Below, in pieces: positions 1 to 64,000 of a DNA stretch of 64,000 bases (the stretch's first letter is position 1; the number at the start of each line of letters is the position of its first letter). A program made the translations under genes and the position numbers. Source of the DNA: Deltaproteobacteria bacterium (lineage in GTDB: Bacteria; Desulfobacterota; Desulfobaccia; Desulfobaccales; 0-14-0-80-60-11). The DNA is taken from positions 2,408 through 66,407 of the forward strand of contig JAPLJC010000033.1 in assembly GCA_026388765.1 (NCBI GenBank), written 5' to 3'. Under the pieces are notes generated by a model. The model was not told the origin of the DNA and did no database searches. It saw only the letters and a list, made by a program, of their open reading frames with translations.

Positions 1-201
1 CATTTTACCGGAGCGTTCGGCGGGCACCGACTCGAGGGAGCCGGCGGTCTCTTTGGCCGGGTTGCGCTCCTCGTGTTTCTGGTCAGGTTCGAAGCTCGCG
101 TCATAGGCCAGATAACCTTCGGCGGCCGTCAGGGTTTCTTTGACGCCCTCCACGGCTTCGATTTTGCCGGCCATCTGGCCGCGTACTTTGGTGGTGGGCA
201 T
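1..201 (-). CDS. Phage structural-region protein, N-terminal 67 codons only; the gene runs off the window.
   Basis: The ATG at 201 sits 2 nt after the stop of the upstream gene (204-206). The frame stays open to position 1 and reads MPTTKVRGQMAGKIEAVEGVKETL... Confidence 0.4.
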   Translation of the reverse strand, partial: MPTTKVRGQMAGKIEAVEGVKETLTAAEGYLAYDASFEPDQKHEERNPAKETAGSLESVPAERSGKM

Positions 202-203
202 GA

Positions 204-611
204 TCAGGACTCCTTCTCAGTGGCAACGGCCTCGGGCCCGTGGTCTGGCTGGGACGCCTCAGGGGCCGGTGCAGGCTCGCCCTCGGCCTCGCCGGGGTGG
301 CCAGGGGGTTCAGGTTGGGACTCACTGGGGCCGTCTAATGGCCCCTGAGTCTCGATTACAGCCGGGGCCGCGGGTTCGGCTGGAACTTCCGGCAGCTTCT
401 GCCAATGCGGCGGCTGCAAGGTCACGGTTTCGGCAGCCCGGGCCTGAAAGGTTTGCCCGGCCCCTGACGGAACCTGCCGCCCCCGGCCCGATTTTACCGT
501 CTCGGCGGCCTGGGCCTCGAACGACATAATTTCCGGGCCCAGCCGTTCCACCTCGGACTCCGGGATTAGTTGACCGTCCCGCGTGGTCTCGCCGGTGCCT
601 AGGGCGCTCAC
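204..611 (-). CDS. Hypothetical phage protein, Pro/Glu/Ala-rich
   Basis: ORF track entry. It overlaps the upstream gene by 4 nt and is part of the late operon. Confidence 0.5.
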   Translation of the reverse strand: MSALGTGETTRDGQLIPESEVERLGPEIMSFEAQAAETVKSGRGRQVPSGAGQTFQARAAETVTLQPPHWQKLPEVPAEPAAPAVIETQGPLDGPSESQPEPPGHPGEAEGEPAPAPEASQPDHGPEAVATEKES

Positions 612-1108
612 GCCGAGGTCCCCACGATCCAGATGAGGTAATCGCAGGGATCACCCGCATTATTGGCGACCTTGAGCTTGTCGCCGGTGCCCGGGGTCAC
701 AGGCCAGCCGGTGACCGGGTTATCCATCGCCAGTTTGGCCGTGGGCGCCAGTACCGCGGTGTTGGCCCCGGCCCCCAGGAAGACCAGGGGGTTGGCGTCG
801 TTGCCGACGGTCAGGATCTTAGCGCCGCTCAGGTTCTGGATGACGATGGCCCGCACCTTGGCGAAGTTGAGGGCGTTGCCGAAGGCGTCCACCAGGCCGC
901 CGCCGGCCAGGTCCAGGCTCTCGGAGGCGCCCCCGGCCAGGGTGCGCTTGACCGGCCCGTAGACCAGGTCCGCCTGGGCGCTGCCGGTGCCGGCGGCGAA
1001 CTGCTGGCTCAGCGACTGGTTGACCTCATCGATAAGGGCGCGATAATCCAGGCTGTTGCTGTTCTTGTGCTGCAAAATGATGCTCAGTTGCGCGCTGTTC
1101 AGTCCCAT
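608..1108 (-). CDS. Hypothetical phage structural protein (neck/tail region)
   Basis: 166-aa ORF in the late operon. The start is preceded by a GGAGA-type SD. No recognisable motif. Confidence 0.6.
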   Translation of the reverse strand: MGLNSAQLSIILQHKNSNSLDYRALIDEVNQSLSQQFAAGTGSAQADLVYGPVKRTLAGGASESLDLAGGGLVDAFGNALNFAKVRAIVIQNLSGAKILTVGNDANPLVFLGAGANTAVLAPTAKLAMDNPVTGWPVTPGTGDKLKVANNAGDPCDYLIWIVGTSA

Positions 1109-1123
1109 CAGGGTCTCCTTTTT

Positions 1124-1558
1124 CTACGGCGCCATCTCCCGTTCTTGGGCCGGCAATTCCAGGACCGCCACGTGGCAGAGCACCGACCCGAACATGCGGG
1201 GTTCCAGGGTCCTAAGTTTCAGCGGCCCGGCCAACTGGCAATGGCCGCCCAAATCAAAGTCAAAGCGCAAGAGCGCCATGACCTGTTCCACCAGTTCCTG
1301 AAAGGCCTTCTCGCTGGCCGCGGCGTCGTTCAGGGCGTAGATGCCGACGATCTCATAGGTGTGGTCGCGGTCCACCACCGGCTCGGCCGCCCGGTCCTCC
1401 TGGGTAGCCTTGCGGGTGATGTGCCAGCCGTTGAATTTGTCATTGGCCACGTAAAGTTTGACCAGGGCGGCCCAGCGGTCGTAGGTGTGGACCACGCCGA
1501 GGCCGGGGAGGGTCAGCAGGCGGTCCTTGAGATAATCCCGGATAGTGGCGTAACTCAT
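1124..1558 (-). CDS. Hypothetical phage neck/tail-completion protein
   Basis: 144-aa ORF whose start overlaps the upstream stop (ATGA). The call is based on position downstream of the head-tail joining genes. Confidence 0.55.
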   Translation of the reverse strand: MSYATIRDYLKDRLLTLPGLGVVHTYDRWAALVKLYVANDKFNGWHITRKATQEDRAAEPVVDRDHTYEIVGIYALNDAAASEKAFQELVEQVMALLRFDFDLGGHCQLAGPLKLRTLEPRMFGSVLCHVAVLELPAQEREMAP

Positions 1559-2070
1559 GAGAGGCGCTCCACGATGCGGTCTGCCACCTTATCCCAGAGG
1601 ATGGTCCAGGGGCCGGCCTCGAGCGCGGCCAGGGTCTTCTCCACGAAGTGCGTCCCTTTGGTGCCCGGATGATGGACCGCTTTGACCACCACCTCGGTCC
1701 CCTGGCCGCCGGCCTCCGCCAGGTTGAAGTTGGCGAAGGGCATGAAGGCCAGGGCCTTTTTGTTCCGGGGCAGGATGAGGTGAGGCTTGCTGCCCTTCTC
1801 CACGGTTTCGCCGTAGGGCACCGGGTTGAAGACCCTCGACTCGAAGGGCAGGTCCATTGCCAGATATTCCCGCTGCCAGCCCTTGGCCAAAGAGCCGCCG
1901 GGGCGGCCCTGCCAGGACTGGCCCACCGGCGTGGCCTGGACGATGCGGGTCAGCACCAGTTCGGTGGCCTCCACCCCGCCCTTGATCACCTCCTGGCGGA
2001 AGATCGCCGCCGCCCCCGGATCGGTGAGCAGCACCCCTTTCTCTTCTAAGGCCATCTGGATATTGACCAT
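1555..2070 (-). CDS. Head-tail joining protein, HK97 gp10-like (tentative)
   Basis: 171-aa ORF. Its size, position and general sequence character resemble gp10-type head-tail proteins. This was judged by eye only. Confidence 0.5.
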   Translation of the reverse strand: MVNIQMALEEKGVLLTDPGAAAIFRQEVIKGGVEATELVLTRIVQATPVGQSWQGRPGGSLAKGWQREYLAMDLPFESRVFNPVPYGETVEKGSKPHLILPRNKKALAFMPFANFNLAEAGGQGTEVVVKAVHHPGTKGTHFVEKTLAALEAGPWTILWDKVADRIVERLS

Positions 2071-2759
2071 TATCTCAGTCTCCGGGGGTGGGTGATCCGG
2101 TCCGTGCCCCAGCCGGCGTTCATATCCCAGTCGGCGGTGACCGAGGCGCCGGGGAGGCCGCCTTCGGCGGCGGCCGGGGCGATGTGGGTTTTATACAGGC
2201 CTTCCAGTTCCTTGCCCCGCTTGGCGTAATCACCGGATTTGCTGCCGTAATTCACCGCGTCGGCCTGGATGCTGGGCTCGCTCGTCTGGGCGTATTTCCG
2301 GGACAGGGCGTAGCAGCACAGGGCCCCGGCCAGGTTGACCACCGCGTCCTGGTCCGCCGCCGGGACGGTGGTGCCGTCGCCGCTCGCCTGGTGCCGCACC
2401 GTGTAGGTCAGGAGAATGGTCTCGGTGGCCGAAGGCGAAAAGGCCAGGAAGCGCAGCACCTTGCCGTCCTTGGTCTGATAGAGCAGCCAGTCGTTGTCGT
2501 CCGGGATCTCGGGCTGCTGCTGGCCGGCCGGGTATTCCACCTGGCGGACGTCCGAGAAGCCCTCCTCCCAATCGTCCGGCAGGTCGTAATCGAAACCGCC
2601 GTCGCCGGCGATCTGGGCGGCCGCCACCAAAGGGCGGTCCTGGGAATAGCGGCTCACCGCCTCCAGCAGGAAGGCCTGGCGCTCGGGCGCCGACAGCATG
2701 GCCGCCTTGTCCTGGATGACGATGACCAGTTTGGCGTCGAAATCGCTCAGTGCCGACAT
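2070..2759 (-). CDS. Hypothetical phage head-tail connector region protein
   Basis: 229-aa ORF in the late operon, tightly packed with its neighbours. Confidence 0.55.
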   Translation of the reverse strand: MSALSDFDAKLVIVIQDKAAMLSAPERQAFLLEAVSRYSQDRPLVAAAQIAGDGGFDYDLPDDWEEGFSDVRQVEYPAGQQQPEIPDDNDWLLYQTKDGKVLRFLAFSPSATETILLTYTVRHQASGDGTTVPAADQDAVVNLAGALCCYALSRKYAQTSEPSIQADAVNYGSKSGDYAKRGKELEGLYKTHIAPAAAEGGLPGASVTADWDMNAGWGTDRITHPRRLR

Positions 2760-2768
2760 GCTCGGCCC

Positions 2769-3326
2769 CTAAAAATAGAGGGTGTAACTGATCTTGGCCA
2801 GGGCCAGGATCTGGCCCGGGTCGGTTTCCGGGGCATAAACCTCGGCAAATTCGCTGGTATCCACCGCAATAGAGAAGGTGTCGGCGCCCAGCCGGGTGAT
2901 GACGTGCGTTCCGTTGAGCGCCGCCCAGTCCGCCTGGGTGATGCCGCGCAGGGAGACCTGGTCGCCGTCGTGCAGGCCGTGGCCGATCCAGGTGACCACG
3001 CAGGCAGCGGCCTGGCTCAGACCCGCCAGGGCTGCCGCGGCCGCGGCGCGGATGGCCCGGAACTGGTTCAGGGCTTGTTGGCCGCAGATCCACATCTCAT
3101 CGGTGATCGCCCGGGGAATGCCGCTGGCCGCGGTGGGAGCGCCGCCATCCTCCCGGTAACGCACATCTGCGGTCTCCAGGTTGCAGCGCGCCGCCTTGGC
3201 ATTGACACCGAGGTGGCTCAACTTGGCCGCCTCGAAGCCCACGCCGCCGGCGGCGTCGCCCACCAGCAGCTCGCCGAACTCCTGGGGCGCATATTTTAAG
3301 GGGGCCAGAAAGATATTGAAGCCCAT
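2769..3326 (-). CDS. Hypothetical phage head protein
   Basis: 185-aa ORF. An SD (GAGGAG) lies upstream of the ATG at 3326. Confidence 0.55.
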   Translation of the reverse strand: MGFNIFLAPLKYAPQEFGELLVGDAAGGVGFEAAKLSHLGVNAKAARCNLETADVRYREDGGAPTAASGIPRAITDEMWICGQQALNQFRAIRAAAAAALAGLSQAAACVVTWIGHGLHDGDQVSLRGITQADWAALNGTHVITRLGADTFSIAVDTSEFAEVYAPETDPGQILALAKISYTLYF

Positions 3327-3397
3327 AAATAGCTCCTCGTGGCGCAGGCGTCCCGCCTGCGAACCGCTTAAGGCGGGCGAGACGCCCGCCCTACGGG

Positions 3398-3823
3398 TTA
3401 TTGCAGTTCGTACTCCACTTCGCCGTGCATGGCGGCGATGTTCATGCCATTGCCCACCTTCACCTGGCGGAAGGTCAGGACGTCGCCGGCGGTCACCAGC
3501 AAATCGGCCGCGGTAGCGGAGAGCGGGATTACCTTGGGAGTGTCGGCGCCCAGATTGACCCCCGAAGTCAGGGCCAGAGTGGCGATATCCACCGTGCCGG
3601 AGCCGTCCGCCCCGAGGTTGCGCAGGGCCAGGGTGACGGAGTTGGTGTTGGCCCCGATGACCGCGGCCTCGGCCGTGGCCTTGACCCCCTTGATCCTGAG
3701 GTCCTTATGGGCCACAAAGCGGCCGTTATTGACCGTGGCCCCCAGCGGCGCCGCCACCGCCCCGGAGCCCGCCAGGCGGGTATAGGTCATGCCGGGAATG
3801 CAAGAAGCAGGATGTCTGCCCAT
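3398..3823 (-). CDS. Small head-associated protein, paralogue 1 (possible decoration/cement protein)
   Basis: 141 aa. Clearly paralogous to 3905-4342: both share the N-terminus MGRHPASC, an internal ...NNGRFVAHKDLR... stretch and the C-terminus ...GADTPKVIPLSATAADLLV.AGDVLTFRQVKVG...EYELQ. It lies directly downstream of the capsid gene. Confidence 0.7.
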   Translation of the reverse strand: MGRHPASCIPGMTYTRLAGSGAVAAPLGATVNNGRFVAHKDLRIKGVKATAEAAVIGANTNSVTLALRNLGADGSGTVDIATLALTSGVNLGADTPKVIPLSATAADLLVTAGDVLTFRQVKVGNGMNIAAMHGEVEYELQ

Positions 3824-3840
3824 CGTTGTTCTCCTTTTTT

Positions 3841-3903
3841 GACGGAGGACCGAAGACGGAAGACGGGAGAAATTGCCCCGTCCCCGGTCTCCGGTCTCCG
3901 GTC
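3841..3903 (-). repeat. Intercistronic inverted repeat built from heptamers: (GACSGRR)x4, 7-nt loop, (YCCSGTC)x4
   Basis: Read directly from the sequence. The arms are 3841-3868 and 3876-3903. Some non-complementary positions become G:U wobbles only in the minus-sense RNA; a few true mismatches remain. The element sits between the stop at 3905 and the SD/ATG at 3823. Confidence 0.75.
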
Positions 3904-3904
3904 C

Positions 3905-4342
3905 TTATTGCAGTTCGTATTCCACTTGCCCGTGCATGGCGGGGATGGCCTGGCCGTCACCCACCTTCACCTGGCGGAAGGTCAGGACATCTCCCGCGGC
4001 CACCAGCAGATCCGCCGCGGTGGCGGAAAGCGGGATCACCTTGGGGGTGTCAGCTCCCATATTGACGGCGCTGACCAGGGCCAGGCTGGCGATATCCACC
4101 GTGCCGGCGCCGGCCGCCCCCAGATTGCGCAGGGCCAGGGAGACCGTGTCGGTGTCGGCCCCGGTGACCGCGTCCAACGCCGTGACCTTGAAGCTTTTCA
4201 CCCTCAAGTCCTTATGGGCCACAAAGCGGCCGTTGTTAATGGTCGCCAGGGTGCCCTCCAAACCCACAGTAGCGGCGGGACCGATGCCCACCAGGCGGGT
4301 GAAGGTCTCGCCGGGGGTGCAAGATGCAGGATGTCTGCCCAT
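3905..4342 (-). CDS. Small head-associated protein, paralogue 2
   Basis: 145 aa, a tandem paralogue of 3398-3823. Confidence 0.7.
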   Translation of the reverse strand: MGRHPASCTPGETFTRLVGIGPAATVGLEGTLATINNGRFVAHKDLRVKSFKVTALDAVTGADTDTVSLALRNLGAAGAGTVDIASLALVSAVNMGADTPKVIPLSATAADLLVAAGDVLTFRQVKVGDGQAIPAMHGQVEYELQ

Positions 4343-4358
4343 CTTTTTCTCCTAAAAT

Positions 4359-4422
4359 GACGGGGGGCCGGAGACCGGAGACGAAGGCACCTGCCCCGGT
4401 CCCCGGTCTCCTGTCGCGGGTC
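4359..4422 (-). repeat. Second copy of the heptamer-built inverted repeat
   Basis: Arms at 4359-4386 (GACGGGG GGCCGGA GACCGGA GACGAAG) and 4395-4422 (CCCGGTC CCCGGTC TCCTGTC GCGGGTC). It lies between the capsid stop (4427) and the SD/ATG at 4342. Confidence 0.75.
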
Positions 4423-4426
4423 TTTT

Positions 4427-6787
4427 TTAGTTGCTCACCACGTGCTTGAAAAAGCCCCGGTGCTCCAGCGGCAGAATGCCGTATTCGAACCGGAGCTTGT
4501 AGGCCAGTTTGTCCGAACTGAACATGTAGCCCTGCTGGGGCTGATCCTGGATGAAGATTTCCGGCTCTTCCCGGCCCTGCAGGAAACCGACCTCGATGGT
4601 GGGGATATCCTTGGGGTCGGCCACGGCCACCCAGTCGGTGGCGTCGTTCCAGAAGTCCAGCACCAGGTAGTCCAACCCGGTGTGCAGGGTGGGCAGGTCG
4701 GTGAGTTCGCCGCTGGCCGGCACCTTCAAGCCGGACTTGGTGAGCTCGAACATCATCTCTTCCAGCTCGTTCGGCCCCAGCAGATAACGGGGCACCAGGC
4801 CCAGGACGTCGTTGCCGTCGAAAGAGGTCTGGGAGCGCATGGCCACCCGGGTGGCGGTCAGGCCCGCGGCACTCATGGCGGTTGACCCCAGGTTGCCGTG
4901 GGCGTTATCGAACAGGGGCTTGTTGCCGCCCGCTTCTGCCGGTGTATAACCCATCACCGGGTTGGCCACGAAGATGCCGAAGAAATCCTTAAACAGGGTG
5001 CGGGCCGCGGCCCGGGCCAGGTTGATGGGGATGCGACGGATGGCCCCGACCTGATCATCGATGATCATGCGCCGGGAGAGGAACTCCAATCCGCCCAGGG
5101 TGTCCACTGCATACCCGATTTCCTGATCATTGGGGCTGGCGAGTTCCAGGTAATTGTCGTGTTGCCCCACATGCGGCAGGTCGCCGTAGCCGCCCACCCG
5201 CATGCGATAGTTCTGTCGGAAATCCTGCACCGGCACGATGTCGCTGGCGATCAGCCGCCAGGACTGGTACTGCGGCAGGTTGTATTCCGCCAGCAGCCGC
5301 CGGTACATCGAATCCCCGAAGATCTGCGCCCAGGAATCCGTCCCCAGGGCCTCTTTGAACCGGGTCAGCCCTTTGGCGTCTCCCAGGCGCCCGGTGACCA
5401 GGCGGTCGCCGGTGATCATCACGTAGGCTTCCCGGAAACTCTTAAACCGGGGCACCTTCAGGTCCTTGAGCTTCTGGTCGGTCTGGAAAAAGAAGCCGTC
5501 CAGACCGGCAATCACCTTGTCCTGCTCGGCGGCGCCGGCCGCGGCCGGGGCAAAACCCTTCAATCCCGCGGCCTCATGAAAACTGGCCAGATATTCGCGC
5601 TCATCCTTGATGCCCTGGTCCAGTTTGGCCTCGGTGAAGATCTTCCGGGCGGTGAAGTCCTTGCGCAGCTTCGTCTGGGTGATCTCCGGCAGGCCGCAGG
5701 CCACCAGCTTGGTGGAGAGCAGGTTGCGGCACTCGGCCTCCTGGAAGCGGGCCTCGGATTGCTCGATCCGCTCCAGCAGATCTTTCTGCTCCTTGGCCTT
5801 GGCCCGGTCCGCCTCCGGCACTTTGGTTTTCATGGCCTCCCGGAAGAGGGTCATAACCTCTTCCTCTTTGAGGTTCGCCTGGTCCTTGCCCTGGAGCAGC
5901 TCCGGCCGCTCCGCCTCGATCATTTTGATCATGCGTTCGATAAATTCCATCTCGTCCTTTCCTCCCGTTCCGGCGCCGTCCGCCTGGATCATTCTGATGA
6001 TCTGCCCCCCGGCCGAAGCATTCAGCACCGGGTCCACCGCGTCCACCTTGGTAATGGCCTCGGCGTAACGCACCATGCGGCCGTCCTGCCGCCGCAAACT
6101 GGCCCGGCCGTCGGCCACGATGGAAAACCCCAACAAGTCGGTCTTGCCCTGATTCCAGGCCTGCCGCATCTTGACGGCGAGCCAGGGGGCGTCCCCAGCC
6201 ACGTGAAAATGACTCACCAGGCGACCACCATCAGCCTCCTGAAATTGCACCTGGTCATGCCAGCCGACGATATTTTCGACCGAGGCGCCCTTTTCCTTCA
6301 GGTGATCGTCGTCCGAGCGCTTAAAGGCCCGGACCCCCTCGAACAGGGGCGCCGCCTCCCGGAGGACTTCCGGCGGATAGAAGGTGCCGCTCTTGGCCAG
6401 GCCCGCCGAAATCAGCGATACCAGCCACTCGTAGCCCTGATCATCCCCCGCGTCGATCATCCGGCCCGGCAGGAGCACAGGCTTGCCAGCCTGTGCCCCT
6501 TCCGCCTCTCTTAATTGCGCCGGCATCTCGGCCGTCTTCCCCATTTTCTGATAAGCGGCCCGCAACTTGGCCTTGACCCCGGCCAGCGCCGCCGCCGGCA
6601 GGTCCACTTTCTGCCCGCGGAAGCCGCCCTCGGATAAGGCCGCGGCCGCGTCCGCCAGGTGCGTCTCATCCGGCGAGCCGTCGGCCTGGAGATAAAGCAG
6701 CTTCCAGGACTCCGGGTCCTGCGGGTCGCCCACAAAAGCGAAACACTTGGCCGGTAGTTCCTGGTCGCCTACTTTTTTGGTCTTCAT
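4427..6787 (-). CDS. Prohead protease / scaffold / major capsid protein fusion (786 aa)
   Basis: The N-terminal third has the layout of a prohead serine protease (...RSDDDHLKEKG...GWHD...LLGFSIVADG...). The middle is a charged coiled-coil (EMEFIERMIKMIEAERPELL...KEQKDLLERIEQSEARFQEAE). The C-terminal ~350 aa look like an HK97-type capsid protein. Confidence 0.7.
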   Translation of the reverse strand: MKTKKVGDQELPAKCFAFVGDPQDPESWKLLYLQADGSPDETHLADAAAALSEGGFRGQKVDLPAAALAGVKAKLRAAYQKMGKTAEMPAQLREAEGAQAGKPVLLPGRMIDAGDDQGYEWLVSLISAGLAKSGTFYPPEVLREAAPLFEGVRAFKRSDDDHLKEKGASVENIVGWHDQVQFQEADGGRLVSHFHVAGDAPWLAVKMRQAWNQGKTDLLGFSIVADGRASLRRQDGRMVRYAEAITKVDAVDPVLNASAGGQIIRMIQADGAGTGGKDEMEFIERMIKMIEAERPELLQGKDQANLKEEEVMTLFREAMKTKVPEADRAKAKEQKDLLERIEQSEARFQEAECRNLLSTKLVACGLPEITQTKLRKDFTARKIFTEAKLDQGIKDEREYLASFHEAAGLKGFAPAAAGAAEQDKVIAGLDGFFFQTDQKLKDLKVPRFKSFREAYVMITGDRLVTGRLGDAKGLTRFKEALGTDSWAQIFGDSMYRRLLAEYNLPQYQSWRLIASDIVPVQDFRQNYRMRVGGYGDLPHVGQHDNYLELASPNDQEIGYAVDTLGGLEFLSRRMIIDDQVGAIRRIPINLARAAARTLFKDFFGIFVANPVMGYTPAEAGGNKPLFDNAHGNLGSTAMSAAGLTATRVAMRSQTSFDGNDVLGLVPRYLLGPNELEEMMFELTKSGLKVPASGELTDLPTLHTGLDYLVLDFWNDATDWVAVADPKDIPTIEVGFLQGREEPEIFIQDQPQQGYMFSSDKLAYKLRFEYGILPLEHRGFFKHVVSN

Positions 6788-6848
6788 GCAACCTCCTTCA
6801 GGCCGCTAATTGGAATTCGCCCCAACTGGGGCGCCAGGCCACCAGGCG

Positions 6849-7598
6849 TCAGTGGCAGTTAATGGTCTCCCCCGGATCGCCGTCCGGGTCCTGGGGATAC
6901 ATCAGAGGGCCGCCGGAAAAGTCGAAAGGCTGGTCCATTTCCCGGGTCTCCCCGTTCATGGCCACGTGCTCCGGCCGGGAAGTCTTGCCGCCGCCGGGGT
7001 GCAGCCACATCTTGAGCAGCTCCGGCACCACCTCCTGGGCCTGCTTCAGCCCCAGGTAATTGGCTATTGAAAAATTGCGGCCCACCTCGGTGGTGACAAT
7101 GGCCGCGGCCCGGGCCTCAGCCGCCCGGCCGCCGCCCAGCAGGTCCCGGACGAACTGCATGGCCTGGGCCGGGGTCTCGGCCCCGGTAGTGGCCAGCAGC
7201 ACTTCCCGTTTCAGGGCCTGGCGCAGATCGTCCGACAGGTCGGTGATAAGGTGTAGGCCGTTATCGGCGTAGGCTTCGAAGCCCTGCCGCCAGATCCCGG
7301 CCCAACTGATGCCGCTGTCGAAGGCTCCGGGCAGGCTCAGACCCAACTCGAAGGCCGTCTTTTGCCAGCCCTGCAACTCGCCCCAGTAACGGTCCCGAAA
7401 ATCCTTGGTGGCCTTTTCAATGCCGGTGAGCAGTTGCCCGGCCCGGTGGCTCGCCCAGTCGCTGCGGGAAAATTCCCGCTCCACGTAGTCCCGCAAATCG
7501 GCCAACAGTTTCAGGGCCGCAGCCGCCCCGGAATGGTCCAGGTGGTCCACCTGGGCCAGGGTGTTTTTATAGAGTTTGCGGGCCTCGGCTGCGGTCAT
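6849..7598 (-). CDS. Head morphogenesis protein, Mu gpF / SPP1 gp7 family
   Basis: ...AAAIVTTEVGRNFSIANYLG... and the C-terminal ...EHVAMNGETREMDQPF... are typical of MuF-like minor head proteins. The gene lies next to the portal. Confidence 0.8.
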   Translation of the reverse strand: MTAAEARKLYKNTLAQVDHLDHSGAAAALKLLADLRDYVEREFSRSDWASHRAGQLLTGIEKATKDFRDRYWGELQGWQKTAFELGLSLPGAFDSGISWAGIWRQGFEAYADNGLHLITDLSDDLRQALKREVLLATTGAETPAQAMQFVRDLLGGGRAAEARAAAIVTTEVGRNFSIANYLGLKQAQEVVPELLKMWLHPGGGKTSRPEHVAMNGETREMDQPFDFSGGPLMYPQDPDGDPGETINCH

Positions 7599-7602
7599 AA
7601 AC

Positions 7603-7830
7603 TTAATGTCTCGGGCTCAAATCCATTACGGGCACCCAATACTCCTGATTATTCTTCAAGTAGATTCCTTCCATTAGGAAACTAACCCCTCTACGATAGT
7701 ATCGTTTCCATTGTCTATTATTAAAATTTCTTGCTGCTTCACAAAAACTACAATTATGCCTAAAACACGGACGTGGACCAATGGATAGATGATAAATAGT
7801 GTCAGGGTCTACATCGTTTATATCGACCAT
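7603..7830 (-). CDS. AT-rich moron ORF (75 aa, Cys/His-containing), unknown function
   Basis: A visibly AT-rich island in a GC-rich operon. An SD (AAAGGGGAA) precedes the ATG at 7830, and the stop is 4 nt before the MuF-like start. Contains CFRHNCSFC. Confidence 0.5.
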   Translation of the reverse strand: MVDINDVDPDTIYHLSIGPRPCFRHNCSFCEAARNFNNRQWKRYYRRGVSFLMEGIYLKNNQEYWVPVMDLSPRH

Positions 7831-7853
7831 TTAATTCCCCTTTATTCTGCCTT

Positions 7854-7888
7854 TACTGACCACTGACCACTGGCTACTGACTACTGTC
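7854..7888 (-). repeat. Tandem heptamer array, 5 x YACTGRC (minus sense GYCAGTR), copy A
   Basis: TACTGAC CACTGAC CACTGGC TACTGAC TACTGTC. It starts 1 nt from the portal stop (7890-7892) and is followed on the minus strand by AAGGC..SD..ATG (7830). Confidence 0.85.
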
Positions 7889-7889
7889 T

Positions 7890-9332
7890 CTACTTCACCG
7901 CCTTCAAGGCCCGGCGCTGGGCCGGCAGATTGTTGGTGGGGTGGGCGTCCCCGGCCGCCGCCGCAGTTTTGTCTGCGGGCAGCGCATCTTCCAGCTGATC
8001 CACCGGCTCTACTTCCGCCCCCAGCAGCGAGGCTATCTCGCAGAAGCCCCGGGCGGCCGTGTCGGCGGTCACCCAACCCTGAGTCTCGGCGATCATCAGG
8101 GCCTGGGCCGCCTGGAGCATCACCTGGCCCACCGTGGTCAGGTCCTTGGAGGAGAGCTCCGGGAAGAAGAGGTCGTATTCCCGGTTGATCCCCGCGGGCA
8201 GCACCCGCCGCATCTGCGCCTGGTCCAGGAAAAACTCGAACTGCGCCTGGAGCATGGCCTTGACCTGGCCCTGGCGGCTGCTGAGGTGCTTGATCACCGG
8301 CTCGCTCATTTCCGCCGCGGTGGAGCGGGTGGCGCCGCCGCCCTCGGCGAAGAAATGTTCGGGGAAACCCGCCCCGCCCAGAACGTAATTCTTGATCATG
8401 CGGGCGTCGTATTGGGCGTCGTGGGCCTTCAGGTCCGGGGCCACGCAGGTCCACTCGACATTTTCATTGTGGGCCCGGATACTGCCCGGCTTGGGCGCCG
8501 GGTTCTTGGCCAGAAAGTCGTCGAGTCTCTTGGGGTCGGCTCCCTTGACCAGCACGTCCCAGATCCAGGCATTGCCGAAGGCGGCCCGCTCCCCCCGGTT
8601 GAAGAGGAACTGGTTATAGAGGTCCAGGTAGTCGGCCAGGGCCACCAGGTCGCTGCGGCCCCGGGAGGCCGTGGTGACGTTGTTCACCCGGAAATAGAAG
8701 CTCTCGCCGGTGTTGAAGCCGTAGGTCTGCCCGAAGGCGTTGAGGTCCGGCGAAACCACGGTCAGGGAGCGGTTCACCGCGGTCTGGCTGATGGGCATAT
8801 CATACATCTGCCCCGCCACCTCGCCCAGTCCGTAGACCTCGATGCCGCGCACCACCCGGGCGTTATCCGGGTCCAGGTGCACCGCGGCGATGCGAGCCGG
8901 GTCGAGATAGCCCTTGCGCACAAAGCCGTCGACGGGGTTGACGTAGACCGGGTAGCACTGCTCGCCCCAGAGGCCGAATTCCAGGACCTCCTGGGGGAAG
9001 TAGAGCTCGAAGTTGTTGATCGGGTCCTTCCAGTGCCGATCCAACACGGCCTGCACCCGGTCATCCTTGGCCTCGTATTTGACCCCTTCGGCCACCACGT
9101 AATCCCGGGTCATCTGAATGATGCGCCGGGCCAGGGGGTCGGTCTCGTAGAGGTAATAGACCACCCGCAGCAGCCGGTCCTGGGCGAAGGGCAGTAGATC
9201 CCGCTGCAGGTTGCCCGACAGCCGCCGCCAGCCCTCATCGTCCGGACTACCCCCGGCCTCGCTGGGATACCAGACGGCTTCCCGGAAGGCGGTGGCGGCG
9301 GCTTTGAAGCGTTGTTTGAGTTGCAGGGCCAT
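7890..9332 (-). CDS. Portal protein
   Basis: A ~480-aa ORF between the terminase and the MuF-like gene, with portal-like sequence character. The track ORF starts at 9374. I prefer the ATG at 9332 because the hairpins at 9347-9401 would otherwise be coding. Confidence 0.8.
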   Translation of the reverse strand: MALQLKQRFKAAATAFREAVWYPSEAGGSPDDEGWRRLSGNLQRDLLPFAQDRLLRVVYYLYETDPLARRIIQMTRDYVVAEGVKYEAKDDRVQAVLDRHWKDPINNFELYFPQEVLEFGLWGEQCYPVYVNPVDGFVRKGYLDPARIAAVHLDPDNARVVRGIEVYGLGEVAGQMYDMPISQTAVNRSLTVVSPDLNAFGQTYGFNTGESFYFRVNNVTTASRGRSDLVALADYLDLYNQFLFNRGERAAFGNAWIWDVLVKGADPKRLDDFLAKNPAPKPGSIRAHNENVEWTCVAPDLKAHDAQYDARMIKNYVLGGAGFPEHFFAEGGGATRSTAAEMSEPVIKHLSSRQGQVKAMLQAQFEFFLDQAQMRRVLPAGINREYDLFFPELSSKDLTTVGQVMLQAAQALMIAETQGWVTADTAARGFCEIASLLGAEVEPVDQLEDALPADKTAAAAGDAHPTNNLPAQRRALKAVK

Positions 9333-9397
9333 ATCAACCTTTAGTGGCACAGGCTTCCGGCCTGTGATCCTCATGGTCGGCGGGCGGGACGCCCGCC

Positions 9398-9679
9398 CTA
9401 CACTTCCGTCTCTTCAGCCGTCACCGGCTCGAACCTGGTCCGAAATTCCTCATCGTCATAAAGAAAGCGGTCTTCAACCCCGAGATCTGATCCCAGGATT
9501 TCCCAAAGGCCCGAAGAAGATTGCACCGCCTCGATGATCTCCGGCCGGCGCCGGAACTTCCGGCCGCTCCAGGACGGTTTAGGCCCGGCGACCTTTTCGG
9601 GAGGATCGGGCCAGGGAGCCGGCCGTTCCATCTTGGCCATTTTGGGCCTTTCCACGCCTGGAGTTTTCTGCTTAGCCAT
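9398..9679 (-). CDS. Small hypothetical phage protein (93 aa)
   Basis: ATG at 9679 with a GAGGGAAG SD. The track's GTG start at 9703 would lie inside the heptamer array. Confidence 0.5.
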   Translation of the reverse strand: MAKQKTPGVERPKMAKMERPAPWPDPPEKVAGPKPSWSGRKFRRRPEIIEAVQSSSGLWEILGSDLGVEDRFLYDDEEFRTRFEPVTAEETEV

Positions 9680-9700
9680 GCTTCCCTCGCTTTGGCCTTT

Positions 9701-9735
9701 CACTGGCTACTGGCTACTGATTACTGGCTACTGCC
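9701..9735 (-). repeat. Tandem heptamer array, copy B
   Basis: CACTGGC TACTGGC TACTGAT TACTGGC TACTGCC. It starts 2 nt from the TerL stop (9738-9740) and is followed on the minus strand by AAAGGCC..SD..ATG (9679). Confidence 0.85.
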
Positions 9736-9737
9736 CT

Positions 9738-11300
9738 CTAATGCAGCCTCCCAAAACTCTGCCGAAAGCCGTCCGGCCGGCCGCTGCGGTAGGTGCCAAA
9801 ATCCGGGTCGGCGCCAACACTGACAGGCACAAAACAATATTTTTGCAGCAGGCTCACTGCACCCTCCAGGGCATCAGGACCATCGTCATGAACGGTTTTA
9901 TTGAGGATGTAGACCAACTGCTCCCGGAGGCGGTCCTGGTCGCTGTGGCCGCGCTCAAAGGTGATTTTGCCGTGCTCCACCAGGTAGGCCAGGGTGTTGA
10001 TGATCCGGGCCTCTTTATTGGTGCGATGATCTACCGGCACCCAACTGATATAGCGCCCCACCTTCAGAGCGTAATTGTCGATGGCCTCTTTCAAAAAATC
10101 CTTGAGCATGTTTTCTTCGATGCCCATCGGACCGCCGTAATCATCACTAATCCGATAACAGGCATCGAGCATGCCCCCGGGCGAGGCATGGCGAATATAG
10201 GCATGCAGGCAGCGGTACATCCCCGCCTTGGGGTCCCAACCCACCGCCGCGATGGCCTTGAAATCGCTGGCCTCCGCCTGAGTGGCACTGGGATCGCAGA
10301 AGGACGCCACCATCAGGTCCTTCATGACAATTTCGGCGGCGGTATGAAATTTGAACCAAGTTTCGGGGAAAGGGCTGTCTTCGGCGACGCAGAGATTGCG
10401 CATCTCCCGGTTGAAATTAACCGTGGTCATCAACTTGCGCTTGGCCCGGAGACGCTCCAGGGGCCAGTGCGCCGGCCACAGGGCCCGCTCGTCCGGGGTG
10501 CCTTCATCCAGCCAGGAGTCATAAACCCGCGAGATATACAGCGGCGCGCCGTCCTCCTCGTCCTTCATGGCGATGAGCTGCGACAAGACGCTCTTGGGGT
10601 GGAAGAGGTTGCCCACCATAATAAAGGTGTAGTCTTCCCCCATCGAGCCCATAACCGAGCCTTGCAAGAAATCTATGGCCGCCTTAATCAACCTGGGGTT
10701 AAGGACATTCTAGTCATTTTCAAAGTCATCCACATCCACTTCATCGGGCCGGTATTGCCGGTTGCGCAGCCCCCGGATTTTATCCTTGTGGCCCCGGGCC
10801 AGGACCCAGATGCCGGTGTTGGTGATGAAGCTGCCCTTACCCCAGGCCGGCCCCAGCAATTTCCCGAAGTCGTGCTTCAGCCTCGGGTTGTCCTCCAGCT
10901 CCATGCCGATGGCCAGGGTAAAGGTGGTGGCCTGCTCATTGGTGTCGCTCAGGATGATAATGAAATGCTTCAAGGCGAAACAAATCTTAAAGAGCTTGTC
11001 CCCCAGGGTGAAGAAGGTGGATTTGCCGAATTCCCGGGGCACCGCCATCAACAGGACGGCATTTTGCAGATCTGCCAGGTCAGCCCATTCCTGATGGAAT
11101 TCTCCAAACGGTTTGGTGAAATAATGCGGCAGGTAGGTGCGCATGAAGTACAACTTGTCGTGCCGGGCCCGCTCGATCCGGGCCTGTTGTTTCTCCGGCG
11201 TGTCGTTTTCGAAGGGCGAGACTGAATCCTGAATCCAGCCCCGGAGCTCGGCGGCGAACTGGTCGAAGTGGTATTCGCTGATTTTAGGCCGCTTGCGCAT
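9738..11300 (-). pseudogene. terL: Terminase large subunit interrupted by a single in-frame TAG at 10710-10712
   Basis: The N-terminal ORF 10710-11300 has Walker A (PREFGKST) and Walker B (IIILSD). The C-terminal ORF 9738-10691 is the nuclease half. Both are in the same frame, and the reverse complement of 10681-10712 reads TAG AAT GTC CTT AAC CCC AGG TTG ATT AAG. Confidence 0.85.
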
Positions 11301-11811
11301 GGTCTCTCTTGAAGCGCTCCACGATCAGATCAAAACTCCGGGCGAAAACCTTGAGGCCCTCGGGGTCCTTCTCCCGCAAAACCTTGGCGATGAACTGCAT
11401 GTCCTCTAAAAACAGGGCCGGTCGGTCGATTTCCGGGGCCGGGGTTTCCTCCGGACGCCGGGCGCCGGCCGCCGACTTCTTATCCAGCCGGACAAAGGCA
11501 TAAACCTTTTGAGGATCTAGCGTGCTCCGGGCCACGTCGAGCAGCTCCCGCATCAACAGAAGTTTGTCGCGCTCGATCTGCTTGAGAGTCCCCTGCCGTT
11601 CGTCCCGCTTCTCCGGCCAACTCTGGCCTTCGTTTTTCTTATCCTCCTCCGACCAACGCTTCAGTTGGCTGACGGAGACCCCTTTGTCTTCGCCGCACAC
11701 CTCTTTGACGATGGCCCGGGAGGCCTTGGCCACCTCCTCGAAATTCAGGCCGCCCTCAACGTAGAGTTCTTCGGCCCGGAACCTGACGGAGAGGGGATAT
11801 TCCTGCGGCAT
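11284..11811 (-). CDS. Putative terminase small subunit
   Basis: 175-aa ORF immediately upstream of TerL, overlapping it by 17 nt. It has an N-terminal HTH-like segment. The call rests on position. Confidence 0.5.
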   Translation of the reverse strand: MPQEYPLSVRFRAEELYVEGGLNFEEVAKASRAIVKEVCGEDKGVSVSQLKRWSEEDKKNEGQSWPEKRDERQGTLKQIERDKLLLMRELLDVARSTLDPQKVYAFVRLDKKSAAGARRPEETPAPEIDRPALFLEDMQFIAKVLREKDPEGLKVFARSFDLIVERFKRDHAQAA

Positions 11812-11813
11812 AA

Positions 11814-12083
11814 TTATCTTCCCAGAAATTCTTTGAGTTTGCCGATATCGGCCAGTTTCGCCTTCAGGTCGATCTGCTTGGCGGCCAGTTTGATCCCCAG
11901 GTCGACGATCACCTTGGCCTGGAGTTGGTTCGTCGGCAGTAGGGGGTCCAACAGATCCCGCAGCGAGTCCCGGTAGCCGGCAATGGCCAGGTCAATCGGG
12001 ACCACCTCGGTCTCCAGGACGATCAACTGACGTTCACTTTTTTGGCGCTCAAAGCTCATACTCCCTCCACTTTTTGCCGGCAC
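11814..12083 (-). CDS. Hypothetical phage protein
   Basis: 89-aa ORF in the operon. Confidence 0.45.
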   Translation of the reverse strand: MPAKSGGSMSFERQKSERQLIVLETEVVPIDLAIAGYRDSLRDLLDPLLPTNQLQAKVIVDLGIKLAAKQIDLKAKLADIGKLKEFLGR

Positions 12084-12466
12084 TTATTCACGGCGTCGCT
12101 GGCCTCTTGCATGGACTGGATATTGACCTGGATAATCCTCTCCAGGGATTCGGCGCGTCGGGCATAACGCTCCGTCAAGCGTCCGTAGTTCTCCACCAGG
12201 CGGGCATTATCGTCATATTTAGCGCTCATCTCCCGGAGGATTTGCGACATTTGCCCATTCATGCCGGCCAAATCGGCCTTGTACATCGCCAGGACGTTCT
12301 GATATTGCTCCAAGATTTTACCGTTGGCCCGGTCCTGAGTTAGCAGACTCTGAGTATGGCCCGCGGCCTGGATGCGGATGATGAAGAAAAACAGCAGGGC
12401 CATGATGGCCGGCACCCCGTAGGGGGCAATCTTATCCAGGGCACTGAGAAAGGCCGCGGTCTCCAT
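12056..12466 (-). CDS. Membrane-anchored coiled-coil protein (lysis-associated?)
   Basis: N-terminal hydrophobic helix (VPAIMALLFFFIIRI) followed by a coiled-coil. It is adjacent to the holin-like gene. Confidence 0.5.
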   Translation of the reverse strand: METAAFLSALDKIAPYGVPAIMALLFFFIIRIQAAGHTQSLLTQDRANGKILEQYQNVLAMYKADLAGMNGQMSQILREMSAKYDDNARLVENYGRLTERYARRAESLERIIQVNIQSMQEASDAVNKCRQKVEGV

Positions 12467-12694
12467 CTATTGCCCCGCGCCCGGGCCGGCGTCGATGCCG
12501 GGAAATTCTTCGGGAGGGGCCGGCGTGCCATCCTTGTTGAGCTTTAGCGTCCTCTGGATGATCTGCGCGACAGCGGTGATGACCAGCAACAGCGCCCCGG
12601 CCGCATCCACCTGGCCGGAAAGGTATGCCGTGGTCGCCGCCAGGACTGACAGCAGGCCCACTCGCACCGTGTTGGATTGCAGGTATTTATTCAT
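12467..12694 (-). CDS. Holin-like small membrane protein (75 aa)
   Basis: The ATG at 12694 gives MNKYLQSNTVRVGLLSVLAATTAYL...AGALLLVITAVAQII, with two hydrophobic helices. It lies in the lysis cassette. Confidence 0.5.
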   Translation of the reverse strand: MNKYLQSNTVRVGLLSVLAATTAYLSGQVDAAGALLLVITAVAQIIQRTLKLNKDGTPAPPEEFPGIDAGPGAGQ

Positions 12695-13016
12695 CAATCC
12701 CCCCCCCCACGTCGTAATCAGTTCCCTTCCCCGGAGGCACCCAAAGCCCCTGTTCTTTGATATTGGCCCGCACCTTCCGGAGCAATTTGATCTCCAGGTA
12801 GGCGTCCTCATCATTGATGTAATAGCGGTCGGGCCCGTCGCCGCCTTTGGTGCTTTCGCAAAAGGAATTGGTGTTGTAGTAGCCGCCCGTATGGGGATGC
12901 AGAATCTTCTGCGGCAACTGCCCGACGCACATCACCCCGTCGCCGTCGCTGTCGATGCAGAGGCAGTCCGGATCAGGACACCAGGGCGGCCGCATTAATT
13001 CGTTGGCTATCATCAT
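12687..13016 (-). CDS. Cys-rich hypothetical protein (109 aa)
   Basis: The start overlaps the endolysin stop (ATGATGA). It contains a G10 run (12699-12708) near its 3' end. Confidence 0.45.
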   Translation of the reverse strand: MMIANELMRPPWCPDPDCLCIDSDGDGVMCVGQLPQKILHPHTGGYYNTNSFCESTKGGDGPDRYYINDEDAYLEIKLLRKVRANIKEQGLWVPPGKGTDYDVGGGIDE

Positions 13017-13714
13017 AGCTTCACCCCCAGGGCCGCCAGGGTCAGGGGCCCGGTCTCGCCGTCGGCCACCAGGCCCTGGGCTTTTTGAAAGGCCTTGACC
13101 GCGGCGGCGGTCTCGGGGCCATAAACCCAATCGGTCCGGCCTTCTTCCAGGTAGCCCAGGTGATTCAAGGCGCACTGGATTTTAAAGACGACCTCGCCCC
13201 ACATCAGGGGGCTGGCCAGGTAATAAATGGTGGCCGCGGGCGTCCTCACGGGCAGGAGTGGCACCGGCTGGTACTCGATGCCCGGCACCAGAATTCCCAG
13301 GCTCCAGCGCCGGCCGTGGAGAGTGCTGGCGATCACGCCGTCGGCGTGCGAATGGGCCTCCACCGTGCCGCCTTTGCCATCCGACATGACGATATGGCCA
13401 TACTGGCCGTCCGCCGCCAGGCGCAGCACCGCGGCCCCGGGGATGGCCGCAGCCTGGTCCACCGAGATGATGCGGCCCTTGGTGCGGGCGTCCCGGGCCC
13501 AGTAGATCGTGCCGGCGTCGGCCTTGGCCGGGTCGGTGACGTCGCTATTGCAGCCGTAGAGGATTTGGGCGACTTGATAAACCGTCCAACTCAGGCCCTC
13601 GGCGCAATCCCAGGGACCGTGCCAGTTCCGGTCATTCTTGGGCACCACCACGAATTCATAGGCTTCGCCGATGCGGGTCCGCCACAGGGCCAACAGATCT
13701 TGTCCGGTTTTCAT
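13013..13714 (-). CDS. Endolysin: Cys/His hydrolase-like N-domain plus C-terminal peptidoglycan-binding domain
   Basis: The C-terminus VVFKIQCALNHLGYL...DWVYGPETAAAVKAFQKAQGLVADGETGPLT matches the PG_binding_1 pattern. The gene is flanked by spanin and holin candidates. Confidence 0.8.
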   Translation of the reverse strand: MKTGQDLLALWRTRIGEAYEFVVVPKNDRNWHGPWDCAEGLSWTVYQVAQILYGCNSDVTDPAKADAGTIYWARDARTKGRIISVDQAAAIPGAAVLRLAADGQYGHIVMSDGKGGTVEAHSHADGVIASTLHGRRWSLGILVPGIEYQPVPLLPVRTPAATIYYLASPLMWGEVVFKIQCALNHLGYLEEGRTDWVYGPETAAAVKAFQKAQGLVADGETGPLTLAALGVKL

Positions 13715-13796
13715 GATCTACCTCAAGGCGCCCCCGGGCGGCCCTGGCGGCCGTCTACTCCCCAGCAGATAGGCCCACCGCCCGGGTTTGCAGTCA

Positions 13797-14036
13797 TCAT
13801 CTCGTCAAATAATCGTCGTAAACCGCGTCCGACGCGTCTTGCAGGTCCCGGATGGCCTCTTTCAGGGCCACCGGGTTGTTCAAGTCCTGCGCCTTGATCT
13901 TGGCCCGGGGCCGGGGCAGGTGGGTTTTAGCCACGATCTCCGGGGTCGCCGGCTTAATCGTCGGTAACGAGGCCGCGGTCCCGCAACTGCTGATTAACGG
14001 CAGCATCAGGATCAGTAGCATTGACCACTTGCGCAT
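13797..14036 (-). CDS. o-spanin (Rz1-like lipoprotein), overlapped with the i-spanin gene
   Basis: MRKWSMLLILMLPLISSCG is a lipobox-type signal, and the mature part is Pro-rich. The gene starts inside 13954-14220 in another frame and extends past its stop. Confidence 0.6.
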   Translation of the reverse strand: MRKWSMLLILMLPLISSCGTAASLPTIKPATPEIVAKTHLPRPRAKIKAQDLNNPVALKEAIRDLQDASDAVYDDYLTR

Positions 14037-14220
14037 GGGCCTGTTCCTTCTTGGCTTCCACCTTGGCATGGATCTGCTGCATCTCGGCGGCCTTGACTTC
14101 CACGGCCGCGGCTTGCTCTTTCTGGTCCTCGGCCTCATAAGTGGCCGCGGCCGCCTGTCCGGCCGCAACCACTTTGGGGCCAAAAATCTTGGCTAAGAGC
14201 CAGAGGAAAAAAGCTTTCAT
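13954..14220 (-). CDS. i-spanin (Rz-like): N-terminal TM plus coiled-coil
   Basis: MKAFFLWLLAKIFGPKVVAAG, then an Ala/Glu/Lys/Gln-rich helix. It lies upstream of the endolysin. Confidence 0.6.
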   Translation of the reverse strand: MKAFFLWLLAKIFGPKVVAAGQAAAATYEAEDQKEQAAAVEVKAAEMQQIHAKVEAKKEQAHAQVVNATDPDAAVNQQLRDRGLVTDD

Positions 14221-14369
14221 TCGCCGTCATCCGTTTCCAACTGCTTAAAATTTTGCCAAATCAGCCCGACCGGAATCTCCAAAAACCAATCGAATCTCAT
14301 CTGCTCCGCCCGGTTCCAGTCGGCATAGGCCCCGCGGTTGGGAGGCGAGTAGAACTGGCCCACCTCCAT
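14217..14369 (-). CDS. Small hypothetical protein (50 aa)
   Basis: Translated by hand as MEVGQFYSPPNRGAYADWNRAEQMRFDWFLEIPVGLIWQNFKQLETDDGE. Its stop overlaps the next ATG (ATGA). It is below the track size cutoff. Confidence 0.35.
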   Translation of the reverse strand: MEVGQFYSPPNRGAYADWNRAEQMRFDWFLEIPVGLIWQNFKQLETDDGE

Positions 14370-14389
14370 CCGCAGCGCCCCGGCCTGGC

Positions 14390-14788
14390 TTATTGAGCTG
14401 CAGCCGGAGCGTTCGGTATAGGGTTTGCCGTCGGTATCGGAATGCCGGCGGCCTTGGCGTCCACCTGGACCTGCTGGGCCTGGAGTTTCAGTTGGTCAGC
14501 CACCCCCTTTTTGACGCAATATTGATCGCGCAGGCCGCCGCCCAGGGCCAGGGCGGTATCCGTGGCCACCACCGTGCTTTTCACCCGTTCATCCTGGGAT
14601 CCCGGCATGACTTCCTTGCCGGCGATGGCCGTGGCCGAGGCCACCACGGCGGGATAGAGGATTTCCAGGGTGGACATGGCCGCCTGCACCTGTTTCATGG
14701 CGTCGGGGTTCTCGCAGCAGCCGCCCAGCGCCAGCGCCAGGAGCACCAGCAGGATAACCGACCACAAATTCAGTGACTTTTTCATCAT
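14390..14788 (-). CDS. Phage-encoded lipoprotein (132 aa)
   Basis: MMKKSLNLWSVILLVLLALALGGC is a lipobox. A strong SD (GGGAGAAAG) precedes the ATG at 14788. Confidence 0.65.
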   Translation of the reverse strand: MMKKSLNLWSVILLVLLALALGGCCENPDAMKQVQAAMSTLEILYPAVVASATAIAGKEVMPGSQDERVKSTVVATDTALALGGGLRDQYCVKKGVADQLKLQAQQVQVDAKAAGIPIPTANPIPNAPAAAQ

Positions 14789-14925
14789 CTTTCTCCCGTG
14801 CAGAATGCCGTTTAAATTTTCCTTGAATCCATGCTTCCCATTTAAGCAAAAAATCAAGGCTTTGTGGGGGTTGAGTTCGCTTAAACTGACCGGGAGTTCG
14901 CTTAGATTTCAGCGCCGCCAAAAAA

Positions 14926-15105
14926 TCAGGGGACATCTTTTTTTTTAAAGGCCTCCACCGCCTCCCGGAAGACCCGGGTTTGGCGCTGGCCCGGATTTTC
15001 CGCCGTTAAGTCGCCCCGCTGGATTAACTTTTCTATCCAGCGCCGGCTAAACCCCAATTCCCGGGCCGCCACGTTCACCGGCATCGTGTCCCGCTTGCTC
15101 TCCAT
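14926..15105 (-). CDS. Small HTH DNA-binding protein (excisionase/AlpA-like)
   Basis: MESKRDTMPVNVAARELGFSRRWIEKLIQRGDL is HTH-like. The ATG at 15105 has a GGAG SD, whereas the track start at 15207 is a TTG. Confidence 0.6.
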   Translation of the reverse strand: MESKRDTMPVNVAARELGFSRRWIEKLIQRGDLTAENPGQRQTRVFREAVEAFKKKDVP

Positions 15106-15260
15106 CACCAACTCCAATCGAACCAGAGAACCGGCCAGACGCGGGTGTAATATTGCCGGTCTGAAAAAGCGCGGCCCACAGCGAGGACATAGTCCTGCAT
15201 TTTCCAAATCCCCAGGTTCGATGCCCTGATCTGACTGATAATCCAGATGTAATGGGTCAT
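15105..15260 (-). CDS. Trp-rich small ORF (51 aa), speculative
   Basis: Hand translation gives MTHYIWIISQIRASNLGIWKMQDYVLAVGRAFSDRQYYTRVWPVLWFDWSW. Its stop overlaps the next ATG (TGATG). Confidence 0.25.
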   Translation of the reverse strand: MTHYIWIISQIRASNLGIWKMQDYVLAVGRAFSDRQYYTRVWPVLWFDWSW

Positions 15261-15267
15261 AGGTCCC

Positions 15268-15659
15268 TCAAAAATAGCCCAGGTCCTCAGCCACTTTCCG
15301 GGTCATGGTCTTTCTGTCCCAAGGCCGTTTTTTCGGCTTTTTTAGGGCCGGCATTCCACTTTGCGGATCCTCGGAGGCCTCCCCCTGGGGGAGATCTCGC
15401 GTCGGCCGTCCCACTTCGCCCCGATCCGGCCCGGCGGGAACCGCCGCCATTGGACGGTCAGGCGCCCCCCCCCCCCCGCACTTTTCGACTCGAAGACCTC
15501 GCAAAGGCGGCTGAGGCCATCCAGCCACTTGCCCTGCACCTCCGGGGACCAGGCCGGGTCGAAGATGGGAAACTTGGCCAGCAATTGGTTGCGCCAGTCG
15601 TTGCCGCCTGGCGGCGGGGCCTTGACCGCTGCCTGATGGATGGCAATATTATTGGCCAC
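15268..15659 (-). pseudogene. Hypothetical phage gene split across two frames at a 13-nt homopolymer (C13 on plus, G13 on the coding strand)
   Basis: The N-terminal part is in the frame of ORF 15342-15659 (MANNIAIHQAAVK...FESKSAGGGG). The plausible C-terminus is in the frame of ORF 15268-15528 (...GGGGAPDRP...KKPKKRPWDRKTMTRKVAEDLGYF). The run lies at 15465-15477. Confidence 0.5.
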
Positions 15660-15695
15660 TCGTTTGGCACCCGAGGCCTTAGCTGATTCTTGAAG

Positions 15696-15727
15696 GCAAA
15701 TTTTGGGAATTATATACTTAACTCCCT
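15696..15727. repeat. Left arm of the ~32-bp inverted repeat flanking the AT-rich cassette
   Basis: GCAAATTTTGGGAATTATATACTTAACTCCCT compared with the reverse complement of 15994-16026, GCAAAATTTGGGGAATTATATACTTAACTCCCT: one mismatch and one indel. Confidence 0.85.
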
Positions 15728-15982
15728 TTTTAAAAATTCATCGAGACTGTTATATCCATCTTTCCATTCAACCGCTGAAAACCATTGGAATCCTCCCCTA
15801 TACATCCCTTGGCTTTCTGCCGTCATAAAAGAGCGCAGTTTATGGCGTATATTGGGGAAATTATGTTTTGTAAGTGCCATTTTACCTTTAGGAGTATTAA
15901 ATATTTCCTTTAGGGTCAAAGATGGTATATAACCGCGCCTCTTAATGTGTTTCAAAATCTCAACTTCATTATCTGTCAGCAT
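15710..15982 (-). CDS. AT-rich ORF (90 aa) inside the inverted-repeat cassette, unknown function
   Basis: ORF track entry. It is visibly AT-rich compared with its flanks. The N-terminus MLTDNEVEILKHIKRRG is vaguely HTH-like. Confidence 0.5.
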   Translation of the reverse strand: MLTDNEVEILKHIKRRGYIPSLTLKEIFNTPKGKMALTKHNFPNIRHKLRSFMTAESQGMYRGGFQWFSAVEWKDGYNSLDEFLKRELSI

Positions 15983-15991
15983 TTTTTGCCT

Positions 15992-16828
15992 TTAGGGAGT
16001 TAAGTATATAATTCCCCAAATTTTGCACCGGCCCAGATAATGCCTGACATTCCTGCCTCCCGGCTTGGATTGCACCTGCGGCTCTTCCGGATGGCGCGGG
16101 CACCGGGGCGCTTCCCGACTCAAATTTTCCGCCACACCTTCACCCTCCTCGGAGGCCGGGCCCGGCGCCGCCATGATCTCCTTGAGCCTTTCGGGCCTCA
16201 GGATTTTCCCGGCCTCTTTTTCCGATACTTGCACGGTCGACATGTCCTTTTTCTCCGCCGGTGCGGCCGGGACCGCAGGAATATTTTCAGGAATATTTTG
16301 AGCCCTTTTTGGTAAATCCGGCCCCACTTCGGCCTCATTTTTTTGGGGCGTGTTAATTTTTGCCACCTCATTTGTGGTCGCAAAAATTAACCCGGCCGCA
16401 CTTTCACCCCCTCCCCCTTGAGGGGGGAGGGCTGGGGTGGGGGTGGCGGCCGCTTTAGGCTTGACCATCGCGGCCCGGCGCTCGGCCTGCTCCCTGGCCA
16501 TCTCCAGCGGCCGATTGACGGCGCCGGCCAGGTTCAGGGGCCGGATCTTGACCTCAACGCCCTCCGGATGCCGCGCCTTGATCTCCCGGCCCTCCGGGCA
16601 GTCCCGGCAAAAGCTCGGGAAGCCGCCGGCCGCGGCCCGCTCCTGGTTGACCAGGCATTGGCGCTCGGAGATCCGGGTGGCCCCGGGGAACCGCGTGCAG
16701 TCGAACATCTGTGGCGCGGCCAGGGCCGCCACCAGCGCGGCCAGATCGACGCCGGGGTCAACCCTCGGCCCTTGATCCATCGCCGCCGCATAATGCGACC
16801 GCGGGCCCATGTCCCGCGCCTCAGTCAT
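15992..16828 (-). CDS. Hypothetical phage protein (278 aa), Cys-containing N-domain and low-complexity centre
   Basis: ORF track entry, part of the operon. Confidence 0.55.
   Translation of the reverse strand: MTEARDMGPRSHYAAAMDQGPRVDPGVDLAALVAALAAPQMFDCTRFPGATRISERQCLVNQERAAAGGFPSFCRDCPEGREIKARHPEGVEVKIRPLNLAGAVNRPLEMAREQAERRAAMVKPKAAATPTPALPPQGGGGESAAGLIFATTNEVAKINTPQKNEAEVGPDLPKRAQNIPENIPAVPAAPAEKKDMSTVQVSEKEAGKILRPERLKEIMAAPGPASEEGEGVAENLSREAPRCPRHPEEPQVQSKPGGRNVRHYLGRCKIWGIIYLTP
15994..16026. repeat. Right arm of the inverted repeat
   Basis: See the left arm. This arm also encodes the last residues and stop of ORF 15992-16828. Confidence 0.85.
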
Positions 16829-16849
16829 GGCAGTTCCGGGTACTCAGTC

Positions 16850-16987
16850 TCACGACTCCTCCCGCGGCCAACCCTCGTCACATTCGGGAGGTCTGGATCT
16901 TTTGGCCATCACCAGCAGGCAATAGATCACCAGCACGATGAAACCCAACACCGCCAGCGCCGCAATTTTGATGGCAAAAATAAACAT
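16850..16987 (-). CDS. Small membrane protein (45 aa), speculative
   Basis: Hand translation gives MFIFAIKIAALAVLGFIVLVIYCLLVMAKRSRPPECDEGWPREES. Confidence 0.3.
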   Translation of the reverse strand: MFIFAIKIAALAVLGFIVLVIYCLLVMAKRSRPPECDEGWPREES

Positions 16988-17032
16988 GGTTACCTACCTC
17001 CGTAGGGGCGACCTGTCGGGTCGCCCTGGCCG

Positions 17033-17182
17033 TTAGAGGAGCACCAGCACCACGCCCGCGGCGATGATCACCAGCACGGTGAGCGCCCCGTTGATCAGGG
17101 TCTCCCCCAACTGCCGCCGGTCCGCCGGGGTGCTCAAATATTCCCGGTTGAATTCCCGCAGATGTTCGGTGATATAGTCCAT
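17033..17182 (-). CDS. Small C-terminally anchored membrane protein (49 aa), speculative
   Basis: Hand translation gives MDYITEHLREFNREYLSTPADRRQLGETLINGALTVLVIIAAGVVLVLL. Confidence 0.35.
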   Translation of the reverse strand: MDYITEHLREFNREYLSTPADRRQLGETLINGALTVLVIIAAGVVLVLL

Positions 17183-17221
17183 CTCAGGCCTCCTGTGGAT
17201 GGCATAGGTTTCAAACCTGTG

Positions 17222-17716
17222 CTACTGTTCCTTGACCTCGTAGGCGTATGTCTCTTTCGTCTCGCGCCGGGTGCCGATGAGGGCCAGGGCCGCGTCGGGC
17301 CATTCGTTTTTGTCCTCCAGCACGTCCCAATCCACCGCGGCGGTGCGCCGGATGGCCTCCTCAAAGCCATATTTCATCAGGTTGGCCAGGACATCCACCT
17401 TGCGGGGTTTGACCACGTAGTCCTCTCGGGCGTAGAGCAGGGCGCCGTGCGGCAGGTCCAGGGAATAGGACTCCAGGATCACCTCTGGAAATAAGTCGGC
17501 CCGGTGCGCCTTCATGAAATCCTTCAATTCCTTATCGAGGTAAGCCACCCGGCGCTGTTGCCAGTCGATCTTGCCCTGGGAGGCCTGAAAGGCCCGCAGC
17601 TCTTCGGCCAACTTGGCCTGGAGGCGGTCCAACTCCACCTGCGCCTCCCGGATCGCCGCCAATTGCCGGTCCGCCTCGGCCTGGATCGGCGAGGCGAAGT
17701 ATTTTTTGGTGCTCAT
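17222..17716 (-). CDS. gam: Host-nuclease inhibitor Gam (Mu Gam family)
   Basis: 164 aa with an N-terminal coiled-coil (AEADRQLAAIREAQVELDRLQAKLAEEL). Size and architecture match Mu Gam, and it lies in the early region of a Mu-like phage. Confidence 0.7.
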   Translation of the reverse strand: MSTKKYFASPIQAEADRQLAAIREAQVELDRLQAKLAEELRAFQASQGKIDWQQRRVAYLDKELKDFMKAHRADLFPEVILESYSLDLPHGALLYAREDYVVKPRKVDVLANLMKYGFEEAIRRTAAVDWDVLEDKNEWPDAALALIGTRRETKETYAYEVKEQ

Positions 17717-18132
17717 GCCTCAGTCTCCTGCATCTCCAGGGCCAACTGACCGGCGTAGTCGGCGGCGTTCTTATTATTCAGCCGGCCCAGTCTGCCGATG
17801 GCCTTCTTCAACTGCCGCTCCTTGCGCGCCAAATATTCCCGGCGCTCGGAATCGGAGGAGGGCAGGTAGTAGCCCGGCCGGATGTTGCAGCAGGAGGCGG
17901 CGATGAACACTGCCTCGGGCCCATACTTGACCTCTTCGATCAGCTTCCGGAGTTCCCGGCAGCCGGTCATCTTGTTGCCTTCGTAGGGCCGCAGGAAGAC
18001 CTGCTCGAACAGCTCCCCGGCCCCGATGGCCCGGGCCTTGCCGATGTGCCGGGTCATCGCCAGGAGCAGCCGGCTCTTGGCCTGCTCCCAATCCAGTTCC
18101 TGTTCCATCTTTTTGAGCTTTCTTTCCGTCAT
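17713..18132 (-). CDS. Hypothetical early protein
   Basis: 139-aa ORF that overlaps gam by 4 nt. Confidence 0.55.
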   Translation of the reverse strand: MTERKLKKMEQELDWEQAKSRLLLAMTRHIGKARAIGAGELFEQVFLRPYEGNKMTGCRELRKLIEEVKYGPEAVFIAASCCNIRPGYYLPSSDSERREYLARKERQLKKAIGRLGRLNNKNAADYAGQLALEMQETEA

Positions 18133-18195
18133 GAAACCCTCCTTCGTGGCACAGGCTTCCAGCCCGTGGACCTCAACCTTCTCCAGCCTGTGCCC

Positions 18196-18366
18196 TTAAT
18201 AAAGCCCCTTCTTCTTCGCCAGCCATTCGGGCATAGTCACCATCACCGTGCCGTCGGCCTGATGCACCACGGCAATCTGGCTCCGGGGCAGATAGACCTT
18301 GAGCCCGGTGCAGCCGTCATCGAACAGCACGGCCACTCGGTCCCCGGCTCGACGATCCGCCCCCAC
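18196..18366 (-). CDS. Small hypothetical protein (56 aa from a GTG), possibly frameshifted
   Basis: The C-terminus ...AVLFDDGCTGLKVYLPRSQIAVVHQADGTVMVTMPEWLAKKKGLY looks genuine. The upstream ATG at 18386 is in a different frame, just before a G5 run. Confidence 0.3.
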   Translation of the reverse strand: MGADRRAGDRVAVLFDDGCTGLKVYLPRSQIAVVHQADGTVMVTMPEWLAKKKGLY

Positions 18367-18389
18367 AGTTCGACGTCTTCACTCATGGC

Positions 18390-18578
18390 CTACCCTACCT
18401 GTACCTTGGGTTTGATCGGCAGCGGGCGACCCAGCGGTCTTACTTCCCTGGGAGACCAGCGGTAATATGACCGGCCGCAACACGGGCAGACATAGACCTT
18501 CTGGTCCCGTTCCTTCGCCTCATCAACTCCCACCAGGACGCCACAGTCGCACTCAAATGACTTCTTGTCGGCCATCAT
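18390..18578 (-). CDS. Zinc-ribbon protein (62 aa)
   Basis: MMADKKSFECDCG...VCPCCGRSYY carries two Cys pairs. A strong SD (AAGGAGGG) is present, and the start overlaps the upstream stop. Confidence 0.55.
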   Translation of the reverse strand: MMADKKSFECDCGVLVGVDEAKERDQKVYVCPCCGRSYYRWSPREVRPLGRPLPIKPKVQVG

Positions 18579-18757
18579 CCCTCCTTCGGCTGGCTGGTCA
18601 GGTGCCAGCGCCCGCACCGCCAGCAGTGGTAGGCCCGCTCGGGCAGGTAATCCCGGCGGGAGTTCGCCGCGATCCGGGCGCAAGCCATCATGGCCCGGCG
18701 CTGGCTGCAAAACCCCACCTTGCCGGTGGCGCATTTACGGTTGCTGCGATTCGACAT
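18575..18757 (-). CDS. Small zinc-finger protein with a C-terminal CWRCGRWHLTS motif
   Basis: 60 aa. The motif ...RAYHCWRCGRWHLTSQ is common in small phage proteins. Confidence 0.6.
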   Translation of the reverse strand: MSNRSNRKCATGKVGFCSQRRAMMACARIAANSRRDYLPERAYHCWRCGRWHLTSQPKEG

Positions 18758-19282
18758 ACTCTTCTGCCTTGGTGGGGCGGCCGTCCCCGGTGGCGCAGGC
18801 GTCCCCGCCTGCGGACCTTTTAGCGGCCGAGACGGCCGCCCTACGCGCCCGCGTCTCCGGCCGGGTCTGCGGCGGGTCGCCGGCCTGCTTGCGCACCTCG
18901 TAAATCAAGGCGATCTGCACCCGGTGCAGCATCGCCGGCGAGAGCCAGCGCCAGACCACCCTATCCAGCTTTTCCAGCCCGAGCATCCGCCGGGCGATGG
19001 CCGCAGCGTAGGCCCAATCGGCTCCCAGCGCCGCCAGCAGTTTGCCGATGGCGGCCAGGTGGGCCTGCTTGAGCCGCTGGACCGCCCGGATCTGCGGCCC
19101 CTGTGAACCATTCTTGGGCCGGTAGACGAAACCGCAGGCCGCAAAATGTCCTTGCTACTGGCCACCCCGAAGCGCTCCTTCATCTCCGCCTTGGTGATGG
19201 CCACCCCCGCCTTTTGCAAGGTGGTGATGGCGGTGTGGAAGAGCCGCACCTGCTCCGGCTGGATGCGGAAGTGGGGTTTCAT
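18735..19282 (-). pseudogene. gemA: GemA / Mu gp16-like (DUF1018-type) gene with a frameshift near 19143-19146
   Basis: The N-terminal half is in the frame of ORF 18905-19294 (MKPHFRIQPEQVRLFHTAITTLQKAGV...FGVASSKDIL). The conserved C-terminal half (AACGFVYRPKNGSQGPQIRAVQRLKQAHLAAIGKLLAALGADWAYAAAIARRM...) is in another frame, with no start codon before residue M at 18986. Confidence 0.6.
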
Positions 19283-19410
19283 GGCGTTACCCATTTTTTG
19301 ATGATCTGCTTCATCTTTTTAAGGATGTGGAGTTCCCAGCCAATAAGGATGAGGACAACAAGGCAACCCATAGCGACGCCATAACTAATGATTTCGGTGA
19401 TGAGGGTCAT
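19279..19410 (-). CDS. Small membrane protein (43 aa), speculative
   Basis: Hand translation gives MTLITEIISYGVAMGCLVVLILIGWELHILKKMKQIIKKWVTP. It has ATGA overlaps at both ends and lies in a lower-GC patch. Confidence 0.35.
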   Translation of the reverse strand: MTLITEIISYGVAMGCLVVLILIGWELHILKKMKQIIKKWVTP

Positions 19411-19634
19411 GGCTTCCTTGATCTCTCATACTCATAGGCGCCCCTGCCAAACATGATCAGGGTGCCAAAAAGTTTTCGGGCCCTTTTGCATTCCGGGTGG
19501 TCACAAAATGAGCCGACGCACTCTTTGGCCACTCCGGCAAGGTTATCGGGCCCGAGAGGGCTTAGGGGCGGCGGCGGCCAGAGGTTAAAGTCCAACCCTG
19601 GCCTGAGCCTTTTGGGTTTCGGGTCGGGTTTCAT
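19407..19634 (-). CDS. Hypothetical protein
   Basis: 75-aa ORF with overlapping starts and stops. Confidence 0.45.
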   Translation of the reverse strand: MKPDPKPKRLRPGLDFNLWPPPPLSPLGPDNLAGVAKECVGSFCDHPECKRARKLFGTLIMFGRGAYEYERSRKP

Positions 19635-19831
19635 GGCCGGCAGACCGAAGACGGAGGACCGGAGACCGGGGCTTCCGCCTCCATGTCCTCGAAATACGGC
19701 TGAAAGACATCCTCGTCCAGCCGCAGCATCAGGCCGCCGCAGGCGGCGCAGATGGCCGTGTGGTCATCCAACCCGGCCACCCGCTGGTCCCGGCCGCCGC
19801 AATCCACGCACTGGTATTCGTAAGTCGGCAT
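19631..19831 (-). CDS. FmdB-family CxxC zinc-ribbon protein
   Basis: The N-terminus MPTYEYQCVDCG plus a second CAACG pair is the hallmark of the FmdB/Zn-ribbon regulatory family. Confidence 0.65.
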   Translation of the reverse strand: MPTYEYQCVDCGGRDQRVAGLDDHTAICAACGGLMLRLDEDVFQPYFEDMEAEAPVSGPPSSVCRP

Positions 19832-19879
19832 AAAACCTCCTGGGGTGAGGGGGCGGGCCGCCCGGCCCGCCCCGCCCGG

Positions 19880-20083
19880 TTAAGTGGCCGGGATCAGCCG
19901 GTTCAGAATCTTGGCCGCCTGCCTGATCTTCCGGACCACGTCCGCTAAAATCAGGGTCATGCCGAACAGGTCATTCTCCGAAAGCACCAGGTTGCCCTCC
20001 GTGGCCAGGAGGGTATTGGCCAATTCCAACTTGCAGGCCAGGTGCTCCAGGGCGTCCAGGGCGTCGGCCCGCGGGTATCTCAT
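19880..20083 (-). CDS. Hypothetical protein
   Basis: 67-aa ORF whose start overlaps the upstream stop. Confidence 0.45.
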   Translation of the reverse strand: MRYPRADALDALEHLACKLELANTLLATEGNLVLSENDLFGMTLILADVVRKIRQAAKILNRLIPAT

Positions 20084-20802
20084 GACTCGCCCGCCGCCGG
20101 GCCGGGCAGGGCTTCCTGCCTGACCCCGGCGCTGATCTGCGCCAATTCACGGGCGAATTCGTCCCGCACCAGCTTGCGCCGTTTGTTCTGGAGCACTTTG
20201 CCGAATTTGAATCCCAGGGATTCCAGGCGGCGTTGGATTTCCTGCGCCTTTTCCCTGGAGATTCCCAGGAGCAGGCCGGTTTCTTTGAAAGTCAGATACT
20301 GTCGCCGGTAAAACCTGACCCAGGCCAGGATGTCGTGGTCCAACTTGCCCGCCAGGATCTCCGTGGCCAGGCAGAAACCTTTGTGGACTCCCCGGGCTTC
20401 GGCTTCCTGGAGGCTGGCCTCCATCCTGGGCGCCGCCTGGCGCAACTTGTCTTGAAATTTCTCGACTTTCTCCGGCAGTTTCGCCAGCCATAGACGGAAG
20501 GTCTTTGACTTTTGGGTGCGGGCGAACATGGAGATCAGATTACAGCCGGTTCGGTCGAAGAGTCGGGTAATACCTACACCTTTTGATGTGCATAACCCCG
20601 TTTTGAGGGTCAAGCTATGCGGCTCTAATTCTTCCTTATTTCTCTGGAAGAAGGTGTTAACCGCCTTGGCCGGATTCGCCATACCGAGGCACAGGCCCAC
20701 GTCTTTGGAGGTCAAGTAGTCTTTACCCTCGATCACAAAAAGGCTGACCTGATTACTGTCGAACATCTCGGTTCTGGCCTGTAATTGCTCGTTATTACTC
20801 AT
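20080..20802 (-). CDS. Bro-N domain protein (antirepressor-like) with a C-terminal HTH
   Basis: The N-terminus ...VSLFVIEGKDYLTSKDVGLCLGMANPAKAVNTFFQRN... fits the Bro-N pattern. The C-terminus LTFKETGLLLGISREKAQEIQRRL is HTH-like. Confidence 0.65.
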   Translation of the reverse strand: MSNNEQLQARTEMFDSNQVSLFVIEGKDYLTSKDVGLCLGMANPAKAVNTFFQRNKEELEPHSLTLKTGLCTSKGVGITRLFDRTGCNLISMFARTQKSKTFRLWLAKLPEKVEKFQDKLRQAAPRMEASLQEAEARGVHKGFCLATEILAGKLDHDILAWVRFYRRQYLTFKETGLLLGISREKAQEIQRRLESLGFKFGKVLQNKRRKLVRDEFARELAQISAGVRQEALPGPAAGES

Positions 20803-20839
20803 GGTTTTGTTCTCCTTTGGATGTTTTTAGCTTGGGCAT

Positions 20840-20934
20840 AAAAAAAGCACGGCCCTGACGAGCGGTGCTAAGGGACACCCGAAGGAGAACCCTCCCGGAC
20901 CTTGCGGACACCGGGCCACTCGCCAGAGCCGTGC
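20840..20934 (-). terminator. Intrinsic terminator-like structure: a 16-bp basal helix enclosing a branched loop, followed by U7
   Basis: In minus sense, 5'-GCACGGCUCUGGCGAG (20934-20919) pairs with CUCGUCAGGGCCGUGC (20862-20847), using 2 G:U pairs, and is followed by UUUUUUU (20846-20840). In plus sense the same positions are A:C mismatches. Confidence 0.55.
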
Positions 20935-21021
20935 GCTCTGGTCCATGAAAAACAAAACCCCCTTTTGCGCCCAAGATTGGGTCGCAAGGCCGGGGCAGCC
21001 CCTTTGGGTGTTCTTAGCACC
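20840..21021 (-). ncRNA. Candidate structured leader/regulatory RNA between the remA-like gene and the Bro-N gene
   Basis: A long-range helix pairs 21021-21013 with 20872-20864 (9 bp) and 21011-21006 with 20880-20875 (6 bp). There are internal hairpins, including one with a GCAA tetraloop. The topology crosses the terminator helix, which suggests alternative folds. Confidence 0.3.
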
Positions 21022-21055
21022 TTCAGCATGCCCGGTTTGGGGGATATTTGTCAAG

Positions 21056-21346
21056 TTATTTCTCACTCCCGCCAGCCTCCGCCACCAGCCTCTCACGGAG
21101 CACCGTCGCCGCCAGGGCCGCCAGGATGACATGGTTGCTGTCGGTGATGATGACCGCCTTAGTGCGGCGCCCGGCGTTGGCGATCAAGAGGCGCCCGGAC
21201 GCAACCGCTTCGGCCCGCAGGCGCTTGGCCGGCGCCGTCTCGGGCGCCAAGATCGCCACCACCCGATTCCAGTTGAGAAAATTGCCGTAACCGATATGGA
21301 CCAGGGTGCCCCGGTTCTTGGCCCGCTGGCCGTGTTTAAAGTTCAT
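21056..21346 (-). CDS. remA: RemA / DUF370-family DNA-binding protein homologue
   Basis: LVHIGYGNFLNWNRVVAILAPETAPAKRLRAEAVASGRLLIANAGRRTKAVIITDSNHVILAALAATVLRERL aligns by eye along its whole length with B. subtilis RemA (INIGFGN...SPESAPIKR...GRRTRAV...DSDHVILSA). Confidence 0.85.
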   Translation of the reverse strand: MNFKHGQRAKNRGTLVHIGYGNFLNWNRVVAILAPETAPAKRLRAEAVASGRLLIANAGRRTKAVIITDSNHVILAALAATVLRERLVAEAGGSEK

Positions 21347-21780
21347 CGCCGACCCTCCTCATAACGCCTCCGCGCCTGGGCCACGGCCCGCAGCACTTCC
21401 CGCTCGTAAGCCCGGTTGCCGGTGCCGTTATAGGCCCGCACCGCCAGGCGCAGATCGCCCTGATACTTCTTGAGCAGTCGGGCCAGGACCCGGGCGCCGC
21501 CGTGGATGTTCTCCCGCGGGTTCCAGGGGTCCACCCCGAGGAACTTCGCCGTGTCCCGGTCCAACTGCATGAGGCCGATGCAGCGGCCCCGGCCGGAAGT
21601 GGCGGCGGGATCACCGCGGCTCTCGATGGCCAGCACGCCCCAAATGATGCAGGGATCGACTCCGGTCTCCCCGGCTGCCTGCAGGGTGTAGGCCCAATAT
21701 TCCAGCGGCAGGGCCAGGTTGCCGATCTGCGGCGCCGGCATCAGGGTCAAGGCCAGGAACATGGCGATGGCGGAGGTCAA
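21343..21780 (-). CDS. Lytic transglycosylase (SLT domain)
   Basis: LAIESRGDP (catalytic ES motif), ...GLMQL... and ...AYNGTGN. Confidence 0.85.
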   Translation of the reverse strand: MTSAIAMFLALTLMPAPQIGNLALPLEYWAYTLQAAGETGVDPCIIWGVLAIESRGDPAATSGRGRCIGLMQLDRDTAKFLGVDPWNPRENIHGGARVLARLLKKYQGDLRLAVRAYNGTGNRAYEREVLRAVAQARRRYEEGRR

Positions 21781-22109
21781 TTGAGCCCCGCCTTCGCCAC
21801 GCTCGGCCGGGGCGTGGCCGGGTCCAGGATCAGGGCGGCCATCACCCGGGCCGCCGTGGTGGTGTCCCGCTGAGGCTTATTCTTCCGCAGGCTTTCCACC
21901 TGGAACTCCAGTAGTTTGAACCGGAGCTGCTCGGGAGAGACCGCCGCCAGGGGATCGCCGAGGGCCCTGAGCAGTTCATGGGCCTCCCAAACCAGATCCA
22001 GCTCCCTCCGCCGCGCTTTCTCCCAGGACTTCCAGGCCTTAAAGGGCTCAATGAGGTCCTGTATTAACTCTTTGCCGATCTGCCAATATTTCTTGATTTT
22101 GGCGATCAT
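21777..22109 (-). CDS. Hypothetical early protein
   Basis: 110-aa ORF with 4-nt overlaps. Confidence 0.5.
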   Translation of the reverse strand: MIAKIKKYWQIGKELIQDLIEPFKAWKSWEKARRRELDLVWEAHELLRALGDPLAAVSPEQLRFKLLEFQVESLRKNKPQRDTTTAARVMAALILDPATPRPSVAKAGLN

Positions 22110-22357
22110 GGCTCGTTTCTCACCGAAAAGAGGAATTGGTTGTTTATCCAGGTCTTTTCCAGTTCTCCCGCCGCGGTCATGTCCTCCAAGGCGTGGTAAA
22201 TCAGACCGATGGCCCCGGGGCCGATAAAGTTCAGCTCCCGGCCGATCCGGGCCGCCGAGGCCATGAGCAGATCACCCACGGCCTGTTTGATCTGGTTGCG
22301 GGTCACTCCGGGCACCGGCATAGCCAGAGGCGGAGGAGGGGGTAGTTTTGCCATCAA
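22106..22357 (-). CDS. Hypothetical early protein
   Basis: 83-aa ORF with 4-nt overlaps. Confidence 0.5.
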   Translation of the reverse strand: MMAKLPPPPPLAMPVPGVTRNQIKQAVGDLLMASAARIGRELNFIGPGAIGLIYHALEDMTAAGELEKTWINNQFLFSVRNEP

Positions 22358-22587
22358 ATTATCTCCGCCGCCAACTTGTCGGCCCGGCGGGTGGGACAGC
22401 CGCGGCTGTGCCGGACCTGGCCGTCCTCGGTCTCGTTGGCCGCTTTAGCTCCCGGCGTGCCGCTGCAAAAGACGCAGTATTCGCCGCTGGTGTAATCCCC
22501 GCCCTCTTGAATCAGCCGATCCACCAGCCGCCGATAGCGCCGCAGCAGGGACCGCCGCCGGGACATTTCTGTGGGCTTGGCCATCAC
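22354..22587 (-). CDS. Hypothetical early protein (Cys pairs)
   Basis: 77-aa ORF containing CVFC...GC. Confidence 0.5.
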   Translation of the reverse strand: MMAKPTEMSRRRSLLRRYRRLVDRLIQEGGDYTSGEYCVFCSGTPGAKAANETEDGQVRHSRGCPTRRADKLAAEII

Positions 22588-22784
22588 TTCTCACCCAACT
22601 CGCTCACCGCGGCAACCGGAATAATCACCACCGGGGCTGGCAGGGCCGCCCGCTTATTGATGGCGCCGAAAAATTGCACGGTGTTGTCCACCCCGGACAA
22701 ATTACCGACCCGGCCCACCAGGATGAAGGTTTCCCCCTCAAATTCCGCTTCCCCGAGATCCGACAAGAGTTCTTCCACCTGCAT
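22584..22784 (-). CDS. Hypothetical early protein
   Basis: 66-aa ORF. An SD (AAGGAGGGG) precedes the ATG at 22784. Confidence 0.5.
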   Translation of the reverse strand: MQVEELLSDLGEAEFEGETFILVGRVGNLSGVDNTVQFFGAINKRAALPAPVVIIPVAAVSELGEK

Positions 22785-22802
22785 CGACCCCTCCTTTGCC
22801 TT

Positions 22803-22836
22803 TACTGACTACTGGCTACTGACTACTGGTACTGCC
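22803..22836 (-). repeat. Tandem heptamer array, copy C
   Basis: TACTGAC TACTGGC TACTGAC TACTGGT ACTGCC. It starts 1 nt from the stop at 22838-22840 and is followed on the minus strand by AAGGCAAAGGAGGGGTCGATG. Confidence 0.85.
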
Positions 22837-22837
22837 T

Positions 22838-23434
22838 TCATTCCTCCAGCCGGCTCACCGCCAGCCGCGCCTGGGCGATGGCCCGCAGGCTCTCGCCGTT
22901 TTTCCCCGGACACTCCTGGGCCACCCGGGCAAAGGCCCCGTCCAGCGAGGCCAGGGCTTCTTGCTGCCGCCGCCGGGCCCGCAGTTGCCGCAGGCGTTCG
23001 CCGTTGCTGTCCGCCGGCGGCTTCGGCCCGAGATCCTTGATCAGGCGATAGCGGCCCGGCTGGCCCTTTCCGGCCTCGTTCCGCACCAGACCCAGGCGCA
23101 GCATGGACTTGTACCAATCCCGGACCGTATGCGGGCTGGCCCCGGATTGCAGGCTCATCTCCTCCGCCGTCAGCACCAGGTGGATGCGCTGCAGATTCCA
23201 CATGATCTCCTTGAGCTCCGGCCGCTCCTCCCGCCCCAGCCGGCGCCAGCGCCCCGGCCCCAGGTGCTCCAGCTCGCCGTATTTGGCCAGGTCCTTGAGC
23301 GCCCCGCCGAGCCGGTTGCGGCGCTCGTCGGTGCACAATTCCAGGAGGTCGCCGGCCTGGCGGCTGGTGAAGGTCTGCCCCACCGGAAAGATGGCGATCA
23401 CCTGGCGCAACCGGTCGTTGAAGGAACCTTTCAT
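22838..23434 (-). CDS. Hypothetical early protein with winged-helix-like segments
   Basis: 198-aa ORF immediately downstream of the MuB-like gene. Confidence 0.55.
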   Translation of the reverse strand: MKGSFNDRLRQVIAIFPVGQTFTSRQAGDLLELCTDERRNRLGGALKDLAKYGELEHLGPGRWRRLGREERPELKEIMWNLQRIHLVLTAEEMSLQSGASPHTVRDWYKSMLRLGLVRNEAGKGQPGRYRLIKDLGPKPPADSNGERLRQLRARRRQQEALASLDGAFARVAQECPGKNGESLRAIAQARLAVSRLEE

Positions 23435-24225
23435 CTGCCGCCCGCCGGCTCCTCGTCCAGAATCAGCCGGGCCAGGTCCTCGGTGATCCGGCTGGTCTTT
23501 TTGGCATTGGCCAGGCTCACCAGTTTGACGGTGCGGTTGCGGATCATGCGCCAGTCGCCGCCATACGGGGCCTGGTTCAGGAGCAAGGCCGCGGCCGGCT
23601 CGATCTTGAGCTCAGCCGACTTCCAACCGTAATTCATGATGGCCTGGGCCTCCACCGCCTCGAACCGCACTCCGCCCAGACTCCGGGACCACAGCCGGGA
23701 GTTCGCCCGCATGACTTCATCCATCTTGAGTTCGCCGATGAGGATGAAGGCGGCGCCGGAGAGGTCGGCCAGGTCGCGCATCAGATCCAGGTGCTTAGGG
23801 ATGCGGTCGGCTTCATCAATGAAGACGACGCGCTGTTTGGCCGGCCGTTGCAGCAGATGTTCTATGGCCCAGTCGATGCAGCGGCTGCGGTTGCGCTGCG
23901 GGGTTTCCTGGCCCAATTCCCGGCAAAGCCGCATCAGGAAGGGCAAGGTGCTGTTCTTCCAGTCCTCCCGCACCCGGATATGCGGCAACCTATGGGCCGC
24001 GGCGTGGATGGCCGAGGTGTCGGTTTTGCCTTCGCCGGCCGGACCCCAAATATAGTCGAGACAACCCTTGCCCGCCATCTGGGCGATGGTCTCCATCCGG
24101 GCCAGGAACTCCTGCTCGTTGCGGGTCTCCACCCAGGCCGGGGCGAATTTTAGGCACTTCCAGGGCTCCGGGGCCTTGGCCTCGGGCCGGATCTGCGTCA
24201 CGGCGCTGCTTTTTTCTGTTGCCAT
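23431..24225 (-). CDS. MuB-like transposition ATPase (AAA+)
   Basis: Walker A (GPAGEGKT) and Walker B (VVFIDEAD). The gene lies directly downstream of the transposase. Confidence 0.8.
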   Translation of the reverse strand: MATEKSSAVTQIRPEAKAPEPWKCLKFAPAWVETRNEQEFLARMETIAQMAGKGCLDYIWGPAGEGKTDTSAIHAAAHRLPHIRVREDWKNSTLPFLMRLCRELGQETPQRNRSRCIDWAIEHLLQRPAKQRVVFIDEADRIPKHLDLMRDLADLSGAAFILIGELKMDEVMRANSRLWSRSLGGVRFEAVEAQAIMNYGWKSAELKIEPAAALLLNQAPYGGDWRMIRNRTVKLVSLANAKKTSRITEDLARLILDEEPAGGR

Positions 24226-24369
24226 TCAGACCTCCGTAAAGCCGTTACAAGTTTCCCCGGGCGCCATAGCCCTGTCGTAAAAAGGCGATTCATAGTTATT
24301 GCAAGTGCCAAACATTTCACACTCTTCTGCCTCTTGCCAATGCTCGCAGAATTCGCAGGTTTCCTTCAC
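24226..24369 (-). CDS. Small Cys-rich ORF (47 aa) between the transposase and the ATPase, speculative
   Basis: The GTG start overlaps the transposase stop (GTGA). It begins KETCEFCEHW...GTCNN...ETCNG and lies in a lower-GC patch. Confidence 0.3.
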   Translation of the reverse strand: MKETCEFCEHWQEAEECEMFGTCNNYESPFYDRAMAPGETCNGFTEV

Positions 24370-26708
24370 TCCCACACCTCCGTCGCCGCCTGCAGTTTCA
24401 CTGCCTCGAACCACGCCTCCAGGCGCCGGTAACTATCGCTCTTCTCGAACCAGTGCCTGGCCTGCCGCTGTTCCGGGTTGAGTTTGCCGCCCCGGGCCAG
24501 GGCCTTAATGATGGCCACGTATTCCTGCACCTCGGGCGACTCCTTCAAGTCCTCCAGGACCTGCTGCCGCTGCCGGGCGATGTTGGCCAGCTCCGCCGCT
24601 CCGTCCTCGATCTTCCGGTCCCGGGCCGCATCGGGCACCAGCCGCAGGGCGGCCCGGTCGTCATAGTCCTGAAGTTCCCGGTAAGCCCCGCCCTGGTAAT
24701 CCGCCGCCCCGAAACCGGCCACGGCCACCTTGGGCTTGGGCATAACCGCCAGTTGCCGGCCGTAATCCATCGGACCGCACAACCCCTCGGCCAGCTTGCG
24801 GTTGCCCTTGTGCGCCCGGACGATGCGCGCCTTGGCCTTGATATGCTCCTCCAGGTCCAGGCCGCCCCGCAGGCCGTTGTGCACCGTGCAGATGAAAGGC
24901 CCGGGCTGGCCGTTTTCCAGGCATTCCCAGATGGTGCCCCGGGTGACGTCGGCCAGCGACGGCTTGAAAATCACCCGCTTGCCCTGGAAATTCTGCACCC
25001 GCTCCATCCCCGCGGCGCTGTCCGCCATATAGGCGCCCAGCATCCCGCCCCAACTGAAGCCGGAGTTGTAGGTGCGCTCGAAGGCCGGCGCCATCAGGGT
25101 GTCCAGGTGCTCGGGGGAGGCGATGCGGGGCGCCCGCTTGGGCGAGTTGGCCTGGCGTTCCCACACCAGGCCGCTGCGGCCGAGCCGGCAGTCCTTGAAG
25201 CGGTGCGTCTCGGCCCGGTAGACCTTCTCCAGCCAGTCGGTGACCACCGCCTTCAATTCCGCCGCCGTGGCCCCGCAGGAGAGCTTCACCGGGTTCTTCT
25301 GGTGGTAAAAGACCTCCTGGAAGCGCTGAAATTCGTCGATGCGCTTGCGCTGCACCGGGTTGTGGCCCACGTACCAGGGCAGGGCCTCGAACAGCATCCG
25401 GGCCATCGAGCCGAAAAAGGTCTCGACGTGGGGTTTCTGCCAGGGGGCGTAGGCGTCGCAGTCCCGCTGGGCGATGCCCATCTGGGCGCAGGCCGTGCGG
25501 ATGTGCTGGCTCTTGAAGATCATGCCCCGGTCGCCGATGATCCACTCCGGTACACCCCAGGCCAGGAACCCCTGGCGAAACAACTTGGCCACCGTCAGTG
25601 AGGTGGCGTGCTTCTCCACTTCGATGATGGCGTCCCGGCTGAAGATGTCCACCGCCGCCAGGATCTCGTGGCGGCCGTCGGCCAGCATGACGTCGGCCGG
25701 GGTGGCGTCGATCTCCCAACGCTCGCCGAAATAGCCGGCCTGTTCGCCGGAGAGGCCGCCCTTGGGCTGAAATTGCGCCCGCCAGAACGACGGCAGGCAG
25801 ATGGCCGCCAGCTTCTCTTGTTCCTTATAGAGGAAGGACTCCAAAAACTTGGTGAAGTGGCCGTAGTGGGGGAGGTGCGTGTGCTGTGCGAACTCCGCCT
25901 TCAGCCGCCGGTAGATCAGGGCCTTGTTGCACTCCAGCCTGGTAGCACAGGCATCCCTGCCTGTGGAACTTTTAGGCCACAACTTCACCTGGCCCTTCCA
26001 GAACAGGGCGGTGATGTAGGCCTTCATGTCCGGGGTCATGGTCTGGACGCCCAGGCCCGGCTTCTGATAAGTCCCGTCCGCCTGGAGGCCGTAGCCCCGC
26101 CCCAGGGCGCACAGCCCCGGCGAGTTCTCCTGCTTCGCCGCCCACTTGTAGGACGTTTGCCAGGAGACCTTTTTAATATTCGCCAGGACCTCGGGGATCT
26201 CGTGGGGCTCGAACCCCAGGTCGGCTAATTCTTGATAAACCGCCGCGCTTGGCTCCGACCTTTGCTTTTTCCTGGCCCCTGACCACTGCCACCTTAGCAC
26301 CGCGTTCAGCCGGCCGTAAAATTCCTTCAAGGCCGCGGTCTTGCCTCCTGCCCGGCTCAGACAAAAATTCGCCCCTGCCCGCAACACCGCCGTCCGGGCC
26401 AGGGCTACCTTCATTTCCTTTGGCGTCAGCCTCATGATTTTGGGGGCCTCTTTGACCCGGGCCGCCATTGCCCCTTCCTGCACCATCTGCCAGCCCGTCG
26501 CCGTATCCCGGCGCACCTCCCAGGCCGTGATAGCCTGGCGCACATCCTCAGGCAGGGAGATATAGAGGTAGAGTTTCTTGATGCCGCCCCGGCCTCTACC
26601 CTTTTCGGTACGAAATAACCATTTTTCAGCAAAGGCCCGCACTTTCACCGCCTGGGGCGTTATTCCCATAGCCTCTGAAATCTCGGCCACTGTATAAAGT
26701 TCCTTCAT
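24366..26708 (-). CDS. MuA-like DDE transposase
   Basis: 780 aa with an N-terminal HTH (YTVAEISEAMGITPQAVKVR). The rve-type core shows WEIDATPADV (D), IIGDRGMIFKS (D) and QKPHVETFF (E). Confidence 0.9.
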   Translation of the reverse strand: MKELYTVAEISEAMGITPQAVKVRAFAEKWLFRTEKGRGRGGIKKLYLYISLPEDVRQAITAWEVRRDTATGWQMVQEGAMAARVKEAPKIMRLTPKEMKVALARTAVLRAGANFCLSRAGGKTAALKEFYGRLNAVLRWQWSGARKKQRSEPSAAVYQELADLGFEPHEIPEVLANIKKVSWQTSYKWAAKQENSPGLCALGRGYGLQADGTYQKPGLGVQTMTPDMKAYITALFWKGQVKLWPKSSTGRDACATRLECNKALIYRRLKAEFAQHTHLPHYGHFTKFLESFLYKEQEKLAAICLPSFWRAQFQPKGGLSGEQAGYFGERWEIDATPADVMLADGRHEILAAVDIFSRDAIIEVEKHATSLTVAKLFRQGFLAWGVPEWIIGDRGMIFKSQHIRTACAQMGIAQRDCDAYAPWQKPHVETFFGSMARMLFEALPWYVGHNPVQRKRIDEFQRFQEVFYHQKNPVKLSCGATAAELKAVVTDWLEKVYRAETHRFKDCRLGRSGLVWERQANSPKRAPRIASPEHLDTLMAPAFERTYNSGFSWGGMLGAYMADSAAGMERVQNFQGKRVIFKPSLADVTRGTIWECLENGQPGPFICTVHNGLRGGLDLEEHIKAKARIVRAHKGNRKLAEGLCGPMDYGRQLAVMPKPKVAVAGFGAADYQGGAYRELQDYDDRAALRLVPDAARDRKIEDGAAELANIARQRQQVLEDLKESPEVQEYVAIIKALARGGKLNPEQRQARHWFEKSDSYRRLEAWFEAVKLQAATEVWE

Positions 26709-27181
26709 TGGACCGGGTGCTCCTGGACCGGCCAGTCTTCTTCGGCCGCGCGAACCTCGACTTCCTCCACCGAGATATTCAGGGCTTCGGCGATTTCGGC
26801 CGCCGTATAGAACTCTTTCCGCTTAATCAGGATTCCCAACTCCTTGATTATGGGACACACCTCCATACTCTCGATGGCGGCCCATCTCAGCAGCACTATT
26901 TGCAGCCGGCGGGGAAACTCGCGCTCCCGCATGAAGGCTCTGATATTTTCCTTGTCCATTTCGCCGACGCAGTAGGCCTCCAAAATCAGACCGGTCTCTT
27001 CGTCCCCGCCCAAATACTCCAGCGCCTCCGAGAGGCCCACGTTGTCCTTAGTCCGGATGCGCAACAGCACCAGGGGACACCAGGATTCTTCCACGACTGC
27101 GGTGATCGCCTCGAATAAACTGGCCGGGTTCAGGTCCGCCCCTGCCAATCGGCTGCCGCCATCCTTTTCTGTTGTGGTCAC
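26705..27181 (-). CDS. Hypothetical early protein with a C-terminal HTH
   Basis: FYTAAEIAEALNISVEEVEVR. It overlaps the transposase start. Confidence 0.55.
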   Translation of the reverse strand: MTTTEKDGGSRLAGADLNPASLFEAITAVVEESWCPLVLLRIRTKDNVGLSEALEYLGGDEETGLILEAYCVGEMDKENIRAFMREREFPRRLQIVLLRWAAIESMEVCPIIKELGILIKRKEFYTAAEIAEALNISVEEVEVRAAEEDWPVQEHPVQ

Positions 27182-27184
27182 AAC

Positions 27185-27670
27185 TCACCCCTTCATCGAC
27201 CCATTGAAGAGTTGCAGCAGCTGCTCCCGCCGCCGCACCTCCCGTTGTTGTTCCTTGATATCCGCCTTCATTCGGTTGATCTCGCCCTTCAGGGCTTCCG
27301 GCCCGGCAAAGGCGAACAGGTCCCGCTTCCGGTTCAGTACCAGCAGCGCTCCATCGTCCGCCGTGGCCGCGTCGAAGGCCGGCAGATACTCCGCCGGCAC
27401 ATGCCGCTCCTTGGAGTCCGCCGTCCAACTGTCAATCATTTCTTTGGTGATTTGCGTGTTCAACAGGTGGGACATCTGGCCTGCCACTTCGTAGCGGGAC
27501 CGCGGGCATTTCTTCAAGGCCAGGTTCAGGGCCGCCTTCAAATCGGTGACACAAGCCATTGACCCAGCCCTGTCACCTTGCTCTGTTTGCGCCCGCTTCA
27601 ACTCGTCGAAGATCGAGAGTTGCCGGGGCGAGTCTATTCTTTTTGCCAATTTAGACATTGACACTTGCAA
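27185..27670 (-). CDS. Hypothetical early protein (coiled-coil C-terminus)
   Basis: 161-aa ORF, the second gene of the early operon. Confidence 0.55.
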   Translation of the reverse strand: MQVSMSKLAKRIDSPRQLSIFDELKRAQTEQGDRAGSMACVTDLKAALNLALKKCPRSRYEVAGQMSHLLNTQITKEMIDSWTADSKERHVPAEYLPAFDAATADDGALLVLNRKRDLFAFAGPEALKGEINRMKADIKEQQREVRRREQLLQLFNGSMKG

Positions 27671-27691
27671 CCCTATTGCATTACAAAGGGG

Positions 27692-27916
27692 TTAATGGGC
27701 GTTGGCCCGCCACCTCGGTTTCGGTTCGTATTCCGGGAAGACCTCCCGCAACTTCAAATCCAAGGTGTCGGCCAGGGCCGCCATGATCCTGAGGCTCACC
27801 AGCTTGCGGTGGGCCACCAGGTACACCGCATTGGCGGATACTCCGATCTTTTTGGCCACCGCCCGCATGGAGGTGCCCTTTTTAAGCAGTTCGATACGGA
27901 TTTCTAAGGCATTCAT
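27692..27916 (-). CDS. Ner/Cro-like HTH regulator, first gene of the early operon
   Basis: 74 aa. SMRAVAKKIGVSANAVYLV is HTH-like. It is divergent from the repressor across the operator region. Confidence 0.65.
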   Translation of the reverse strand: MNALEIRIELLKKGTSMRAVAKKIGVSANAVYLVAHRKLVSLRIMAALADTLDLKLREVFPEYEPKPRWRANAH

Positions 27917-28012
27917 GGGACCACCTCTTAATTATTTGACTGTTAAAACCATGTATAAATCAATAAATTGATTGTTGCAAGCAAAAAATTGCGTTATCCA
28001 TCAATTTTTTAA

Positions 28013-28121
28013 TTGCTAAGTCGTTTTTTTGCCTAAACCTTTATTAATAATTATATCACTTAGTTAAGGCACTTTTTTAGGTTGCTAAGTCATTTGCTAA
28101 GTCGAGCCTGCGACTTAGCAA
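28013..28121. promoter_or_regulatory. Operator array: TTGCTAAGTC x3 direct (28013-22, 28082-91, 28094-103) plus an inverted copy GACTTAGCAA (28112-21)
   Basis: Exact 10-mers read in the AT-rich divergent region. The last direct copy and the inverted copy form a palindrome with an 8-bp spacer. Confidence 0.6.
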
Positions 28122-28135
28122 CCAAAGTTGGCCCC

Positions 28136-28543
28136 ATGAACCTCCAGGAACGCCTAAAATTGGTCATGCAAGATTCCGGTTTGACAATTCCTGATTTCGC
28201 TAAAAAATTGAGTGTCGCAGGAAGTACTCTTGTCAACTACCGCGATGGCCGGACCTCTCCCACCTTTGATCTGCTCATGAAGATTTGTACGGAATTTTCG
28301 ATAAATCCTGACTGGTTATTGCTGGGCAAGGGAGGTATACACCCCGGCGAGGCCGATGAAGCCGGCCGGCTGGCCCATATCGACCTGGCAGTGCAGCTGG
28401 TGGAGGAGGCGGTTAACGAAACCGGGGTACAGATCACCCCGCTTCAGAAGATCGCCCTGGTGCAGCTCATCCGAGAGGAGCTAAAAACCCGCACCATCGA
28501 CATCCTCAAGGTTATAAAAGGTGGAGGGACTAAAGGTGGCTAA
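28136..28543 (+). CDS. Phage repressor (XRE-family HTH)
   Basis: MNLQERLKLVMQDSGLTIPDFAKKLSVAGSTLVNYRDGRTSP...DWLLLGKGG is typical of a phage c/CI-like N-domain. The ATG at 28136 is preferred because the track's TTG start at 28082 lies on the operators. Confidence 0.75.
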   Translation: MNLQERLKLVMQDSGLTIPDFAKKLSVAGSTLVNYRDGRTSPTFDLLMKICTEFSINPDWLLLGKGGIHPGEADEAGRLAHIDLAVQLVEEAVNETGVQITPLQKIALVQLIREELKTRTIDILKVIKGGGTKGG

Positions 28544-29213
28544 CGACGACCTAAAGGACAAAATCAAGAAGGGTTTGGAAGATTTAGAACGCTCTCGCAG
28601 TAATGTTGTGAAATTTCCACCCAAGACAGTCAGAAAGAACCGAAAGAAAAAGGAACCAACGATTTATCAATCTATTGAAGGCAATAACAACACGCAATTT
28701 GTCGGCAATCCTGTTTTTAGTATGCACCCCCCAAAGGTTACCGTTGCTCCGCCCCCGAATAGTATCGGTGCTGATCCCTTGCTTAAACAATCCATCATGG
28801 AACGATTTAATAAGTTGGGAGAATTATATAATAATCGCTTCCCTGGCAAGGGTTTTGCTATTTTGCATGGCAATTTTAAAAAAGATTTCGGGATAACAAA
28901 TCAAAACTATACCATTTATAATCAGTGGCCCCTCGGCATGGCTCCTTATGTCATTAATTATCTTGATGATCTGTATGTATATACTGTTTCTGGCAGATTT
29001 GCCCAGCGGATGATTAATAAGGATTACCTGCAAACCAAGAATTATTGTAAAAAGAGAGAAAAGGAGTTGACGAAAGAGTTAAATCTAAATATAAATGGTC
29101 CAGAGATGATCCAGTGGCTTTATCAGCGTTTTATGGTATCTTCCTATCAGCAGCTTGACCGACTTCAACATAATCTATTTGTTACATATTTGGAAGATAT
29201 GGTTCTCAAATGA
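28521..29213 (+). CDS. AT-rich accessory protein of unknown function (about 225-230 aa), translationally coupled to the repressor
   Basis: ORF track entry. The alternative GTG at 28536 overlaps the repressor stop (28541-28543). It is visibly AT-rich and I recognise no motif. Confidence 0.6.
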   Translation: MEGLKVANDDLKDKIKKGLEDLERSRSNVVKFPPKTVRKNRKKKEPTIYQSIEGNNNTQFVGNPVFSMHPPKVTVAPPPNSIGADPLLKQSIMERFNKLGELYNNRFPGKGFAILHGNFKKDFGITNQNYTIYNQWPLGMAPYVINYLDDLYVYTVSGRFAQRMINKDYLQTKNYCKKREKELTKELNLNINGPEMIQWLYQRFMVSSYQQLDRLQHNLFVTYLEDMVLK

Positions 29214-29270
29214 AGTAATACACAGATTGGCCTCCGGCCGACCTAATTCATAAACAGGAGGATTAATTAA

Positions 29271-29648
29271 ATGCTTATATCTCTTAGAAGGTTAGTTGTT
29301 TTGGCAATTGTGCTTTTATTTGCCTTGGTTGCCATTTCTCAAGCCGCCGAAACCTCCATGAAAGAGATGTACCTGATCGTAAGTAAGTACGCCAAAGCAG
29401 ACATTAATCGGGTTGAGTTCGAAAAGGCTATGGGAAATGCTGAAGCCGAATTTGATTTATTTAAAGATTCTAAGATTGCCAAGAAAAACCCTGAGTTCAC
29501 TGAGCACATAGCTAAGGCTATGGAGGCTATTAAGAGCGCTGGTTTTTTTACTTTTGTGGCCCCTTCTCCTAAAGGCAGTCAACAACGGGAAGCTGCCTGG
29601 AAAGCTACCAAAAGAGAGCTTGAGGCTGCCAAACAATACTTAAAATAG
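29271..29648 (+). CDS. AT-rich secreted/periplasmic helical protein (125 aa), unknown function
   Basis: The N-terminus MLISLRRLVVLAIVLLFALVAISQAAE looks like a signal peptide. An SD (AGGAGGA) lies upstream. Confidence 0.65.
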   Translation: MLISLRRLVVLAIVLLFALVAISQAAETSMKEMYLIVSKYAKADINRVEFEKAMGNAEAEFDLFKDSKIAKKNPEFTEHIAKAMEAIKSAGFFTFVAPSPKGSQQREAAWKATKRELEAAKQYLK

Positions 29649-29800
29649 ATGGAATAACTATTAATGGGGCGGCCTGCCTGGCCAGCTCGCCGCCGGCAAA
29701 TTCTCGTTGCCGCCGCTGGGACGTTGTTCCCTACGCCGTCCTCCCCGATGGTGGCCACGGCCCCTGGTGCCCCAATTGTAAGCTCCCGATCCAAAAATAA

Positions 29801-29818
29801 AGGCGGCCCCAGCCGCCT
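29801..29818 (+). terminator. Possible intrinsic terminator after the accessory module
   Basis: AGGCGG-ccccag-CCGCCT followed by AACCTTTTCTCATTTT. Confidence 0.35.
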
Positions 29819-29823
29819 AACCT

Positions 29824-29964
29824 TTTCTCATTTTGCATGCGCACCCAACTTTTTTTAACCCTTTTTCTCATTTCCCCATTTTTTTCTCCTCTCCCCTTAA
29901 CTCCCTAAAAGTCCCCCAAAAGTTCCCTTCTCGTCTCATCAACCCCGCGCCTTTCCTTTCTCAT
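29824..29964 (-). repeat. G-poor end region with TTTCTCAT motifs (29824-31, 29864-71, 29957-64; variant GTCTCAT near 29933): candidate transposase-binding sites
   Basis: The motifs were read directly. Measured from a putative CA terminus at 29969-29970, the spacing is about 7, 100 and 140 nt, which resembles the Mu L1/L2/L3 layout. Confidence 0.35.
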
Positions 29965-29969
29965 ATCCC

Positions 29970-30296
29970 ATGCTCCCCCCCACTCCCCCAGCAAAGCCCA
30001 CAATTCATCCTGGCTCACGGCGTTGTGACCCGGGCCATGACGTAGTGATGGTCGGCGCCGGTATCCTGGAGTTGGCCGGCGCCTATCATATCCTGCAGGC
30101 ACGCCGGGGCCTCGCTCCCCTGGCTGAGATCACGGTTGACCGGCGAGGTGAACAGGTCCCGGTAGGGCGCGGCGCTCCTGGCCGTGGTGCCCCGGCCTGC
30201 GGCGGCTTCAAGATGTTGGGGACCAACGCCGAGGCCGGCGGTCCCGATTGCCTGCGGCTGTTCCTGGAGATGAAGAGCGTGGCCGAGCATTGGTAA
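29970..30296 (+). pseudogene. Short FAD/NAD(P)-binding oxidoreductase-like remnant
   Basis: Contains the Rossmann fingerprint HDVVMVGAGILELAGAYHILQARRG, but the ORF stops after about 85 further codons and no credible start lies close upstream of the motif. Confidence 0.3.
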
Positions 30297-30371
30297 GGCG
30301 GCCGGGGGTGCGCTCTCTTAAAAAATGATATTATTAGCAGAAATCTTTTCCTGGCGAAGGCGACTACGGCA

Positions 30372-31127
30372 ATGGCTCAAGATAGACCGGTGTCTCTGTC
30401 TCAGCAGGAAGAAGCAGAAGGCTTATCCTTGCAGAGCAGGTTTAAGTTCCAGTGCCATGACGGACTGGCCTGCTTTAACCAGTGTTGCCAAGCCCCCACC
30501 ATCCTCTTGAGCCCTTATGACATCCTGCGTCTGAAACAATTTTTAGGGCTCACTTCCGGGGAATTCCTGCGGCGCTACACCCTGCAGGGAACCGAGGAGT
30601 TTTCGAATCTACCTTTGGTCTTCATCGATGCCTTCCGGTCCCCGGGAGGCGGTTGTCCATTCATCGGGGCCCGGGGTTGCACGGTTTATGCACAGCGGCC
30701 GGCGGCCTGCCGCCTCTTCCCTATCACCATGGGCAGCCGGCTAACAAAAGATGGCCTGGTGGACTATTATTTTTGCCGCAAGTTGGATTATTGCCGGGGA
30801 TTCGCCGGCGAAGTCGAATGGACGGTGGCGTCCTGGCAGGCCAACCAGGGGTTCGCCGAGTTTGACCAGGGGCGCCGGAAATGGCTGGAGATCCTGCTCC
30901 AGGCAGGACTTGAGGGGCCTATGGAAGCTCGGAGGCGAGACCTGGTCGCCACCGTGGCCTATGATCTGGACAAATTCCGCCAATCGCTCTTGGAGCCTGC
31001 CTTTCTGAAAAACAACGGTTTAGAAGACCAGGCTTTGGAAGAGCTCAGGAGGGACGATCTGGCCCTCCTCCAATTTAGCTACCACTATCTGCAAACCATC
31101 CTGTTTACGGATAAGAAGTTGATTTAA
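30372..31127 (+). CDS. YkgJ-family Cys-cluster (CxxCxxCC) protein
   Basis: FKFQCHDGLACFNQCCQ ... GGGCPFIGARGCTVYAQRPAACRLFP. Confidence 0.7.
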   Translation: MAQDRPVSLSQQEEAEGLSLQSRFKFQCHDGLACFNQCCQAPTILLSPYDILRLKQFLGLTSGEFLRRYTLQGTEEFSNLPLVFIDAFRSPGGGCPFIGARGCTVYAQRPAACRLFPITMGSRLTKDGLVDYYFCRKLDYCRGFAGEVEWTVASWQANQGFAEFDQGRRKWLEILLQAGLEGPMEARRRDLVATVAYDLDKFRQSLLEPAFLKNNGLEDQALEELRRDDLALLQFSYHYLQTILFTDKKLI

Positions 31128-31247
31128 TCTCAGTTCGCCAAAAACCACCAACTGCCTGCGAATCATAACCTTGCCAGACCTGCCCCAAGCAAAGAGGGCG
31201 GGCCCGGAGGCCCACCCTCTCAAACTGCTCAGGACTTATAGGCAATT

Positions 31248-33602
31248 TTAGTTGGCCAACGCCCTGCCCTTTAACCGGCTTTCGGCCATCACTACCTGGT
31301 CGCGGCCTGCCTCTTTGGCCTGATACAGCGCAGTATCCGCCGCCTGGATAACCTCCTTGCCAGAGGAACCGTGATCCGGAAAGACGGCCACCCCGGCGGA
31401 AATCGTGATGGCTTTTAGTGACGAACTCTGTAAATAGAGCCGCTTGACCCCCTCATTCAGCGCCTTGGCTCGGTCCAGGGCGACATCCATGGGAGCCCCG
31501 GGCATAATGAGCAGAAATTCCTCTCCCCCAAAGCGGCAGGCAATATCTTCCCGGCGAACCGTTTCCTGGATCATTTGGCTCAAGGCGCACAAGAGCTCAT
31601 CTCCCGCATTATGGCCATAGGTGTCGTTGTATTCCTTGAAATGGTCCAGGTCCAGCATGATTACCCCCAGGGGGCTCCCCGAGCGCTTGCCTCGGCTCAA
31701 TTCACGTTCCAGGGTCTCCTCCAGATAGCGGCGATTAAAGAGACCCGTGAGGCCATCCCGGATGGCCTGGTTGCGCAAAGTCTCACGGAGTTTCAGGTTG
31801 GCCAGGGCCATGGCCATCGCCTCAGCCACGGTGCCGGCAAACTGGCCGGTGGCTTTAATCTGATCCGCTGACTCCGGAGTGGCTCGGCGCAAATGAAAAA
31901 TACCCATAACCTCGCCCTGGGCCATCAAGGGTACACAGAGATAGCTGCCGGGGACATCGGCGCCGATATGACGGCAGTTCATGCTGGTGGCCGAATCATG
32001 AACCAGATACGCCCGGCTTCGCCTTAAGGACCAACACTCATCGTGGTCGAACACCATCTCCAGAGATGAGGTATCGCCCCAAATGGAGGTCATCTCGAAG
32101 AGATTCTTGGAGTTATTGAGGATATAGAGCGCCCCGCTATAGTCCGGGAAAAATTGGGGCACAAAGTTGGCGATGGCGCTATAGGTTTCTCCGGAGGATT
32201 GACAGGCCTGGAAGACATCGCTCATTTTCTGGAGCAGGGTCATTTGGCGGTTGCGCCGGTCTGATTCGCTCACCAGCATCTGGAGTTGTTCATTGGCCGC
32301 CTGCAATTTCTTCAGGTTTTCTTTTTGCTCAGTTAAATCTCTCGCGATCGTGACGCTACCCATATTTTTGTTGTTTTCGTCACGCAACACCTTAACGGAA
32401 AGACTGCATGGAAAAGTGCTGCCATTTTTCTTCTTCATTTCAATTTCGTAATGCTTTACACAACCATCCTGGCGCAATTGTATTAACATGTTAGCCAGTG
32501 CATCTTTATTCGCATAAAGGTCAAACGCGGGTTTCCCCTGCATCTCACCAAAACTATAGCCATAGATTTCTTCGCATGACTTGTTCCATCTGTTAACAAT
32601 TCCATGCCGGTCGACGATGCCGATAGCTTCGGTGGAGTTATCGAAGATGTTCTGCATATACTGGTTGGCCTGTTTGAGCTCCGCTTCCGCCTTCTTAAGC
32701 CAGGTGATGTCCCGGAAAGTGGCCACCACCCCAACTATCTGGCCATCTTCCTTGATCGGGCGAGTCAAATAGGCCACCGGCAGGGGATCACCCTTCTTGG
32801 TCCAGAAGACCTCGTCAATGATAAAACGTTCCTGGCCGTCTTTGAGGGTGGCTCGAAGAAGGCACTCATCTTGGGGATAAGGGGTGCCATCGGCCCTCTT
32901 GTGATGGATCAACTCATGTAAGTTTTGGCCCATAATATCCCGGGCCTGGTAGCCGAGCATTTTGAGGACGGCAGGATTGACGAAAACGACTTCGCCCGCC
33001 TGGTCCAGCTCCAACAAGCCCTCGCCCAAAGAGTTCAAGACCGTCTCGTGATGCTGCTGCATTTTCTTTATGGTTTCTTGAAATTCATGCGCCTCGGTAA
33101 TGTCGGAATAGATCCCGGTAACATATTCCACGGTGCCGTTAGCATCGCAGATTATCTGTCCTCTCTCCCGAATCCAAAGAAGCTCCCCTGATTTTATTTT
33201 TATACGATACTCCCGGACATAGGATTTATTGGTCTTTAAGGCCTGCCGGAATATCTCTTTGGCTTTTTCCAAATCCTCGGGCACAATAAGCTCGTTCCAT
33301 TTCATCCGCCGGGAGTTAAAATCCTCGATGGAATAACCGGTGGACTTCTCGAACTTCTCGTCAAATAAGTCGACACTCCAATCAGGGTAGCCCTTAAAGA
33401 CCACGGAGGGGATGGTTTTCACCAAGAGGCGGAAGTTATTCTCACTTTCCCGGAGGGACGCCACCGTTTTATTGAACCGCCGGGTAGTCCTTAGCAGGTA
33501 GAAGGATCCCAACAGGATGAAGGCGGATCCGAAAATGACGAAAATAAAATACATCTGTTGAATAAAGAGTATGCCCACCTGATTAAGGACTTTCATCGTC
33601 AT
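31248..33602 (-). CDS. Membrane-anchored PAS/PAC (x3)-GAF-GGDEF diguanylate cyclase
   Basis: N-terminal TM. Repeated PAS-like segments. The C-terminus reads GLTGLFNRRYL...DLDHFKEYNDTYGHNAGDELL...RFGGEEFLLIMPG. Confidence 0.9.
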   Translation of the reverse strand: MTMKVLNQVGILFIQQMYFIFVIFGSAFILLGSFYLLRTTRRFNKTVASLRESENNFRLLVKTIPSVVFKGYPDWSVDLFDEKFEKSTGYSIEDFNSRRMKWNELIVPEDLEKAKEIFRQALKTNKSYVREYRIKIKSGELLWIRERGQIICDANGTVEYVTGIYSDITEAHEFQETIKKMQQHHETVLNSLGEGLLELDQAGEVVFVNPAVLKMLGYQARDIMGQNLHELIHHKRADGTPYPQDECLLRATLKDGQERFIIDEVFWTKKGDPLPVAYLTRPIKEDGQIVGVVATFRDITWLKKAEAELKQANQYMQNIFDNSTEAIGIVDRHGIVNRWNKSCEEIYGYSFGEMQGKPAFDLYANKDALANMLIQLRQDGCVKHYEIEMKKKNGSTFPCSLSVKVLRDENNKNMGSVTIARDLTEQKENLKKLQAANEQLQMLVSESDRRNRQMTLLQKMSDVFQACQSSGETYSAIANFVPQFFPDYSGALYILNNSKNLFEMTSIWGDTSSLEMVFDHDECWSLRRSRAYLVHDSATSMNCRHIGADVPGSYLCVPLMAQGEVMGIFHLRRATPESADQIKATGQFAGTVAEAMAMALANLKLRETLRNQAIRDGLTGLFNRRYLEETLERELSRGKRSGSPLGVIMLDLDHFKEYNDTYGHNAGDELLCALSQMIQETVRREDIACRFGGEEFLLIMPGAPMDVALDRAKALNEGVKRLYLQSSSLKAITISAGVAVFPDHGSSGKEVIQAADTALYQAKEAGRDQVVMAESRLKGRALAN

Positions 33603-34130
33603 TTCTCCTACCGTTCTGACCTACGCCGGTGTTGTCGATAAGTGACTAGAAATCACCAAGCCATTTAGAGATCCGCTGATCATCGCCGGCTTATCCCCTC
33701 CCCCCAAAAAAAACCTAGAGCTCCGTTAATTAATCGGGCTCTAGGTAAAAACAGGTTTGCCATATTCAATTCGGCAATCCCGCTACCATAACCCGAAGGC
33801 TTTAGGCCGGAGACTTTGCGTCCTACCCTTTCGGGCAGTTTGCCTTTTCGATGATCTGGTTTGCATCTTTGCCTATTTAACTACCTCCGTAAATAGGGGA
33901 TTCCCTGATTCTGGTGGGGTAAATTCCCTAAAAATTAGATAAGTTCCAGCCAAAAGTTTGCTGACCACAGGAATAAAGGGGGAATAGTCGAGGCGAATTG
34001 CCGACGGCTGGCGTCGCAGCAATTCGCCCCGGCTTTCTCTTAAAGGTAAGGAAAAGGGAAGGGCAAAGGTTAAAACAAATCTAGATCTATCTCCTTATCC
34101 GGCTCCTTATCCGGGAAAAATTTTAAAGCA

Positions 34131-34934
34131 TTAGCGTTCGGCCCGCATCTTCTCTCCCCGGATGATGATGCCCGAGGGATCGATGTGTTCTCGGAGGAGG
34201 CGCAGCTCAGCATCCTCCGGAGGCTCGAGTTCCAGGAGTTTCTCCGCCATGAGGGGCGTGAAGCCCATGCCCTGGATGACCTCCTTCGGATCGAGGCCCT
34301 TGAGGACCCCGAGGAGCCTCATTTTTTTCGTCTTCTCATCGAAGCCGAAGAGCGCCTTGGAGGTCACCACCCGCCAGGGCCCGGTGTCTTTGGGTAGCCC
34401 GGCCCGCTCCCTGGCCCCCGGCCCATCGAGATAGCCGGGGGAGGTGAGAAAATCCACCTTCTCAACGAAGCGCCGGGCCTCGTGCTTCAGGACGACGATG
34501 GTCTTCCAGACAAAGGAGGCGGCTTCGTTGCCGCCGCCGCTGCCCGGGAAGCGCCGCCCCGGCTGCTCGTAGGTCCCGCCCAGGAAGGTGGAGTTGAGGT
34601 TGCCGTACTGGTCCACCTGGGCCGCCCCGAGCATACCGTAATCGATATAGCCGGTGGCCGCATAGGAGAAGGCCCAGTTCATATTGATCCACTGGAGAGA
34701 CCGGTAAATGTTGCTGGGACCGCCCATGGTGCCCCGGATGAAGGGGGTGAGGGACTGGGGCCCCACAGCCCCGAACTCGAAGAGCTGAACCAGGTGGGGG
34801 GTGTAAAGCCTCTCAGCCAGGATGGCCACCACCTGGGGCATGCCCCAGCCGACGAAGACGGTCTTCCGGTCCTCCAGGAGCCTCGCCGCCGAGCAGATCA
34901 TGAATTCCGTATCGGTAAATTCCACTACCGCCAT
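34131..34934 (-). CDS. CoA-transferase subunit B (glutaconate CoA-transferase GctB-like, family I)
   Basis: 267 aa, paired with the subunit A gene upstream. ...GAAQVDQYGNLNSTFLGG... is typical of beta subunits. Confidence 0.75.
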   Translation of the reverse strand: MAVVEFTDTEFMICSAARLLEDRKTVFVGWGMPQVVAILAERLYTPHLVQLFEFGAVGPQSLTPFIRGTMGGPSNIYRSLQWINMNWAFSYAATGYIDYGMLGAAQVDQYGNLNSTFLGGTYEQPGRRFPGSGGGNEAASFVWKTIVVLKHEARRFVEKVDFLTSPGYLDGPGARERAGLPKDTGPWRVVTSKALFGFDEKTKKMRLLGVLKGLDPKEVIQGMGFTPLMAEKLLELEPPEDAELRLLREHIDPSGIIIRGEKMRAER

Positions 34935-34956
34935 CTTCTTACCCCTTCCGTGGCTC

Positions 34957-35913
34957 TCATTGATAGCCTTCTTTAATGGAGGCCTTTTGCATCAATTCCT
35001 TGAGCTTCGGCCAGCCCACGTGTTTCTCCAGAAATTCCAGGTGATCCTTAACGCCGTAAATGTAGCGCTCCAGGTGGTCCTGCATCTGCGCCTCCGTCTG
35101 GATGGCGTTTAAGCGGTCCACATGTTCCAGATCTATTTCGTAGCGGCCCGGCATGGCGCCGGGGTAAGCCCCGAAGGGCAGGTGGACCACGGCATCCACC
35201 AGAAAGAAGGGGATCGTGGTCCGGCCCGGATCTTTGCGAAACTCCATGGGCTCAATGATCTCCTCAGCGGAAATGATCACCCGTTTCGAGGCCATGGCCG
35301 CCTCCAGGGCGAAGAGGTTCGTCCCGAAGATGCGGGCGTTGCCGTAGACGTCGGCCTGGTGCACATGAATCATGAAGACATCTGGGTTGAGCGCCGGGAC
35401 CAGACAGATTGGATCATTGGTGAAGGGGTCGTTGATCACCTTGGCCCCGGAGTGTGGCAAGCCGTCGGTCCCCAGGAAGTTGCGCACCGGGAGGAAGGGG
35501 ACGCCCCGGGCTCCGGCCAGAATCCTGCTGGCCAGCACCCCGTTGGTATTATCGAAGACCTGCACCTTGCCATCGCAGACGGCGCGGCCGATGTAGCTGC
35601 CGTAGCCCAGAAAACCCACATCGATGCGGGTGCAGCAGCCTCCTCCCACCAGCAGGGGAGAGTCGTGCAGCGTGAACTCGGCGCAGATCCAGAGGTTCCG
35701 TTTCCGCTGCCGGATGATCTCCCGAATCAGGGCCTGGGGGCCCCGGGTCAGGGATGAAAAATCGTAGGCGAGATAGGCCCCGTCCTGGACGAAGCGGGAG
35801 ACGGCCTCCTGCTCCGTCATGACTTTATCCACTGCGTCCCTGGATTTGTTCTCTTTTACCCAGCGGCGGAAATCGTCCGGATGGGTAAAGTGCACCTCCA
35901 CCTGTCCTTGCAA
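34957..35913 (-). CDS. CoA-transferase subunit A (GctA-like, family I)
   Basis: 318 aa with the layout of a family I alpha subunit. Adjacent to subunit B. Confidence 0.75.
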   Translation of the reverse strand: MQGQVEVHFTHPDDFRRWVKENKSRDAVDKVMTEQEAVSRFVQDGAYLAYDFSSLTRGPQALIREIIRQRKRNLWICAEFTLHDSPLLVGGGCCTRIDVGFLGYGSYIGRAVCDGKVQVFDNTNGVLASRILAGARGVPFLPVRNFLGTDGLPHSGAKVINDPFTNDPICLVPALNPDVFMIHVHQADVYGNARIFGTNLFALEAAMASKRVIISAEEIIEPMEFRKDPGRTTIPFFLVDAVVHLPFGAYPGAMPGRYEIDLEHVDRLNAIQTEAQMQDHLERYIYGVKDHLEFLEKHVGWPKLKELMQKASIKEGYQ

Positions 35914-36006
35914 ATTAGCCTCCTTTGAACTTGTTTAAACCACACTTTGCCGTGAAAATTCTTTGTAGGGGCGGCTCGCGAGCCGCCCCTACTGCCTCTC
36001 GTCTCC

Positions 36007-37431
36007 TTAAAAACCGCTGGGCGGCAGATAGGGCAGAGTCTTTGCCAAGAGCCAGCACAGGAACAGCACCACCGGGATGTGGAACAGCAGCTGGAGGATG
36101 GAGTAACCGGCCAGGTCCCGGGCCCGACAATTGAGGATGCCCATCAGGGGCAGCATCCAAAAAGGATTGACCAGATTCGGCAGGGCCTCGGCGGCGTTGT
36201 AAATCTGCACCACCCAACCCAGGTGGACGTGCAAAGTATTGGCCGCGGCCATGACGTAAGGGGCCTCCACCACCCACTTGCCGCCCCCGGAGGGAACAAA
36301 GAGGCCGAGAACGGCGGAATAGATGCCCACCAGGATGGGGTAGGTCCCGTGCGAGGTGAGCCGCACGAAGAGATCGGCCAGGAACGGGTTGATGGCAGTC
36401 TTGGCGATGAGGCCGAAGATACCGGCATAAAAGGGAAACTGGATGAGCACGCCGGCGGTGGCCGGCACGGATTTGCCCACGGCCTTCAGAAAGGCCCCGG
36501 GGCGCCAGTGCAGCAAGAGACCTGCGGTCAGAAAGATGAAATTAAAGGTGTTGAGGTCCGTAGCCGCCAGCGCCCCTTTCTGCACAAACAGGAAAATTAT
36601 GTAGGCAATCATCAGGATGGCGATAACCACCGAGAGCACCGGGCTCGATTCGAGCCGGTCGGCCGGGGTCTTGGGCGCCTCGGCGGTCACTTCCAACGGC
36701 TCGAAGGTGATCCCCATATCTTCGGCGGTTTTGGCCTTTTCGGGGCTGGGGCAGGAGAAATAGGCCACAGCCACTGAGACGCCAATGAGAATGGCGGCCA
36801 GCACCAGGCTCTGCCACAGGAAGATGGTTTGGGTCAGGGGGATGACCCCGGTGATGGGCAAGAGGGCCGGGGGAATGGAACCTTTGGTGTTCTGCAGTAA
36901 GGCGGCCGAGGACGACAACCCCAGGGCCCAGACGGCCCCCAGGCCAAGATAGGCGGCGGCGCCGATGGCCCGGTAGTCGATGCGCGGCACCCGCCGGACT
37001 ACTTCCCGGACCAGCAGGCCGGTGAAGATCAGGGATAGGCCCCAGGAAATCAGCGAGGTGAGCATGGCCAGGAGGGCGACGAAGGCCACGGCCCCCCGGG
37101 GCGTCTTGGGCACCCCGGCCAGCCAGGCGATCAGCCGGGCGATGGGAGGCGAGCTGGCCACCACGAAGCCGCCGATGATGATCAGGGCCATTTGCATGGT
37201 GAAGGGAATCAGGACCCAGAAACCCTCACCGAAGACCTGCACCAGCTTGAGGGGCTTTTCCCCCAGGGCCAGGCCACCGAGAAAGACGATAATGACCGCG
37301 CAGAGCGCAAACACGAAGGCGTCAGGAAAATACCGTTCGCAGAAATCAGCCAGGGCTTCGCCCACCCGGGCGAGGGGGGCGGACTCTTGTCCGGCTGGAC
37401 CTTGTTCTTTCACGTCAACTTCGACTCCCAT
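36007..37431 (-). CDS. atoE: Short-chain fatty acid transporter (AtoE family)
   Basis: 474-aa polytopic membrane protein. The N-terminus ...FCERYFPDAFVFALCAVIIVFLGG... is typical of the AtoE family. Confidence 0.75.
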   Translation of the reverse strand: MGVEVDVKEQGPAGQESAPLARVGEALADFCERYFPDAFVFALCAVIIVFLGGLALGEKPLKLVQVFGEGFWVLIPFTMQMALIIIGGFVVASSPPIARLIAWLAGVPKTPRGAVAFVALLAMLTSLISWGLSLIFTGLLVREVVRRVPRIDYRAIGAAAYLGLGAVWALGLSSSAALLQNTKGSIPPALLPITGVIPLTQTIFLWQSLVLAAILIGVSVAVAYFSCPSPEKAKTAEDMGITFEPLEVTAEAPKTPADRLESSPVLSVVIAILMIAYIIFLFVQKGALAATDLNTFNFIFLTAGLLLHWRPGAFLKAVGKSVPATAGVLIQFPFYAGIFGLIAKTAINPFLADLFVRLTSHGTYPILVGIYSAVLGLFVPSGGGKWVVEAPYVMAAANTLHVHLGWVVQIYNAAEALPNLVNPFWMLPLMGILNCRARDLAGYSILQLLFHIPVVLFLCWLLAKTLPYLPPSGF

Positions 37432-37570
37432 ACGCCACCTCCAAGGTTCCTTCTCGCAAAGAAGGTGTTTCGGTTAGAAGGTCGAAGCTCAGGGCAGGGC
37501 TGGTCTCAGAAGAAAACCAGGGGCCAGGCGCGAGCCAGGGGCTCCATCCTTGCCTGTCAATGCCATATAG

Positions 37571-37658
37571 GAAAAATAGGGACACTTCCTATTTTTCCTA
37601 GTTATTTCCCGTCATATTAAGGTTTTGCTTTGAAAAATAGGAAGTGTCCCTATTTTTC
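37571..37658. repeat. 88-bp element with 27-bp terminal inverted repeats (GAAAAATAGGGACACTTCCTATTTTTC ... GAAAAATAGGAAGTGTCCCTATTTTTC), copy 1
   Basis: Arms at 37571-37597 and 37632-37658. A second copy lies at 62001-62085 with a related spacer. Confidence 0.85.
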
Positions 37659-37661
37659 AGG

Positions 37662-39014
37662 TCAAATAACCCCGGCCTGCTTGAGCTCCTTTAACTTCCC
37701 GGGTCCCACGCCGAGATAACGGTGATAGATGAACTCGTTGTCCGCGCCGATGGGGCGGCAGACCCACTTGATCCGGCCGGGCGTCCGCGTCATGGCCTTG
37801 AAGGCGGAATTCTGGATCAGGAGGTCGCCGTAAGTCGGGTCGTTCCATTTGAGGAAGGTGCGCCGTTCCTGCCAGTGTTCCCTGGTCAGCACGTCCTTGG
37901 GACTTTCGAGCCGGCCCGACACCACCGTGCCCTTCTTGTCATCCCGTTTGCTGTACAGGTAGATCATGTCCTGGATTTCGTCGGCGGTGTAGTTCTCGGT
38001 GAATTTTTCAATTTGATGCTGAATCGTCGGCTGGTTCTTCGGGGTGAGGCGCTCCTTCATGGTGGGGAACTGCTCCCGCAGATCAGGCCGGTTGATGATT
38101 TCGCACAGGGCCGTCCAGTTGGGGTCGGTGAAACCGGAAATGAAGGTGTAGCCGTCCTTGCACTTGACGTAGGTGTACGGGAAGACGGCGTAGTCATAAT
38201 TGCCGGCCCGGGGCATGGTTTCCCCGGACATATGGAAATATTGCAGGCTGTAATTGGCGATGGACAGCAAGCCTTCCGGTGGGGCGCAGTCGATAAACTG
38301 CCCCTTACCGGTCTTCTTCTTATGGAAGGCGGCCATCAAAATGCCCAGGGCCGCCCAGGAGCCGCCAGCATACCAGCCCATCCAGTTGCCGTGCTTCATG
38401 GGCCGCTTGTAGGTCTGGTCAATTTCCGGGTCCAGGTCCGGCTCGCCGGTGATGGACATGATGACCCCCCGGGCCTGATCGACGATGTCATAATCCGGCT
38501 GGTTGGCATGCTTCTCGGCGTCCACGCCGTAGTGGCCGTAGCTGCTGATGCCGCAGTAGATCAGGCCGGGGTTGGCCTCGCTCAGTTGCCGGTAGCCGAG
38601 GCCCAGGCCGTCCAGGTAACCCGGCTTGAAGGTCTCGATGACCACCGCGGCCTTGCCGGCCAATCGGGCAAACATCTTCTGGCCCTCTTCCTTGGTCAGG
38701 TCCAGGGTGACGTGGAACTTATTCCTGGCCTCAACGATGTAGGCCAGGCCGGAATCCCCGATCATCATGCCGTAAGGCGACATCTTCCGGGCCGTGTCGC
38801 CTCCGGGGGGTTCGATGCGGATCACCTCGGCGCCCATTTCCGCCAGGATCGAAGAGGTCACGAGTCCGGCAAAGTTGCCATAACTGGCATCGATCACCAC
38901 CAGGTCATCCAGAGCTTCCGGCTTTTTGTAGGCATCCGGGGGATAGGTCTCCCTATAGGCCCACCTGGCAAATTCCTGGTTGATCGCCATACCGACAATT
39001 TTTTTGTCATCCAT
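37662..39014 (-). CDS. Family III CoA-transferase (CaiB/BaiF family), paralogue 1
   Basis: 450 aa. [36 protein letters not shown] is the family III N-terminal pattern. Confidence 0.8.
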
Positions 39015-39050
39015 GCTGTTTCCTCCCAGAAAGTTTACGGAAGCCTAAGG

Positions 39051-40379
39051 TTACGGCAACTTTATGCCACTTTTGCCATCCCAGTCCGGCGGCGCATTTT
39101 GCGAGGGGACGGCTGGATTCGCGCCAAAGATGACCTTCTCGAATTCCAGCCGCTTGATTTCCTCCAGGGGCAGGCCGAGGATCTTTTGGAAGACGTAGCG
39201 GTTATCGAAGCCCACCGGGCGGCTGCTCCATTTCACCTTGCTGGGGGTTTCGCTCATTCTCGGCGGATAACATTCCTGCCGCATCTTGCCATAAAGATGG
39301 TCGTCGTACTCTTGGATGGCGCCTCTTTGCAGGAAGTTCGGGTCGTTGTAAGCATCCTTGGCGTTCAGCACCCGGGAGGCGGCGAAGCCGTATTTGTCGC
39401 CCTGCTCCACGACCTCGGCCACGCTTTTGGTCTTGGTCCACTTGGCCACGATGTCGAGCACGGGCTTCGCTTCTTTCAAGCGTGCGGTGGGATCGGCAAA
39501 CTTGTCATAGATCGCCATCTGGCCCATGGCGTCGCACAGCCCCTTGAACTCGGGCTTGCTGAAGGCCGCCAGGGCCACCCAGCCGTCCTTGCATTCGAAC
39601 AGGTCGGAGGGACAGATGGCCAGGTCCCGATTGCCGGAGCGCTTCCGGTCCTCGTTGGTCTTGTAAGTGTAAAGCCAAGTCCAGTCGAGCCAACGGATGA
39701 CGTTTTCCACCTGCATGTAGTCGATGAACTGGCCTTCTCCGGACCGCTCCCGGTAGTTCAGGGCCGCCATGATGGCCACCGAACAACTCAGCCCGGTGAT
39801 CCAGTCGGCGATCCAGACGCCGGATTTGATGGGTCCCCGGTCTTCGAAACCGGTGATGGGCGACAGGGCGCCCATGCTTTGGGCCACGGCGTCATAGGAA
39901 GTCCGGCCCGTCCAGGGCCCCCAGCTGCCATAGCCGGAAACGTGGAGTTGAATAATGCCAGGGTTGATTTGTTTTAGTTCTTTATAGCTCAGGCCCCACT
40001 CGGCCATGCGGCCGGGGGTGAGGTTGTCCGCCACCACGTCGGACTTTTTCACCAGTTCCTGAAAAAGTTCCTTGCCCTGGGGGTGGCCGAGGTGCATGCC
40101 GACCCAGTACTTGTTATGGTTTTCTATTTCCAGGCCGGGGGACATATTCTTCCAGAAGTAGGCATAAGGGGTCACGAAGCGCATCTGATCCCCTTTCTGC
40201 CCTTCGAACTTGATCACCTCGGCGCCGAATTCCCCCAGGTAATCGCAGGCCGCCGGCCCGAGCACAACGTAGCAGACCTCCAAGATCCGGACGCCTGCCA
40301 GCGGTTCGGGCTTGTCAAAAAGTTGGCCGATATCGAACTTGCTTTTCAAAAAATCCTGATATGCTTTGCCTTTGCTCAT
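39051..40379 (-). CDS. Family III CoA-transferase (CaiB/BaiF family), paralogue 2
   Basis: 442 aa. [35 protein letters not shown]. Confidence 0.8.
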
Positions 40380-40558
40380 CCCAGTAGCTCCTTGCCTAGC
40401 GGATTATTAGATGGTTATCTGGCCGCTGAATTCTGCCACTGCCTTAAAGAGCCAATTGCCTTGCCGGGTTTCCTCCTTTCGACTGGATTCGCTAAAAGAC
40501 CATCAATAAATCAAAACCTCCTTTGGCCCCGGGTGGGCCATGCTTGCTTTGGCCCGGG

Positions 40559-41578
40559 CTAACGACGCCCGGTCAGAGTCTTGGGGATTCTGCCGCTGTG
40601 GGCGCATTCCGACCGCAGCCGCCGGCCGACGATACGCTCCACCATGCGGCCGAGGGTGAGCACCTTATCCACCTCCACCCCGACGTCGATCCCCATTTCA
40701 TCCAGCATGACGACCAGGTCTTCGGTGGCGACCAAGCCGGTGATGCTCGGGTCCTGATAATAGTATTCGCCGGTGCCGGCTACGGGCACGCCGTCCACAA
40801 AGTTGGCCGGCTGGCCGCCGATGCCGCCCACGGTCGATTCGAAATGCGTGATCCCGGCATTCAAGGCCGCCAGGACATTGGCCAGCCCCCAGCCCCGGGT
40901 CACATGAAAATGGGCCAGGTGTTTCGTGGGGTCCGGAATGGCGTCGAGAATCATGGAGAAATATTCATAGACCTTATTGGGCGGCGCCGAACCATCGTGA
41001 TCGGCGTGTTCGATGTCGTCTGCCCCGATCTCCAGCCAGCGTTGGGTGAATTCCACCGCCTTGGTGAGCTCCGTGGGGCCCTCAAGGGGACAGCCCCAGA
41101 TGGTGCTGACCGTGCCGCAGACCTTCATGCCGGCCTCATGGGCCATCGGGATGTACTGCTCGCACATCTTCCAGTAGTCGGCCAGAGACAGGCCCGAATT
41201 GACCTTATGATGCGACTCGCTGGTGGACACCATAAAGAGGATGCGGTCGGGACCATGGCCCTCCCGGCGGGCCTGGATGGCCCGATCTACGGCCCGCTCC
41301 CGGATGGTGATGGCGGTGAGTTCCACGTCTTTCAAGAGGTGGCCCACCTTTTTGCTGCCCCGGAGCCGCTTCATCAACTCGTCGGCGTCCTTAAATTGCG
41401 GCATCCCCTTGGGGCTGCCGAAATTGGTGACTTCGATACGTTTAAAACCGGCCAGCACCAGTTGCTCCGCTACCCACAGCTTGGCATCGGTGGGGATAAG
41501 CTTCTCTTCGTGCTGAAAGCCGTCCCTTACGGTAATATCGCCCAGGACCACTTTTTTGGGGTATTTCATCAACGCCAT
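40559..41578 (-). CDS. HMG-CoA lyase-like (HMGL-like / DRE-TIM) enzyme
   Basis: VVLGDITVRDGFQHEEK at the N-terminus, HADHDG in the middle and HFHVTRGWGLANVLAAL later on. Confidence 0.6.
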   Translation of the reverse strand: MALMKYPKKVVLGDITVRDGFQHEEKLIPTDAKLWVAEQLVLAGFKRIEVTNFGSPKGMPQFKDADELMKRLRGSKKVGHLLKDVELTAITIRERAVDRAIQARREGHGPDRILFMVSTSESHHKVNSGLSLADYWKMCEQYIPMAHEAGMKVCGTVSTIWGCPLEGPTELTKAVEFTQRWLEIGADDIEHADHDGSAPPNKVYEYFSMILDAIPDPTKHLAHFHVTRGWGLANVLAALNAGITHFESTVGGIGGQPANFVDGVPVAGTGEYYYQDPSITGLVATEDLVVMLDEMGIDVGVEVDKVLTLGRMVERIVGRRLRSECAHSGRIPKTLTGRR

Positions 41579-41600
41579 AGTAAATCCTTATTTCCTTGTC

Positions 41601-41671
41601 TTTTGGTGGCACAGCCTTTCCAGGCTGTGCTGAAGAATCCCGCACAGGCTAGAAAGCCTGTGCCACCAAAA
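41601..41671. repeat. Composite REP-like palindrome built on GGCACAGSC/GSCTGTGCC
   Basis: TTTTGGTGGCACAGCCtttccAGGCTGTGC...GCACAGGCtagaaaGCCTGTGCCACCAAAA. Related hairpins lie at 9347-9365 and at 18148-18194, inside the prophage. Confidence 0.7.
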
Positions 41672-41672
41672 C

Positions 41673-43265
41673 TTAAAACCGCAGATTGCCAAAGGACGGC
41701 TCCCCGATGGGCCGCAGCAGACTCACTTCGACGGCCATCGCCAGCCAGTCGCGGATCTCCCAGAATTTTAACACCCGGTCGTTGAGGAGGCGGGCTCCGC
41801 AAAAGAAGGGGTGGGCCTCACCGTCATACTTGTCGATCATCTGCTGGCGAAAGGCCTGTTTCTCCTCCTCGCTCATGGGATTGCCGCGTTTGCGCTCCTC
41901 GATGGACATCAACACTTCCCCGGCGGAACGGCCGCTCATCACCGATGTGCGGGCCCGCATGGTGGAAAAGAGAAAATGGGGGCGATAGCCGCGGCCGCAC
42001 ATGCCGTAATTGGCGGCGCCGTTGTCGGGGCCGATCACCAACTGCAGGCGCGGCACCTGGGCGCAGGAAACCGCCCGCACCATATCCGCCCCGTACTTGC
42101 CGATGCCCATGTGCTCGGACTCCGAGCCCACCATGTAGCCCGGTGAGGCCTGGACAAAGAGCAGCGGGGTCTTGTCCTGGCAGCAGCGGAGGACCCATTC
42201 CGTGGCCTTTTGGGCCGCCTGGGCAAAGATGATGCCAATGCCGTTGGAGGCGATGACGCCCACCGGCAGGCCCTTGAGGCGGAGCTTGCCGGTGACGATG
42301 TTGTCTCCGAGTCCGGGGGCGTAAAACTTTTTGTATTCGGCAAACTGGCTATCATCGGCAATAGCCTCGAGGAAGGCCCGCACGTTGATGCCCTGATGCA
42401 CATTGGCCGGCAACCTTTCATAGATGGCCGTCACCGGCACCCGGGGCGGCACTTCCTCGTAGCGATGACTGTGCAGTTGTTGCGGCGGCTCCAGGGAGAG
42501 AATCTCGCGCACCCGCTCGATGGCCTCATCCTGGCTCTGGCAGAGATGGTCGGCGCCGCCGGAGAGTTGGGTATGAACCCTGGCCCCGCCTAAGGCTTCG
42601 GCGGAGATGATTTCTCCCGTGGCCGCTTTGACCAGGGGGGGCCCCCCCAGAAAGGAGTAGGACATCTTATCGATCATCACCGACTGGCAAGCCATGAAGA
42701 CGATGTAAGCGCCGCCGGCGGTGTTGCCGCCGGTGCTCATGGTGATCTGCTTCAAGCCCATGGCGCTCATGCGCGCCATGTTGTAGAACATGGAGCCGAA
42801 CTGCTGGTCGTCCGGAAAGACGTCGGCCTGCATGGGCAGATAAGCGCCCCCGGAATCGGCGATGTAGACGCAGTTTATCCCACAGCGTTCGGCCATCGCC
42901 TGGGCCCGCATGTGTTTCTTGAGGGTGATGGGGAAATAGGTGCCGGCCTTCACCCGGCTGTCATTGGCAAAGATCATGGTCCAGTTGCCGTGGATCTTGC
43001 CCAAGCCGGTCACCAGGCCGCCGCAAGGCACATCCATAACATCGGGATAATCCATGCCAAAGCCGGCGATGCGGCTGAATTCAAAGAATTCCGTGCCCGG
43101 ATCGGTGAGCTTGCCGATCAGGTCCCGGACCGACTGTTTACCTTGCTTGGCGAGGCGCTGGACCGCTTTCTCGCCCCCGGGCCAGATCGCCTGGTGGACG
43201 AGTTCATCCAGTTTCAGTTCTTCATTTTCCCAGTGGGTGCGGTTTTGCATCGCTAAATCTGACAT
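41673..43265 (-). CDS. Acyl-CoA carboxylase carboxyltransferase subunit (methylcrotonyl-/geranyl-CoA carboxylase beta-like)
   Basis: 530 aa with the two-domain carboxyltransferase layout: ...GGLVTGLGKIHG..., ...GGAYLPMQ..., ...GPDNGAANYGMCGRGY... Confidence 0.75.
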   Translation of the reverse strand: MSDLAMQNRTHWENEELKLDELVHQAIWPGGEKAVQRLAKQGKQSVRDLIGKLTDPGTEFFEFSRIAGFGMDYPDVMDVPCGGLVTGLGKIHGNWTMIFANDSRVKAGTYFPITLKKHMRAQAMAERCGINCVYIADSGGAYLPMQADVFPDDQQFGSMFYNMARMSAMGLKQITMSTGGNTAGGAYIVFMACQSVMIDKMSYSFLGGPPLVKAATGEIISAEALGGARVHTQLSGGADHLCQSQDEAIERVREILSLEPPQQLHSHRYEEVPPRVPVTAIYERLPANVHQGINVRAFLEAIADDSQFAEYKKFYAPGLGDNIVTGKLRLKGLPVGVIASNGIGIIFAQAAQKATEWVLRCCQDKTPLLFVQASPGYMVGSESEHMGIGKYGADMVRAVSCAQVPRLQLVIGPDNGAANYGMCGRGYRPHFLFSTMRARTSVMSGRSAGEVLMSIEERKRGNPMSEEEKQAFRQQMIDKYDGEAHPFFCGARLLNDRVLKFWEIRDWLAMAVEVSLLRPIGEPSFGNLRF

Positions 43266-43317
43266 TTTGCTCCCTTGGAATGTTCAGTTTCGTGTCAGGC
43301 GTGATGATTAAGGTCAC

Positions 43318-44103
43318 TTATTTCATAAATACCGGTCGGCGCTTGGCCACAAAGGCTTGCATTCCTTCCTGCCCATCGGCATGGGCTGCACAGGTGGCCA
43401 GGCCCCGGCGCTCCCGTTCCAAGTGCGCTTCAAAGGCGCTGTTAAAAGAGTCGGTGAGCAAACGTTTGGCCCAGCCGAAGGAGTTCAGCGAGATGCCGGC
43501 CAGTTCGTGAGCCATACTCATGGCCTCTTCCAGGACCAGGGCATCCGGGGCGATCCTGGTCGCCAGTCCCCATTCATAAGCCTGCGAGGCGGAGATGGGC
43601 CGGTCGAAGGCCACAATTTCCAAGGCCCGGGCCAGGCCGACCAGCCTGGGCAGGGTAAAGGAGCCGCCGCCGTCCAGGCTGAGGCCGGCCGAGGTGTAGG
43701 CTTGCTTGAGCATGGCGGATTCGCCCATGATCCGGAAATCGCAGGCCAGGGCCAACGAGAAGCCGCCGCCGGCGGCCACGCCGTTGATGGCGGCGATCAC
43801 CGGTTTGTCCATACGGCGAATCTCCAGGATAGCCAGGTGGAAATAGCCCGCCACTTCATGGAGGGTCCGGGCCGGTCCCTGGGGCGAGGCCAGGAAGTAT
43901 TTCAGGTCGCCGCCGGCGCAGAAAGCCCTGCCACCCGCGCCGGAGATGACCAGGCCTCGCACCTCCGGATCGGCGGCCAAAGTGATAAGCTGCGTGGCCA
44001 AGCCCTCGACCAGGTCCCGGTCGATGGCATTAAAGGCAGGCGGCCGGTTCAGGACGACACAGGCTATTTCAGCATCTCGGGTAATCTTGACGGATTCAGT
44101 CAT
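43318..44103 (-). CDS. Enoyl-CoA hydratase/isomerase family protein
   Basis: The ATG at 44103 is preferred because it does not overlap the upstream gene. ...FCAGGDLK... and AAINGVAAGGGFSLALACD. Confidence 0.85.
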   Translation of the reverse strand: MTESVKITRDAEIACVVLNRPPAFNAIDRDLVEGLATQLITLAADPEVRGLVISGAGGRAFCAGGDLKYFLASPQGPARTLHEVAGYFHLAILEIRRMDKPVIAAINGVAAGGGFSLALACDFRIMGESAMLKQAYTSAGLSLDGGGSFTLPRLVGLARALEIVAFDRPISASQAYEWGLATRIAPDALVLEEAMSMAHELAGISLNSFGWAKRLLTDSFNSAFEAHLERERRGLATCAAHADGQEGMQAFVAKRRPVFMK

Positions 44104-44113
44104 ACTAAAGCCC

Positions 44114-44887
44114 TTATTTCTTCGCAAAAAACCCGGCCAGGCGCTCTTGGGTTTCCTTAAAATCGCCGGGGCTGGAATAGCCGTTAATGGTTTCCAGGCG
44201 CAAGGCGTCATCCAGGGGCCGGCCGAGAATATCGAAGATGGTTTCCTTGGCGGAGCGGATGGCTGGCTGGCTGTTTTTCAGGATCATGCGGGCGTACTCT
44301 GCCGCCGTCGTGAGGAGGTCATCATGGGGCACTACCTGGTTCACCAGGCCCAGACGGAAAGCTTCGGCAGCGTACACCTCCCGGCCGGTGAGGGTGAGGT
44401 CCAGCGCCGTGGCCATCCCGGCAATGGCCAGCAGGCGGACAAGTCCCCCATCGCCCTGATGCAGGCCGAACCGCACTTCGAAGACGCCGAATTTGGCCTT
44501 TTCCGAGGCAATGCGGATATCGCAGGCCAGGGCCAGTTCAAAACCGCCGCCAATGGCGGGCCCATTGACCGCGGCAATGATGGGCTTGGTAATGCGGTGC
44601 TGCCCCCGGGTGATGCCGCCGCCGATGCCCGTGGCGACATTCTTACGGAGGTCCAGCATATTGGCATGTTCCCATTTGGGGATAAAGGTCTTCAAGTCGG
44701 CGCCGGCGCAGAAGCTTTTTCCCGCCCCCGTCAAGATGGCGACATCGACGGCATCGTCCCGGTTAAAATCGCTCCAGACCTCCCAGAGTTCGCCGTTAAG
44801 CTCATCGTCCAGGGAATTGAGGGCGTCAGGACGATGAAGAGTGACGAAGGCTATCCGGTCTCTTTTCTCGTAAACCACCTTATCCAT
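44114..44887 (-). CDS. Enoyl-CoA hydratase/isomerase family protein
   Basis: SFCAGADLK and AAVNGPAIGGGFELALACD. Confidence 0.85.
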   Translation of the reverse strand: MDKVVYEKRDRIAFVTLHRPDALNSLDDELNGELWEVWSDFNRDDAVDVAILTGAGKSFCAGADLKTFIPKWEHANMLDLRKNVATGIGGGITRGQHRITKPIIAAVNGPAIGGGFELALACDIRIASEKAKFGVFEVRFGLHQGDGGLVRLLAIAGMATALDLTLTGREVYAAEAFRLGLVNQVVPHDDLLTTAAEYARMILKNSQPAIRSAKETIFDILGRPLDDALRLETINGYSSPGDFKETQERLAGFFAKK

Positions 44888-44922
44888 GCACGTCCTCGTC
44901 CGTGGGGGATTAAGTCAGTCTC

Positions 44923-45705
44923 TCACTTACCCTTATAGACCGGCTTCCTCTTTTCACCAAACGCCGCCAGACCTTCCAGCCGGTCTGCCGATGGGATGGT
45001 CACCCAGTAGGCGTTGGATTCAATGGCCAGGCCGGTATGCAGATCGGCCTCCAGCCCATAATTGATGGCGTATTTGGCCTGCTGAATGGCGATGGGGCCG
45101 GCTTCGCAGATCATGGCTGCCATGGCCCGGCACTCCGCCAGCAGCGATTCCGGCGGACAGACTTGATTCACCAGCCCGATCTGCAAGGCTTCCTGGGCGT
45201 CCACCCGGCGGCCGGTAAAGATGAGTTCCTTGGCCTTGCCGCGGCCGATCAGGCGAGGTAGACGCTGGGTGCCGCCGGCGCCGGGGATGATGGCCAGCCG
45301 GGTTTCAGTCAGGCCCAGGCTGGCGGTGGCCGAGGCCAGGCGGATATCGCAGGCCAGGGCCAGCTCGGTGCCGCCCCCCAGGGCAATGCCATTGACCGCG
45401 GCGATCACGGGTTTGTTCAGGTATTCGATGAAGGTAAAGAGATTGCGAATCGTAAAAATGAACTCCCGCACCTGCATCTCGCTCATGGAGGCGCGTTCTT
45501 TCAGATCAGCGCCGGCGCAAAAGGCCTTTGGTCCCGCCCCCACGATGATCACCACCCGCACGTCCGGATCAAAGTGCAAGGCCTCCACTCGTTCCTTCAG
45601 AGCTCGAAGCATCGGGAAATTGAAAGAGTTCATGACTTCGGGCCGGTTCAGGGTGAGCACAGCCACCCGGTCTTGCCTTTCCTCGAGAATTAACGGTTCA
45701 GTCAT
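44923..45705 (-). CDS. Enoyl-CoA hydratase, methylglutaconyl-CoA hydratase-like
   Basis: AFCAGADLKERASM...AAVNGIALGGGTELALACDIRLA...GLTETRLAIIPGAGGTQRLPRLIG closely follows the AUH/LiuC pattern. Confidence 0.8.
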   Translation of the reverse strand: MTEPLILEERQDRVAVLTLNRPEVMNSFNFPMLRALKERVEALHFDPDVRVVIIVGAGPKAFCAGADLKERASMSEMQVREFIFTIRNLFTFIEYLNKPVIAAVNGIALGGGTELALACDIRLASATASLGLTETRLAIIPGAGGTQRLPRLIGRGKAKELIFTGRRVDAQEALQIGLVNQVCPPESLLAECRAMAAMICEAGPIAIQQAKYAINYGLEADLHTGLAIESNAYWVTIPSADRLEGLAAFGEKRKPVYKGK

Positions 45706-45734
45706 AAGTTCTCCATGGCCAACGTGGAACCCAG

Positions 45735-46193
45735 CTAGCCAATCAGACCTTCCTGGTTTGGGAGGGCCATCATAGTCGCCAGCATGGTGGCGACCGTTTT
45801 GCCCTTGCCCTGCTGGTGGGCGATGACCTCACCCGTACAGACGCTGAGCGTCTTCCCCGGCCTGATCACCCGTCCTCGAGCGAGAAAATGTTCACCAACG
45901 GCTGGGGACAGCAGGTTTATCTTGTACTCGACCGTCAAAACCGCCATATCGGCGGGCATGAGGCTAAAGGCGGCATAACCGCAGGCGGTATCCAGAATGG
46001 TGGCGATAATCCCGGCATGGACAAAGCCATGTTGCTGGGTCAGGTCATCCCGGTATGGCAGGCTGATTTCCGCTTCTCCGGGCAGGAGCCGGGTCAGTTC
46101 GGCGCCGATGGCGCTCATCAGCTTCTGCTTGTCGAAGCTGCCGCGGACTCGCTCTTCGAAGTCAGGGTCCTGGATCTTGAAGCGCATGGCCAA
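45735..46193 (-). CDS. PaaI-type hotdog-fold thioesterase
   Basis: 152 aa. ...QQHGFVHAGIIATILDTACGYAA... Confidence 0.7.
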   Translation of the reverse strand: MAMRFKIQDPDFEERVRGSFDKQKLMSAIGAELTRLLPGEAEISLPYRDDLTQQHGFVHAGIIATILDTACGYAAFSLMPADMAVLTVEYKINLLSPAVGEHFLARGRVIRPGKTLSVCTGEVIAHQQGKGKTVATMLATMMALPNQEGLIG

Positions 46194-46222
46194 GCCCTCT
46201 GGTGCTGTTAGCGACGGGACTA

Positions 46223-47407
46223 CTAGCGCTGCGCCTTCCTGGCAAAGGCTTCCCGGGTGAGTTCCCGGGCAATGATCATGCGCCGGATCTCGCTGGTGCC
46301 CGCCCCGATTTCATAGAGTTTGGCGTCGCGCCACAGCTTTTGCACCGGAAACTCCAGGCAGTAACCGTACCCCCCGTGAATCTGGATGGCCTGGTCGCAC
46401 ACCCAGGTGGCGGTTTCCGCCGCCAGGAGGATGGCCGCGGCGGCCAACCGGTTCAGTTCGGTGCCTTTGCCCCCCCGGGGTGATCTCTGGGCCAGATCGG
46501 CAGCGCGGTAAACCAACAGCCGGGCGGCCTCGGTGCGGGTGTACATGTCGGCCAGCTTCTGCTGGATCATCTGAAAATTGGCGATGGGCTGGCCGAACTG
46601 CTCCCGCTCTACCGAGTAGCGGATGGAATAATCGAGGGCCTGCGCCGCCATGCCGATGGAGCCGCCGGCCAGCACAATCCGCTCCGAGTCCAGGCCGCTG
46701 GTCATGACATGGACCCCCATATTTTCCTGCCCGACCAGGTTTTCCGCCGGTACTTCGCAGTCCTCGAAAATCAGCTCCGCGGTGGGCGAGCCGCGCATGC
46801 CGCATTTTTTTAGCTTGCGGGACACGGCAAAACCGGGAAAGTCCTTTTCCACGATGAAGGCGCTGATCCCTTTGGCGCCTTGCTCCGGCGCGGTTTTGGC
46901 ATAGACCAGCAGGGTGTCGGCCACCGGCCCGTTGGTGATGAAGATCTTGGTGCCCTTCAACAGGTATTTGTCGCCCTGGCGAACGGCCCGGGTGCGGATA
47001 CTCATGGCATCGGAACCCGCATTGGGTTCGGTGAGGGCCATGGCGCCGATCTTTTCGCCTCTGACCAGGGGCGGCAAATACTTCTCTTTGAGCGCCTCGC
47101 TGGCGTTTTTGTGGATATTATGGGCACAGAGGTTGGAGTGCGCCCCGTAGGTCATGCCCAGCGCCGGGCAGATGCGGCTCATCTCTTCGATGGCCAGGGT
47201 CTGCATCAGGACATCGCCGCCCAGGCCCCCGTATTTTTCATCGATGGTGATGCCGAGGATGCCGATCTCGGCGCATTTTTTAAAAAAATCGGGGGGAAAC
47301 CAATCTTCCTCATCGATCTTTTCCTGCAGCGGTCCCAGTTCATTAACCGACCATTTGTAAACGGTTTCCTTGATCATGCGCTGTTCATCGGTGAGTTGGA
47401 AATCCAT
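46223..47407 (-). CDS. Acyl-CoA dehydrogenase (isovaleryl-CoA dehydrogenase-like)
   Basis: 394 aa. ...GAMALTEPNAGSDA..., ...IFITNG... and the C-terminal ...YEIGAGTSEIRR... Confidence 0.9.
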   Translation of the reverse strand: MDFQLTDEQRMIKETVYKWSVNELGPLQEKIDEEDWFPPDFFKKCAEIGILGITIDEKYGGLGGDVLMQTLAIEEMSRICPALGMTYGAHSNLCAHNIHKNASEALKEKYLPPLVRGEKIGAMALTEPNAGSDAMSIRTRAVRQGDKYLLKGTKIFITNGPVADTLLVYAKTAPEQGAKGISAFIVEKDFPGFAVSRKLKKCGMRGSPTAELIFEDCEVPAENLVGQENMGVHVMTSGLDSERIVLAGGSIGMAAQALDYSIRYSVEREQFGQPIANFQMIQQKLADMYTRTEAARLLVYRAADLAQRSPRGGKGTELNRLAAAAILLAAETATWVCDQAIQIHGGYGYCLEFPVQKLWRDAKLYEIGAGTSEIRRMIIARELTREAFARKAQR

Positions 47408-47473
47408 GCAATCCTCCTGAAAAGAAAGCTGCTGCTAACTTGTTACCTGTCAAAGGCGCAAACTCGCTCCTGA

Positions 47474-48043
47474 TTAAAACCCCAGCCAGCGCACTTCCCG
47501 GGGTTTACGGGGGACAACCGGGGGATCTTTGGCGGAGTAGCCGATGGGGGTGATGGCCAGCAATTGCTGATCGGTTTTCCCCAGGAATTCCAGAACCTCC
47601 TTCTCCACCAGGCTGCCCGCGGTCATCCAGCAGCTGCCCAGGCCCTCGGCTTGGGCCGCCAGGAGCATATTCTGCATCAAGGCGGAGCCGCTTTGAATAT
47701 TGGCGGCGCCGGTGGCGTCGCCCCACTGCCACACGGTCACGGCGATGACCACCGGGGCGCCCCCCAGGTCTTTGAAGAAGGCCACCACCCGCTGTTGACT
47801 CTTTTCCGGCACGCCGGTTTGCTGCATGATGGGGACTATTTTGGCGATAGACAGGTTGATCAGGTTGACCAGATCATCCCGGGCCTTGCCGGCCAACACC
47901 GCGATGTCCCAACATTGGGTGTTCATGCCGGACGGGGCCCAGAGGCCGGCGTCGACCACCCTTTCCAGGGCTTCCCGGGGCGGCATTTCCGGCCGGTAAA
48001 GGCGATGGCTGCGGCGCTTATGAATGGCTTCGTAAAGATCCAT
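47474..48043 (-). CDS. Nitroreductase-family protein
   Basis: MDLYEAIHKRRSHRLYRPE...APSGMNTQCW. Confidence 0.75.
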   Translation of the reverse strand: MDLYEAIHKRRSHRLYRPEMPPREALERVVDAGLWAPSGMNTQCWDIAVLAGKARDDLVNLINLSIAKIVPIMQQTGVPEKSQQRVVAFFKDLGGAPVVIAVTVWQWGDATGAANIQSGSALMQNMLLAAQAEGLGSCWMTAGSLVEKEVLEFLGKTDQQLLAITPIGYSAKDPPVVPRKPREVRWLGF

Positions 48044-48058
48044 ATTGCTCCTTTCTCG

Positions 48059-48070
48059 AGCTGATCAGCT
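48059..48070. promoter_or_regulatory. Perfect 12-bp palindrome AGCTGATCAGCT just upstream of the nitroreductase SD (possible operator)
   Basis: Read directly. The function is speculative. Confidence 0.2.
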
Positions 48071-48677
48071 GCAAAATTTTTTCAACCGCCTCCTTTAAAA
48101 GCCGGCGGGTGGCAGGGGGATAGCGTTTTGGATAACAGCCCAAACAGGGAAAGCGACACTTTTGGCTAGACCTCAACTAGTTCTGCAAGGGCTGTACCAG
48201 CAGGATTTCTCGAGCTAAGAGGCTGAAATTAAATCACAAAATCTGTAAAAAAAATAGTCGGGCCAAAAACAGGGTCTAGCAAATGCTGCACTTTTTTCCC
48301 AGGGGTCCGACCAGCCATAAAAGTTAGTGATTAAAGTAAATATTACGGCAAGTTAGGCAAGTCAGAGGATTAGCTTCACCTCTGTAGCATTTCAGACAGT
48401 GCATATTGCAATTGCAGAGCAAGGTACTTCTTCAGAGAAAAGTTCCCCGCCCATAACAACCTTGTCGTGGGGAACAAAATGTACATTAGCACAAAATTGT
48501 CGGCAAAATCAAAATTTTTCCAAGGACGATCAGAACCACGGCAAATGAGGTCAAAGGCGCTTTGGCGGACCATCCTGATAAAACAGAAAATTAATGGGTT
48601 AGGCGGCCAACTTGATTTACCAAATCTTCGCCATTATATTGGTAGCTAGCCTGCTAATAAAGCGATTGGGAGATAGT

Positions 48678-49172
48678 ATGGACGGAAAATTCCCGCGAGG
48701 TGCGGTGGTTTGGCAGTTGCTGGCCAGTGTAATGTTCCTGTTGGCGCTAACGTCCAGCGGCCGGGCCCAGAGCGCCCCGGATTTTGCCTTAAAGGACGTG
48801 CTCCGTGGGCAGGAATACACCCTGAGCCAGTTTAAAGGGAAGGTGGTCTTGCTCAATTTCTTCACTTTTCTGTGTAAGCCTTGTAAAGAAGAAATGCCGT
48901 TTCTCAACCAGATCGACCAGGAGCTCAAGAGTCAGGGCTTTCAGACCATAGGGATTGGTCTGGCTTCCACCCCGGCGGAATTGCGTTCTTTAGCGCAGCA
49001 ATTGGGGCTGAATTATCCGGTGTTGGTCGGGACCGACGAAGTGAGCAAAGCCTGGAAGGTGGAGTTCGTGCCCGCCACCTTCATCATTGACCGGCAGGGT
49101 AATATTGTCCATAAAATCTTTGATTTGCGGTCGAAGGAGGATTTCGTAAAATTGATTAAGCCGCTTCTTTAA
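48678..49172 (+). CDS. TlpA/ResA-like thiol:disulfide oxidoreductase (redoxin)
   Basis: A signal-like N-terminus and a thioredoxin-fold CKPC active site (FFTFLCKPCKEEMP). The ATG at 48678 has a GGGAG SD; the track start is 48612. Confidence 0.75.
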   Translation: MDGKFPRGAVVWQLLASVMFLLALTSSGRAQSAPDFALKDVLRGQEYTLSQFKGKVVLLNFFTFLCKPCKEEMPFLNQIDQELKSQGFQTIGIGLASTPAELRSLAQQLGLNYPVLVGTDEVSKAWKVEFVPATFIIDRQGNIVHKIFDLRSKEDFVKLIKPLL

Positions 49173-49206
49173 TACCCCTGCCCGGGTAGGCCCCTGAGCC
49201 GGGGTG

Positions 49207-50124
49207 CTACCCGTCCCGGGTGATCGCCTCGATTAATTCCCGGCGCACCTGCTCCGCCCGGTCGTTATCCACCTGGCAGGTCCCCACCGTCCGGTGACCA
49301 CCACCGCCATATTGGAGCATCAGGCGGCCCACGTCGGTTTGGCTGCTGCGATTGATGATGCTGTGCCCGACGGTAAAGACGGTGTTCTGGTTCTGCTTGC
49401 CCATGATGATTTGCAGGCTGATATTGCCTTGCATGAACATGGTATAGATGACGAAGCGATTGCCGGTATAAATCTCCTGCTGTTGGCGCAAATCCAGGAC
49501 TATCAGGTTGCCGTGCACGGTGGCGTTCTTTCTAATCATCTCCCGGAAAATTTCGTCCTGTTCAAAATACCGCTCAACCCTTTCCTCGACATCCGGCATT
49601 TCCAGAATTGCCTCCACCGGTTTGGTCCGGCACCACTCCACCAGTTCCATCATCAGCTGATAATTGCTGATCCGGTAATCCCGATAGCGGCCCAGGCCGG
49701 TGCGCGGGTCCATAATGAAGCTCATCAGCACCCAGCCTTTGGGGTTTTCGATATCCTCCACTGTTAAGCGGCCGCTGTCACATTTATCGACGTTGGCCAT
49801 CATTGCGTCGAATTTTTTGGGAAACCTGTCATGCCCGCCATAATATTCCCAGATGATCCGGGCACAACTGGGGGCCATTTTGGCCAGGCCTTTGAAGGTG
49901 AAATTGAAATGGTGCCGATCCTCCTCGCTGGCATGGTGATCGAACCAGAGGCCGACCCCCGGGGCATAGGGGACGTTGGCCAGAATGTCATTTTCGGTGA
50001 CCTCGATTAAGCCTTCCTGGACGTCCTTGGGATGGACAAAGGTCCAACTGTCCAGGAGGCCGATCTCTTTAAGCAGCACCGCACAGATGAGACCGTCAAA
50101 GTCTGATCTGGTGAGAAGTCTCAT
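49207..50124 (-). CDS. DHH-superfamily phosphoesterase-like protein
   Basis: The N-terminal DFDG and FDHHASE motifs resemble DHH motifs I and III. The assignment is tentative. Confidence 0.45.
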   Translation of the reverse strand: MRLLTRSDFDGLICAVLLKEIGLLDSWTFVHPKDVQEGLIEVTENDILANVPYAPGVGLWFDHHASEEDRHHFNFTFKGLAKMAPSCARIIWEYYGGHDRFPKKFDAMMANVDKCDSGRLTVEDIENPKGWVLMSFIMDPRTGLGRYRDYRISNYQLMMELVEWCRTKPVEAILEMPDVEERVERYFEQDEIFREMIRKNATVHGNLIVLDLRQQQEIYTGNRFVIYTMFMQGNISLQIIMGKQNQNTVFTVGHSIINRSSQTDVGRLMLQYGGGGHRTVGTCQVDNDRAEQVRRELIEAITRDG

Positions 50125-50412
50125 AATGTCATCCTCCAGAGGCGATTTATAGCTACCAACTATTTAAAGGAGATTTTGGCGTTTGCCAAGGCAGCCGCCA
50201 GTGGTTGGGTCATCTTAGACCAAAAGTCTGTCCAGCACACGGTAATAATTAAAGCGCCTACCAGAGGAGCTATAACCCCATCGAGCCTTGAACCAGCTCT
50301 TCAATGAGGCTTAGTACGCCTGGGGACTGGGGAAAATTACTTTTTTCAGTTAAACTTGTGCTATCATGTCCTCGGCGTGGGGTTAAGGCTGCCTCCTAAG
50401 TGGGAAGATCAG

Positions 50413-51651
50413 ATGCCGCCCTTCAGAAAATACACTATCCAGGAATCGGGAGCCTTTGTCGAGACCGTGGCCTACCCGCCCACGGCTTCGGGGCCTTTGG
50501 ACGGATTGCGCTTTGCCGTCAAGGATATTATCGACCTGGCCGGCCACCGCACCTCTTGCGGCTCGCCCGACTGGGGCCGGACCCATCCTCCGGCGGCGGC
50601 CAACGCCCTCTGCGTGGACCAACTGTTGGGGGCGGGGGCCCGGTGCGTCGGCAAGGCCATTTGCGATGAGCTGGCCTTCAGCCTGGACGGGGAAAATTAT
50701 TTCTATGGGGCGCCGTTGAATCCCAGGGCCCCGGACCACGTGACGGGGGGCTCGTCCAGCGGTTCGGCCTCGGCCGTAGCCTGTGGCCTGGCCGATTTCG
50801 CCCTGGGGACCGACACCGGTGGCTCGCTCCGGGTGCCGGCCGCCAACTGCGGCATTTTCGGTTGGCGCCCCTCCCACGGATTCATTTCCACGGCCGGCGT
50901 CACTCCTTTTGCCCCCGGCTTTGATACCGTGGGCCTCCTGGCGGAGTCAGCCGATCTTCTGAGCCGGGCCGGCTCGGTGCTGCTGGCTGCCTCAGTGCCG
51001 GGCGACGTGGAAGTAGGGGCCCTCCACCTGATCAGCGAGGCCTGGGCCAATGCCGACCAAGAAATCAGGGCGGCCCTGAGCCGCACCGTTAAGTTATTGC
51101 AAGGCCTTTTCGGTGACAAGGTCCACGAGACTTCCCTGCGGGAAATCGATGGCGGCGGCGCGGGCTTGGGGTTGGCCAGCTGGTATGAAACGAGTTCAAT
51201 CCTGCAGTGGTGCGAGATGTGGAGCTGCTTAGGGTCCTGGGTGGAGAGCGTCAAACCGGCGCTCAGCCCCAAGGCTGCGAAGTTTTTTGAGCTCATCAAA
51301 AATACCGATCGTCGCAGGCTGGGGGACGCCGTCCGCACCCGGGAGCGTTATTGCCGCCGCCTGAAAAACTTCCTGGGGCCCCGGGACCTCCTTTGCTTCC
51401 CCACCGTGCCGGCCCCGGCCCGGTTTAAAGGCGGCGTAAAAGTCGACCGGCCGGATCAGCCCAAAACCAACTACTACCCGCGCACTCTGTCACTGACGGC
51501 CATTGCCGGCATCGGCCGCCTGCCTGAGGTTTCTTTGCCGCTGGCCGAGGTGGGCGGCGTCCCCGTCGGTCTCTCTTTGTTGGCCGCGCCCGGCCAGGAC
51601 GCTTACCTGCTCGGGGTGGTGCAGCTGGTGGCCAGCCGGTCCGGCCTCTGA
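50413..51651 (+). CDS. Amidase (amidase-signature family)
   Basis: GGSSSGSASAVA...GTDTGGSLRVPA signature. The ATG at 50413 is preferred over the track start at 50356. Confidence 0.85.
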   Translation: MPPFRKYTIQESGAFVETVAYPPTASGPLDGLRFAVKDIIDLAGHRTSCGSPDWGRTHPPAAANALCVDQLLGAGARCVGKAICDELAFSLDGENYFYGAPLNPRAPDHVTGGSSSGSASAVACGLADFALGTDTGGSLRVPAANCGIFGWRPSHGFISTAGVTPFAPGFDTVGLLAESADLLSRAGSVLLAASVPGDVEVGALHLISEAWANADQEIRAALSRTVKLLQGLFGDKVHETSLREIDGGGAGLGLASWYETSSILQWCEMWSCLGSWVESVKPALSPKAAKFFELIKNTDRRRLGDAVRTRERYCRRLKNFLGPRDLLCFPTVPAPARFKGGVKVDRPDQPKTNYYPRTLSLTAIAGIGRLPEVSLPLAEVGGVPVGLSLLAAPGQDAYLLGVVQLVASRSGL

Positions 51652-51906
51652 GCGTAAGCTCCGCCTGGATCCACCCAAATTTAGGCAGGGGAAAAAATAA
51701 CGGCAGAAGCTGCCTGGGGCACATCCTGCGGAACAATCCCCACGGTTTCAAGGCCGCACCAAGTCCCAACCACCTTCCCGGCATCAGGTTTGAAATTTTT
51801 TTACCCCTCACCCATCCTTGCAATGCCAGGGAAAAATGCTAACTATGAAATCAGCAGGATAAATCCCGTGGCGCTGAGGTCGGACTGCGGACAGAGAGGA
51901 GAGACG

Positions 51907-52647
51907 ATGATACGAAAATGGCAAGGGCTGGCGGTCTTGGGGGTGGTGTTGTTGGCGGCGCAATGCGCCCAGGAACCCACAGACCTCAAGACTGAGAAGG
52001 ACAAAGTGAGCTACGGTATCGGGGTCAGCGTGGCCAAAAACTTCAAGCAGCAGGGAGTTGAGGTCGACATGAACATGATGATTAAAGGCATGAAGGACGA
52101 ACTCTCGGGCAAAAAGCTCCTCATGTCCGAAGATGAACTCCGGAAAACCATGACCGCGTATCAGCAAGAGCTGCGAGGCAAGCAGATGGAGCAAAGAAAG
52201 GTGGCGGCCCTGGATAAAAAGAAAGAGGGGGACGCTTTCCTGGCGGAGAACAAGAAGAAGGAAGGCGTGGTGACCACGCCCAGCGGGCTACAATACAAAA
52301 TCCTCAAGGCGGGGGAGGGCAAAAAACCGACGGCGGACGACGAGGTGGAGGTCAACTACCGGGGCACCTTCATCGATGGGAAGGAATTCGACAGCTCCGG
52401 CGGGCAACCCAAGACCTTCAAGCTCACCGGTATCATCCCCGGTTGGCGGGAGGCTTTGCAGCTTATGCCGGTGGGCTCTAAGTATCAGCTCGTCGTCCCT
52501 CCGGGGCTGGCTTACGGAGAGCAGGGCATGGGCCAGGTCATCATGCCCAATACGGTGCTCATCTTTGAGGTGGAGCTGGTTGGCATCAAATCATCCGAGA
52601 CTGAGGCCCCCAAAACCGAGGCCCCAAAAGAAGCCCCAAAAAAATAA
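51907..52647 (+). CDS. fkpA: FKBP-type peptidyl-prolyl isomerase with an N-terminal FkpA-type domain
   Basis: Signal-like N-terminus, ...KVSYGIGVSVAKNF..., and a C-terminal FKBP core (YRGTFIDGKEFDSS...GWREALQLMPVGSKYQLVVPPGLAYGEQG). An SD (GGAGAG) precedes the ATG at 51907. Confidence 0.85.
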   Translation: MIRKWQGLAVLGVVLLAAQCAQEPTDLKTEKDKVSYGIGVSVAKNFKQQGVEVDMNMMIKGMKDELSGKKLLMSEDELRKTMTAYQQELRGKQMEQRKVAALDKKKEGDAFLAENKKKEGVVTTPSGLQYKILKAGEGKKPTADDEVEVNYRGTFIDGKEFDSSGGQPKTFKLTGIIPGWREALQLMPVGSKYQLVVPPGLAYGEQGMGQVIMPNTVLIFEVELVGIKSSETEAPKTEAPKEAPKK

Positions 52648-52837
52648 GGGTTGGCCAGGGGGGGCCGCCGGCCGGTCCTCCCGTCTGCCCCGCCCTCCCC
52701 CGAAGCCCCAGGGCTGGCAAATCCCCCAGCCCAGACTGAATCCCCTTCTTCCCCCAAATCTCCTTGAGCAGAGGTGGCGTAGGTCTGATTTTATCAAGGC
52801 TGGAACTGCCAGGGTTTCGCCGGTGCAATCCCCTTAT

Positions 52838-52865
52838 TAAAATTGTTGCAACTAAGTTGATTTTG
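52838..52865. promoter_or_regulatory. Candidate Zur/Fur-type operator upstream of zur
   Basis: AT-rich AAAATTGTTGCAACTAAGTTGATTTT contains the palindromic core GTTGCAAC. It is not compared with a validated consensus. Confidence 0.25.
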
Positions 52866-52874
52866 GAGTATTTT

Positions 52875-53312
52875 ATGGATATGAGTGACCGTTGCGATTT
52901 TCGCCAGTGGTTGGCCAGCCAGGGTTTGAAGCTCACTGCGGTGCGCCTGGCGGTATTGGAGATTCTCGGGGCCGCTTCCTGCGCCCTGCGGGCTAAGGAG
53001 ATCCTGGAGGTCATCCGCAGCCGTCGCCGGGTCAACAAGGTGACGGTCTACCGCATCCTGGAGGATTTTTGCAACCGGGGCATGGTGCGCCGCCTCTCTC
53101 TGGAAGGCCGGGTGAGTCACTATGAACTGGCCTGTGAGCACCGCCCGCCCCACCCCCATTTTCAATGCCATACCTGTCGGGAGGTCCAATGCCTGGAGCC
53201 GGTGCCCCTGACCCGCGTATGGACCGAACTTCAGGGGCCGGTGGGGAACCGGGCTGACCACATCGACATTCGGGTGGAAGGCCTCTGCCACAAGTGCCGG
53301 GAGGAGGCCTGA
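52875..53312 (+). CDS. zur: Fur-family regulator, probably Zur
   Basis: LTAVRLAVLEIL...VTVYRILEDF...HFQCHTCREVQC...CHKC. It lies directly upstream of znuCBA-like genes. Confidence 0.7.
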   Translation: MDMSDRCDFRQWLASQGLKLTAVRLAVLEILGAASCALRAKEILEVIRSRRRVNKVTVYRILEDFCNRGMVRRLSLEGRVSHYELACEHRPPHPHFQCHTCREVQCLEPVPLTRVWTELQGPVGNRADHIDIRVEGLCHKCREEA

Positions 53313-53395
53313 AATGCAGGCAACTCGGTTGCACTTGGCTGTGGCTGGCCACCCCCTGGAAGTACAGGGGTTGCTTCTTGCCGGAGACCAGACCG

Positions 53396-53581
53396 ATGAC
53401 TGATGACCATGGACACCTTGCTAAGCCCGATCATTTGCAGGCGGCCCTGCCGGAATGCCTCAAGCCCGGGAAAATCAGGTTATCTCCACTCGGCTGGAGC
53501 ATCAAGGGCCGTCTCATCTGTGTTGCCGCGGCCGCAGTCCTTCTCTGGCTGTCGGTGGCCTGGGCCATCGGCTGGCTCTAG
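53396..53581 (+). CDS. Small membrane protein (61 aa) with a His-rich N-terminus
   Basis: MTDDHGHLAKPDH... and a C-terminal hydrophobic helix. It lies between zur and znuC. Confidence 0.4.
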   Translation: MTDDHGHLAKPDHLQAALPECLKPGKIRLSPLGWSIKGRLICVAAAAVLLWLSVAWAIGWL

Positions 53582-53587
53582 AACCGT

Positions 53588-54331
53588 ATGATGGAATCAA
53601 TTACTCTGGACGATCTCACTCTGGGCTATTACGGGCACCCCGCGGTCCATCATCTTTCGGGGGTCTTCGAGGCTGGATCGATGACCGCGGTAGTGGGGCC
53701 GAACGGCTCGGGGAAGAGCACCCTGTTGAAGGGAATTACGGGGATCCTGCGTCCCCTTGGCGGCCACATCGAACGGGGCAGCCTGAGGATATCTCAGATC
53801 GCCTACCTGCCGCAGCAGGCTGAGATCGACCGAAGCTTCCCGATAACAGTTCTGGATCTCGTCGCCCTCGGACTCTGGCATCGCCTCGGCATGTTCGGCG
53901 GCATGAAGAAGGAGTTGTGGGAGCAAGCCGGGCAGGCTCTGGCCTCGGTGGGCCTGGAAGGGTTCGAGCAGCGAGCCATCGGCGAATTATCGGCGGGACA
54001 GTTCCAGCGGGTGCTGTTCGCCCGCCTGCTGCTGCAGGACTGTCCCCTCATTCTGCTCGATGAGCCCTTCACCGCCATCGATACGCGCACCACAGCCGAT
54101 CTCCTCGACGTGGTCCAGCGCTGGCACGCCGAAAACCGGACGATCATCGCGGTGCTGCACAACTTCGATCAGGTGCGGTCTTACTTCCCCAAGACCCTGA
54201 TGATCGCGCGCGAGCCCATTGGCTGGGGTAATACAACGGATATCCTGACTCCCGAGAATTTGCAACTCGCCCGCCAAATGTCCGAGGCTTGGGACGAGTC
54301 GGCGGCGGCTTGCCGCAGGAGCCAGGGATGA
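53588..54331 (+). CDS. znuC: Metal (zinc) ABC transporter ATP-binding protein
   Basis: Walker A (GPNGSGKST), signature (LSAGQFQRV) and Walker B (LILLDEP). Confidence 0.8.
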   Translation: MMESITLDDLTLGYYGHPAVHHLSGVFEAGSMTAVVGPNGSGKSTLLKGITGILRPLGGHIERGSLRISQIAYLPQQAEIDRSFPITVLDLVALGLWHRLGMFGGMKKELWEQAGQALASVGLEGFEQRAIGELSAGQFQRVLFARLLLQDCPLILLDEPFTAIDTRTTADLLDVVQRWHAENRTIIAVLHNFDQVRSYFPKTLMIAREPIGWGNTTDILTPENLQLARQMSEAWDESAAACRRSQG

Positions 54332-55203
54332 ACCAGCTCTACGACCTCTTTCTGTCTCCCTTCCAGGACTTCCTGTTCATGCGCCACGCCCTGGTCGCCT
54401 GTCTGGCCCTGGCCCTGGGCTGCGGACCCGTCGGCGTGCTGCTGGTCCTCCGGCGCATGAGCCTGGTGGGCGACGCCCTGTCGCATGCGGTGCTTCCCGG
54501 GGCGGCCCTGGGTTTCCTGATTGCCGGCTTATCGCTCTACGCCATGACCCTGGGAGGGATCGCGGTGGGTCTCGCCGTAGCCCTGCTGGCCGGGGCGGTC
54601 ACGCGGCTCACGGTGTTACGGGAGGATGCCAGCTTCGCGGCCTTATACCTGATTTCCCTGGCCTCAGGCGTTCTCCTCATCTCCCTGCGCGGCAGTAACA
54701 TCGATCTCATCCACGTGCTTTTCGGCACCATTCTGGCGGTGGATGATGCAGCCTTGATCCTGGTCGCCGCCATCACTACCGCCACTCTCCTGATCCTGGC
54801 GCTGATCTATCGGCCTCTCATCGTTGAATGCTTCGATCCCGGCTTCCTGAGGTCCGTGGGGGGGCGGGGTGCGGCGATGCATTCCATCTTCCTGGTTCTG
54901 GTGGTCCTCAACCTGGTGGCCGGCTTCCGGGCCTTGGGAACCTTGATGGCCGTGGGCATGATGATGGTCCCGGCAGTTTCCGCTCGCTTCTGGGCCAGAC
55001 AGGTCTGGTCCACCGCCCTGGTAGCCGTGGTCATCGCCATGCTGTCCGGCTATACCGGCCTGTTGCTTTCCTTCCACGCCAACCTCCCGTCTGGGCCTGC
55101 CATCATTCTTACCGCAGGTCTGTGCTACGTTTTTTCCGTGGTCTTTGGAATGCACGGCAGCATCTATGGTCGCCACCGCAAAGGCGAGCATCTTGCGGGC
55201 TAA
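54328..55203 (+). CDS. znuB: Metal (zinc) ABC transporter permease (ABC-3 family)
   Basis: Polytopic membrane protein. The ATG at 54328 overlaps the znuC stop (ATGA). Confidence 0.8.
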   Translation: MNQLYDLFLSPFQDFLFMRHALVACLALALGCGPVGVLLVLRRMSLVGDALSHAVLPGAALGFLIAGLSLYAMTLGGIAVGLAVALLAGAVTRLTVLREDASFAALYLISLASGVLLISLRGSNIDLIHVLFGTILAVDDAALILVAAITTATLLILALIYRPLIVECFDPGFLRSVGGRGAAMHSIFLVLVVLNLVAGFRALGTLMAVGMMMVPAVSARFWARQVWSTALVAVVIAMLSGYTGLLLSFHANLPSGPAIILTAGLCYVFSVVFGMHGSIYGRHRKGEHLAG

Positions 55204-55326
55204 AACCAAGGTTGTTCACTTAAGGGCCGACGAGATTTTTGTCATAGGGGCGGGGTTCCCTTGCCCAATCATTCTCCTCTTGAGCCAAGGGCGGGGAGAC
55301 CCCGCCCTTACAGGGATGTGTAGATA

Positions 55327-56259
55327 ATGGCAGTCATCACCAGGATTCTCTTGCTCTTTCTGGTTCTTTGCCTGGCTGGAAGCGCCATTGAGGCCAGGGC
55401 TGAGAAAAAGGTTAAGGTAATCGCCAGCTTCAGCATACTCGGGGATATGGTAGGAAATGTCGGCGGCGATCGGGTCGAGGTTACCACCCTGGTTGGTCCC
55501 AACGGCGATGCCCATGTCTACCAGCCGACGCCGGCGGCTGCCAAGGCCGTAGGGGGCGCCAACCTGGTCGTGGTCAATGGCCTCGGTTTTGAGGGCTGGA
55601 TGGACCGCCTGATCCAGACCTCCGGTTATAAGGGGCCGATCGTGGTGGCCAGCCGGGGGATTAAGCCTCGGGAAATGACCACCGAGGAAGCAGAAGAACA
55701 CGAGCAGGGCGCCAAGCACGAGCATAAGATCGATCCGCACGCCTGGCAGAATTTGAGCAACGGCCTGATCTATGTGGAGAACATTGCCAAGGGGCTCAGC
55801 TCGGCGGACCCCGACGGGGCCGCCATTTATAAGGCCAATACCGACGCCTATGAGGCCAAGCTCGCCGACCTGGACCGGTGGGTGAAGGCGGAGTTCGCCG
55901 GCATACCCAAACCGAAACGCCGCATGATCACCTCCCATGATGCCCTGGGTTATTTCGGCGCGGCCTATGGCATTACCATTCTCTCTTCCATGGGCGTAAG
56001 CACTGAGAGCGAACCATCCGCCGGCGGTATCGCCAGGCTCATCAAACAGATTCGTCAGGAAAAAATCACCGCGGTCTTCATCGAGAACGTCACTGATCCA
56101 CGCCTGATGGAGCAAGTTGCCAAGGAGAGCGGAGTTAAATTAGGAGGAGAGCTTTATTCGGACGCCTTGTCGAAGCAGGATGAGTCAGCACCGACCTATA
56201 TCAAGATGTTTGAGAATAATGCCACCAAGATCATAGCAGCCATGCGGCAAGGGCCTTAG
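55327..56259 (+). CDS. znuA: Metal (zinc) ABC transporter substrate-binding protein (TroA/ZnuA-like)
   Basis: Signal peptide, ...DAHVYQPTP... and an acidic/His-rich loop (EEAEEHEQGAKHEHKIDPHAW) typical of ZnuA. Confidence 0.8.
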   Translation: MAVITRILLLFLVLCLAGSAIEARAEKKVKVIASFSILGDMVGNVGGDRVEVTTLVGPNGDAHVYQPTPAAAKAVGGANLVVVNGLGFEGWMDRLIQTSGYKGPIVVASRGIKPREMTTEEAEEHEQGAKHEHKIDPHAWQNLSNGLIYVENIAKGLSSADPDGAAIYKANTDAYEAKLADLDRWVKAEFAGIPKPKRRMITSHDALGYFGAAYGITILSSMGVSTESEPSAGGIARLIKQIRQEKITAVFIENVTDPRLMEQVAKESGVKLGGELYSDALSKQDESAPTYIKMFENNATKIIAAMRQGP

Positions 56260-56355
56260 CGGGAGCGCCAGTCAGGCCCACATCTGACGGGCGGGAATCT
56301 ATTAGTTGGTTCAAACCCCGCTGCGGCTCAGGTGGAGCTCTTATTTACCCCAGTA

Positions 56356-57567
56356 TTACTGATACTGGATATAAATCGGCTTCGGGTTCAGCTTCAACAG
56401 ATCCTGCGGCGTCATCAGCGGATCGCCCTTCTTGGTGTCATTGTGGTAGAAGAGCTTGAAGCCGGTATACTCCACCGGCTCTTTGACGATGTAATCCTTG
56501 TAGGAATCCCGCTTCAGCCAGGGGGCCCCCCAGCCGTCCATGTTCATGACGATCTGCACCTCGGGAAAGGGCTTGATCTGCCTGGCATTGGTGATCATGT
56601 TGCGGGTAAAGCGGTGCACGATGAACACCTTCGGCGGCAGATTGTACTTTTTCACCAGTTCCTGCAGGTAGCCGGCGGCATAGTTGATGTCCGCGGCGTC
56701 ATAGGTGCCGATCTTGGTGCACGGTATTTTGCCGCTCTTGATCAAGTTGAATTCCGCGTCAATCCCCAGGTGCACGTCCGGATTCTTCAGGATCCATTCA
56801 AAGCGCGGCAGAATGGTGCGGATGTCGGAATGGCCGGTCTGAATGTCGACGAAAAGGATGCCGTTTACCTCCTTGGCCCAGCCGTACACCTCGTTGACCA
56901 AGGCGTCCGGATGGATCATCCGGTACTTGCCGCTCTTACCCGGCTCCCCTTGGGCCACCACCGCCACCAGGTGCAGGGCGGGCTGTACCGGCATCGACGG
57001 GTCCGCCTTCTCCCATTTGGCCACCTCCTCTTTCAGGCGCCGCAGCATCTCGTCCTTGGGGTACTCGCCCAGAGCTCCCATCTTTTTGGAGCGTGGGTTG
57101 CCGTAATAGGCCACGATCCGCTTCCCCGGCAGGATCGAACCCGGTAGCGTCGGTGGGGTTTCCACCGGCCAACCGCACTTTTTGGCATACTCGGGGTCCT
57201 CGCCGGCATTGTATTTGCCCGGGGGGGCGATTTTTCCGGGAGGGGCGGCCTGTTGCCATTTGGGCGTCTTGCCACCCTTCTTACCCTTAGCCGCTTTCTT
57301 GCCTTTGGCCGGCGGCGCCGCGGGCGCAGCGGCCTTCTCGGTTACCGCGGGCTCGGTTGCCGCCGGAGGCGGCGCCGGGCTAGCCTCGGGCGCAGGGGCC
57401 GGGCTGACCGCGGGTGCAGGGGCGGCGGCTTCGGGCGGCGCGGCTGGGGCCGCCTCCACGTCGCTGCGGTCAATCATAAAGCCTGCCAGGACAAGCGCCA
57501 CCGCCAGGGCGGCCGGCAGCAAGCAGGCAATTTTCCGGTTGAACCATGAAAAACGAGGATGCGTCAC
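56356..57567 (-). CDS. Membrane-anchored/secreted protein of unknown function with an Ala/Pro-rich linker
   Basis: 403 aa. An N-terminal TM, then a low-complexity stretch (AAPAAPPEAAAPAPAVSPAPAPEASPAPPPAA...), then a globular C-domain. Confidence 0.7.
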   Translation of the reverse strand: MTHPRFSWFNRKIACLLPAALAVALVLAGFMIDRSDVEAAPAAPPEAAAPAPAVSPAPAPEASPAPPPAATEPAVTEKAAAPAAPPAKGKKAAKGKKGGKTPKWQQAAPPGKIAPPGKYNAGEDPEYAKKCGWPVETPPTLPGSILPGKRIVAYYGNPRSKKMGALGEYPKDEMLRRLKEEVAKWEKADPSMPVQPALHLVAVVAQGEPGKSGKYRMIHPDALVNEVYGWAKEVNGILFVDIQTGHSDIRTILPRFEWILKNPDVHLGIDAEFNLIKSGKIPCTKIGTYDAADINYAAGYLQELVKKYNLPPKVFIVHRFTRNMITNARQIKPFPEVQIVMNMDGWGAPWLKRDSYKDYIVKEPVEYTGFKLFYHNDTKKGDPLMTPQDLLKLNPKPIYIQYQ

Positions 57568-57715
57568 GAAGCACTCCTTGAATAAAATTGCGTGCTGCCG
57601 GGAGCTCGCTGGGCGGCAAAGGCAGTCAAAGCTTTTACATAATACCAGTTAATCGAAAATATCGGTATGAGTTTAATTAGAAAATCACTCCGGAAAGATA
57701 ACGGCAGCCCGATTT

Positions 57716-59176
57716 TCAGGCGTTGACATCCTGCCACCGCCTGGCCAAGCGGATGAAGACATACATGGCCACGGCGGCTAAAATGCCGGCGACGGCAAAA
57801 GGCGTCCAGACCTGGCTGGGATCATACTTATCCCACAAAAGCTGCGTCACCTGGGCCGGAGTCTGCCCCAACATCTCCGTTAACCTGGCGAAGGCCAGGG
57901 AGCGGTCCGGAAGTTCCTGGACCTTGAGCACTTCGGACATATAGCGCAGGGCCAAACCGGCCTTTTCGCCGTAGTGTTCATAGAGCTGTCCGGCCAGAAA
58001 AGAGCCGTAGCCCCAGCCGAAGGCATAGGGGATACTGGCGTAGCCCAGGTACTGCGCCTTCTTGTCCGGCGGGGCAATCACCGCCAGGTATTCTCTCATT
58101 TTAGGCGAACAGAGCATCTCCCCGGCCGTAAAGCAGACGATGCCCCCCAGGCAGGTGAAAATGGACATGCTGGAACCGACCACATAAACGCCGAGAGTCA
58201 CCAGGATAAAGCCGAAAAAGATGGAGGTGAGCCGGCGCATCACCCGGTTGGCATACCAGGAGAGTGGGGCGACGACCAGAATGATCAAGAGAGGATTGAG
58301 ATTAATCACCCACTCCTGGGCGAGCTGGGGGCCTCGGGAGAGATTCCGGGAGAGCATGAACTCCGGCAGGTGCCGGGCCAGAGGGTAACTGTCCACCCAG
58401 TCCACGATAAAATTGGGCAGCGTATCCCAGAGCTGTTCGAGCACCGCCCAGAATACCGAAATAATGAGAATAAAGGCGAGCAGCCGGGGGTTGCAGATTC
58501 CCCTGGCCGTGTCGACCACCACCTGCCAGACCCCGGTAGCGCTAGCGGATCCGGGATTAACTTCCCGGTAAGTGAGCAACCACAGCAGGTTCAGATTGAC
58601 CAGCAGGGCGCAGCCGTAGAAGACCGTGGGCCAGGAGTAACCGTAGAGAAAATGAGCCAGCGGTGGACCCAGAAAGGCGCCGATGTTGATAATCATATAG
58701 AAAAAACCCCAGCCCACCCCGGAGGTCTTGTCCGTCAGAGTCTTGGCAAAGGTACCCCAAACGGGCGGCTTGAAGACCGCGGTGCCTGCGGCCAGCAGCA
58801 GGCAGCCGGCGAGGAACGGCCAAAAAGCACGCTGGCTGGCCATCAGGAGATAGCCCAGACTTTTTATGATGATGGCCACCGTGATTTGCCGCTTGTAGCC
58901 ATAGCGGTCGGCGAAGCCGCCCGTGAGCACCGGCAGGATAGACTGCACCATGGCCCACCACAGGAAGATTAACCCCTTGTCGCTCTGGCTGAAGTGGAGC
59001 CCGCCGATCTCGTCGGCCTGGGCGATATAGATGGGGATGACCACACGCACGCCATAATAAGCGAGGCGCTCTATGGTCTCCATGATGTTGGCCACCCAGA
59101 AAGGCCAGGTCAGGCCTCTGGTCTGCCCGTAGAATGACGCATTGTCTGGTTCACCCATGGGGGTCCTTGCGGCCAC
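57716..59176 (-). CDS. POT/PTR2-family (MFS) peptide transporter
   Basis: METIERLAYYGVR (an ExxERFxYYG-like motif) and LTGGFADRYGYKR. Confidence 0.8.
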   Translation of the reverse strand: MAARTPMGEPDNASFYGQTRGLTWPFWVANIMETIERLAYYGVRVVIPIYIAQADEIGGLHFSQSDKGLIFLWWAMVQSILPVLTGGFADRYGYKRQITVAIIIKSLGYLLMASQRAFWPFLAGCLLLAAGTAVFKPPVWGTFAKTLTDKTSGVGWGFFYMIINIGAFLGPPLAHFLYGYSWPTVFYGCALLVNLNLLWLLTYREVNPGSASATGVWQVVVDTARGICNPRLLAFILIISVFWAVLEQLWDTLPNFIVDWVDSYPLARHLPEFMLSRNLSRGPQLAQEWVINLNPLLIILVVAPLSWYANRVMRRLTSIFFGFILVTLGVYVVGSSMSIFTCLGGIVCFTAGEMLCSPKMREYLAVIAPPDKKAQYLGYASIPYAFGWGYGSFLAGQLYEHYGEKAGLALRYMSEVLKVQELPDRSLAFARLTEMLGQTPAQVTQLLWDKYDPSQVWTPFAVAGILAAVAMYVFIRLARRWQDVNA

Positions 59177-59462
59177 GGGAAATTCCTCAGGCCTGTTGGG
59201 TGAGTATAATGGCCCCTGTCAAAAAATTCAAACTCCTCATCAAAGACAAAGCTGTCAGGGCCGGCCAAGTCCCGCCGCGGGCAATTCCTTCCAGGTCTAA
59301 TATCGGGATAATTTCTTCAGGGGGCGAACCTGGGGTTCGCCCACCAATTTTAGACGAAGACGAGATTTGCCCCTACCAAAAAAAAGACGTTTGCTGGCGA
59401 ATCGGCATCAAAGGCTTGGGGTAATAATTTTGGAGAAGTTAGTCGAGGTCTCAACTTGGTCT

Positions 59463-60101
59463 TTAGAGCTCCACGAGGCGGTTCTGGATGGCGAAGAGAG
59501 AGATTTCGGCGTTGTTCCGCAGGTTGAGTTTCTTGAGCAGTCGCAGACGGTAGGTATGCACCGTATTGGTGCTGAGGTGGTAGGCCTCGGCGATCTCCCG
59601 GACCGTATGGCCCAGAGCCAGGTGCCGGAGCACCTGAATCTCCCGGTTGGATAAAGAGTCCAGGGGGGTGCGACTGCGCGTCCCGGTGGCCAGATGCTGC
59701 GCCAGAGACTCGGCGGCGCTGTCGCTGAGGTAGCGCCCGCCGGCATGGACCTTGCGGATGGCCTTTACCAACTGCTCCGGAGCGGAGCGTTTGGTGAGGT
59801 AGCCATTGGCCCCGGCGGCGATGGCCCGCACCACGTACTGCTCCTCTTCGTGCATGGTGAGGATGAGGATGGGCAATTTGGGATAGTCATGCCGAAGCCG
59901 GCTGATGACTTCCAGACCGTCCAGTCCGGGCATGGAAATATCCACGACCGCCACATCCGGGTGGGTCCGGTGGACCTGTTGAATGGCCTCCCGGCCATCG
60001 GCAGCTTCGGCCACCACCTCAATGTCCCCGGATTCTTCGACAATGCGGGACAATCCGCCCCTGACGATGCGGTGGTCGTCAGCCAACAGAACCCTGATCA
60101 T
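59463..60101 (-). CDS. Response regulator, NarL/FixJ family (REC plus LuxR-type HTH)
   Basis: MIRVLLADDH...DVAVVDISMPGLDG... and the C-terminal LSNREIQVLRHLALGHTVREIAEAYHLSTNTVHTYR. Confidence 0.9.
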   Translation of the reverse strand: MIRVLLADDHRIVRGGLSRIVEESGDIEVVAEAADGREAIQQVHRTHPDVAVVDISMPGLDGLEVISRLRHDYPKLPILILTMHEEEQYVVRAIAAGANGYLTKRSAPEQLVKAIRKVHAGGRYLSDSAAESLAQHLATGTRSRTPLDSLSNREIQVLRHLALGHTVREIAEAYHLSTNTVHTYRLRLLKKLNLRNNAEISLFAIQNRLVEL

Positions 60102-61789
60102 GGTAAGGCACCTCGCCGCTCATCCAGCGGCAGGCGGAAATAGACCCGCGTACCCTTCCCGGGTTGAGACTGCAGTTCCAGGCTGCCACCCAAGAGACTG
60201 GCGCGCTCGCGCATCCCCGCCAATCCGAGGCAATCAGACTCCGACAATTTCTGAGGATTGAAGCCGCGGCCATTGTCTGCCACAGATAGCGTCAACACCC
60301 CCCTCTTTACCTGAAGGTCAATCTTGACCTTGGTGGCAAAGGCATGACGGGCCACATTAGTCAGGGCTTCCTGGGTAATCCGGTAAGCGGCGGTGGCCAC
60401 GAGATCGTCCACCTGGGGCATATTTAGATGCTTAAAAATACAAGTAATACCGGTACGTTGGCCAAAATATTTCGTATAATAATCCAGGGCGTCAATGAGC
60501 CCGAAATCATCCAGCAGCCCGGGGCGCAGCCGGGTGGCCAGGGCTCTCACTTCGTCGATGGTCGTATCGATCAGGTCACACATGGCCAGGGACCTGGCCG
60601 CAGCCTGGGTATCCTTGGCTTTCAGCCGTTCGCCCAGCCACACCGCGTCCATGCGCAAGGCGGTGAGCACCTGCCCCAGTTCATCATGCAGTTCCCGGGC
60701 GATGGCCGCCCGTTCTTTTTCCTGCCGGTCCATGATGCTGCCGGAAAGCAGCCGCAGTTGCTCCTGGGCCTTCTTCAGTTCGGTGATGTCCGTGGAGATC
60801 ATCCCGCACAAACCATCGGCATTGCCGCACTCGTCATAGAGGGGAAATTTAACCGACAGGTAGATATGGCTCCCATCCTTCAGCGGGATCCGTTCTTCCA
60901 CCTGAAGCGAGCGTTTTTCCTGGAGCACCTTTAGATCGGTGGCCCGAAAACGATCGGCCAATTCCAGAGGGAAGATATCGTGGTCGGTTTTCCCTTGAAT
61001 ATCTTCGTTTCTGAGCCCCAACAACTTTTCGTAGCGGGGGTTGACCAGCTTGTAATGGCCGCTTCTATCTTTAATACATACCACCGCTGGGGTATAGCGG
61101 AGAATGCTGGTGATGTCCCTGGTTCTTTCCCGGATCTGACGCTCCAGGTCCCGGGAATAGCGGCTCAGTTCATCCCGGGCCCGCTTGAGCTCCAGTTCGT
61201 TCTTCTTTCGGTCCGAGAGGTCCCGGGCCACACAGACGCTGCCGATGGTGGCCCCCTGCTCATCCTTGAGGAGACTGATGGAGATATCCATGGGCACAAT
61301 GCTGCCGTCTCTTTTCTTCATGGCGATCTCATATTCCCTTACCACCCCCTCATGACGCAGCTTGATCAGCATGCGCTCCAGGTCGGCGGGGTTGGCATAG
61401 AGATCGAAGGCCGTTTTACCGGCCAATTCATGGAAATGATAGCCATAGATTTCCGCGGCCCGGCGATTCCACAGGATGAAACGGGCGTGCTGGTCGACAA
61501 TGCCGATGGCGTCCACGGAGTTGTCTATGACATTTTCCAGATATTCCTTGATTCTTTGGAGCTCGTTTTCAGTCCGCTGGCGCTCTTCGATCTCTTGCAC
61601 CAGGTGGGCATTGGCCTTCATCAGCTCGGCAGTGCGTTCCTCGATGCGCTGTTCCAGGTCGTCATAGGCCTTTTGCAAGGCTTCCCAGGCGTGCTCCCAC
61701 TGGGCCTTCAAATCTTCCATGCCCGCGGTTTGCGGGGGGAGTATGGTCAATTTCTTTTTCAGATTGTCTCTTTTATGCACCGAACCCAT
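60098..61789 (-). CDS. PAS-domain sensor histidine kinase (HisKA_3 / HATPase_c)
   Basis: Multiple PAS segments. The H-box is ERAAIARELHDELGQVL, and the C-terminus has DNGRGF...GLAGMRERA. Confidence 0.9.
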   Translation of the reverse strand: MGSVHKRDNLKKKLTILPPQTAGMEDLKAQWEHAWEALQKAYDDLEQRIEERTAELMKANAHLVQEIEERQRTENELQRIKEYLENVIDNSVDAIGIVDQHARFILWNRRAAEIYGYHFHELAGKTAFDLYANPADLERMLIKLRHEGVVREYEIAMKKRDGSIVPMDISISLLKDEQGATIGSVCVARDLSDRKKNELELKRARDELSRYSRDLERQIRERTRDITSILRYTPAVVCIKDRSGHYKLVNPRYEKLLGLRNEDIQGKTDHDIFPLELADRFRATDLKVLQEKRSLQVEERIPLKDGSHIYLSVKFPLYDECGNADGLCGMISTDITELKKAQEQLRLLSGSIMDRQEKERAAIARELHDELGQVLTALRMDAVWLGERLKAKDTQAAARSLAMCDLIDTTIDEVRALATRLRPGLLDDFGLIDALDYYTKYFGQRTGITCIFKHLNMPQVDDLVATAAYRITQEALTNVARHAFATKVKIDLQVKRGVLTLSVADNGRGFNPQKLSESDCLGLAGMRERASLLGGSLELQSQPGKGTRVYFRLPLDERRGALP

Positions 61790-61967
61790 CTCTATTTCGC
61801 AGCGTCCTGCGTTTCTAGTAAAGTCAGCCGAACCATATCTGGTAAGGTTAATTTACCAGCACCACTATTACTGGGGTATAATTGTTATCATAATCCCACT
61901 AAGACGCAAGCTTGTCAGCAGCTATAAGCATTTAGGGGATATTTCTAAACTCTGTAGTCTTAAAATT

Positions 61968-61989
61968 CCCTTCCCTTGAAAGGGAAGGG
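61968..61989 (-). terminator. Possible intrinsic terminator downstream of sdhB/frdB
   Basis: CCCTTCCCT-tgaa-AGGGAAGGG is a 9-bp stem. The minus-sense RNA continues AAUUUUAAG. Confidence 0.45.
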
Positions 61990-62000
61990 TCAGGGTGTGG

Positions 62001-62085
62001 GAAAAATAGGGACACTTCCTATTTTTATTTTTATACCCGCCTTATGAGGTCTTACTTGGAAAAATAGGAAGTGTCCCTATTTTTC
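62001..62085. repeat. 88-bp-type element with 26-27-bp terminal inverted repeats, copy 2
   Basis: Arms at 62001-62026 and 62059-62085. The right arm contains the stop codon of ORF 62077-62844. Confidence 0.85.
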
Positions 62086-62844
62086 CTGGGAGACCAGGGC
62101 GGCCTTAATAAATTCCCGGTTGAGGCGGGCGATGTTGCTGATGGAGATGCCCTTGGGACACTCCATCTCGCATTCCTTATGATTGGTGCAGTTGCCGAAC
62201 CCCAGCCCATCCATGCAAGCCACCATGGCCAGGGCCCGTTTGGCGGCTTCCGGACGGCCCTGGGGCAACAGGGCAAATTGGGAGATCTTGGCGCTGGTAA
62301 AGAGCATGGCCGAGGCGTTGGGACAGGCGGCGATGCAGGCGCCGCAGCCGATGCAGGCGGCGGCATCCATGGCCAGGTCGGCTTTATCCTTGGGCACAGG
62401 CAGCGAGTTGGCCTCCGCCGCCTGGCCGGTATTCACCGAAATGAAGCCGCCGGCCATGATGATCTGATCCAGGGCGCTGCGGTCCATCACCAGGTCTTTG
62501 ATCACCGGGAAGGCCCGGGCCCGGTAGGGTTCAATGACCACGGTGTCGCCGTCTTTAAAATGACGCATGTGCAACTGGCACAGGGTCGTTTCCCGCTCCG
62601 GCCCGTGGGGGCGGCCGTTGACCACGGTGCCGCACATGCCGCAGATGCCTTCCCGGCAGTCGTGATCAAAAGCGATGGGCTCTTTGCCTGCCAGGGTGAG
62701 GCGCTGGTTGACAATGTCCAGCATCTCCAAGAAGGAGGCGTCCGTGGGAATATTATCAGCCTGATAGGTTTCCAGGCGGCCCGCAGCCTTCGACCCCGGC
62801 TGCCGCCAGACCTTCAGGGTGAGATTGATCGACTTGCTGCTCAC
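62077..62844 (-). CDS. sdhB: Succinate dehydrogenase / fumarate reductase iron-sulfur subunit
   Basis: [10 protein letters not shown] (2Fe-2S), [12 protein letters not shown] (4Fe-4S) and C..H.EC...CP (3Fe-4S region). Confidence 0.85.
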
Positions 62845-64000
62845 TTGTAACTCCTCGTGGCTAATTTAACGAATTCATAGACCAGCGGTTCCTTATTGAA
62901 GATGGGCTCCTTATCTTCGCCGGCATATTCCCAGACGGCCACGTGACTCATGTTGACATCATCCCGCAGGGCCTCGTGATCCGCGGTCTGGAAGGCCTCA
63001 TTAAAATGGCAGCCGCAGGATTCCCGGCGGGCCAGGGCGTCCAGGAGCAGGATGTCGGCGAATTCTAAGAAATCAGCCACCCGGCCGGCGTTTTCCAGGC
63101 TCTGGTTGAGATCGGCACGGGAACCAGGCACCGTGACATTCTCCCAGAATTCCGCCTTGACGTCGGCGACGAGCTTCCGGGCCTTGGTCAGGCGCTCGTC
63201 GGTCCGGCCCATACCGCAGTACTCCCACATGATATTGCCCAGGTCTCGATGGAAATCCTGCACCGTGCGCTTGCCCTTGATGCTGAGCAACCGCTTGACC
63301 TTGGCGACCACTTCGGCTACGGACTCCTTGAAAGCCGGGTGGCGGTCAGTCACCTCGGCGAACCTGCTTCCGGCCAGATAGCCATTGATGGTGTTGGGGA
63401 TGACGAAGTAGCCATCGGCCAGGCCCTGCATCAGGGCGCTGGCCCCCAGGCGGTTGGCGCCATGGTCCGAGAAGTTGGCCTCCCCCAGGACGAACAGGCC
63501 GGGGATGGTGCTCATCAGGTTGTAATCCACCCACAGCCCGCCCATGGCATAGTGCGAGGCCGGATAGATCATCATGGGCGTTTTATAAGGGTTCTCGGCC
63601 ACGATCTTTTCATACATCTGGAAGAGGTTGCCATACCTGGCGGCGATCTCCGGCTGGCCCAGGCGTTGAATGGCCTCGGCGAAATCTAAGTAGACCGCCC
63701 GCCCGGTGGGGCCGACGCCCTTGCCTTCGTCGCACATGCGCTTGGCAGCCCGGGAGGAGATATCCCGGGGAGCCAGGTTTCCGAAGCTGGGGTAGATACG
63801 CTCCAGATAATAATCACGTTCGTCTTCGGGGATCTCTTCCGGACGCCGGGTGTCGCCTGTCTGCTTGGGCACCCAGACCCGGCCGTCATTGCGCAGGCTC
63901 TCGCTCATCAGGGTCAGCTTGGACTGGTAGTCGCCGTGCACCGGGATGCAGGTGGGATGGATCTGGGTGAAGCAAGGATTGGCAAACCCGGCGCCCTTCT
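62841..64000 (-). CDS. sdhA: Succinate dehydrogenase / fumarate reductase flavoprotein subunit, C-terminal part; the gene continues beyond the window end
   Basis: ...[11 protein letters not shown]... and ...[20 protein letters not shown]... are typical of the flavoprotein subunit. The reading frame is open to position 64000. Confidence 0.85.

Follow-up and report, generated by a model that had tools for sequence, protein, structure and literature searches.

Tandem heptamer arrays at three gene junctions of a Mu-like prophage are probable members of a wider intergenic repeat family in Desulfobaccales-type phages and chromosomes

Three gene junctions of a Mu-like prophage were found to carry tandem arrays of 7-nt units. 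These arrays are very probably one-armed copies of a widespread intergenic family of 7-base repeats, each copy consisting of a 5' arm and a linker, fused to the SD of the following gene. The family is undescribed; it is STRR-like, non-cyanobacterial, and occurs in related phages and in Desulfobaccales-type chromosomes. The prophage lies in the window, i.e., the whole 64-kb stretch of DNA analysed, and the remainder of the window is called the host half throughout.

The arrays at 7854-7888, 9701-9735 and 22803-22836 are placed between a stop and the SD of the following gene, with the minus strand as coding strand. Five CAGT cores were found in each array; the third array is only 34 nt long because one of its units has 6 nt. 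The units at the window junctions read CAGTAGY or CAGTGGT (reverse complement RCTACTG or ACCACTG). Counted in the CAGT phase the arrays start 3-4 nt past the stop, while the start 1-2 nt after the stop reported in the initial annotation holds in the GYCAGTR phase. Junction 1 (7828-7892) connects the portal gene (phrog_10963, 6e-41) to a 75-aa ORF, which is GC-poor (38% GC versus ~65% GC in its surroundings). Here the stop TAG is found at 7890-7892, the linker AAAGGCAGA at 7846-7854, the SD AGGGG at 7837-7841 and the ATG at 7828-7830, and the coding strand reads TAG AGA CAGTAGT CAGTAGC CAGTGGT CAGTGGT CAGT-AAAGGCAGAATAAAGGGGAATTAA-ATG. Junction 2 (9677-9740) leads from TerL (phrog_38) to a 93-aa ORF, with the stop TAG at 9738-9740, the linker AAAGGCCAA at 9692-9700, the SD GAGGG at 9684-9688 and the ATG at 9677-9679; its coding strand is TAG AGGG CAGTAGC CAGTAAT CAGTAGC CAGTAGC CAGTG-AAAGGCCAAAGCGAGGGAAGC-ATG. 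Junction 3 (22782-22840) joins ORF 22838-23434, which sits downstream of MuA/MuB-like genes and has a weak regulator-like match, to a 66-aa ORF. It comprises the stop TGA (22838-22840), the linker AAAGGCAAA (22795-22803), the SD AGGAGGGG (22788-22795) and the ATG (22782-22784), and reads TGA AGG CAGTAC CAGTAGT CAGTAGC CAGTAGT CAGT-AAAGGCAAAGGAGGGGTCG-ATG. The three upstream genes are those named initially. Behind the array, all three junctions have AAAGGC, then a purine-rich SD and an ATG; the proposal of one architecture shared by three junctions was borne out.

The three arrays are real and far from chance. A 2-unit pattern allowing at most one mismatch gave 11 matches in the window, all within the three arrays and on a single strand, while 0.39 matches were expected from shuffled windows and 11 were reached in none of 100 shuffles. 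TRF detected all three arrays with a period of 7. With ~93% of the prophage coding, the chance probability for three arrays all located in non-coding spacers was ~4e-4. Three unrelated sites, created by chance or as generic microsatellites, have a single point in their favour, namely that heptanucleotide repeats are abundant in bacteria in general. This explanation is refuted by the match statistics, by the identical flanks at the three sites and by the recurrence of the architecture in hundreds of copies elsewhere, and its probability is next to nil. In agreement with the initial annotation, the pattern search found no copy of a CAGTRRY array in the host half of the window, and tandem repeats of period 7 with 2.8 or more copies were absent there as well.

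The arrays are direct repeats and form no simple hairpins, as had been stated before. Folding of the junction RNAs yielded z-scores of +1.31, -0.22 and +0.48 for junctions 1, 2 and 3, and on both strands the stability was no greater than that of shuffles. An inverted partner of the three arrays was absent from the whole window according to the pattern search. Scans for sigma-70 promoters and intrinsic terminators found none at the arrays, and the Rfam and tRNA scans had no match there; the sole Rfam match in the window was a c-di-GMP-I riboswitch at 33770-33854. Arrays 2 and 3 hold stops in three frames and array 1 in two. A 'three-frame stop' as general purpose of such repeats was rejected nevertheless, since the CAGGGGT, CAGAAAA and GGAGACC families contain few or no stops. 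Recoding of TAG as the background of the TAG-rich units was discarded as well: a suppressor tRNA is absent, TAG serves as an ordinary stop, and other phages have units with TGA, TAA or TGG. TerL itself contains a TAG in frame at 10710-10712, which may point to a pseudogene or to read-through.

The pattern (CAGTRRY)3CAGTR was used to search IMG/VR and matched at least 120 stretches, on both strands and mostly with ~60% GC. Among the matches listed, the array density reached up to ~25 per 9 kb. Arrays ended in CAGTAAA in 179 of 491 listed cases, and in 122 of these GGCAAA came next as in the window; CAGTAAAGGCAAA is the terminal sequence of (CAGTRRY)n arrays in at least 120 IMG/VR stretches. Of the listed arrays, 463 of 498 (93%) were intergenic compared to a non-coding share of 18% of the sequence, and both orientations relative to the genes occurred (223:185). 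Genes in the loci of the relatives were called with a codon-usage finder built for this analysis, and their starts in particular are approximate. Several of the array contigs were identified as distant relatives of the prophage, with 36-38% identity for TerL, 53% for the endolysin and 73-79% for a Zn-ribbon protein. In GTDB genomes the strict pattern was almost confined to MAGs assigned to Desulfobaccales or 'delta proteobacterium', plus one Poribacteria MAG, and the chromosomal arrays of the Desulfobaccales MAGs adjoin housekeeping genes such as MnmA, MiaB-like, TrpE, SerRS, PGI and FabF. The suggestion of a cis-element dedicated to this phage was therefore not upheld, since at least 120 viral stretches, and Desulfobaccales MAGs too, carry such arrays, terminating likewise in AAAGGCAAA. 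The many copies on both strands recall what the initial annotation expected of a generic microsatellite; however, the strong intergenic bias and the strict positional and topological rules argue against such a repeat. GenBank phages showed no nucleotide similarity to the prophage. The nearest one by portal protein, Microcystis phage Mae-JY22 (39%), is devoid of period-7 arrays, which indicates that the arrays are no general trait of Mu-like phages, and the searchable literature holds no description of such heptamer arrays in Mu-like phages, in line with the earlier statement.

In the relatives the complete element has the order stop-(CAGTRRY)n-A-rich linker-(RYYACTG)n-SD and constitutes the spacer between co-directional genes. 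In each of the 87 unique paired spacers (CAGTRRY)n comes first and (RYYACTG)n second, and in all of IMG/VR 44 convergent stretches (~88 sites) were found versus no divergent one. The distance between the arms ranged from 1 to 157 nt. Solo sense arrays began a median of 4 nt (mode 1) past the stop, solo antisense arrays finished a median of 23 nt ahead of the start. In most cases the first unit itself supplies the stop codon, as its TRR or YAG, and three classes of stop-to-array distance (-6, +1 and +4) cover 82 of ~98 arrays. Family-wide, it is the upstream stop codon and not the SD that anchors the arrays.

In register, the arms of these paired elements show 82.6% Watson-Crick pairing, and as inverted arms they would pair in RNA. 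Hairpins of the type proposed for cyanobacterial STRR might act on the stability of the upstream mRNA, as RNase III sites, or on termination at a stop located 1-4 nt before the stem. STRR hairpins have been described between hupS and hupL (PMC2670836), and the prophage itself has heptamer-built hairpins past the stops at 3824-3904 and 4343-4426 and plain GC hairpins past several others. For the window arrays, which lack an inverted partner and do not fold, such a role is contradicted. For the family, selection of a sense-strand RNA hairpin was rejected. Covariation of the arms was absent (49.4% Watson-Crick pairs at variable positions versus a null of 51.4 +/- 1.9%) and the arm lengths were uncorrelated. 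G.U and A.C mismatches (116 versus 154) revealed no sense-strand bias, the antisense strand was the better folder in 52 of 87 paired elements, and the distance between the arms varies widely as given above. Altogether, the hairpin explanation is very improbable. Without covariation, the arms are more readily seen as oriented binding sites than as a stem under selection.

The comparison with the cyanobacterial STRR, drawn already from the DNA of the window, is apt. STRR1 and STRR3 units (CCCCAGT, CAACAGT) also contain CAGT. The hairpin-capable 7-bp repeats between the co-transcribed hupS and hupL genes have been proposed to serve mRNA stability or translational coupling (PMC2670836). The window arrays share with them tandem 7-bp units in non-coding spacers, five units each, but they are single arms without folding, whereas the paired copies of the relatives could fold. 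Further differences of the present family are its CAG[T/G]RRY units, the conserved AAAGGCAAA linker, the stop phasing, the strict convergence, and its occurrence in Desulfobaccales-type phages and MAGs of ~60% GC instead of (heterocystous) cyanobacteria. A second related system are the TAACTGA repeats of marine Beggiatoaceae, cyanobacteria and Bacteroidetes, which come in sets of 2-6, are nearly all intergenic with forward-frame stops limiting their placement, and have no predicted RNA structure (MacGregor, 2015, PMC4679880). Their patchy phylogenetic spread suggests horizontal transfer and their function is unproven; in the Beggiatoaceae they point to the start codon, end ~1 nt away from it and usually replace the RBS, single-base variants are rare as repeats, and one inverted repeat was reported (PMC4679880). 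Both are heptamers with ACTG/CAGT, and the 3' arm RYYACTG of the present family is similar to TAACTGA in sequence and in its position upstream of the start. In contrast, the sense strand of the window has the complementary orientation, abuts the stop and places a strong SD between linker and ATG; the unit differs, and the Beggiatoaceae repeats have neither the AAAGGCAAA linker nor paired arms.

According to the account of Mrazek (2007) given in PMC4679880, heptanucleotides are the most abundant long simple-sequence repeats of prokaryotes and are ascribed to slippage. The arrays resemble this class of tandem 5-11 nt units, as outlined there, by the favoured period of 7, a number of repeats above chance and the non-coding location; the class in that outline is purely statistical, while the present family adds a core, a linker and a fixed orientation and position. 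Multicopy elements of 4-5 tandem heptanucleotides (GGGACCG; MTYCTGA) were predicted to be regulatory in Geobacter metallireducens and never tested (PMC2700814). They are similar in unit length and number, and the reverse complement of one class, TCAGRAK, contains CAG; but the units are others, some lie inside genes, and neither stop anchoring nor occurrence in phages was reported.

Orthologous junctions of relatives, compared next to the window, revealed concerted changes of the unit. At the TerL junction the (CAGTAGY)5 array of the window corresponds to (YAGGGRT)4 in the relative L136 and to (GGGRTYA)3 plus CCAGT in L138; L137 lacks an array here, and the flanks are homologous throughout. In close relatives the orthologous junctions have another heptamer (YAGGGRT, CAGAAAA) or no array, and the ortholog of junction 3 in L141 has none, a result at odds with the initial interpretation. 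When the three arrays of the window are compared with three orthologous ones, invariance is limited to the columns of AAAGGC and of an 'AG' that recurs four times at 7-nt intervals. In 84 kb of the phage group chosen by protein similarity, period 7 made up 15 of 27 tandem repeats, 12 of them intergenic and with varied units, while every other period was represented by at most 4. Copy number varied in 2 of 95 groups of near-identical contigs, indicating that slippage is not fast, and a metagenome scan for copy-number variation at the TerL junction returned the L136 contig alone.

Several edges of sequence similarity coincide with the arrays. The similarity between the window and L137 (83.6%) breaks off precisely at 9738, the stop codon of TerL, and no target-site duplication is evident at this junction. 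The window and L138 share the end of the portal gene, the array and AAAGGC up to a breakpoint at 7845; the cargo ORFs that follow differ, and similarity resumes at MuF. A search for homologs of the three small downstream ORFs, intended as a test for an array-plus-ORF cassette, found no useful relatives.

From these data we tentatively favour a STRR-like intergenic repeat of slippage origin that spread by recombination and acts as passive spacer and joint, an account which as a whole falls a little short of an even chance. Replication slippage of 7-nt units would generate and homogenise the arrays, as suggested by the concerted unit changes between orthologous arrays and by the dominance of period 7. 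Recombination at shared sequences may then have spread the arrays and led to their exchange, both among phages and between phage and host; mosaic breakpoints and arrays far more conserved than the flanking proteins point in this direction. The prophage arrays would have no dedicated trans-acting partner and would form a passive, unstructured intercistronic spacer, which may supply back-up stops followed by an A-rich AAAGGCAAA-plus-SD leader and, as a side effect, a recombination joint for the swap or insertion of genes. The mechanism of passive spacer and recombination, derived from sequence comparison, is much less certain than the membership and anatomy of the family, and rather less likely than not. 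It is consistent with the unstructured RNA, with the outcome of the promoter, terminator and Rfam scans, in which nothing was found at the arrays, and with the dispensability of the arrays at orthologous junctions. The properties of the spacer were directly observed; an effect on expression is what they would suggest. We are aware of the fact that the CAGT core, the asymmetric linker AAAGGCAAA, the ~88:0 convergence and the stop anchoring look like recognition or directed insertion and are poorly explained by a passive origin. The host half has no period-7 arrays despite a shared replisome, which argues for selection or import on the phage side over simple slippage. Moreover, a gene boundary is a natural place for a mosaic breakpoint whether it has an array or not, which makes the coincidence of breakpoints weak evidence, and the invariant 'AG' every 7 nt matches exactly what a HutP-type reader recognises.

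Selected recombination linkers, which would allow exchange or insertion of single genes among co-infecting phages, prophages and host with the ORFs undamaged, are an unlikely explanation. Arrays plus linker hardly differ between phages with TerL proteins of only 36-38% identity, or between phages and host chromosomes. The breakpoints lie at array edges (9738 against L137, 7845 against L138), an array with AAAGGC precedes different cargo in the window (the 38% GC ORF) and in L138, and a second GC-poor ORF has the linker in front of it without an array. Nearly every gene of the array-rich relatives is flanked by outward-reading arrays, which thus bracket the genes, and a ~66-nt unit containing an array is dispersed in one MAG and common to two MAGs at 94% identity. 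On the other side, all mosaic phages break at gene boundaries, the breakpoints examined are a handful, selection for evolvability is a weak force, and the heptad period and the conserved linker are left unexplained. The module-boundary recombination site considered in the initial annotation has the breakpoints at the arrays and the differing cargo after homologous arrays as circumstantial support; the translational coupling or enhancer element named there as well is a candidate role.

A platform for a multimeric nucleic-acid-binding protein with one site per 7 nt was also considered and is distinctly unlikely. On RNA, a ring- or bead-like XAG-N4 binder (HutP- or TRAP-like, a cold-shock domain, S1) would control termination-reinitiation or the fate of the mRNA. 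HutP reads A and G of XAG spaced 7 nt apart in unstructured RNA with free spacers (PMC2425495), and the arrays with CAG or UAG every 7 nt, invariant AG columns next to AAAGGC and predicted single-stranded RNA correspond to this. But HutP requires a terminator flanked by two sites with three XAG each, and no terminator for antiterminator action was found in or beside the arrays; HutP and TRAP genes are missing among the prophage ORFs scanned, many family members are antisense to genes, and the occurrence of both orientations relative to transcription (223:185) argues against a single reader at the RNA level. S1, Csp or CsrA binding was proposed by MacGregor for the TAACTGA repeats (PMC4679880). 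On DNA, a heptad binder resembling the Omega protein of pSM19035, a ParB with an RHH fold, might be involved. One Omega dimer binds each non-palindromic 7-bp heptad; the heptads are contiguous, direct or inverted, and at least four are needed (PMC9499535). Thus, five contiguous heptads as in the window arrays can be a protein platform. The strict convergent topology and the arms without covariation and with uncorrelated lengths fit as well, and the commonest unit of the relatives, AGTGATC, is one base off the Omega heptad WGTGATW (~6% chance by a post hoc estimate). However, the consensus WATCACW is unmatched by the window units, Omega arrays lie over promoters and function in partition and repression, and no RHH protein, ParA or promoter-like site was found in the ORFs and junctions scanned. 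The presence of several unrelated heptamer families in one phage and the change of the unit, or loss of the array, at orthologous junctions likewise speak against a dedicated reader.

Candidate binding proteins were sought by their domains. In a Pfam scan of 43 of the 49 listed prophage ORFs no RHH, Omega, HutP, TRAP, CsrA or Hfq domain was detected, the same holds for about half of the small ORFs of 37 array-rich loci, and the array-flanking genes had no HutP or TRAP match. A cold-shock protein, which would suit an RNA platform, is encoded in only two phage lineages among the small ORFs scanned in these 37 loci. The prophage encodes a RemA-like protein. RemA sites are AT-rich 7-bp protected repeats with a 3-bp spacing, i.e., a 10-bp period, bound by an octameric ring (PMC8481266). 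The RemA-like protein was rejected as array binder, as the arrays have a period of 7 without spacer and no homolog was found in 1.24 Mb of array-bearing loci. The Zn-ribbon protein encoded at 19631-19831 was rejected too, since it is kept in relatives irrespective of arrays.

Non-autonomous mobile DNA of the REPIN or MITE type, with a transposase reading the repeated inverted ends or a single-strand hairpin and with the window copies as decayed halves, is decidedly improbable. The fixed topology (~88:0), the polarity conferred by the conserved asymmetric linker, the insertion in either orientation relative to genes, the near-identical copies dispersed in host chromosomes and the occurrence of array plus linker as higher-order tandem copies would agree with it. 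Against this stand the widely varying arm length and internal sequence, the window/L137 junction without evident target-site duplication, the lack of a candidate transposase and the exact stop-to-SD fit at dozens of junctions, which is hard to reach by insertion alone. REP, BIME and REPIN elements of enterobacteria and pseudomonads are likewise high-copy, intergenic, present in either orientation and often as inverted pairs, near stops and lineage-wide. REPs differ in being unique palindromes linked to RAYT, while the window arrays are non-palindromic tandem heptamers. Stoperators and start-associated sequences of mycobacteriophages are also short conserved repeats in many small intergenic gaps of phages beside stop or start codons. 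Each of them is a single site of 13 bp, not a tandem array, which the phage repressor binds or which includes the SD; they have one orientation, are specific for the phage and are not known from host chromosomes.

The most far-reaching reading would be a purpose-built intergenic 'part' in Mu-like phages of Desulfobaccales-type hosts that brackets nearly every gene, insulates translation and allows the shuffling of genes between phages and host, the window arrays being working one-armed versions. Such a 'part' would be read by the recombination machinery or by a protein that binds heptads or XAG-N4 motifs. Taken together, this combination is quite improbable.

Intergenic heptanucleotide repeats such as STRR, the TAACTGA repeats and long simple-sequence repeats were described decades ago, yet no function has been firmly assigned to them. 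The present family has sharp rules (invariant core, conserved linker, stop phasing, strict convergence, presence in phage and host) and offers natural 'experiments', i.e., contigs with an element in almost every spacer next to close relatives lacking it at the same junction, which makes the function of such repeats directly testable. If the arrays are recombination joints or binding platforms, they would represent a new mechanism for mosaicism or polycistronic expression in transposable phages; if passive, they would still help annotation, as a mark by which gene boundaries and links between phage and host can be recognised in Desulfobaccales.

Linker and heptamer motifs occur in the prophage beyond the three arrays. 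At 15982-15994 on the minus strand the linker motif TAAAGGCAAAAAATG was found without a heptamer array; it bridges the stop of ORF 15992-16828 and the ATG of the 90-aa ORF 15710-15982, which is GC-poor. A second heptamer family is present at two minus-strand sites, both detected by TRF. At 3824-3904, (CCGGAGA)3 and inverted (TCTTCCG)n with period 7 form an intercistronic hairpin directly past a stop (sense RNA dG -44.9, z -3.94). At 4343-4426, a (GGRGACC)n/(GGTCTCC)n hairpin comes after the protease/major-capsid gene 4427-6787 (dG -43.3, z -2.78). TRF further detected a solo heptamer run of the (CCGGTCT) type at 19637-19669 (minus strand) inside coding sequence, where it occupies the 3' end of the Zn-ribbon ORF 19631-19831. 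Several unrelated heptamer families per phage were thus observed, namely CAGTRRY and GGAGACC in the window and YAGGGRT and CCGAAAA in L138. Finally, plain GC hairpins come after several other stops of the prophage.

The three heptamer arrays of the prophage (arrays 1, 2 and 3; minus strand, 7854-7888, 9701-9735 and 22803-22836) were found by sequence inspection exactly where the initial annotation had placed them, and the flanking genes named there were confirmed. Located upstream are the portal gene, the large terminase gene (TerL) and an ORF of 198 aa following a MuA-like transposase and a MuB-like ATPase, respectively, and downstream small ORFs of 75, 93 and 66 aa. Each junction consists of a stop codon, 3-4 nt (AGA, AGGG or AGG), four CAGTRRY units with a fifth CAGT, (G)AAAGGC, a purine-rich SD and an ATG, with one 6-nt unit in array 3. 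All three were detected by TRF. A two-unit pattern yielded 11 overlapping matches versus 0.39 expected in shuffles, all within the three arrays and on one strand only. This search of the window also bore out the reported lack of copies in the host half, where no period-7 tandem repeat of at least 2.8 copies was found. As the prophage is ~93% coding, the position of 3/3 arrays in spacers is improbable in itself. RNA folding gave no fold for arrays 1-3 on either strand, in agreement with their earlier description as not simple hairpins, and a hairpin role was excluded for them on this basis. Scanning revealed no sigma-70-like promoter, no intrinsic terminator and no matching Rfam family in the three arrays, which are real and, in the window, unstructured.

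Searching IMG/VR with (CAGTRRY)3CAGTR yielded at least 120 stretches. Among the matches listed, most stretches had ~60% GC, some had arrays on both strands, 10-25 of them within 5-10 kb, and CAGTAAA terminated 179 of 491 arrays, continued in 122 of these 179 by GGCAAA, as at the end of the window arrays. Genes were called by a codon-usage finder trained on confirmed window genes; by these calls, 463 of 498 arrays among the matches listed were intergenic, with a non-coding share of the sequence of only 18%. The listed arrays were flanked by co-directional genes and ran either with them (223, sense) or against them (185, antisense); for CAGTAAA-ended arrays the counts were 117 sense and 55 antisense. 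Several array-bearing contigs are distant relatives of the prophage (identity of TerL 36-38%, endolysin ~53%, Zn-ribbon protein 73-79%). The nearest GenBank phage by portal (39%), the Mu-like Microcystis phage Mae-JY22, has no period-7 arrays. Run on one genome per GTDB species, the strict pattern gave 14 stretches only, nearly all in Desulfobaccales or "delta proteobacterium" MAGs. The MAG arrays adjoin housekeeping genes (MnmA, a MiaB-like enzyme, TrpE, SerRS, PGI, glycogen phosphorylase, FabF). Since phage contigs and MAG chromosomes both carry arrays, the family is a property of the host lineage and its phages and not of this prophage, and the proposal of a cis-element dedicated to this phage had to be given up. 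The arrays belong to a widespread family of fixed anatomy, and their classification as intergenic heptamer elements of this kind is made with high confidence. A MAG of Poribacteria, a phylum unrelated to the other array hosts, carries arrays of ~500 bp (3800-4296) and ~340 bp (7288-7623) with alternating CAGTAGC/CAGTGGT on CAXXCS010000004.1, at least the second ending in CAGTAAAGGCAAA.

Nearly all spacers of the array-rich relatives have the layout stop-(CAGTRRY)n-linker-(RYYACTG)n-SD-ATG, in which AAAGGCAAA... or its complement forms the linker. Among 633 unique co-directional spacers, 87 contained both arms, 68 the sense arm only and 40 the antisense arm only. The sense arm preceded the antisense arm in 87 paired spacers versus 0 reversed, and the whole IMG/VR scan gave 44 convergent stretches (~88 sites) and 0 divergent ones. 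By the codon-usage gene calls, solo sense arms began a median of 4 nt (mode 1) past the stop codon, and solo antisense arms ended a median of 23 nt ahead of the start. For arrays at most 4 nt from the stop (n~98), the stop codon mostly lay within the first unit, as CAG-TRR-Y (34), TRR-N-CAGT (25) or with TAG replacing CAG (23); TAG made up 50% of these stops versus 26% overall. Arrays 1-3 thus correspond to the 5' arm, anchored at the stop and followed by the linker and directly by the SD, a compact form also found in the relative L045. Some loci contain a higher-order repeat, in which the module (CAGTGAT CAGTGGC CAGTGAT CAGTAAA GGCAAAGGCAAAAGAAAGTTAT) recurs with a 50-nt period (L047, 6461-6536 and 7774-7849; also L012 and L043).

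Paired arms in register showed 82.6% Watson-Crick pairing because the CAGT/ACTG core is invariant. At the three variable positions, pairing was 49.4% versus 51.4 +/- 1.9% in shuffled arms, arm lengths were uncorrelated (rho -0.05), G.U (116) and A.C (154) oppositions on the sense strand were balanced, and the antisense strand gave the better fold in 52 of 87 paired spacers. A selected hairpin is therefore unsupported for the family. The inter-arm distance ranged from 1 to 157 nt. A second heptamer family in the prophage, unrelated to CAGTRRY, combines (GGAGACC)n with an inverted (GGTCTCC)n and forms strong intercistronic hairpins after two stops (3824-3904 and 4343-4426, minus strand; dG -45 and -43 kcal/mol). 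They lie on either side of ORF 3905-4342, shortly after the protease/major-capsid gene. ORFs 3398-3823 and 3905-4342 (minus strand) are tandem paralogues with a heptamer hairpin between them, both beginning MGRHPASC… and ending …GEVEYELQ or …GQVEYELQ, which suggests that a head or decoration-type gene was duplicated recently.

Judged by the portal protein (72-74% identity), the closest relatives carry no CAGTRRY arrays and have other heptamers at the same sites. The TerL junction reads TAG AGG (YAGGGRT)4 AAAGGCAAAAGCGAGGGAATC ATG in L136, (GGGRTYA)3 followed by CCAGTAAAGGCAAAAGCG in L138, and is a bare spacer of 16 nt in L137; after the portal gene, L138 has (YAGGGGT)4 followed by AAAAGGCAAAAA and L139 (CAGAAAA)9. 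The sole relative found for junction 3, L141, has no array there. Arrays are dispensable at orthologous junctions, and they appear to evolve through unit turnover. In an alignment of six arrays, only AAAGGC and four AG dinucleotides at 7-nt intervals were invariant, and the variant base at position 4 (T or G) was common to all units of any one array, which marks the units as evolving in concert through turnover. In 84 kb picked by protein similarity and not by pattern, period 7 accounted for 15 tandem repeats with diverse units, 12 of them intergenic, and every other period for at most 4. Copy number was stable, varying in 2 of 95 groups of near-identical contigs. The (YAGGGGT)n arrays are canonical G-quadruplex motifs on the sense strand, with four G3-4 tracts and 3-nt loops (L136, 5621-5650; L138, 2135-2164 and 4099-4126); the CAGTAGY arrays of the window are not.

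Our preferred reading, which we hold tentatively, combines slippage, recombination and a passive role. Arrays would originate by slippage of 7-nt units, the unit length that simple repeats of prokaryotes are reported to favour (Mrazek 2007, as cited in PMC4679880), and would be spread by recombination. In the window they would serve only as unstructured spacers, backing up the stop codon in further frames and leading on to the A-rich leader with the SD; recombination at the shared array sequence would be a by-product. This combined reading does not account for the invariance of the core, the asymmetry of the linker, a topology of ~88:0, the phasing to the stop codon and the array-free host half, and these five features keep three alternatives alive.

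The arrays lie at mosaic boundaries, which bear on the spread by recombination in our preferred reading as well as on the first alternative, arrays as selected recombination linkers, which is rather unlikely in our judgment. Nucleotide similarity between the window and L137 (83.6%) breaks off precisely at the stop codon of TerL (9738) and restarts at the portal start. The segment common to the window and L138 covers portal end, array and AAAGGC (7917-7845), beyond which the ORFs differ until similarity is back at MuF. Of the earlier suggestion of a module-boundary recombination site, the boundary location stands, and recombination itself is what we infer from it. ORF 7603-7830 (minus strand; 38% GC, context ~65%), is inserted in the window at a site where L136 lacks any ORF, and a search for its homologs found none. 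The linker alone, TAAAGGCAAAAAATG, precedes a second ORF, 15710-15982 (minus strand), judged GC-poor from its sequence only (surrounding DNA ~56-65% GC), so that AAAGGCA(A/G)A stands ahead of both. Both are likely recently acquired "moron" genes. A second alternative, a REPIN-like mobile element, appears improbable. Bearing on it, a ~66-nt unit (array plus AAAGGCAAATACAGAAAAAGATAAC) is repeated within one MAG (L132, 3079-3145 and 1425-1490) and shared with another (L128, 5292-5358), with 91-94% identity between copies, 94% between the two MAGs, and unalignable flanks. This dispersal in host chromosomes hints at mobility or gene conversion.

A protein reading heptads or XAG-N4 may, by analogy, bind the arrays, which we consider unlikely. 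HutP recognises the A and G in XAG motifs spaced 7 nt apart (PMC2425495), and binding by Omega takes 4 or more contiguous heptads (PMC9499535). In 43 of the 49 prophage ORFs listed, and in roughly half of the non-redundant small ORFs of 37 array-rich loci (137 in all), Pfam scanning turned up no RHH/Omega, HutP, TRAP, CsrA or Hfq. It did identify HTH proteins, Gam, GemA, a Zn-ribbon protein, which was rejected as binder because it is conserved with or without arrays, and, in two phage lineages only, a single cold-shock protein. The prophage encodes a RemA-like protein (21056-21346, minus strand; PF04025, 82.9 bits), an unusual cargo for a Mu-like phage. In Bacillus, RemA forms octameric rings wrapping repetitive DNA, with sites of 10-bp period (PMC8481266). 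The prophage protein was rejected as array binder on account of this period and since no homolog was found in 1.24 Mb of array-bearing loci. Some array-rich phage contigs encode a cold-shock-domain protein (L017, 7393-7596; L039; L095; weaker in L084), a class proposed to bind TAACTGA repeats (MacGregor 2015, PMC4679880).

The nearest descriptions are the cyanobacterial STRR, 7-bp repeats forming intergenic hairpins of unknown function (PMC2670836), the TAACTGA repeats upstream of start codons in Beggiatoaceae, cyanobacteria and Bacteroidetes, also of unknown function (PMC4679880), and heptanucleotide elements noted in Geobacter metallireducens (PMC2700814). The CAGTRRY family is set apart from all of these by its unit, its lineage, its linker, the phasing to stop codons, the fixed convergent pairing of its arms and its density in phage genomes. 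No description of it was found in the searchable literature, including for Mu-like phages, as had been remarked before. We rate the interest as moderate for the three window arrays and higher for the wider family.

Further observations concern the window itself. TerL (9738-11300) contains an in-frame TAG (10710-10712, minus strand; …DDFEND*NVLNP…) where homologs carry L or Q, and no suppressor tRNA was found in the window. Nonsense mutation during decay of the prophage, read-through or an error of assembly could each explain this codon. Shortly before ORF 15268-15450 there is a run of ~13 G (~15462-15476, minus strand), which may be an artefact of assembly or a homopolymer prone to slippage. 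The gene for a PAS-GGDEF diguanylate cyclase (31248-33602) has a c-di-GMP-I riboswitch upstream (33770-33854, minus strand, 82.6 bits), so that an enzyme producing c-di-GMP would be preceded by a leader that senses it.

Follow-up and report, generated by a model that had tools for sequence, protein, structure and literature searches.

A single in-frame amber codon interrupts the terminase large subunit gene of a Mu-like prophage in a Desulfobaccales-type metagenome-assembled genome

The DNA examined in the present study (the window, meaning the whole 64-kb stretch that was analysed) is part of a 69,233-bp metagenome-assembled genome (MAG) contig and carries a prophage of about 28 kb, with host genes starting at about 30 kb. 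The products of neighbouring host genes cluster with proteins from Desulfobaccales MAGs. An rve transposase, a MuB-like ATPase, a Mu Gam-like gene and a late region identify the element as a Mu-like transposable prophage, to which a weak DUF1804 match can be added (Table 1). Also present are a Bro-N gene and a PG-binding lysis enzyme, as well as a Ner-like protein and an XRE repressor at the left end. The DUF1804-like gene overlaps the start of the terminase large subunit gene (TerL) by 17 nt, is full length relative to its homologues (175 of 175 aa), and encodes a probable small terminase of the Mu gp27 type. Related loci carry GemA, Mu Gam, Portal_Mu and Phage_Mu_F, and all prophage genes with homologues in these loci are full length except TerL. 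The closest cultured relatives of TerL belong to Pseudomonas Mu-like phages (MP42, JBD30, JBD69 and DMS3; D3112-like), with 29.5% identity over 98% of the protein. These phages share with the window the rve transposase, MuB-like ATPase, Gam and a DUF1804-like gene directly before TerL, followed by the portal gene, but their TerLs are uninterrupted, and the window head module differs in using a protease-capsid fusion.

Table 1 Position and supporting evidence of the terminase and prophage features in the window
Feature	Position	Strand	Evidence
Protease-capsid fusion gene, intact	4427..6787	-	Phage_capsid_4 E 6.5e-37; PHROG 29592 E 6e-146; PHROG 4523 'major head and protease protein'
Portal gene, intact, TAG stop	7890..9374	-	PHROG 10963 E 6e-41; 72% identical to the portal beside P0001
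Natural TerL stop, also TAG	9738..9740	-	Sequence read
TerL C-terminal part, aa 198-520 (323 codons)	9741..10709	-	PHROG 38 E 4e-32, profile 441-717
In-frame amber (TAG), TerL codon 197	10710..10712	-	Sequence read; 12/12 Logan contigs
TerL N-terminal fragment, aa 1-196 (N-terminal helices and ATPase core through Walker B)	10713..11300	-	PHROG 38 E 6e-27, profile 233-414
Walker B region, E187-V-D-V-D191-D192-F-E194	10719..10742	-	Strand 187-191 in P0001 model; D191, D192, E194 invariant
Walker A, G92-K93-S94-T95 (PREFGKST)	11016..11027	-	Sequence motif
DUF1804-like DNA-binding protein, upstream of TerL	11284..11811	-	PHROG 756 E 1.5e-5; Pfam DUF1804 E 0.003, below gathering score
Mu Gam-like gene	17222..17716	-	Pfam Phage_Mu_Gam E 5e-19
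Mu-type transposition module	23431..26708	-	rve transposase 24366-26708 (E 5.6e-8); AAA+ MuB-like 23431-24225 (AAA_22 E 1e-11)

TerL is cut by one TAG into pieces of 196 and 323 aa. Read on the minus strand from 10742 to 10683, the codons GAA GTG GAT GTG GAT GAC TTT GAA AAT GAC lead up to the TAG and AAT GTC CTT AAC CCC AGG TTG ATT AAG follow it, so that translation across the stop gives DDFEND*NVLNPRLIK. When the pieces are joined into a protein of 520 aa, residues 15-499 are collinear with positions 233-717 of the PHROG 38 (terminase large subunit) profile (E 1e-65), while a Pfam search of TerL returned nothing above the gathering score, the best match being Terminase-T7_RNaseH-like (E 0.094). 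The sequence read and the collinear match together confirm the claim, made in the original prediction, that a single in-frame amber splits TerL; the ten codons quoted there were also right, but their range, given as 10681-10712, is in fact 10683-10712, a trivial slip. The N-terminal fragment is 83% identical to residues 1-196 of P0001, the closest intact relative found, and is deposited at NCBI as hypothetical protein NTY36_01315 (MCX5888074.1). The mechanically called downstream ORF begins at TTG 10691. Rather than one continuous frame encoding one polypeptide, TerL as it stands is a nonsense-codon pseudogene under the standard code.

Exact-protein look-ups in the Logan assemblies of public runs recovered the 196-aa product in 17 contigs and the 304-aa product predicted downstream of the stop in 11. 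Twelve contigs from 12 runs and three accession series (ERR153021xx/22x, SRR25046533, SRR20698638 and SRR20698650) were fetched; all contain GAAAATGACTAGAATGTCC and match the window at 99.9-100% identity over 1.4-8.5 kb, with the TAG in each. Two of them carry one private SNP apiece, both synonymous, a number too small to be weighed (n=2). It is extremely unlikely that the TAG is a sequencing or assembly artefact of the MAG. The source is indeed a MAG contig, and single-base errors do occur in MAG assemblies, but the same TAG is present in 12 independently assembled contigs, including the two with SNPs of their own elsewhere, which excludes such an artefact and establishes the stop as real. 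The suggestion that reads might reveal a sense codon here, which would have undone the original prediction, is thereby itself refuted. Since TAG was the sole allele in all 12 runs across the three accession series, it is fixed in the sampled population.

Homologues of TerL were sought among 5.8 billion protein clusters, yielding about 1,200 relatives, of which the best 120 were taken. All but one of these 120 are single uninterrupted proteins of about 490-550 aa, and the exception is the C-terminal fragment of this clone itself. The uninterrupted TerLs of Desulfobaccales and Desulfobacterales prophages (P0001, 83% identical; P0002, 81%; P0003, 75%; P0006, about 71-72%) resemble the window TerL in family, length, invariant motifs and Mu-like neighbourhood (GemA, Gam, Portal_Mu and Mu_F), but differ in having an Ile, Ser or Gln codon in place of the TAG and V, I or T in place of an aspartate at residue 189. 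At reference-genome loci located by tblastn, TerL was uninterrupted in 75 of 77 cases, the other two being broken elsewhere in the gene (a frameshift in L044, and a frameshift plus a stop in L075). A second search with the N-terminal fragment alone found no other protein ending at DDFEND, and the other short database hits to this fragment were frameshifted or cut by contig ends at other positions. Likewise, a DNA pattern with NNN at the stop retrieved no near-identical sense-codon allele from JGI metagenome contigs or IMG/VR. The TAG is unique to this clone, with no other lineage having a stop at codon 197. The possibility raised with the original prediction that the two halves are normally separate genes does not hold, as the homologues are single genes, and a conserved split was rejected on the grounds that none of about 200 relatives examined is split at this codon.

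The stop falls within a strongly conserved motif, DDFEND-x-NVxNP, yet its own column is variable, being occupied in the homologues by E (74), T (18), I (10), V (6), K (5), Q (3), S (1), L (1) and A (1). An alignment with intact homologues had been proposed as a way of establishing the residue expected at the TAG; it returned this variable column, with Gln in the locally closest relative. The codon is ATC (Ile) in the closest relatives (L090, L091 and L034) and CAA (Gln) in L092 (P0006), which is the most similar relative locally, reading DEVVVDDFENDQNVLNPKLIK against DEVDVDDFEND*NVLNPRLIK in the window. Because Q, E, K, S and L, all found in this column, are each one substitution away from TAG, a single-step origin, for example from CAG, is plausible on comparison of these sequences.

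The position of the stop in the protein was examined using an AlphaFold model of P0001, based on an alignment of 41 sequences (mean pLDDT 83.8). Foldseek searches with this model gave TerL of PhiV-1 (E 8e-17), T4 gp17, HK97 and Sf6 as top matches, as well as isolated nuclease domains, with alignments extending over about 290 columns for ATPase-only structures and about 200 for nuclease-only structures; a sequence search of the family profile against solved structures gave no match at E values up to 1. Judged on the P0001 model, the protein has the TerL fold of an N-terminal ATPase followed by a C-terminal RNase H-like nuclease. The window TerL has both a Walker A GKS/T motif and the acidic residues of Walker B, as expected of the family. 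Residues R89, E90, K93, S94 and T95 are invariant in 41 homologues, and GKST probably represents Walker A, judging from the motif and its place after strand 81-86 in the model. The Walker B strand (187-191) leads into a loop (192-201) that includes residue 197, followed by a helix (202-219) and a core strand (225-230) ending in the invariant G230-N231, which is probably the coupling motif; the nuclease sheet starts from about 317-330. The model accordingly places the TAG inside the ATPase domain, five codons past the Walker B aspartates and ahead of the helix and core strand that come next. This differs from the original prediction, in which the stop belonged to a linker connecting an ATPase ORF with a nuclease ORF, since in the model the loop that holds it directly succeeds the Walker B strand, within the ATPase fold. 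The label of nuclease ORF also needs to be amended, as the downstream ORF holds the last third of the ATPase domain in addition to the nuclease: the C-terminal part comprises the conserved NVxNP, the remaining ATPase sequence up to about aa 300, and an RNase H-like nuclease at about aa 317-487. Consequently, the product made under the standard code lacks NVxNP and the helix and core strand that follow, as well as the remainder of the ATPase domain and the complete nuclease.

The same structural model bears on whether TerL could work as two polypeptides, with re-initiation at TTG 10691 or ATG 10654 and reassembly of the 196-aa fragment with a second one of roughly 304-317 aa. These two codons are found 18 and 55 nt past the stop, with a weak AAGG 7 nt before the ATG, gene callers do predict a 304-aa product, and the break falls in a loop of the model. 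However, this loop does not mark a domain boundary: it belongs to the Rossmann core and connects Walker B to the helix and strand that follow. Re-initiation would moreover forfeit N198, V199, N201 and P202, each of which is at least 90% conserved, and the absence of any split at codon 197 among the relatives examined also speaks against a two-part enzyme. We regard this arrangement as highly improbable.

Apart from the stop, the gene is well preserved. All residues invariant in the family are kept on both sides of the TAG, including the Walker A GKST, D191, D192 and E194 before it and the nuclease acidic residues D336, E395, D472, D473 and D476 downstream of it. The window TerL deviates at six columns that are at least 95% conserved, compared to a median of two and a range of up to 12 in intact homologues, and has one radical singleton, equal to the median of one in intact homologues; general decay of the gene was rejected as both counts are within the range of intact homologues. 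The one radical singleton is Asp189 (GAT, 10734-10736), situated in the hydrophobic Walker B strand and found only in the window sequence, position 189 being occupied in 119 homologues by V (61), I (43), T (6), S (3), L (2), A (2) and C (2). It creates a direct repeat, GTGGAT-GTGGAT, where relatives read GTG GTG GTG GAT, and is probably a second damaging change, in a strand expected to be buried. The lack of further decay fits a very recent mutation and selection on a read-through product equally well, and the contigs are uninformative on selection because all of them represent one clone.

Several forms of recoding were evaluated against the wider window. TAG is the terminator of 14 of the 74 predicted ORFs, including the portal gene, TerL, ORF 9398-9703 and host genes, and in no gene other than TerL does the coding sequence continue beyond a stop. 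Two other same-frame pairs separated by TAG, at 2769-2771 and 12467-12469, were rejected as interrupted genes, each member having its own ATG and the pairs being separate in relatives too. The original prediction had listed the portal gene (7890), TerL (9738) and the ORF starting at 9398 as having TAG for their stop codon, and had judged global reassignment of TAG unlikely; the first of these points was borne out by our ORF survey, and the second is supported by it. In recoded phages, in which TAG is read as Gln, the genes described as carrying in-frame TAG codons are the late genes (Borges et al., bioRxiv 10.1101/2021.08.26.457843), and the window phage resembles them in that a late gene for structure or packaging contains an in-frame TAG. 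Recoded phages otherwise carry numerous in-frame TAGs, with TAG avoided as a stop and a suppressor tRNA usually encoded by the phage. None of these properties was observed in the window, where the prophage, of about 28 kb, has a single in-frame TAG, TAG serves as an ordinary stop for the portal gene, TerL and other phage genes, and neither a phage suppressor tRNA(CUA) nor any other tRNA is present. With the remaining prophage genes being full length under the standard code, use of a TAG-reassigned code by the phage late genes, of the kind found in crAss-like, Lak and other recoded gut phages, has a negligible probability. Programmed bypass of the type found in T4 gene 60 was also rejected. The sequence NVLNP, encoded directly downstream of the TAG, matches the NVxNP conserved in the homologues, leaving no gap that ribosomes would have to skip, and the 141 nt around and after the TAG contain no stimulatory or bypass RNA fold, being predicted to fold no better than shuffled sequences (z = 0.27).

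A more conventional route to a full-length product would be decoding of the TAG at a level sufficient for a working TerL, by a host amber-suppressor tRNA, by pyrrolysine, or by near-cognate read-through inserting Gln, Tyr or Lys. The prophage would then be viable, with packaging possibly throttled or made conditional on the suppression state of the host. The variable column, which tolerates at least nine residues, is favourable to such decoding, as are the Gln of the locally closest relative, this being the usual near-cognate insertion at UAG, the conservation of the 323 downstream codons to the same degree as in intact homologues with the invariant residues all kept, and the fixation of the TAG allele in every sample seen. 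In E. coli, UAG followed by A, as is the case here, is not the strongest termination context, and only a few TerL molecules are needed per capsid. Against this, no tRNA was detected in the 64-kb window, which excludes the tail end of the prophage (ARAGORN 0; no tRNA match in Rfam), and no pyl gene was present among the 40 window ORFs scanned with Pfam. A stimulatory RNA structure is similarly absent around the stop, and the TAG is conserved in no relative. Because TAG is the normal terminator of neighbouring late and host genes, efficient suppression would extend many proteins of both kinds. Asp189 in the Walker B strand, as a second and probably damaging change, would also be at odds with a working enzyme, and the intact downstream sequence carries little weight given that the contigs are 99.9-100% identical. 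A literature search found no paper naming both pyrrolysine and Desulfobaccales. On balance we consider decoding to be rather unlikely. In a more elaborate version the amber would act as a working switch, full-length terminase and hence virions appearing solely while the host reads UAG, for instance by way of a substrate-induced pyrrolysine system or a suppressor tRNA; this is very unlikely.

The explanation that we consider likely is a nonsense mutation, recent and specific to this clone, that has left an otherwise intact Mu-like prophage defective in packaging. A nonsense mutation was among the options listed in the original prediction and emerges as the best supported of them, in view of the single-gene homologues, the clone-unique stop, the variable column and the absence of recoding machinery or signals in the window. 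Codon 197 would have become TAG by one recent point mutation in a sense codon, of which CAG (Gln) is the simplest candidate, in a prophage residing in an uncultured, Desulfobaccales-type host of sulfate-reducer type that is known only as a MAG. Translation under the standard code would then end five residues past the Walker B aspartates. As the resulting 196-aa product is without the rest of the ATPase and the nuclease, the prophage would be unable to cut and package its DNA efficiently, even though it could still be maintained and is probably still able to transpose and to lyse the host. The two TerL genes pseudogenised elsewhere in the family (L044 and L075) and the atypical Asp189 were counted in favour of a knockout. 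Counting against it are the lack of decay elsewhere in the gene, the fixation of the TAG allele in the sampled population and the location of the stop in one of the few variable columns of a conserved motif, as expected for a tolerated suppression site.

In hosts without a suppressor, amber mutations in TerL genes such as lambda A and T4 gene 17 are lethal. The window prophage resembles these classical mutants (lambda Aam and T4 gene 17 am), as well as defective or cryptic prophages, in having one nonsense codon in a phage that is otherwise intact, and its TerL function would similarly depend on an amber suppressor. In contrast to the classical mutants, the TAG described here is of natural origin, in an uncultured host of the Desulfobaccales type, and has reached fixation in the sampled population.

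A recent nonsense mutation would be an ordinary finding, since events of this kind are already well known, and its consequences are mainly a matter of annotation: two 'hypothetical proteins' of the MAG correspond to the two parts of a single terminase gene. Although the prophage looks complete, it should be classed as packaging-defective, a defect that prophage-completeness tools would miss. It would also provide a picture of early prophage decay, with one nonsense codon and one odd Walker B substitution while all else is intact. If UAG were instead suppressed or decoded as pyrrolysine by the host, for which nothing in the window provides support, the locus would represent a naturally occurring example of stop-codon decoding controlling phage production, and an amber switch would tie the release of a Mu-like phage to the physiological state of its host.

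The window contains several further features. Arrays of a CAGTRRY heptamer occur in three intergenic gaps of the prophage and have stop codons in all three frames; one of these arrays is the breakpoint of several Logan contigs. Hairpins built from the heptamer are found after capsid-proximal genes, and an AT-rich block lies beside the repressor gene. A c-di-GMP-I riboswitch is located upstream of a PAS-GAF-GGDEF gene.

A second change in the terminase large subunit (TerL) of the prophage lies within the Walker B strand, where residue 189 of the joined sequence is Asp (GAT) at a position occupied by V, I or T in 119 homologues. Relatives read GTG GTG GTG GAT across this stretch, and Asp189 creates a direct repeat, GTGGAT-GTGGAT (10731-10742, minus strand). 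The substitution may have arisen as a templated change of two bases, and it may be a second hit that damages the gene, eight codons before the in-frame TAG. TerL has also been broken independently in two relatives, Candidatus Electronema sp. JM and an uncultured Desulfobacterales MAG (see table).

Three intergenic gaps of the prophage hold arrays of four to five tandem heptamers of the form CAGTRRY (e.g. CAGTAGCCAGTAGTCAGTAG), a pattern with eight matches against zero expected. Most units contain TAG or TAA and the period of the arrays is seven, so that stop codons fall in all three frames of every array. On the 3' side of each array the order is AAAGGC followed by the ribosome-binding site of the next gene. 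Among the relatives' loci fetched, the motif was found solely in another Desulfobaccales Mu-like prophage (L062, 8279-8318), with none in the others. Three independent Logan contigs of the same clone (L001-L003, assemblies of public runs) end at window positions 7852-7857, within the post-portal array, which suggests that the heptamer repeat breaks short-read assemblies.

Downstream of the capsid-proximal genes there are hairpins formed by inverted repeats of heptamer units (GGAGACC...GGTCTCC), which may act as terminators or as mRNA-stabilising stem-loops. Two tandem paralogous genes lie directly downstream of the gene for the 786-aa protease-capsid fusion, each followed by a heptamer hairpin; neither has a homologue in the related loci fetched, and they may encode decoration or head-accessory proteins. 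At the left end of the prophage, an AT-rich block (28000-30000; GC 0.45 versus ~0.60 elsewhere) adjoins the XRE repressor gene (28082-28543, plus strand) and may be lysogeny-expressed cargo.

Features of the prophage, related TerL loci and host region (window coordinates unless a locus is named)
Feature	Coordinates	Strand	Details
Heptamer array	7854-7886	minus	after portal stop
Heptamer array	9701-9733	minus	after TerL stop
Heptamer array	22803-22834	minus	before gene 22584-22784
Heptamer-unit inverted repeat	3820-3910
Heptamer-unit inverted repeat	4355-4430
Heptamer-unit inverted repeat	19637-19669
Paralogous gene	3398-3823	minus	141 aa
Paralogous gene	3905-4342	minus	145 aa
Broken TerL, Candidatus Electronema sp. 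JM	L044 10001-11454		frameshift near codon 68
Broken TerL, uncultured Desulfobacterales MAG	L075 851-2484		frameshift and in-frame stop
ORF in AT-rich block	28521-29213	plus
ORF in AT-rich block	29271-29648	plus
c-di-GMP-I riboswitch aptamer	33770-33854	minus	82.6 bits, E 9.5e-15
Host cluster	34131-47407	minus	isovaleryl-CoA dehydrogenase-like; carboxyltransferase (methylcrotonyl-CoA carboxylase beta-like); two enoyl-CoA hydratases; HMG-CoA lyase-like protein; family III and family I CoA-transferases; short-chain fatty acid transporter

Among the host genes, the minus-strand cluster resembles a pathway for the degradation of leucine/isovalerate. A c-di-GMP-I riboswitch aptamer precedes a diguanylate cyclase gene (31251-33602; domains PAS-PAS-GAF-GGDEF) by ~170 nt; if the riboswitch regulates this gene, c-di-GMP would control its own synthase.

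Follow-up and report, generated by a model that had tools for sequence, protein, structure and literature searches.

Within the stretch of DNA analysed here (64 kb, hereafter the window), the longest homopolymer is a C13 on the plus strand, that is, a G13 in the minus-strand (mRNA) sense. The runners-up, again read in minus sense, are G10 (12699-12708) and A9 (14938-14946); all other runs reach at most 8. Why does a protein-coding sequence change frame at this tract? The first-pass annotation offered three answers: a phase-variable (slipped-strand) switch, a site of transcriptional or ribosomal slippage that yields two products, or an error in the homopolymer count. A slipped-strand change emerges as the best of the three, yet a working switch is not favoured in the window copy, as the gene is cut upstream. 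We assign a probability of about 0.6 to the reading that the tract carries a fixed -1 frameshift, produced by replication slippage at a slippage-prone site in a pseudogene of a decaying prophage.

Both of the open reading frames that the first-pass annotation named are present, ORF 15342-15659 of 105 aa and ORF 15268-15528 of 86 aa, and the tract (...GAGTCGAAAAGTGC-G13-CGCCTGACCG... on the minus strand) does split the coding sequence between them. The 105-aa frame is annotated as NTY36_01380 in the source Deltaproteobacteria MAG. With the actual G13, the sensible frame shifts to -1 across the tract, and reading on from upstream gives 40 Arg-rich codons before a TAA. In silico, G11 or G14 fuses the two ORFs into a single protein of 130 aa, as had been claimed, and G12 or G15 leads to a stop at a TGA. 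Codon usage, modelled on the long genes of the window, is clearly that of coding sequence upstream of the tract (+0.36 log-likelihood per codon and a GC3 of 0.80 in the previously read frame); downstream, the -1 frame scores highest of the three, yet resembles coding sequence only weakly (-0.04 per codon). Taken by itself, composition gives the run no significance, because a G13 arises in 12 of 100 dinucleotide-preserving shuffles. The argument against chance is instead that the run is orthologous in relatives.

The tract lies in a Mu-like transposable prophage, which occupies the minus strand from about 28 kb down to the start of the window. A DDE transposase, a MuB-like ATPase and Gam are followed by a regulator, lysis and head genes, the arrangement of a Mu-like early operon and what lies beyond it, and terminase and portal genes are also present. 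The large terminase gene is split by an in-frame TAG into ORF 10710-11300 (196 aa) and ORF 9738-10691 (317 aa), and the phrog_38 terminase profile aligns straight across the interruption. Because TAG is the normal stop of four other genes of the prophage, this codon is not recoded. The terminase stop, a cassette insertion described below and the frameshift amount to three inactivating lesions, and together they indicate that the prophage is decaying.

Table 1. Features of the prophage and of the interrupted gene, as positions in the window.
Feature	Position	Strand	Remark
Transposase (phrog_310, DDE)	24366-26708	-	
MuB-like ATPase (phrog_296 DNA transposition protein; Pfam AAA_22)	23431-24225	-	
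Gam (Phage_Mu_Gam)	17222-17716	-	
N-terminal 271 codons of the interrupted gene	16017-16828	-	ATG 16826-16828; Cys-rich modules
8-bp target-site duplication, left-hand copy in gene sense	16017-16024	.	
IS1595-family transposase-less cassette, 312 bp (MITE- or MIC-like)	15705-16016	.	inverted ends and target duplication
Passenger ORF of the cassette, 90 aa	15710-15982	-	low GC; sole ORF; without Pfam or PHROG match
8-bp target-site duplication, right-hand copy in gene sense	15697-15704	.	CAAATTTT on the plus strand
Segment with ...CLQESAKASGAKRVANN... and the conserved DWR..FDPAWSPEVQ..W domain	15478-15696	-	frame read by the first-pass annotation
G13 homopolymer (mRNA sense)	15465-15477	-	encodes the Gly run at the linker start, before the C-terminal tail; orthologous to G14, G11, G9, G8 and G6 in relatives
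C-terminal tail of the ancestral protein (APDRP...ALKKPKKRPWDRKTMTRKVAEDLGYF)	15268-15464	-	now -1 relative to the upstream part; stop TGA 15268-15270
TGA that would stop the protein right behind the Gly run at G12 or G15	15458-15460	-	
TAA closing the out-of-frame reading from G13	15342-15344	-	after 40 Arg-rich codons
Mor/C-like HTH protein (late-activator-like), 59 aa	14926-15105	-	
Endolysin	13013-13714	-	
In-frame TAG in the large terminase gene (9738-11300)	10710-10712	-	independent sign of a defective prophage

Comparison with homologues shows that the two-frame "gene" is only the 3'-terminal third of an early prophage gene of about 413 codons, which runs from 16828 to 15268 on the minus strand. 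In an exhaustive HMMER search, P0002, P0003 and P0004 (328-428 aa) align with the fused 130-aa protein across the tract, from residue 11-20 to residue 128-129. The alignment falls at their C-termini, and their N-termini match the 278-aa ORF 15992-16828 of the window. The two halves do, then, belong together, as had been proposed, and these relatives carry both in one frame. Orthologues in which two independent genes are the norm, the outcome that had been named as the alternative, were not found; the relatives read straight through.

What parts the 5' and 3' portions of the gene in the window is a low-GC cassette of 312 bp flanked by an 8-bp target duplication. As assembled, the ORF from 16828 continues for 7 codons within the end of the cassette, with its stop at 15992. 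Excising 15705-16016 together with one 8-bp duplicate, and setting the tract to G14, gives a 413-aa protein that aligns over its full length with the relatives. The excision joins the frames exactly (...GRC KIC LQE SAK ASG AKR VAN N...); the reconstructed junction reads GRCKICLQESAKASGAKRVANN, where P0005 has GRCQICMKEAGAVSAAKRKANN, and the DNA junction expected in cassette-free molecules is GGTGCAAAATTTGCCTTCAAG. Reconstruction and full-length alignment together imply that the GTG at 15657-15659, formerly taken for the gene start, is an internal Val codon of the roughly 413-aa protein; the N-terminal 271 residues are encoded on the far side of the cassette (Table 1).

All of the relatives for which DNA is available lie in Mu-like contexts, with the homologue at most a few genes downstream of Gam and, in the closest relative (L001), immediately after it. 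The family consists of early proteins of 330-430 aa from Mu-like transposable phages, encoded a short way downstream of Gam. Neither the fused 130-aa nor the reconstructed 413-aa protein has a match in Pfam or PHROGs, a word-indexed search with the fused protein matched only the window's own 105-aa ORF, and nothing was found by a viral-contig scan with a single protein, a genome-contig scan with the family alignment or tblastn against GenBank phages. The HI_1489_N proteins, whose genes stand behind the homologues in relatives, have no counterpart in the window. The structure predicted for the reconstructed protein is of low quality (mean pLDDT 52.8) and served solely to note the low confidence of residues 343-394, which have the Gly run at their start and are apparently disordered between the helical domain and a short terminal helix. 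Going by this model, whole-codon changes of length should be tolerated in the linker.

The relatives show what the tract looks like elsewhere. The orthologous site has the flanks GTGCG-Gn-CG.CTGA. L001 shares the flanks of the window and has G14 in frame (SAGGGGVPDR), which also supports the earlier claim about the fusing length; L006, at 27% protein identity to the window by tblastn, has G11 in frame (AGAGGGAADD), and L004 has G8 in frame. The tract of L002 is a G9, in frame with different flanks, and that of L003 a G6, out of frame. Lengths across the diverged relatives are therefore 14, 11, 9, 8 and 6, with an in-frame series of 8, 11 and 14 (3n+2) from which the window, at G13, is one G short. 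Because GGG makes up only 21% of the Gly codons in the prophage, versus 64% for GGC, the pure G runs in these diverged relatives are not a product of codon usage.

These patterns are most readily explained as follows. A conserved, slippage-prone poly-G encodes a short Gly run that opens the linker joining a conserved helical domain to a basic C-terminal tail, and in intact relatives its length is 3n+2. In the window prophage the tract has one G fewer than the G14 of the closest relative, which takes the frame away from the conserved tail and into the nonsense codons that end at the TAA. The same copy of the gene is also cut by the cassette, with the terminase amber codon alongside, and would be without function here. 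We infer both the origin of the frameshift by replication slippage and the absence of function in the window copy. A tract this long must mutate often, which means that G14 is to be expected in some cells or transcripts, and a residual ON state of the 3' fragment is possible. For the window itself the consequence carries little weight: the two-frame gene is to be annotated as a pseudogene fragment.

Could the tract simply have been miscounted, so that a true G14 puts the 3' part of the gene in frame? Between the same flanks, the closest relative does have G14, and long poly-G runs are hard for short-read chemistry. Homopolymers also disturb Logan assemblies, as is seen in contig L025, which ends exactly at the G10 at 12699-12708. 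Counter to this, five Logan contigs encode the 105-aa product without change, for which the tract has to be G13 and no other length, and, with the MAG, G13 is found in six of six assemblies; these counts are at the level of assemblies that are probably Illumina-based and may share source material. Two of the Logan contigs, retrieved from different runs (ERR15302170 and SRR20698650), match the window at 100% identity along 4097 and 3739 bases, with the G13, the G10, the A9 and both cassette ends among them. Logan also contains a G14 contig of L001 (run ERR12076137), and no G12 or G14 form of the gene of the window phage was found in a protein database of 5.8 billion clusters. The identity of G13 in six assemblies, the G14 contig and the absence of such forms from that database make a random assembly error unlikely, while systematic under-counting of a 14-G run by short reads may occur. 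Overall, we consider a miscount an unlikely explanation, and the suggestion of a homopolymer error is weakened.

Alternatively, the tract may be an active contingency (phase-variation) locus, at which slippage toggles between a tailed and a tail-less or garbled protein and G13 is the current OFF state. The anatomy fits: the tract lies inside the ancestral ORF, and unit changes switch the frame from tail (G11 or G14) to nonsense (G13) to stop (G12 or G15). Arguing for this case is the retention of 8-14 uninterrupted G at the corresponding position in relatives down to 27% protein identity, even though GGG is a minor codon, together with (GCAA)6 within that linker in L005 and L007 and, in L003, a -1 shift out of frame just upstream of its G6. 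Poly-G switches are also known in other phages (Sorensen 2021, as cited in PMC12633550). Counter to this, the gene of the window is interrupted upstream, so that a switch would have nothing to control, and at the level of assemblies the lineage shows a single length, G13 in six of six. The in-frame lengths of 8, 11 and 14 could be explained equally well by whole-codon drift of a Gly linker that the structure model depicts as disordered. For the window copy we therefore regard an active switch as improbable and retain the fixed frameshift in a pseudogene.

The intact members of the family are a separate matter. Pure G runs are conserved, and L005 carries (GCAA)6 in the corresponding linker, which hints that mutability has been selected for in the family; "pseudogene lesion" would then be an incomplete description. 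A possible though unlikely reading is that the linker repeat (poly-G of 8-14 or (GCAA)n) of the intact Mu-like family members is a true contingency locus, of which the window would have a frozen OFF allele. If so, the repeat would be retained for its slippage, through which a temperate transposable phage could form subpopulations that differ in whether an early protein has its C-terminal tail.

Several observations touch on repeats in these phages. In L005 (about 4925-4950) and L007 (about 1455-1480) the linker is without a G run and holds the tetranucleotide repeat in frame (ASKQASKQ). L003 (MAG GCA_023381945.1, about 4615-4645) carries the conserved tail in the -1 frame, with the break at a G4A6 (CTTCGGGGAAAAAATCGG) about 12 nt upstream of the G6; its tail matches the in-frame tail of P0007 (E = 1e-4), and the deposited 381-aa protein ends in out-of-frame sequence. 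Runs of at least six G outnumber those of C by 32 to 3 on the gene-sense strand, where composition predicts about 3 to 1, in a count that covered window 1-28000 (reverse complement), L001, L002, L004, L005 and L006. L001 has a further G12 (637-648) within an uncalled 72-aa ORF (609-827). In the Mor/C-like HTH regulator, KKK close to the C-terminal end is encoded by the A9 of the window, a further potential slippage site.

A third explanation is programmed recoding, in which RNA polymerase slippage or -1 ribosomal slippage on G GGG GGG yields a short and a full-length product. The shift needed is indeed -1 (or one extra G in the RNA), two of the seven family members need it, and G GGG GGG fits the formal X XXY YYZ heptamer in the zero frame. 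Moreover, a 13-nt homopolymer is longer than the RNA-DNA hybrid, so that realignment keeps full pairing. All-G heptamers are not known to be efficient -1 shift sites. A run of 13 exceeds the roughly 9 nt or more associated with transcriptional slippage, but the out-of-frame state is not conserved: L001, L002, L004, L005 and L006 are each in one frame and show no requirement for a frameshift, and the break in L003 is at a different spot. Folding of 15360-15560 gave no signal of RNA structure (z = +1.4, with 183 of 200 shuffles at least as stable), and the gene is already broken upstream by the cassette. Slippage that yields two products, the second of the options first proposed, is thus very unlikely.

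Least probable of all is that two independent genes meet here, the upstream one ending near the tract and a small second gene starting from the ATG at 15448-15450. With G12, the upstream frame would stop 7 nt before that ATG, and the G10 of the window is indeed found where one gene ends, directly ahead of the start codon that follows. This reading is contradicted by the orthologue alignments, which cross the tract; in addition, L001 lacks the ATG, and the G run ends 14 nt before it, far for a ribosome-binding site. We give it almost no credence. The G10 itself codes for the final Gly residues of its gene (..DYDVGGGIDE*), with 4 nt separating it from the following ATG, and probably acts there as a ribosome-binding site.

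How does the fixed frameshift, and the tract family to which it belongs, compare with known systems? Bacterial contingency loci in Neisseria, Haemophilus and Campylobacter are coding simple-sequence repeats that undergo reversible frameshifts by polymerase slippage. Contingency loci have recently been claimed for T2 and T4 as well (preprint PMC12633550, 2025). The tract shares with both the nature of a coding simple-sequence repeat, and the GCAA repeat of the relatives L005 and L007 is of the class used by Haemophilus. This likeness is one of sequence anatomy alone; reversibility, switching rate and phenotype belong to the known systems. The closest parallel in phages is provided by the hypermutable poly-G tracts in receptor-binding genes of Campylobacter Fletchervirus (Sorensen et al. 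2021 Cell Rep, as cited in PMC12633550), and the same source notes poly-G tracts in BPP-1 and PB1-like phages. In both cases a G run lies within a phage gene, of 7-11 nt there and 8-14 nt here, and shifts of plus or minus one change the 3' frame. The Fletchervirus tracts, however, are in receptor-binding or structural genes of lytic phages, with length subpopulations demonstrated experimentally according to that citation. The tract of the window, in contrast, is in an early gene of a temperate Mu-like phage, and its copy is a pseudogene seen in assemblies alone. Descriptions of such loci have so far come mainly from lytic Campylobacter phages, where they lie in receptor-binding genes, and lately from T-even phages. 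The persistence of an orthologous poly-G and of a tetranucleotide repeat in relatives therefore marks a candidate repeat-mediated switch in an early gene of temperate phages.

Programmed transcriptional slippage offers a weaker parallel. In Thermus dnaX, IS elements and Shigella mxiE (review PMC5009743), a long homopolymer likewise stands at the junction of two frames that jointly make a full-length protein. The bacterial slippage sites known so far are runs of A or T, and in the known cases the out-of-frame state is kept in orthologues, whereas the run here is of G and most orthologues are in frame.

The cassette that interrupts the gene ends in perfect 23-bp inverted repeats (15705-15727 and 15994-16016; GGGAATTATATACTTAACTCCCT), with 0 matches expected by chance. 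It has no transposase of its own, its sole ORF being the passenger. The exact 23-nt end occurs in 12 MAGs (L012-L023) from many phyla, and paired ends with perfect 8-bp duplications flank four other elements, of 523, 907, 1429 and 1878 bp. The 1878-bp element, in L012, encodes a 304-aa protein with DDE_Tnp_IS1595 (1.4e-44) and Zn_ribbon_IS1595 domains. These shared ends and duplications show that the cassette belongs to a real transposon family. Transposase-less derivatives of the IS1595 family (MITEs and mobile insertion cassettes) include MIC231 of Bacillus cereus. The element resembles them in its terminal inverted repeats, its 8-bp duplication, a passenger ORF without a transposase and an end-sharing relative that encodes DDE_Tnp_IS1595; it differs in the very small size of the insert and, unusually, in having ends that do not vary between MAGs of many phyla. 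An Rfam search over 14800-17000 found no intron, ribozyme or other RNA family, which argues against the insert being a self-splicing element.

The MAGs with the 23-nt end include Acidobacteriota, Alphaproteobacteria, Chloroflexota, two Patescibacteria, Spirochaetota and Thermodesulfobacteriota, among others. The ends flank unrelated cargo of 0.3-1.9 kb, with a transposase in only one copy (L012). A copy of the cassette with one mismatch per end, and with an ORF 87% identical to the passenger, is present in L026 (749-1061; also in L027 and L028), where it sits in a different phage-like contig beside an N6/N4 methylase and NinG. In L029 (2750-3037), another phage-like contig, an 82%-identical ORF stands without cassette ends. 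From these copies, the passenger looks like a captured phage gene now moving between phages; tblastn of its ORF against plasmids found none.

The remaining observations concern the gene and its surroundings. The motif DWR..LL.KFP.FDP(A/S)W.PEVQ.KW also ends many proteins of roughly 240 aa with a DUF5343 N-terminal part (P0010, P0014, P0016 and about 50 others from the HMMER search), and the DWR..PEVQ region appears to be a portable C-terminal module. Relative to its homologues, the protein of the window is longer by some 65 aa, inserted in frame (residues about 123-190; window about 16260-16460), and this added stretch contains a hairpin-like CCCTCCCCC..GGGGGAGGG; the two retrieved Logan contigs begin at 16435-16438, adjoining this stretch.

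In the 49 codons of the tail, substitutions are spread equally over the codon positions (0.19, 0.25 and 0.22) in four relatives, a small sample in which the difference is not significant; the upstream parts of the gene show the usual excess at third positions. The tail (15268-15417; about 15375-15405) also holds three overlapping palindromes, GAGATCTC, CTCCCCCAGGGGGAG and GGAGGCCTCC, and it is possible that an overlapping DNA or RNA element is embedded there, upstream of a 51-aa ORF and the HTH gene. The out-of-frame extension was considered as conserved coding sequence and rejected: it is open in relatives only as GC-rich DNA predicts, without third-position excess. A promoter and terminator scan gave nothing useful on the gene strand.

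Just beyond the tail, the first-pass annotation had placed the stop at 15268 within 5 nt of a next ATG at 15260; both stop and ATG exist, and the gap is 7 nt. The 51-aa ORF (15105-15260) that starts there is preceded by GAGGG, and its end shares one base with the beginning of the HTH gene (TGATG), an arrangement that suggests a translationally coupled mini-operon of the two genes downstream of the broken one. On the scale of the whole window, low-GC islands occur at 28000-30000, 32000-34000 and 48000-49000, with values of 0.44-0.50 versus about 0.60 elsewhere.
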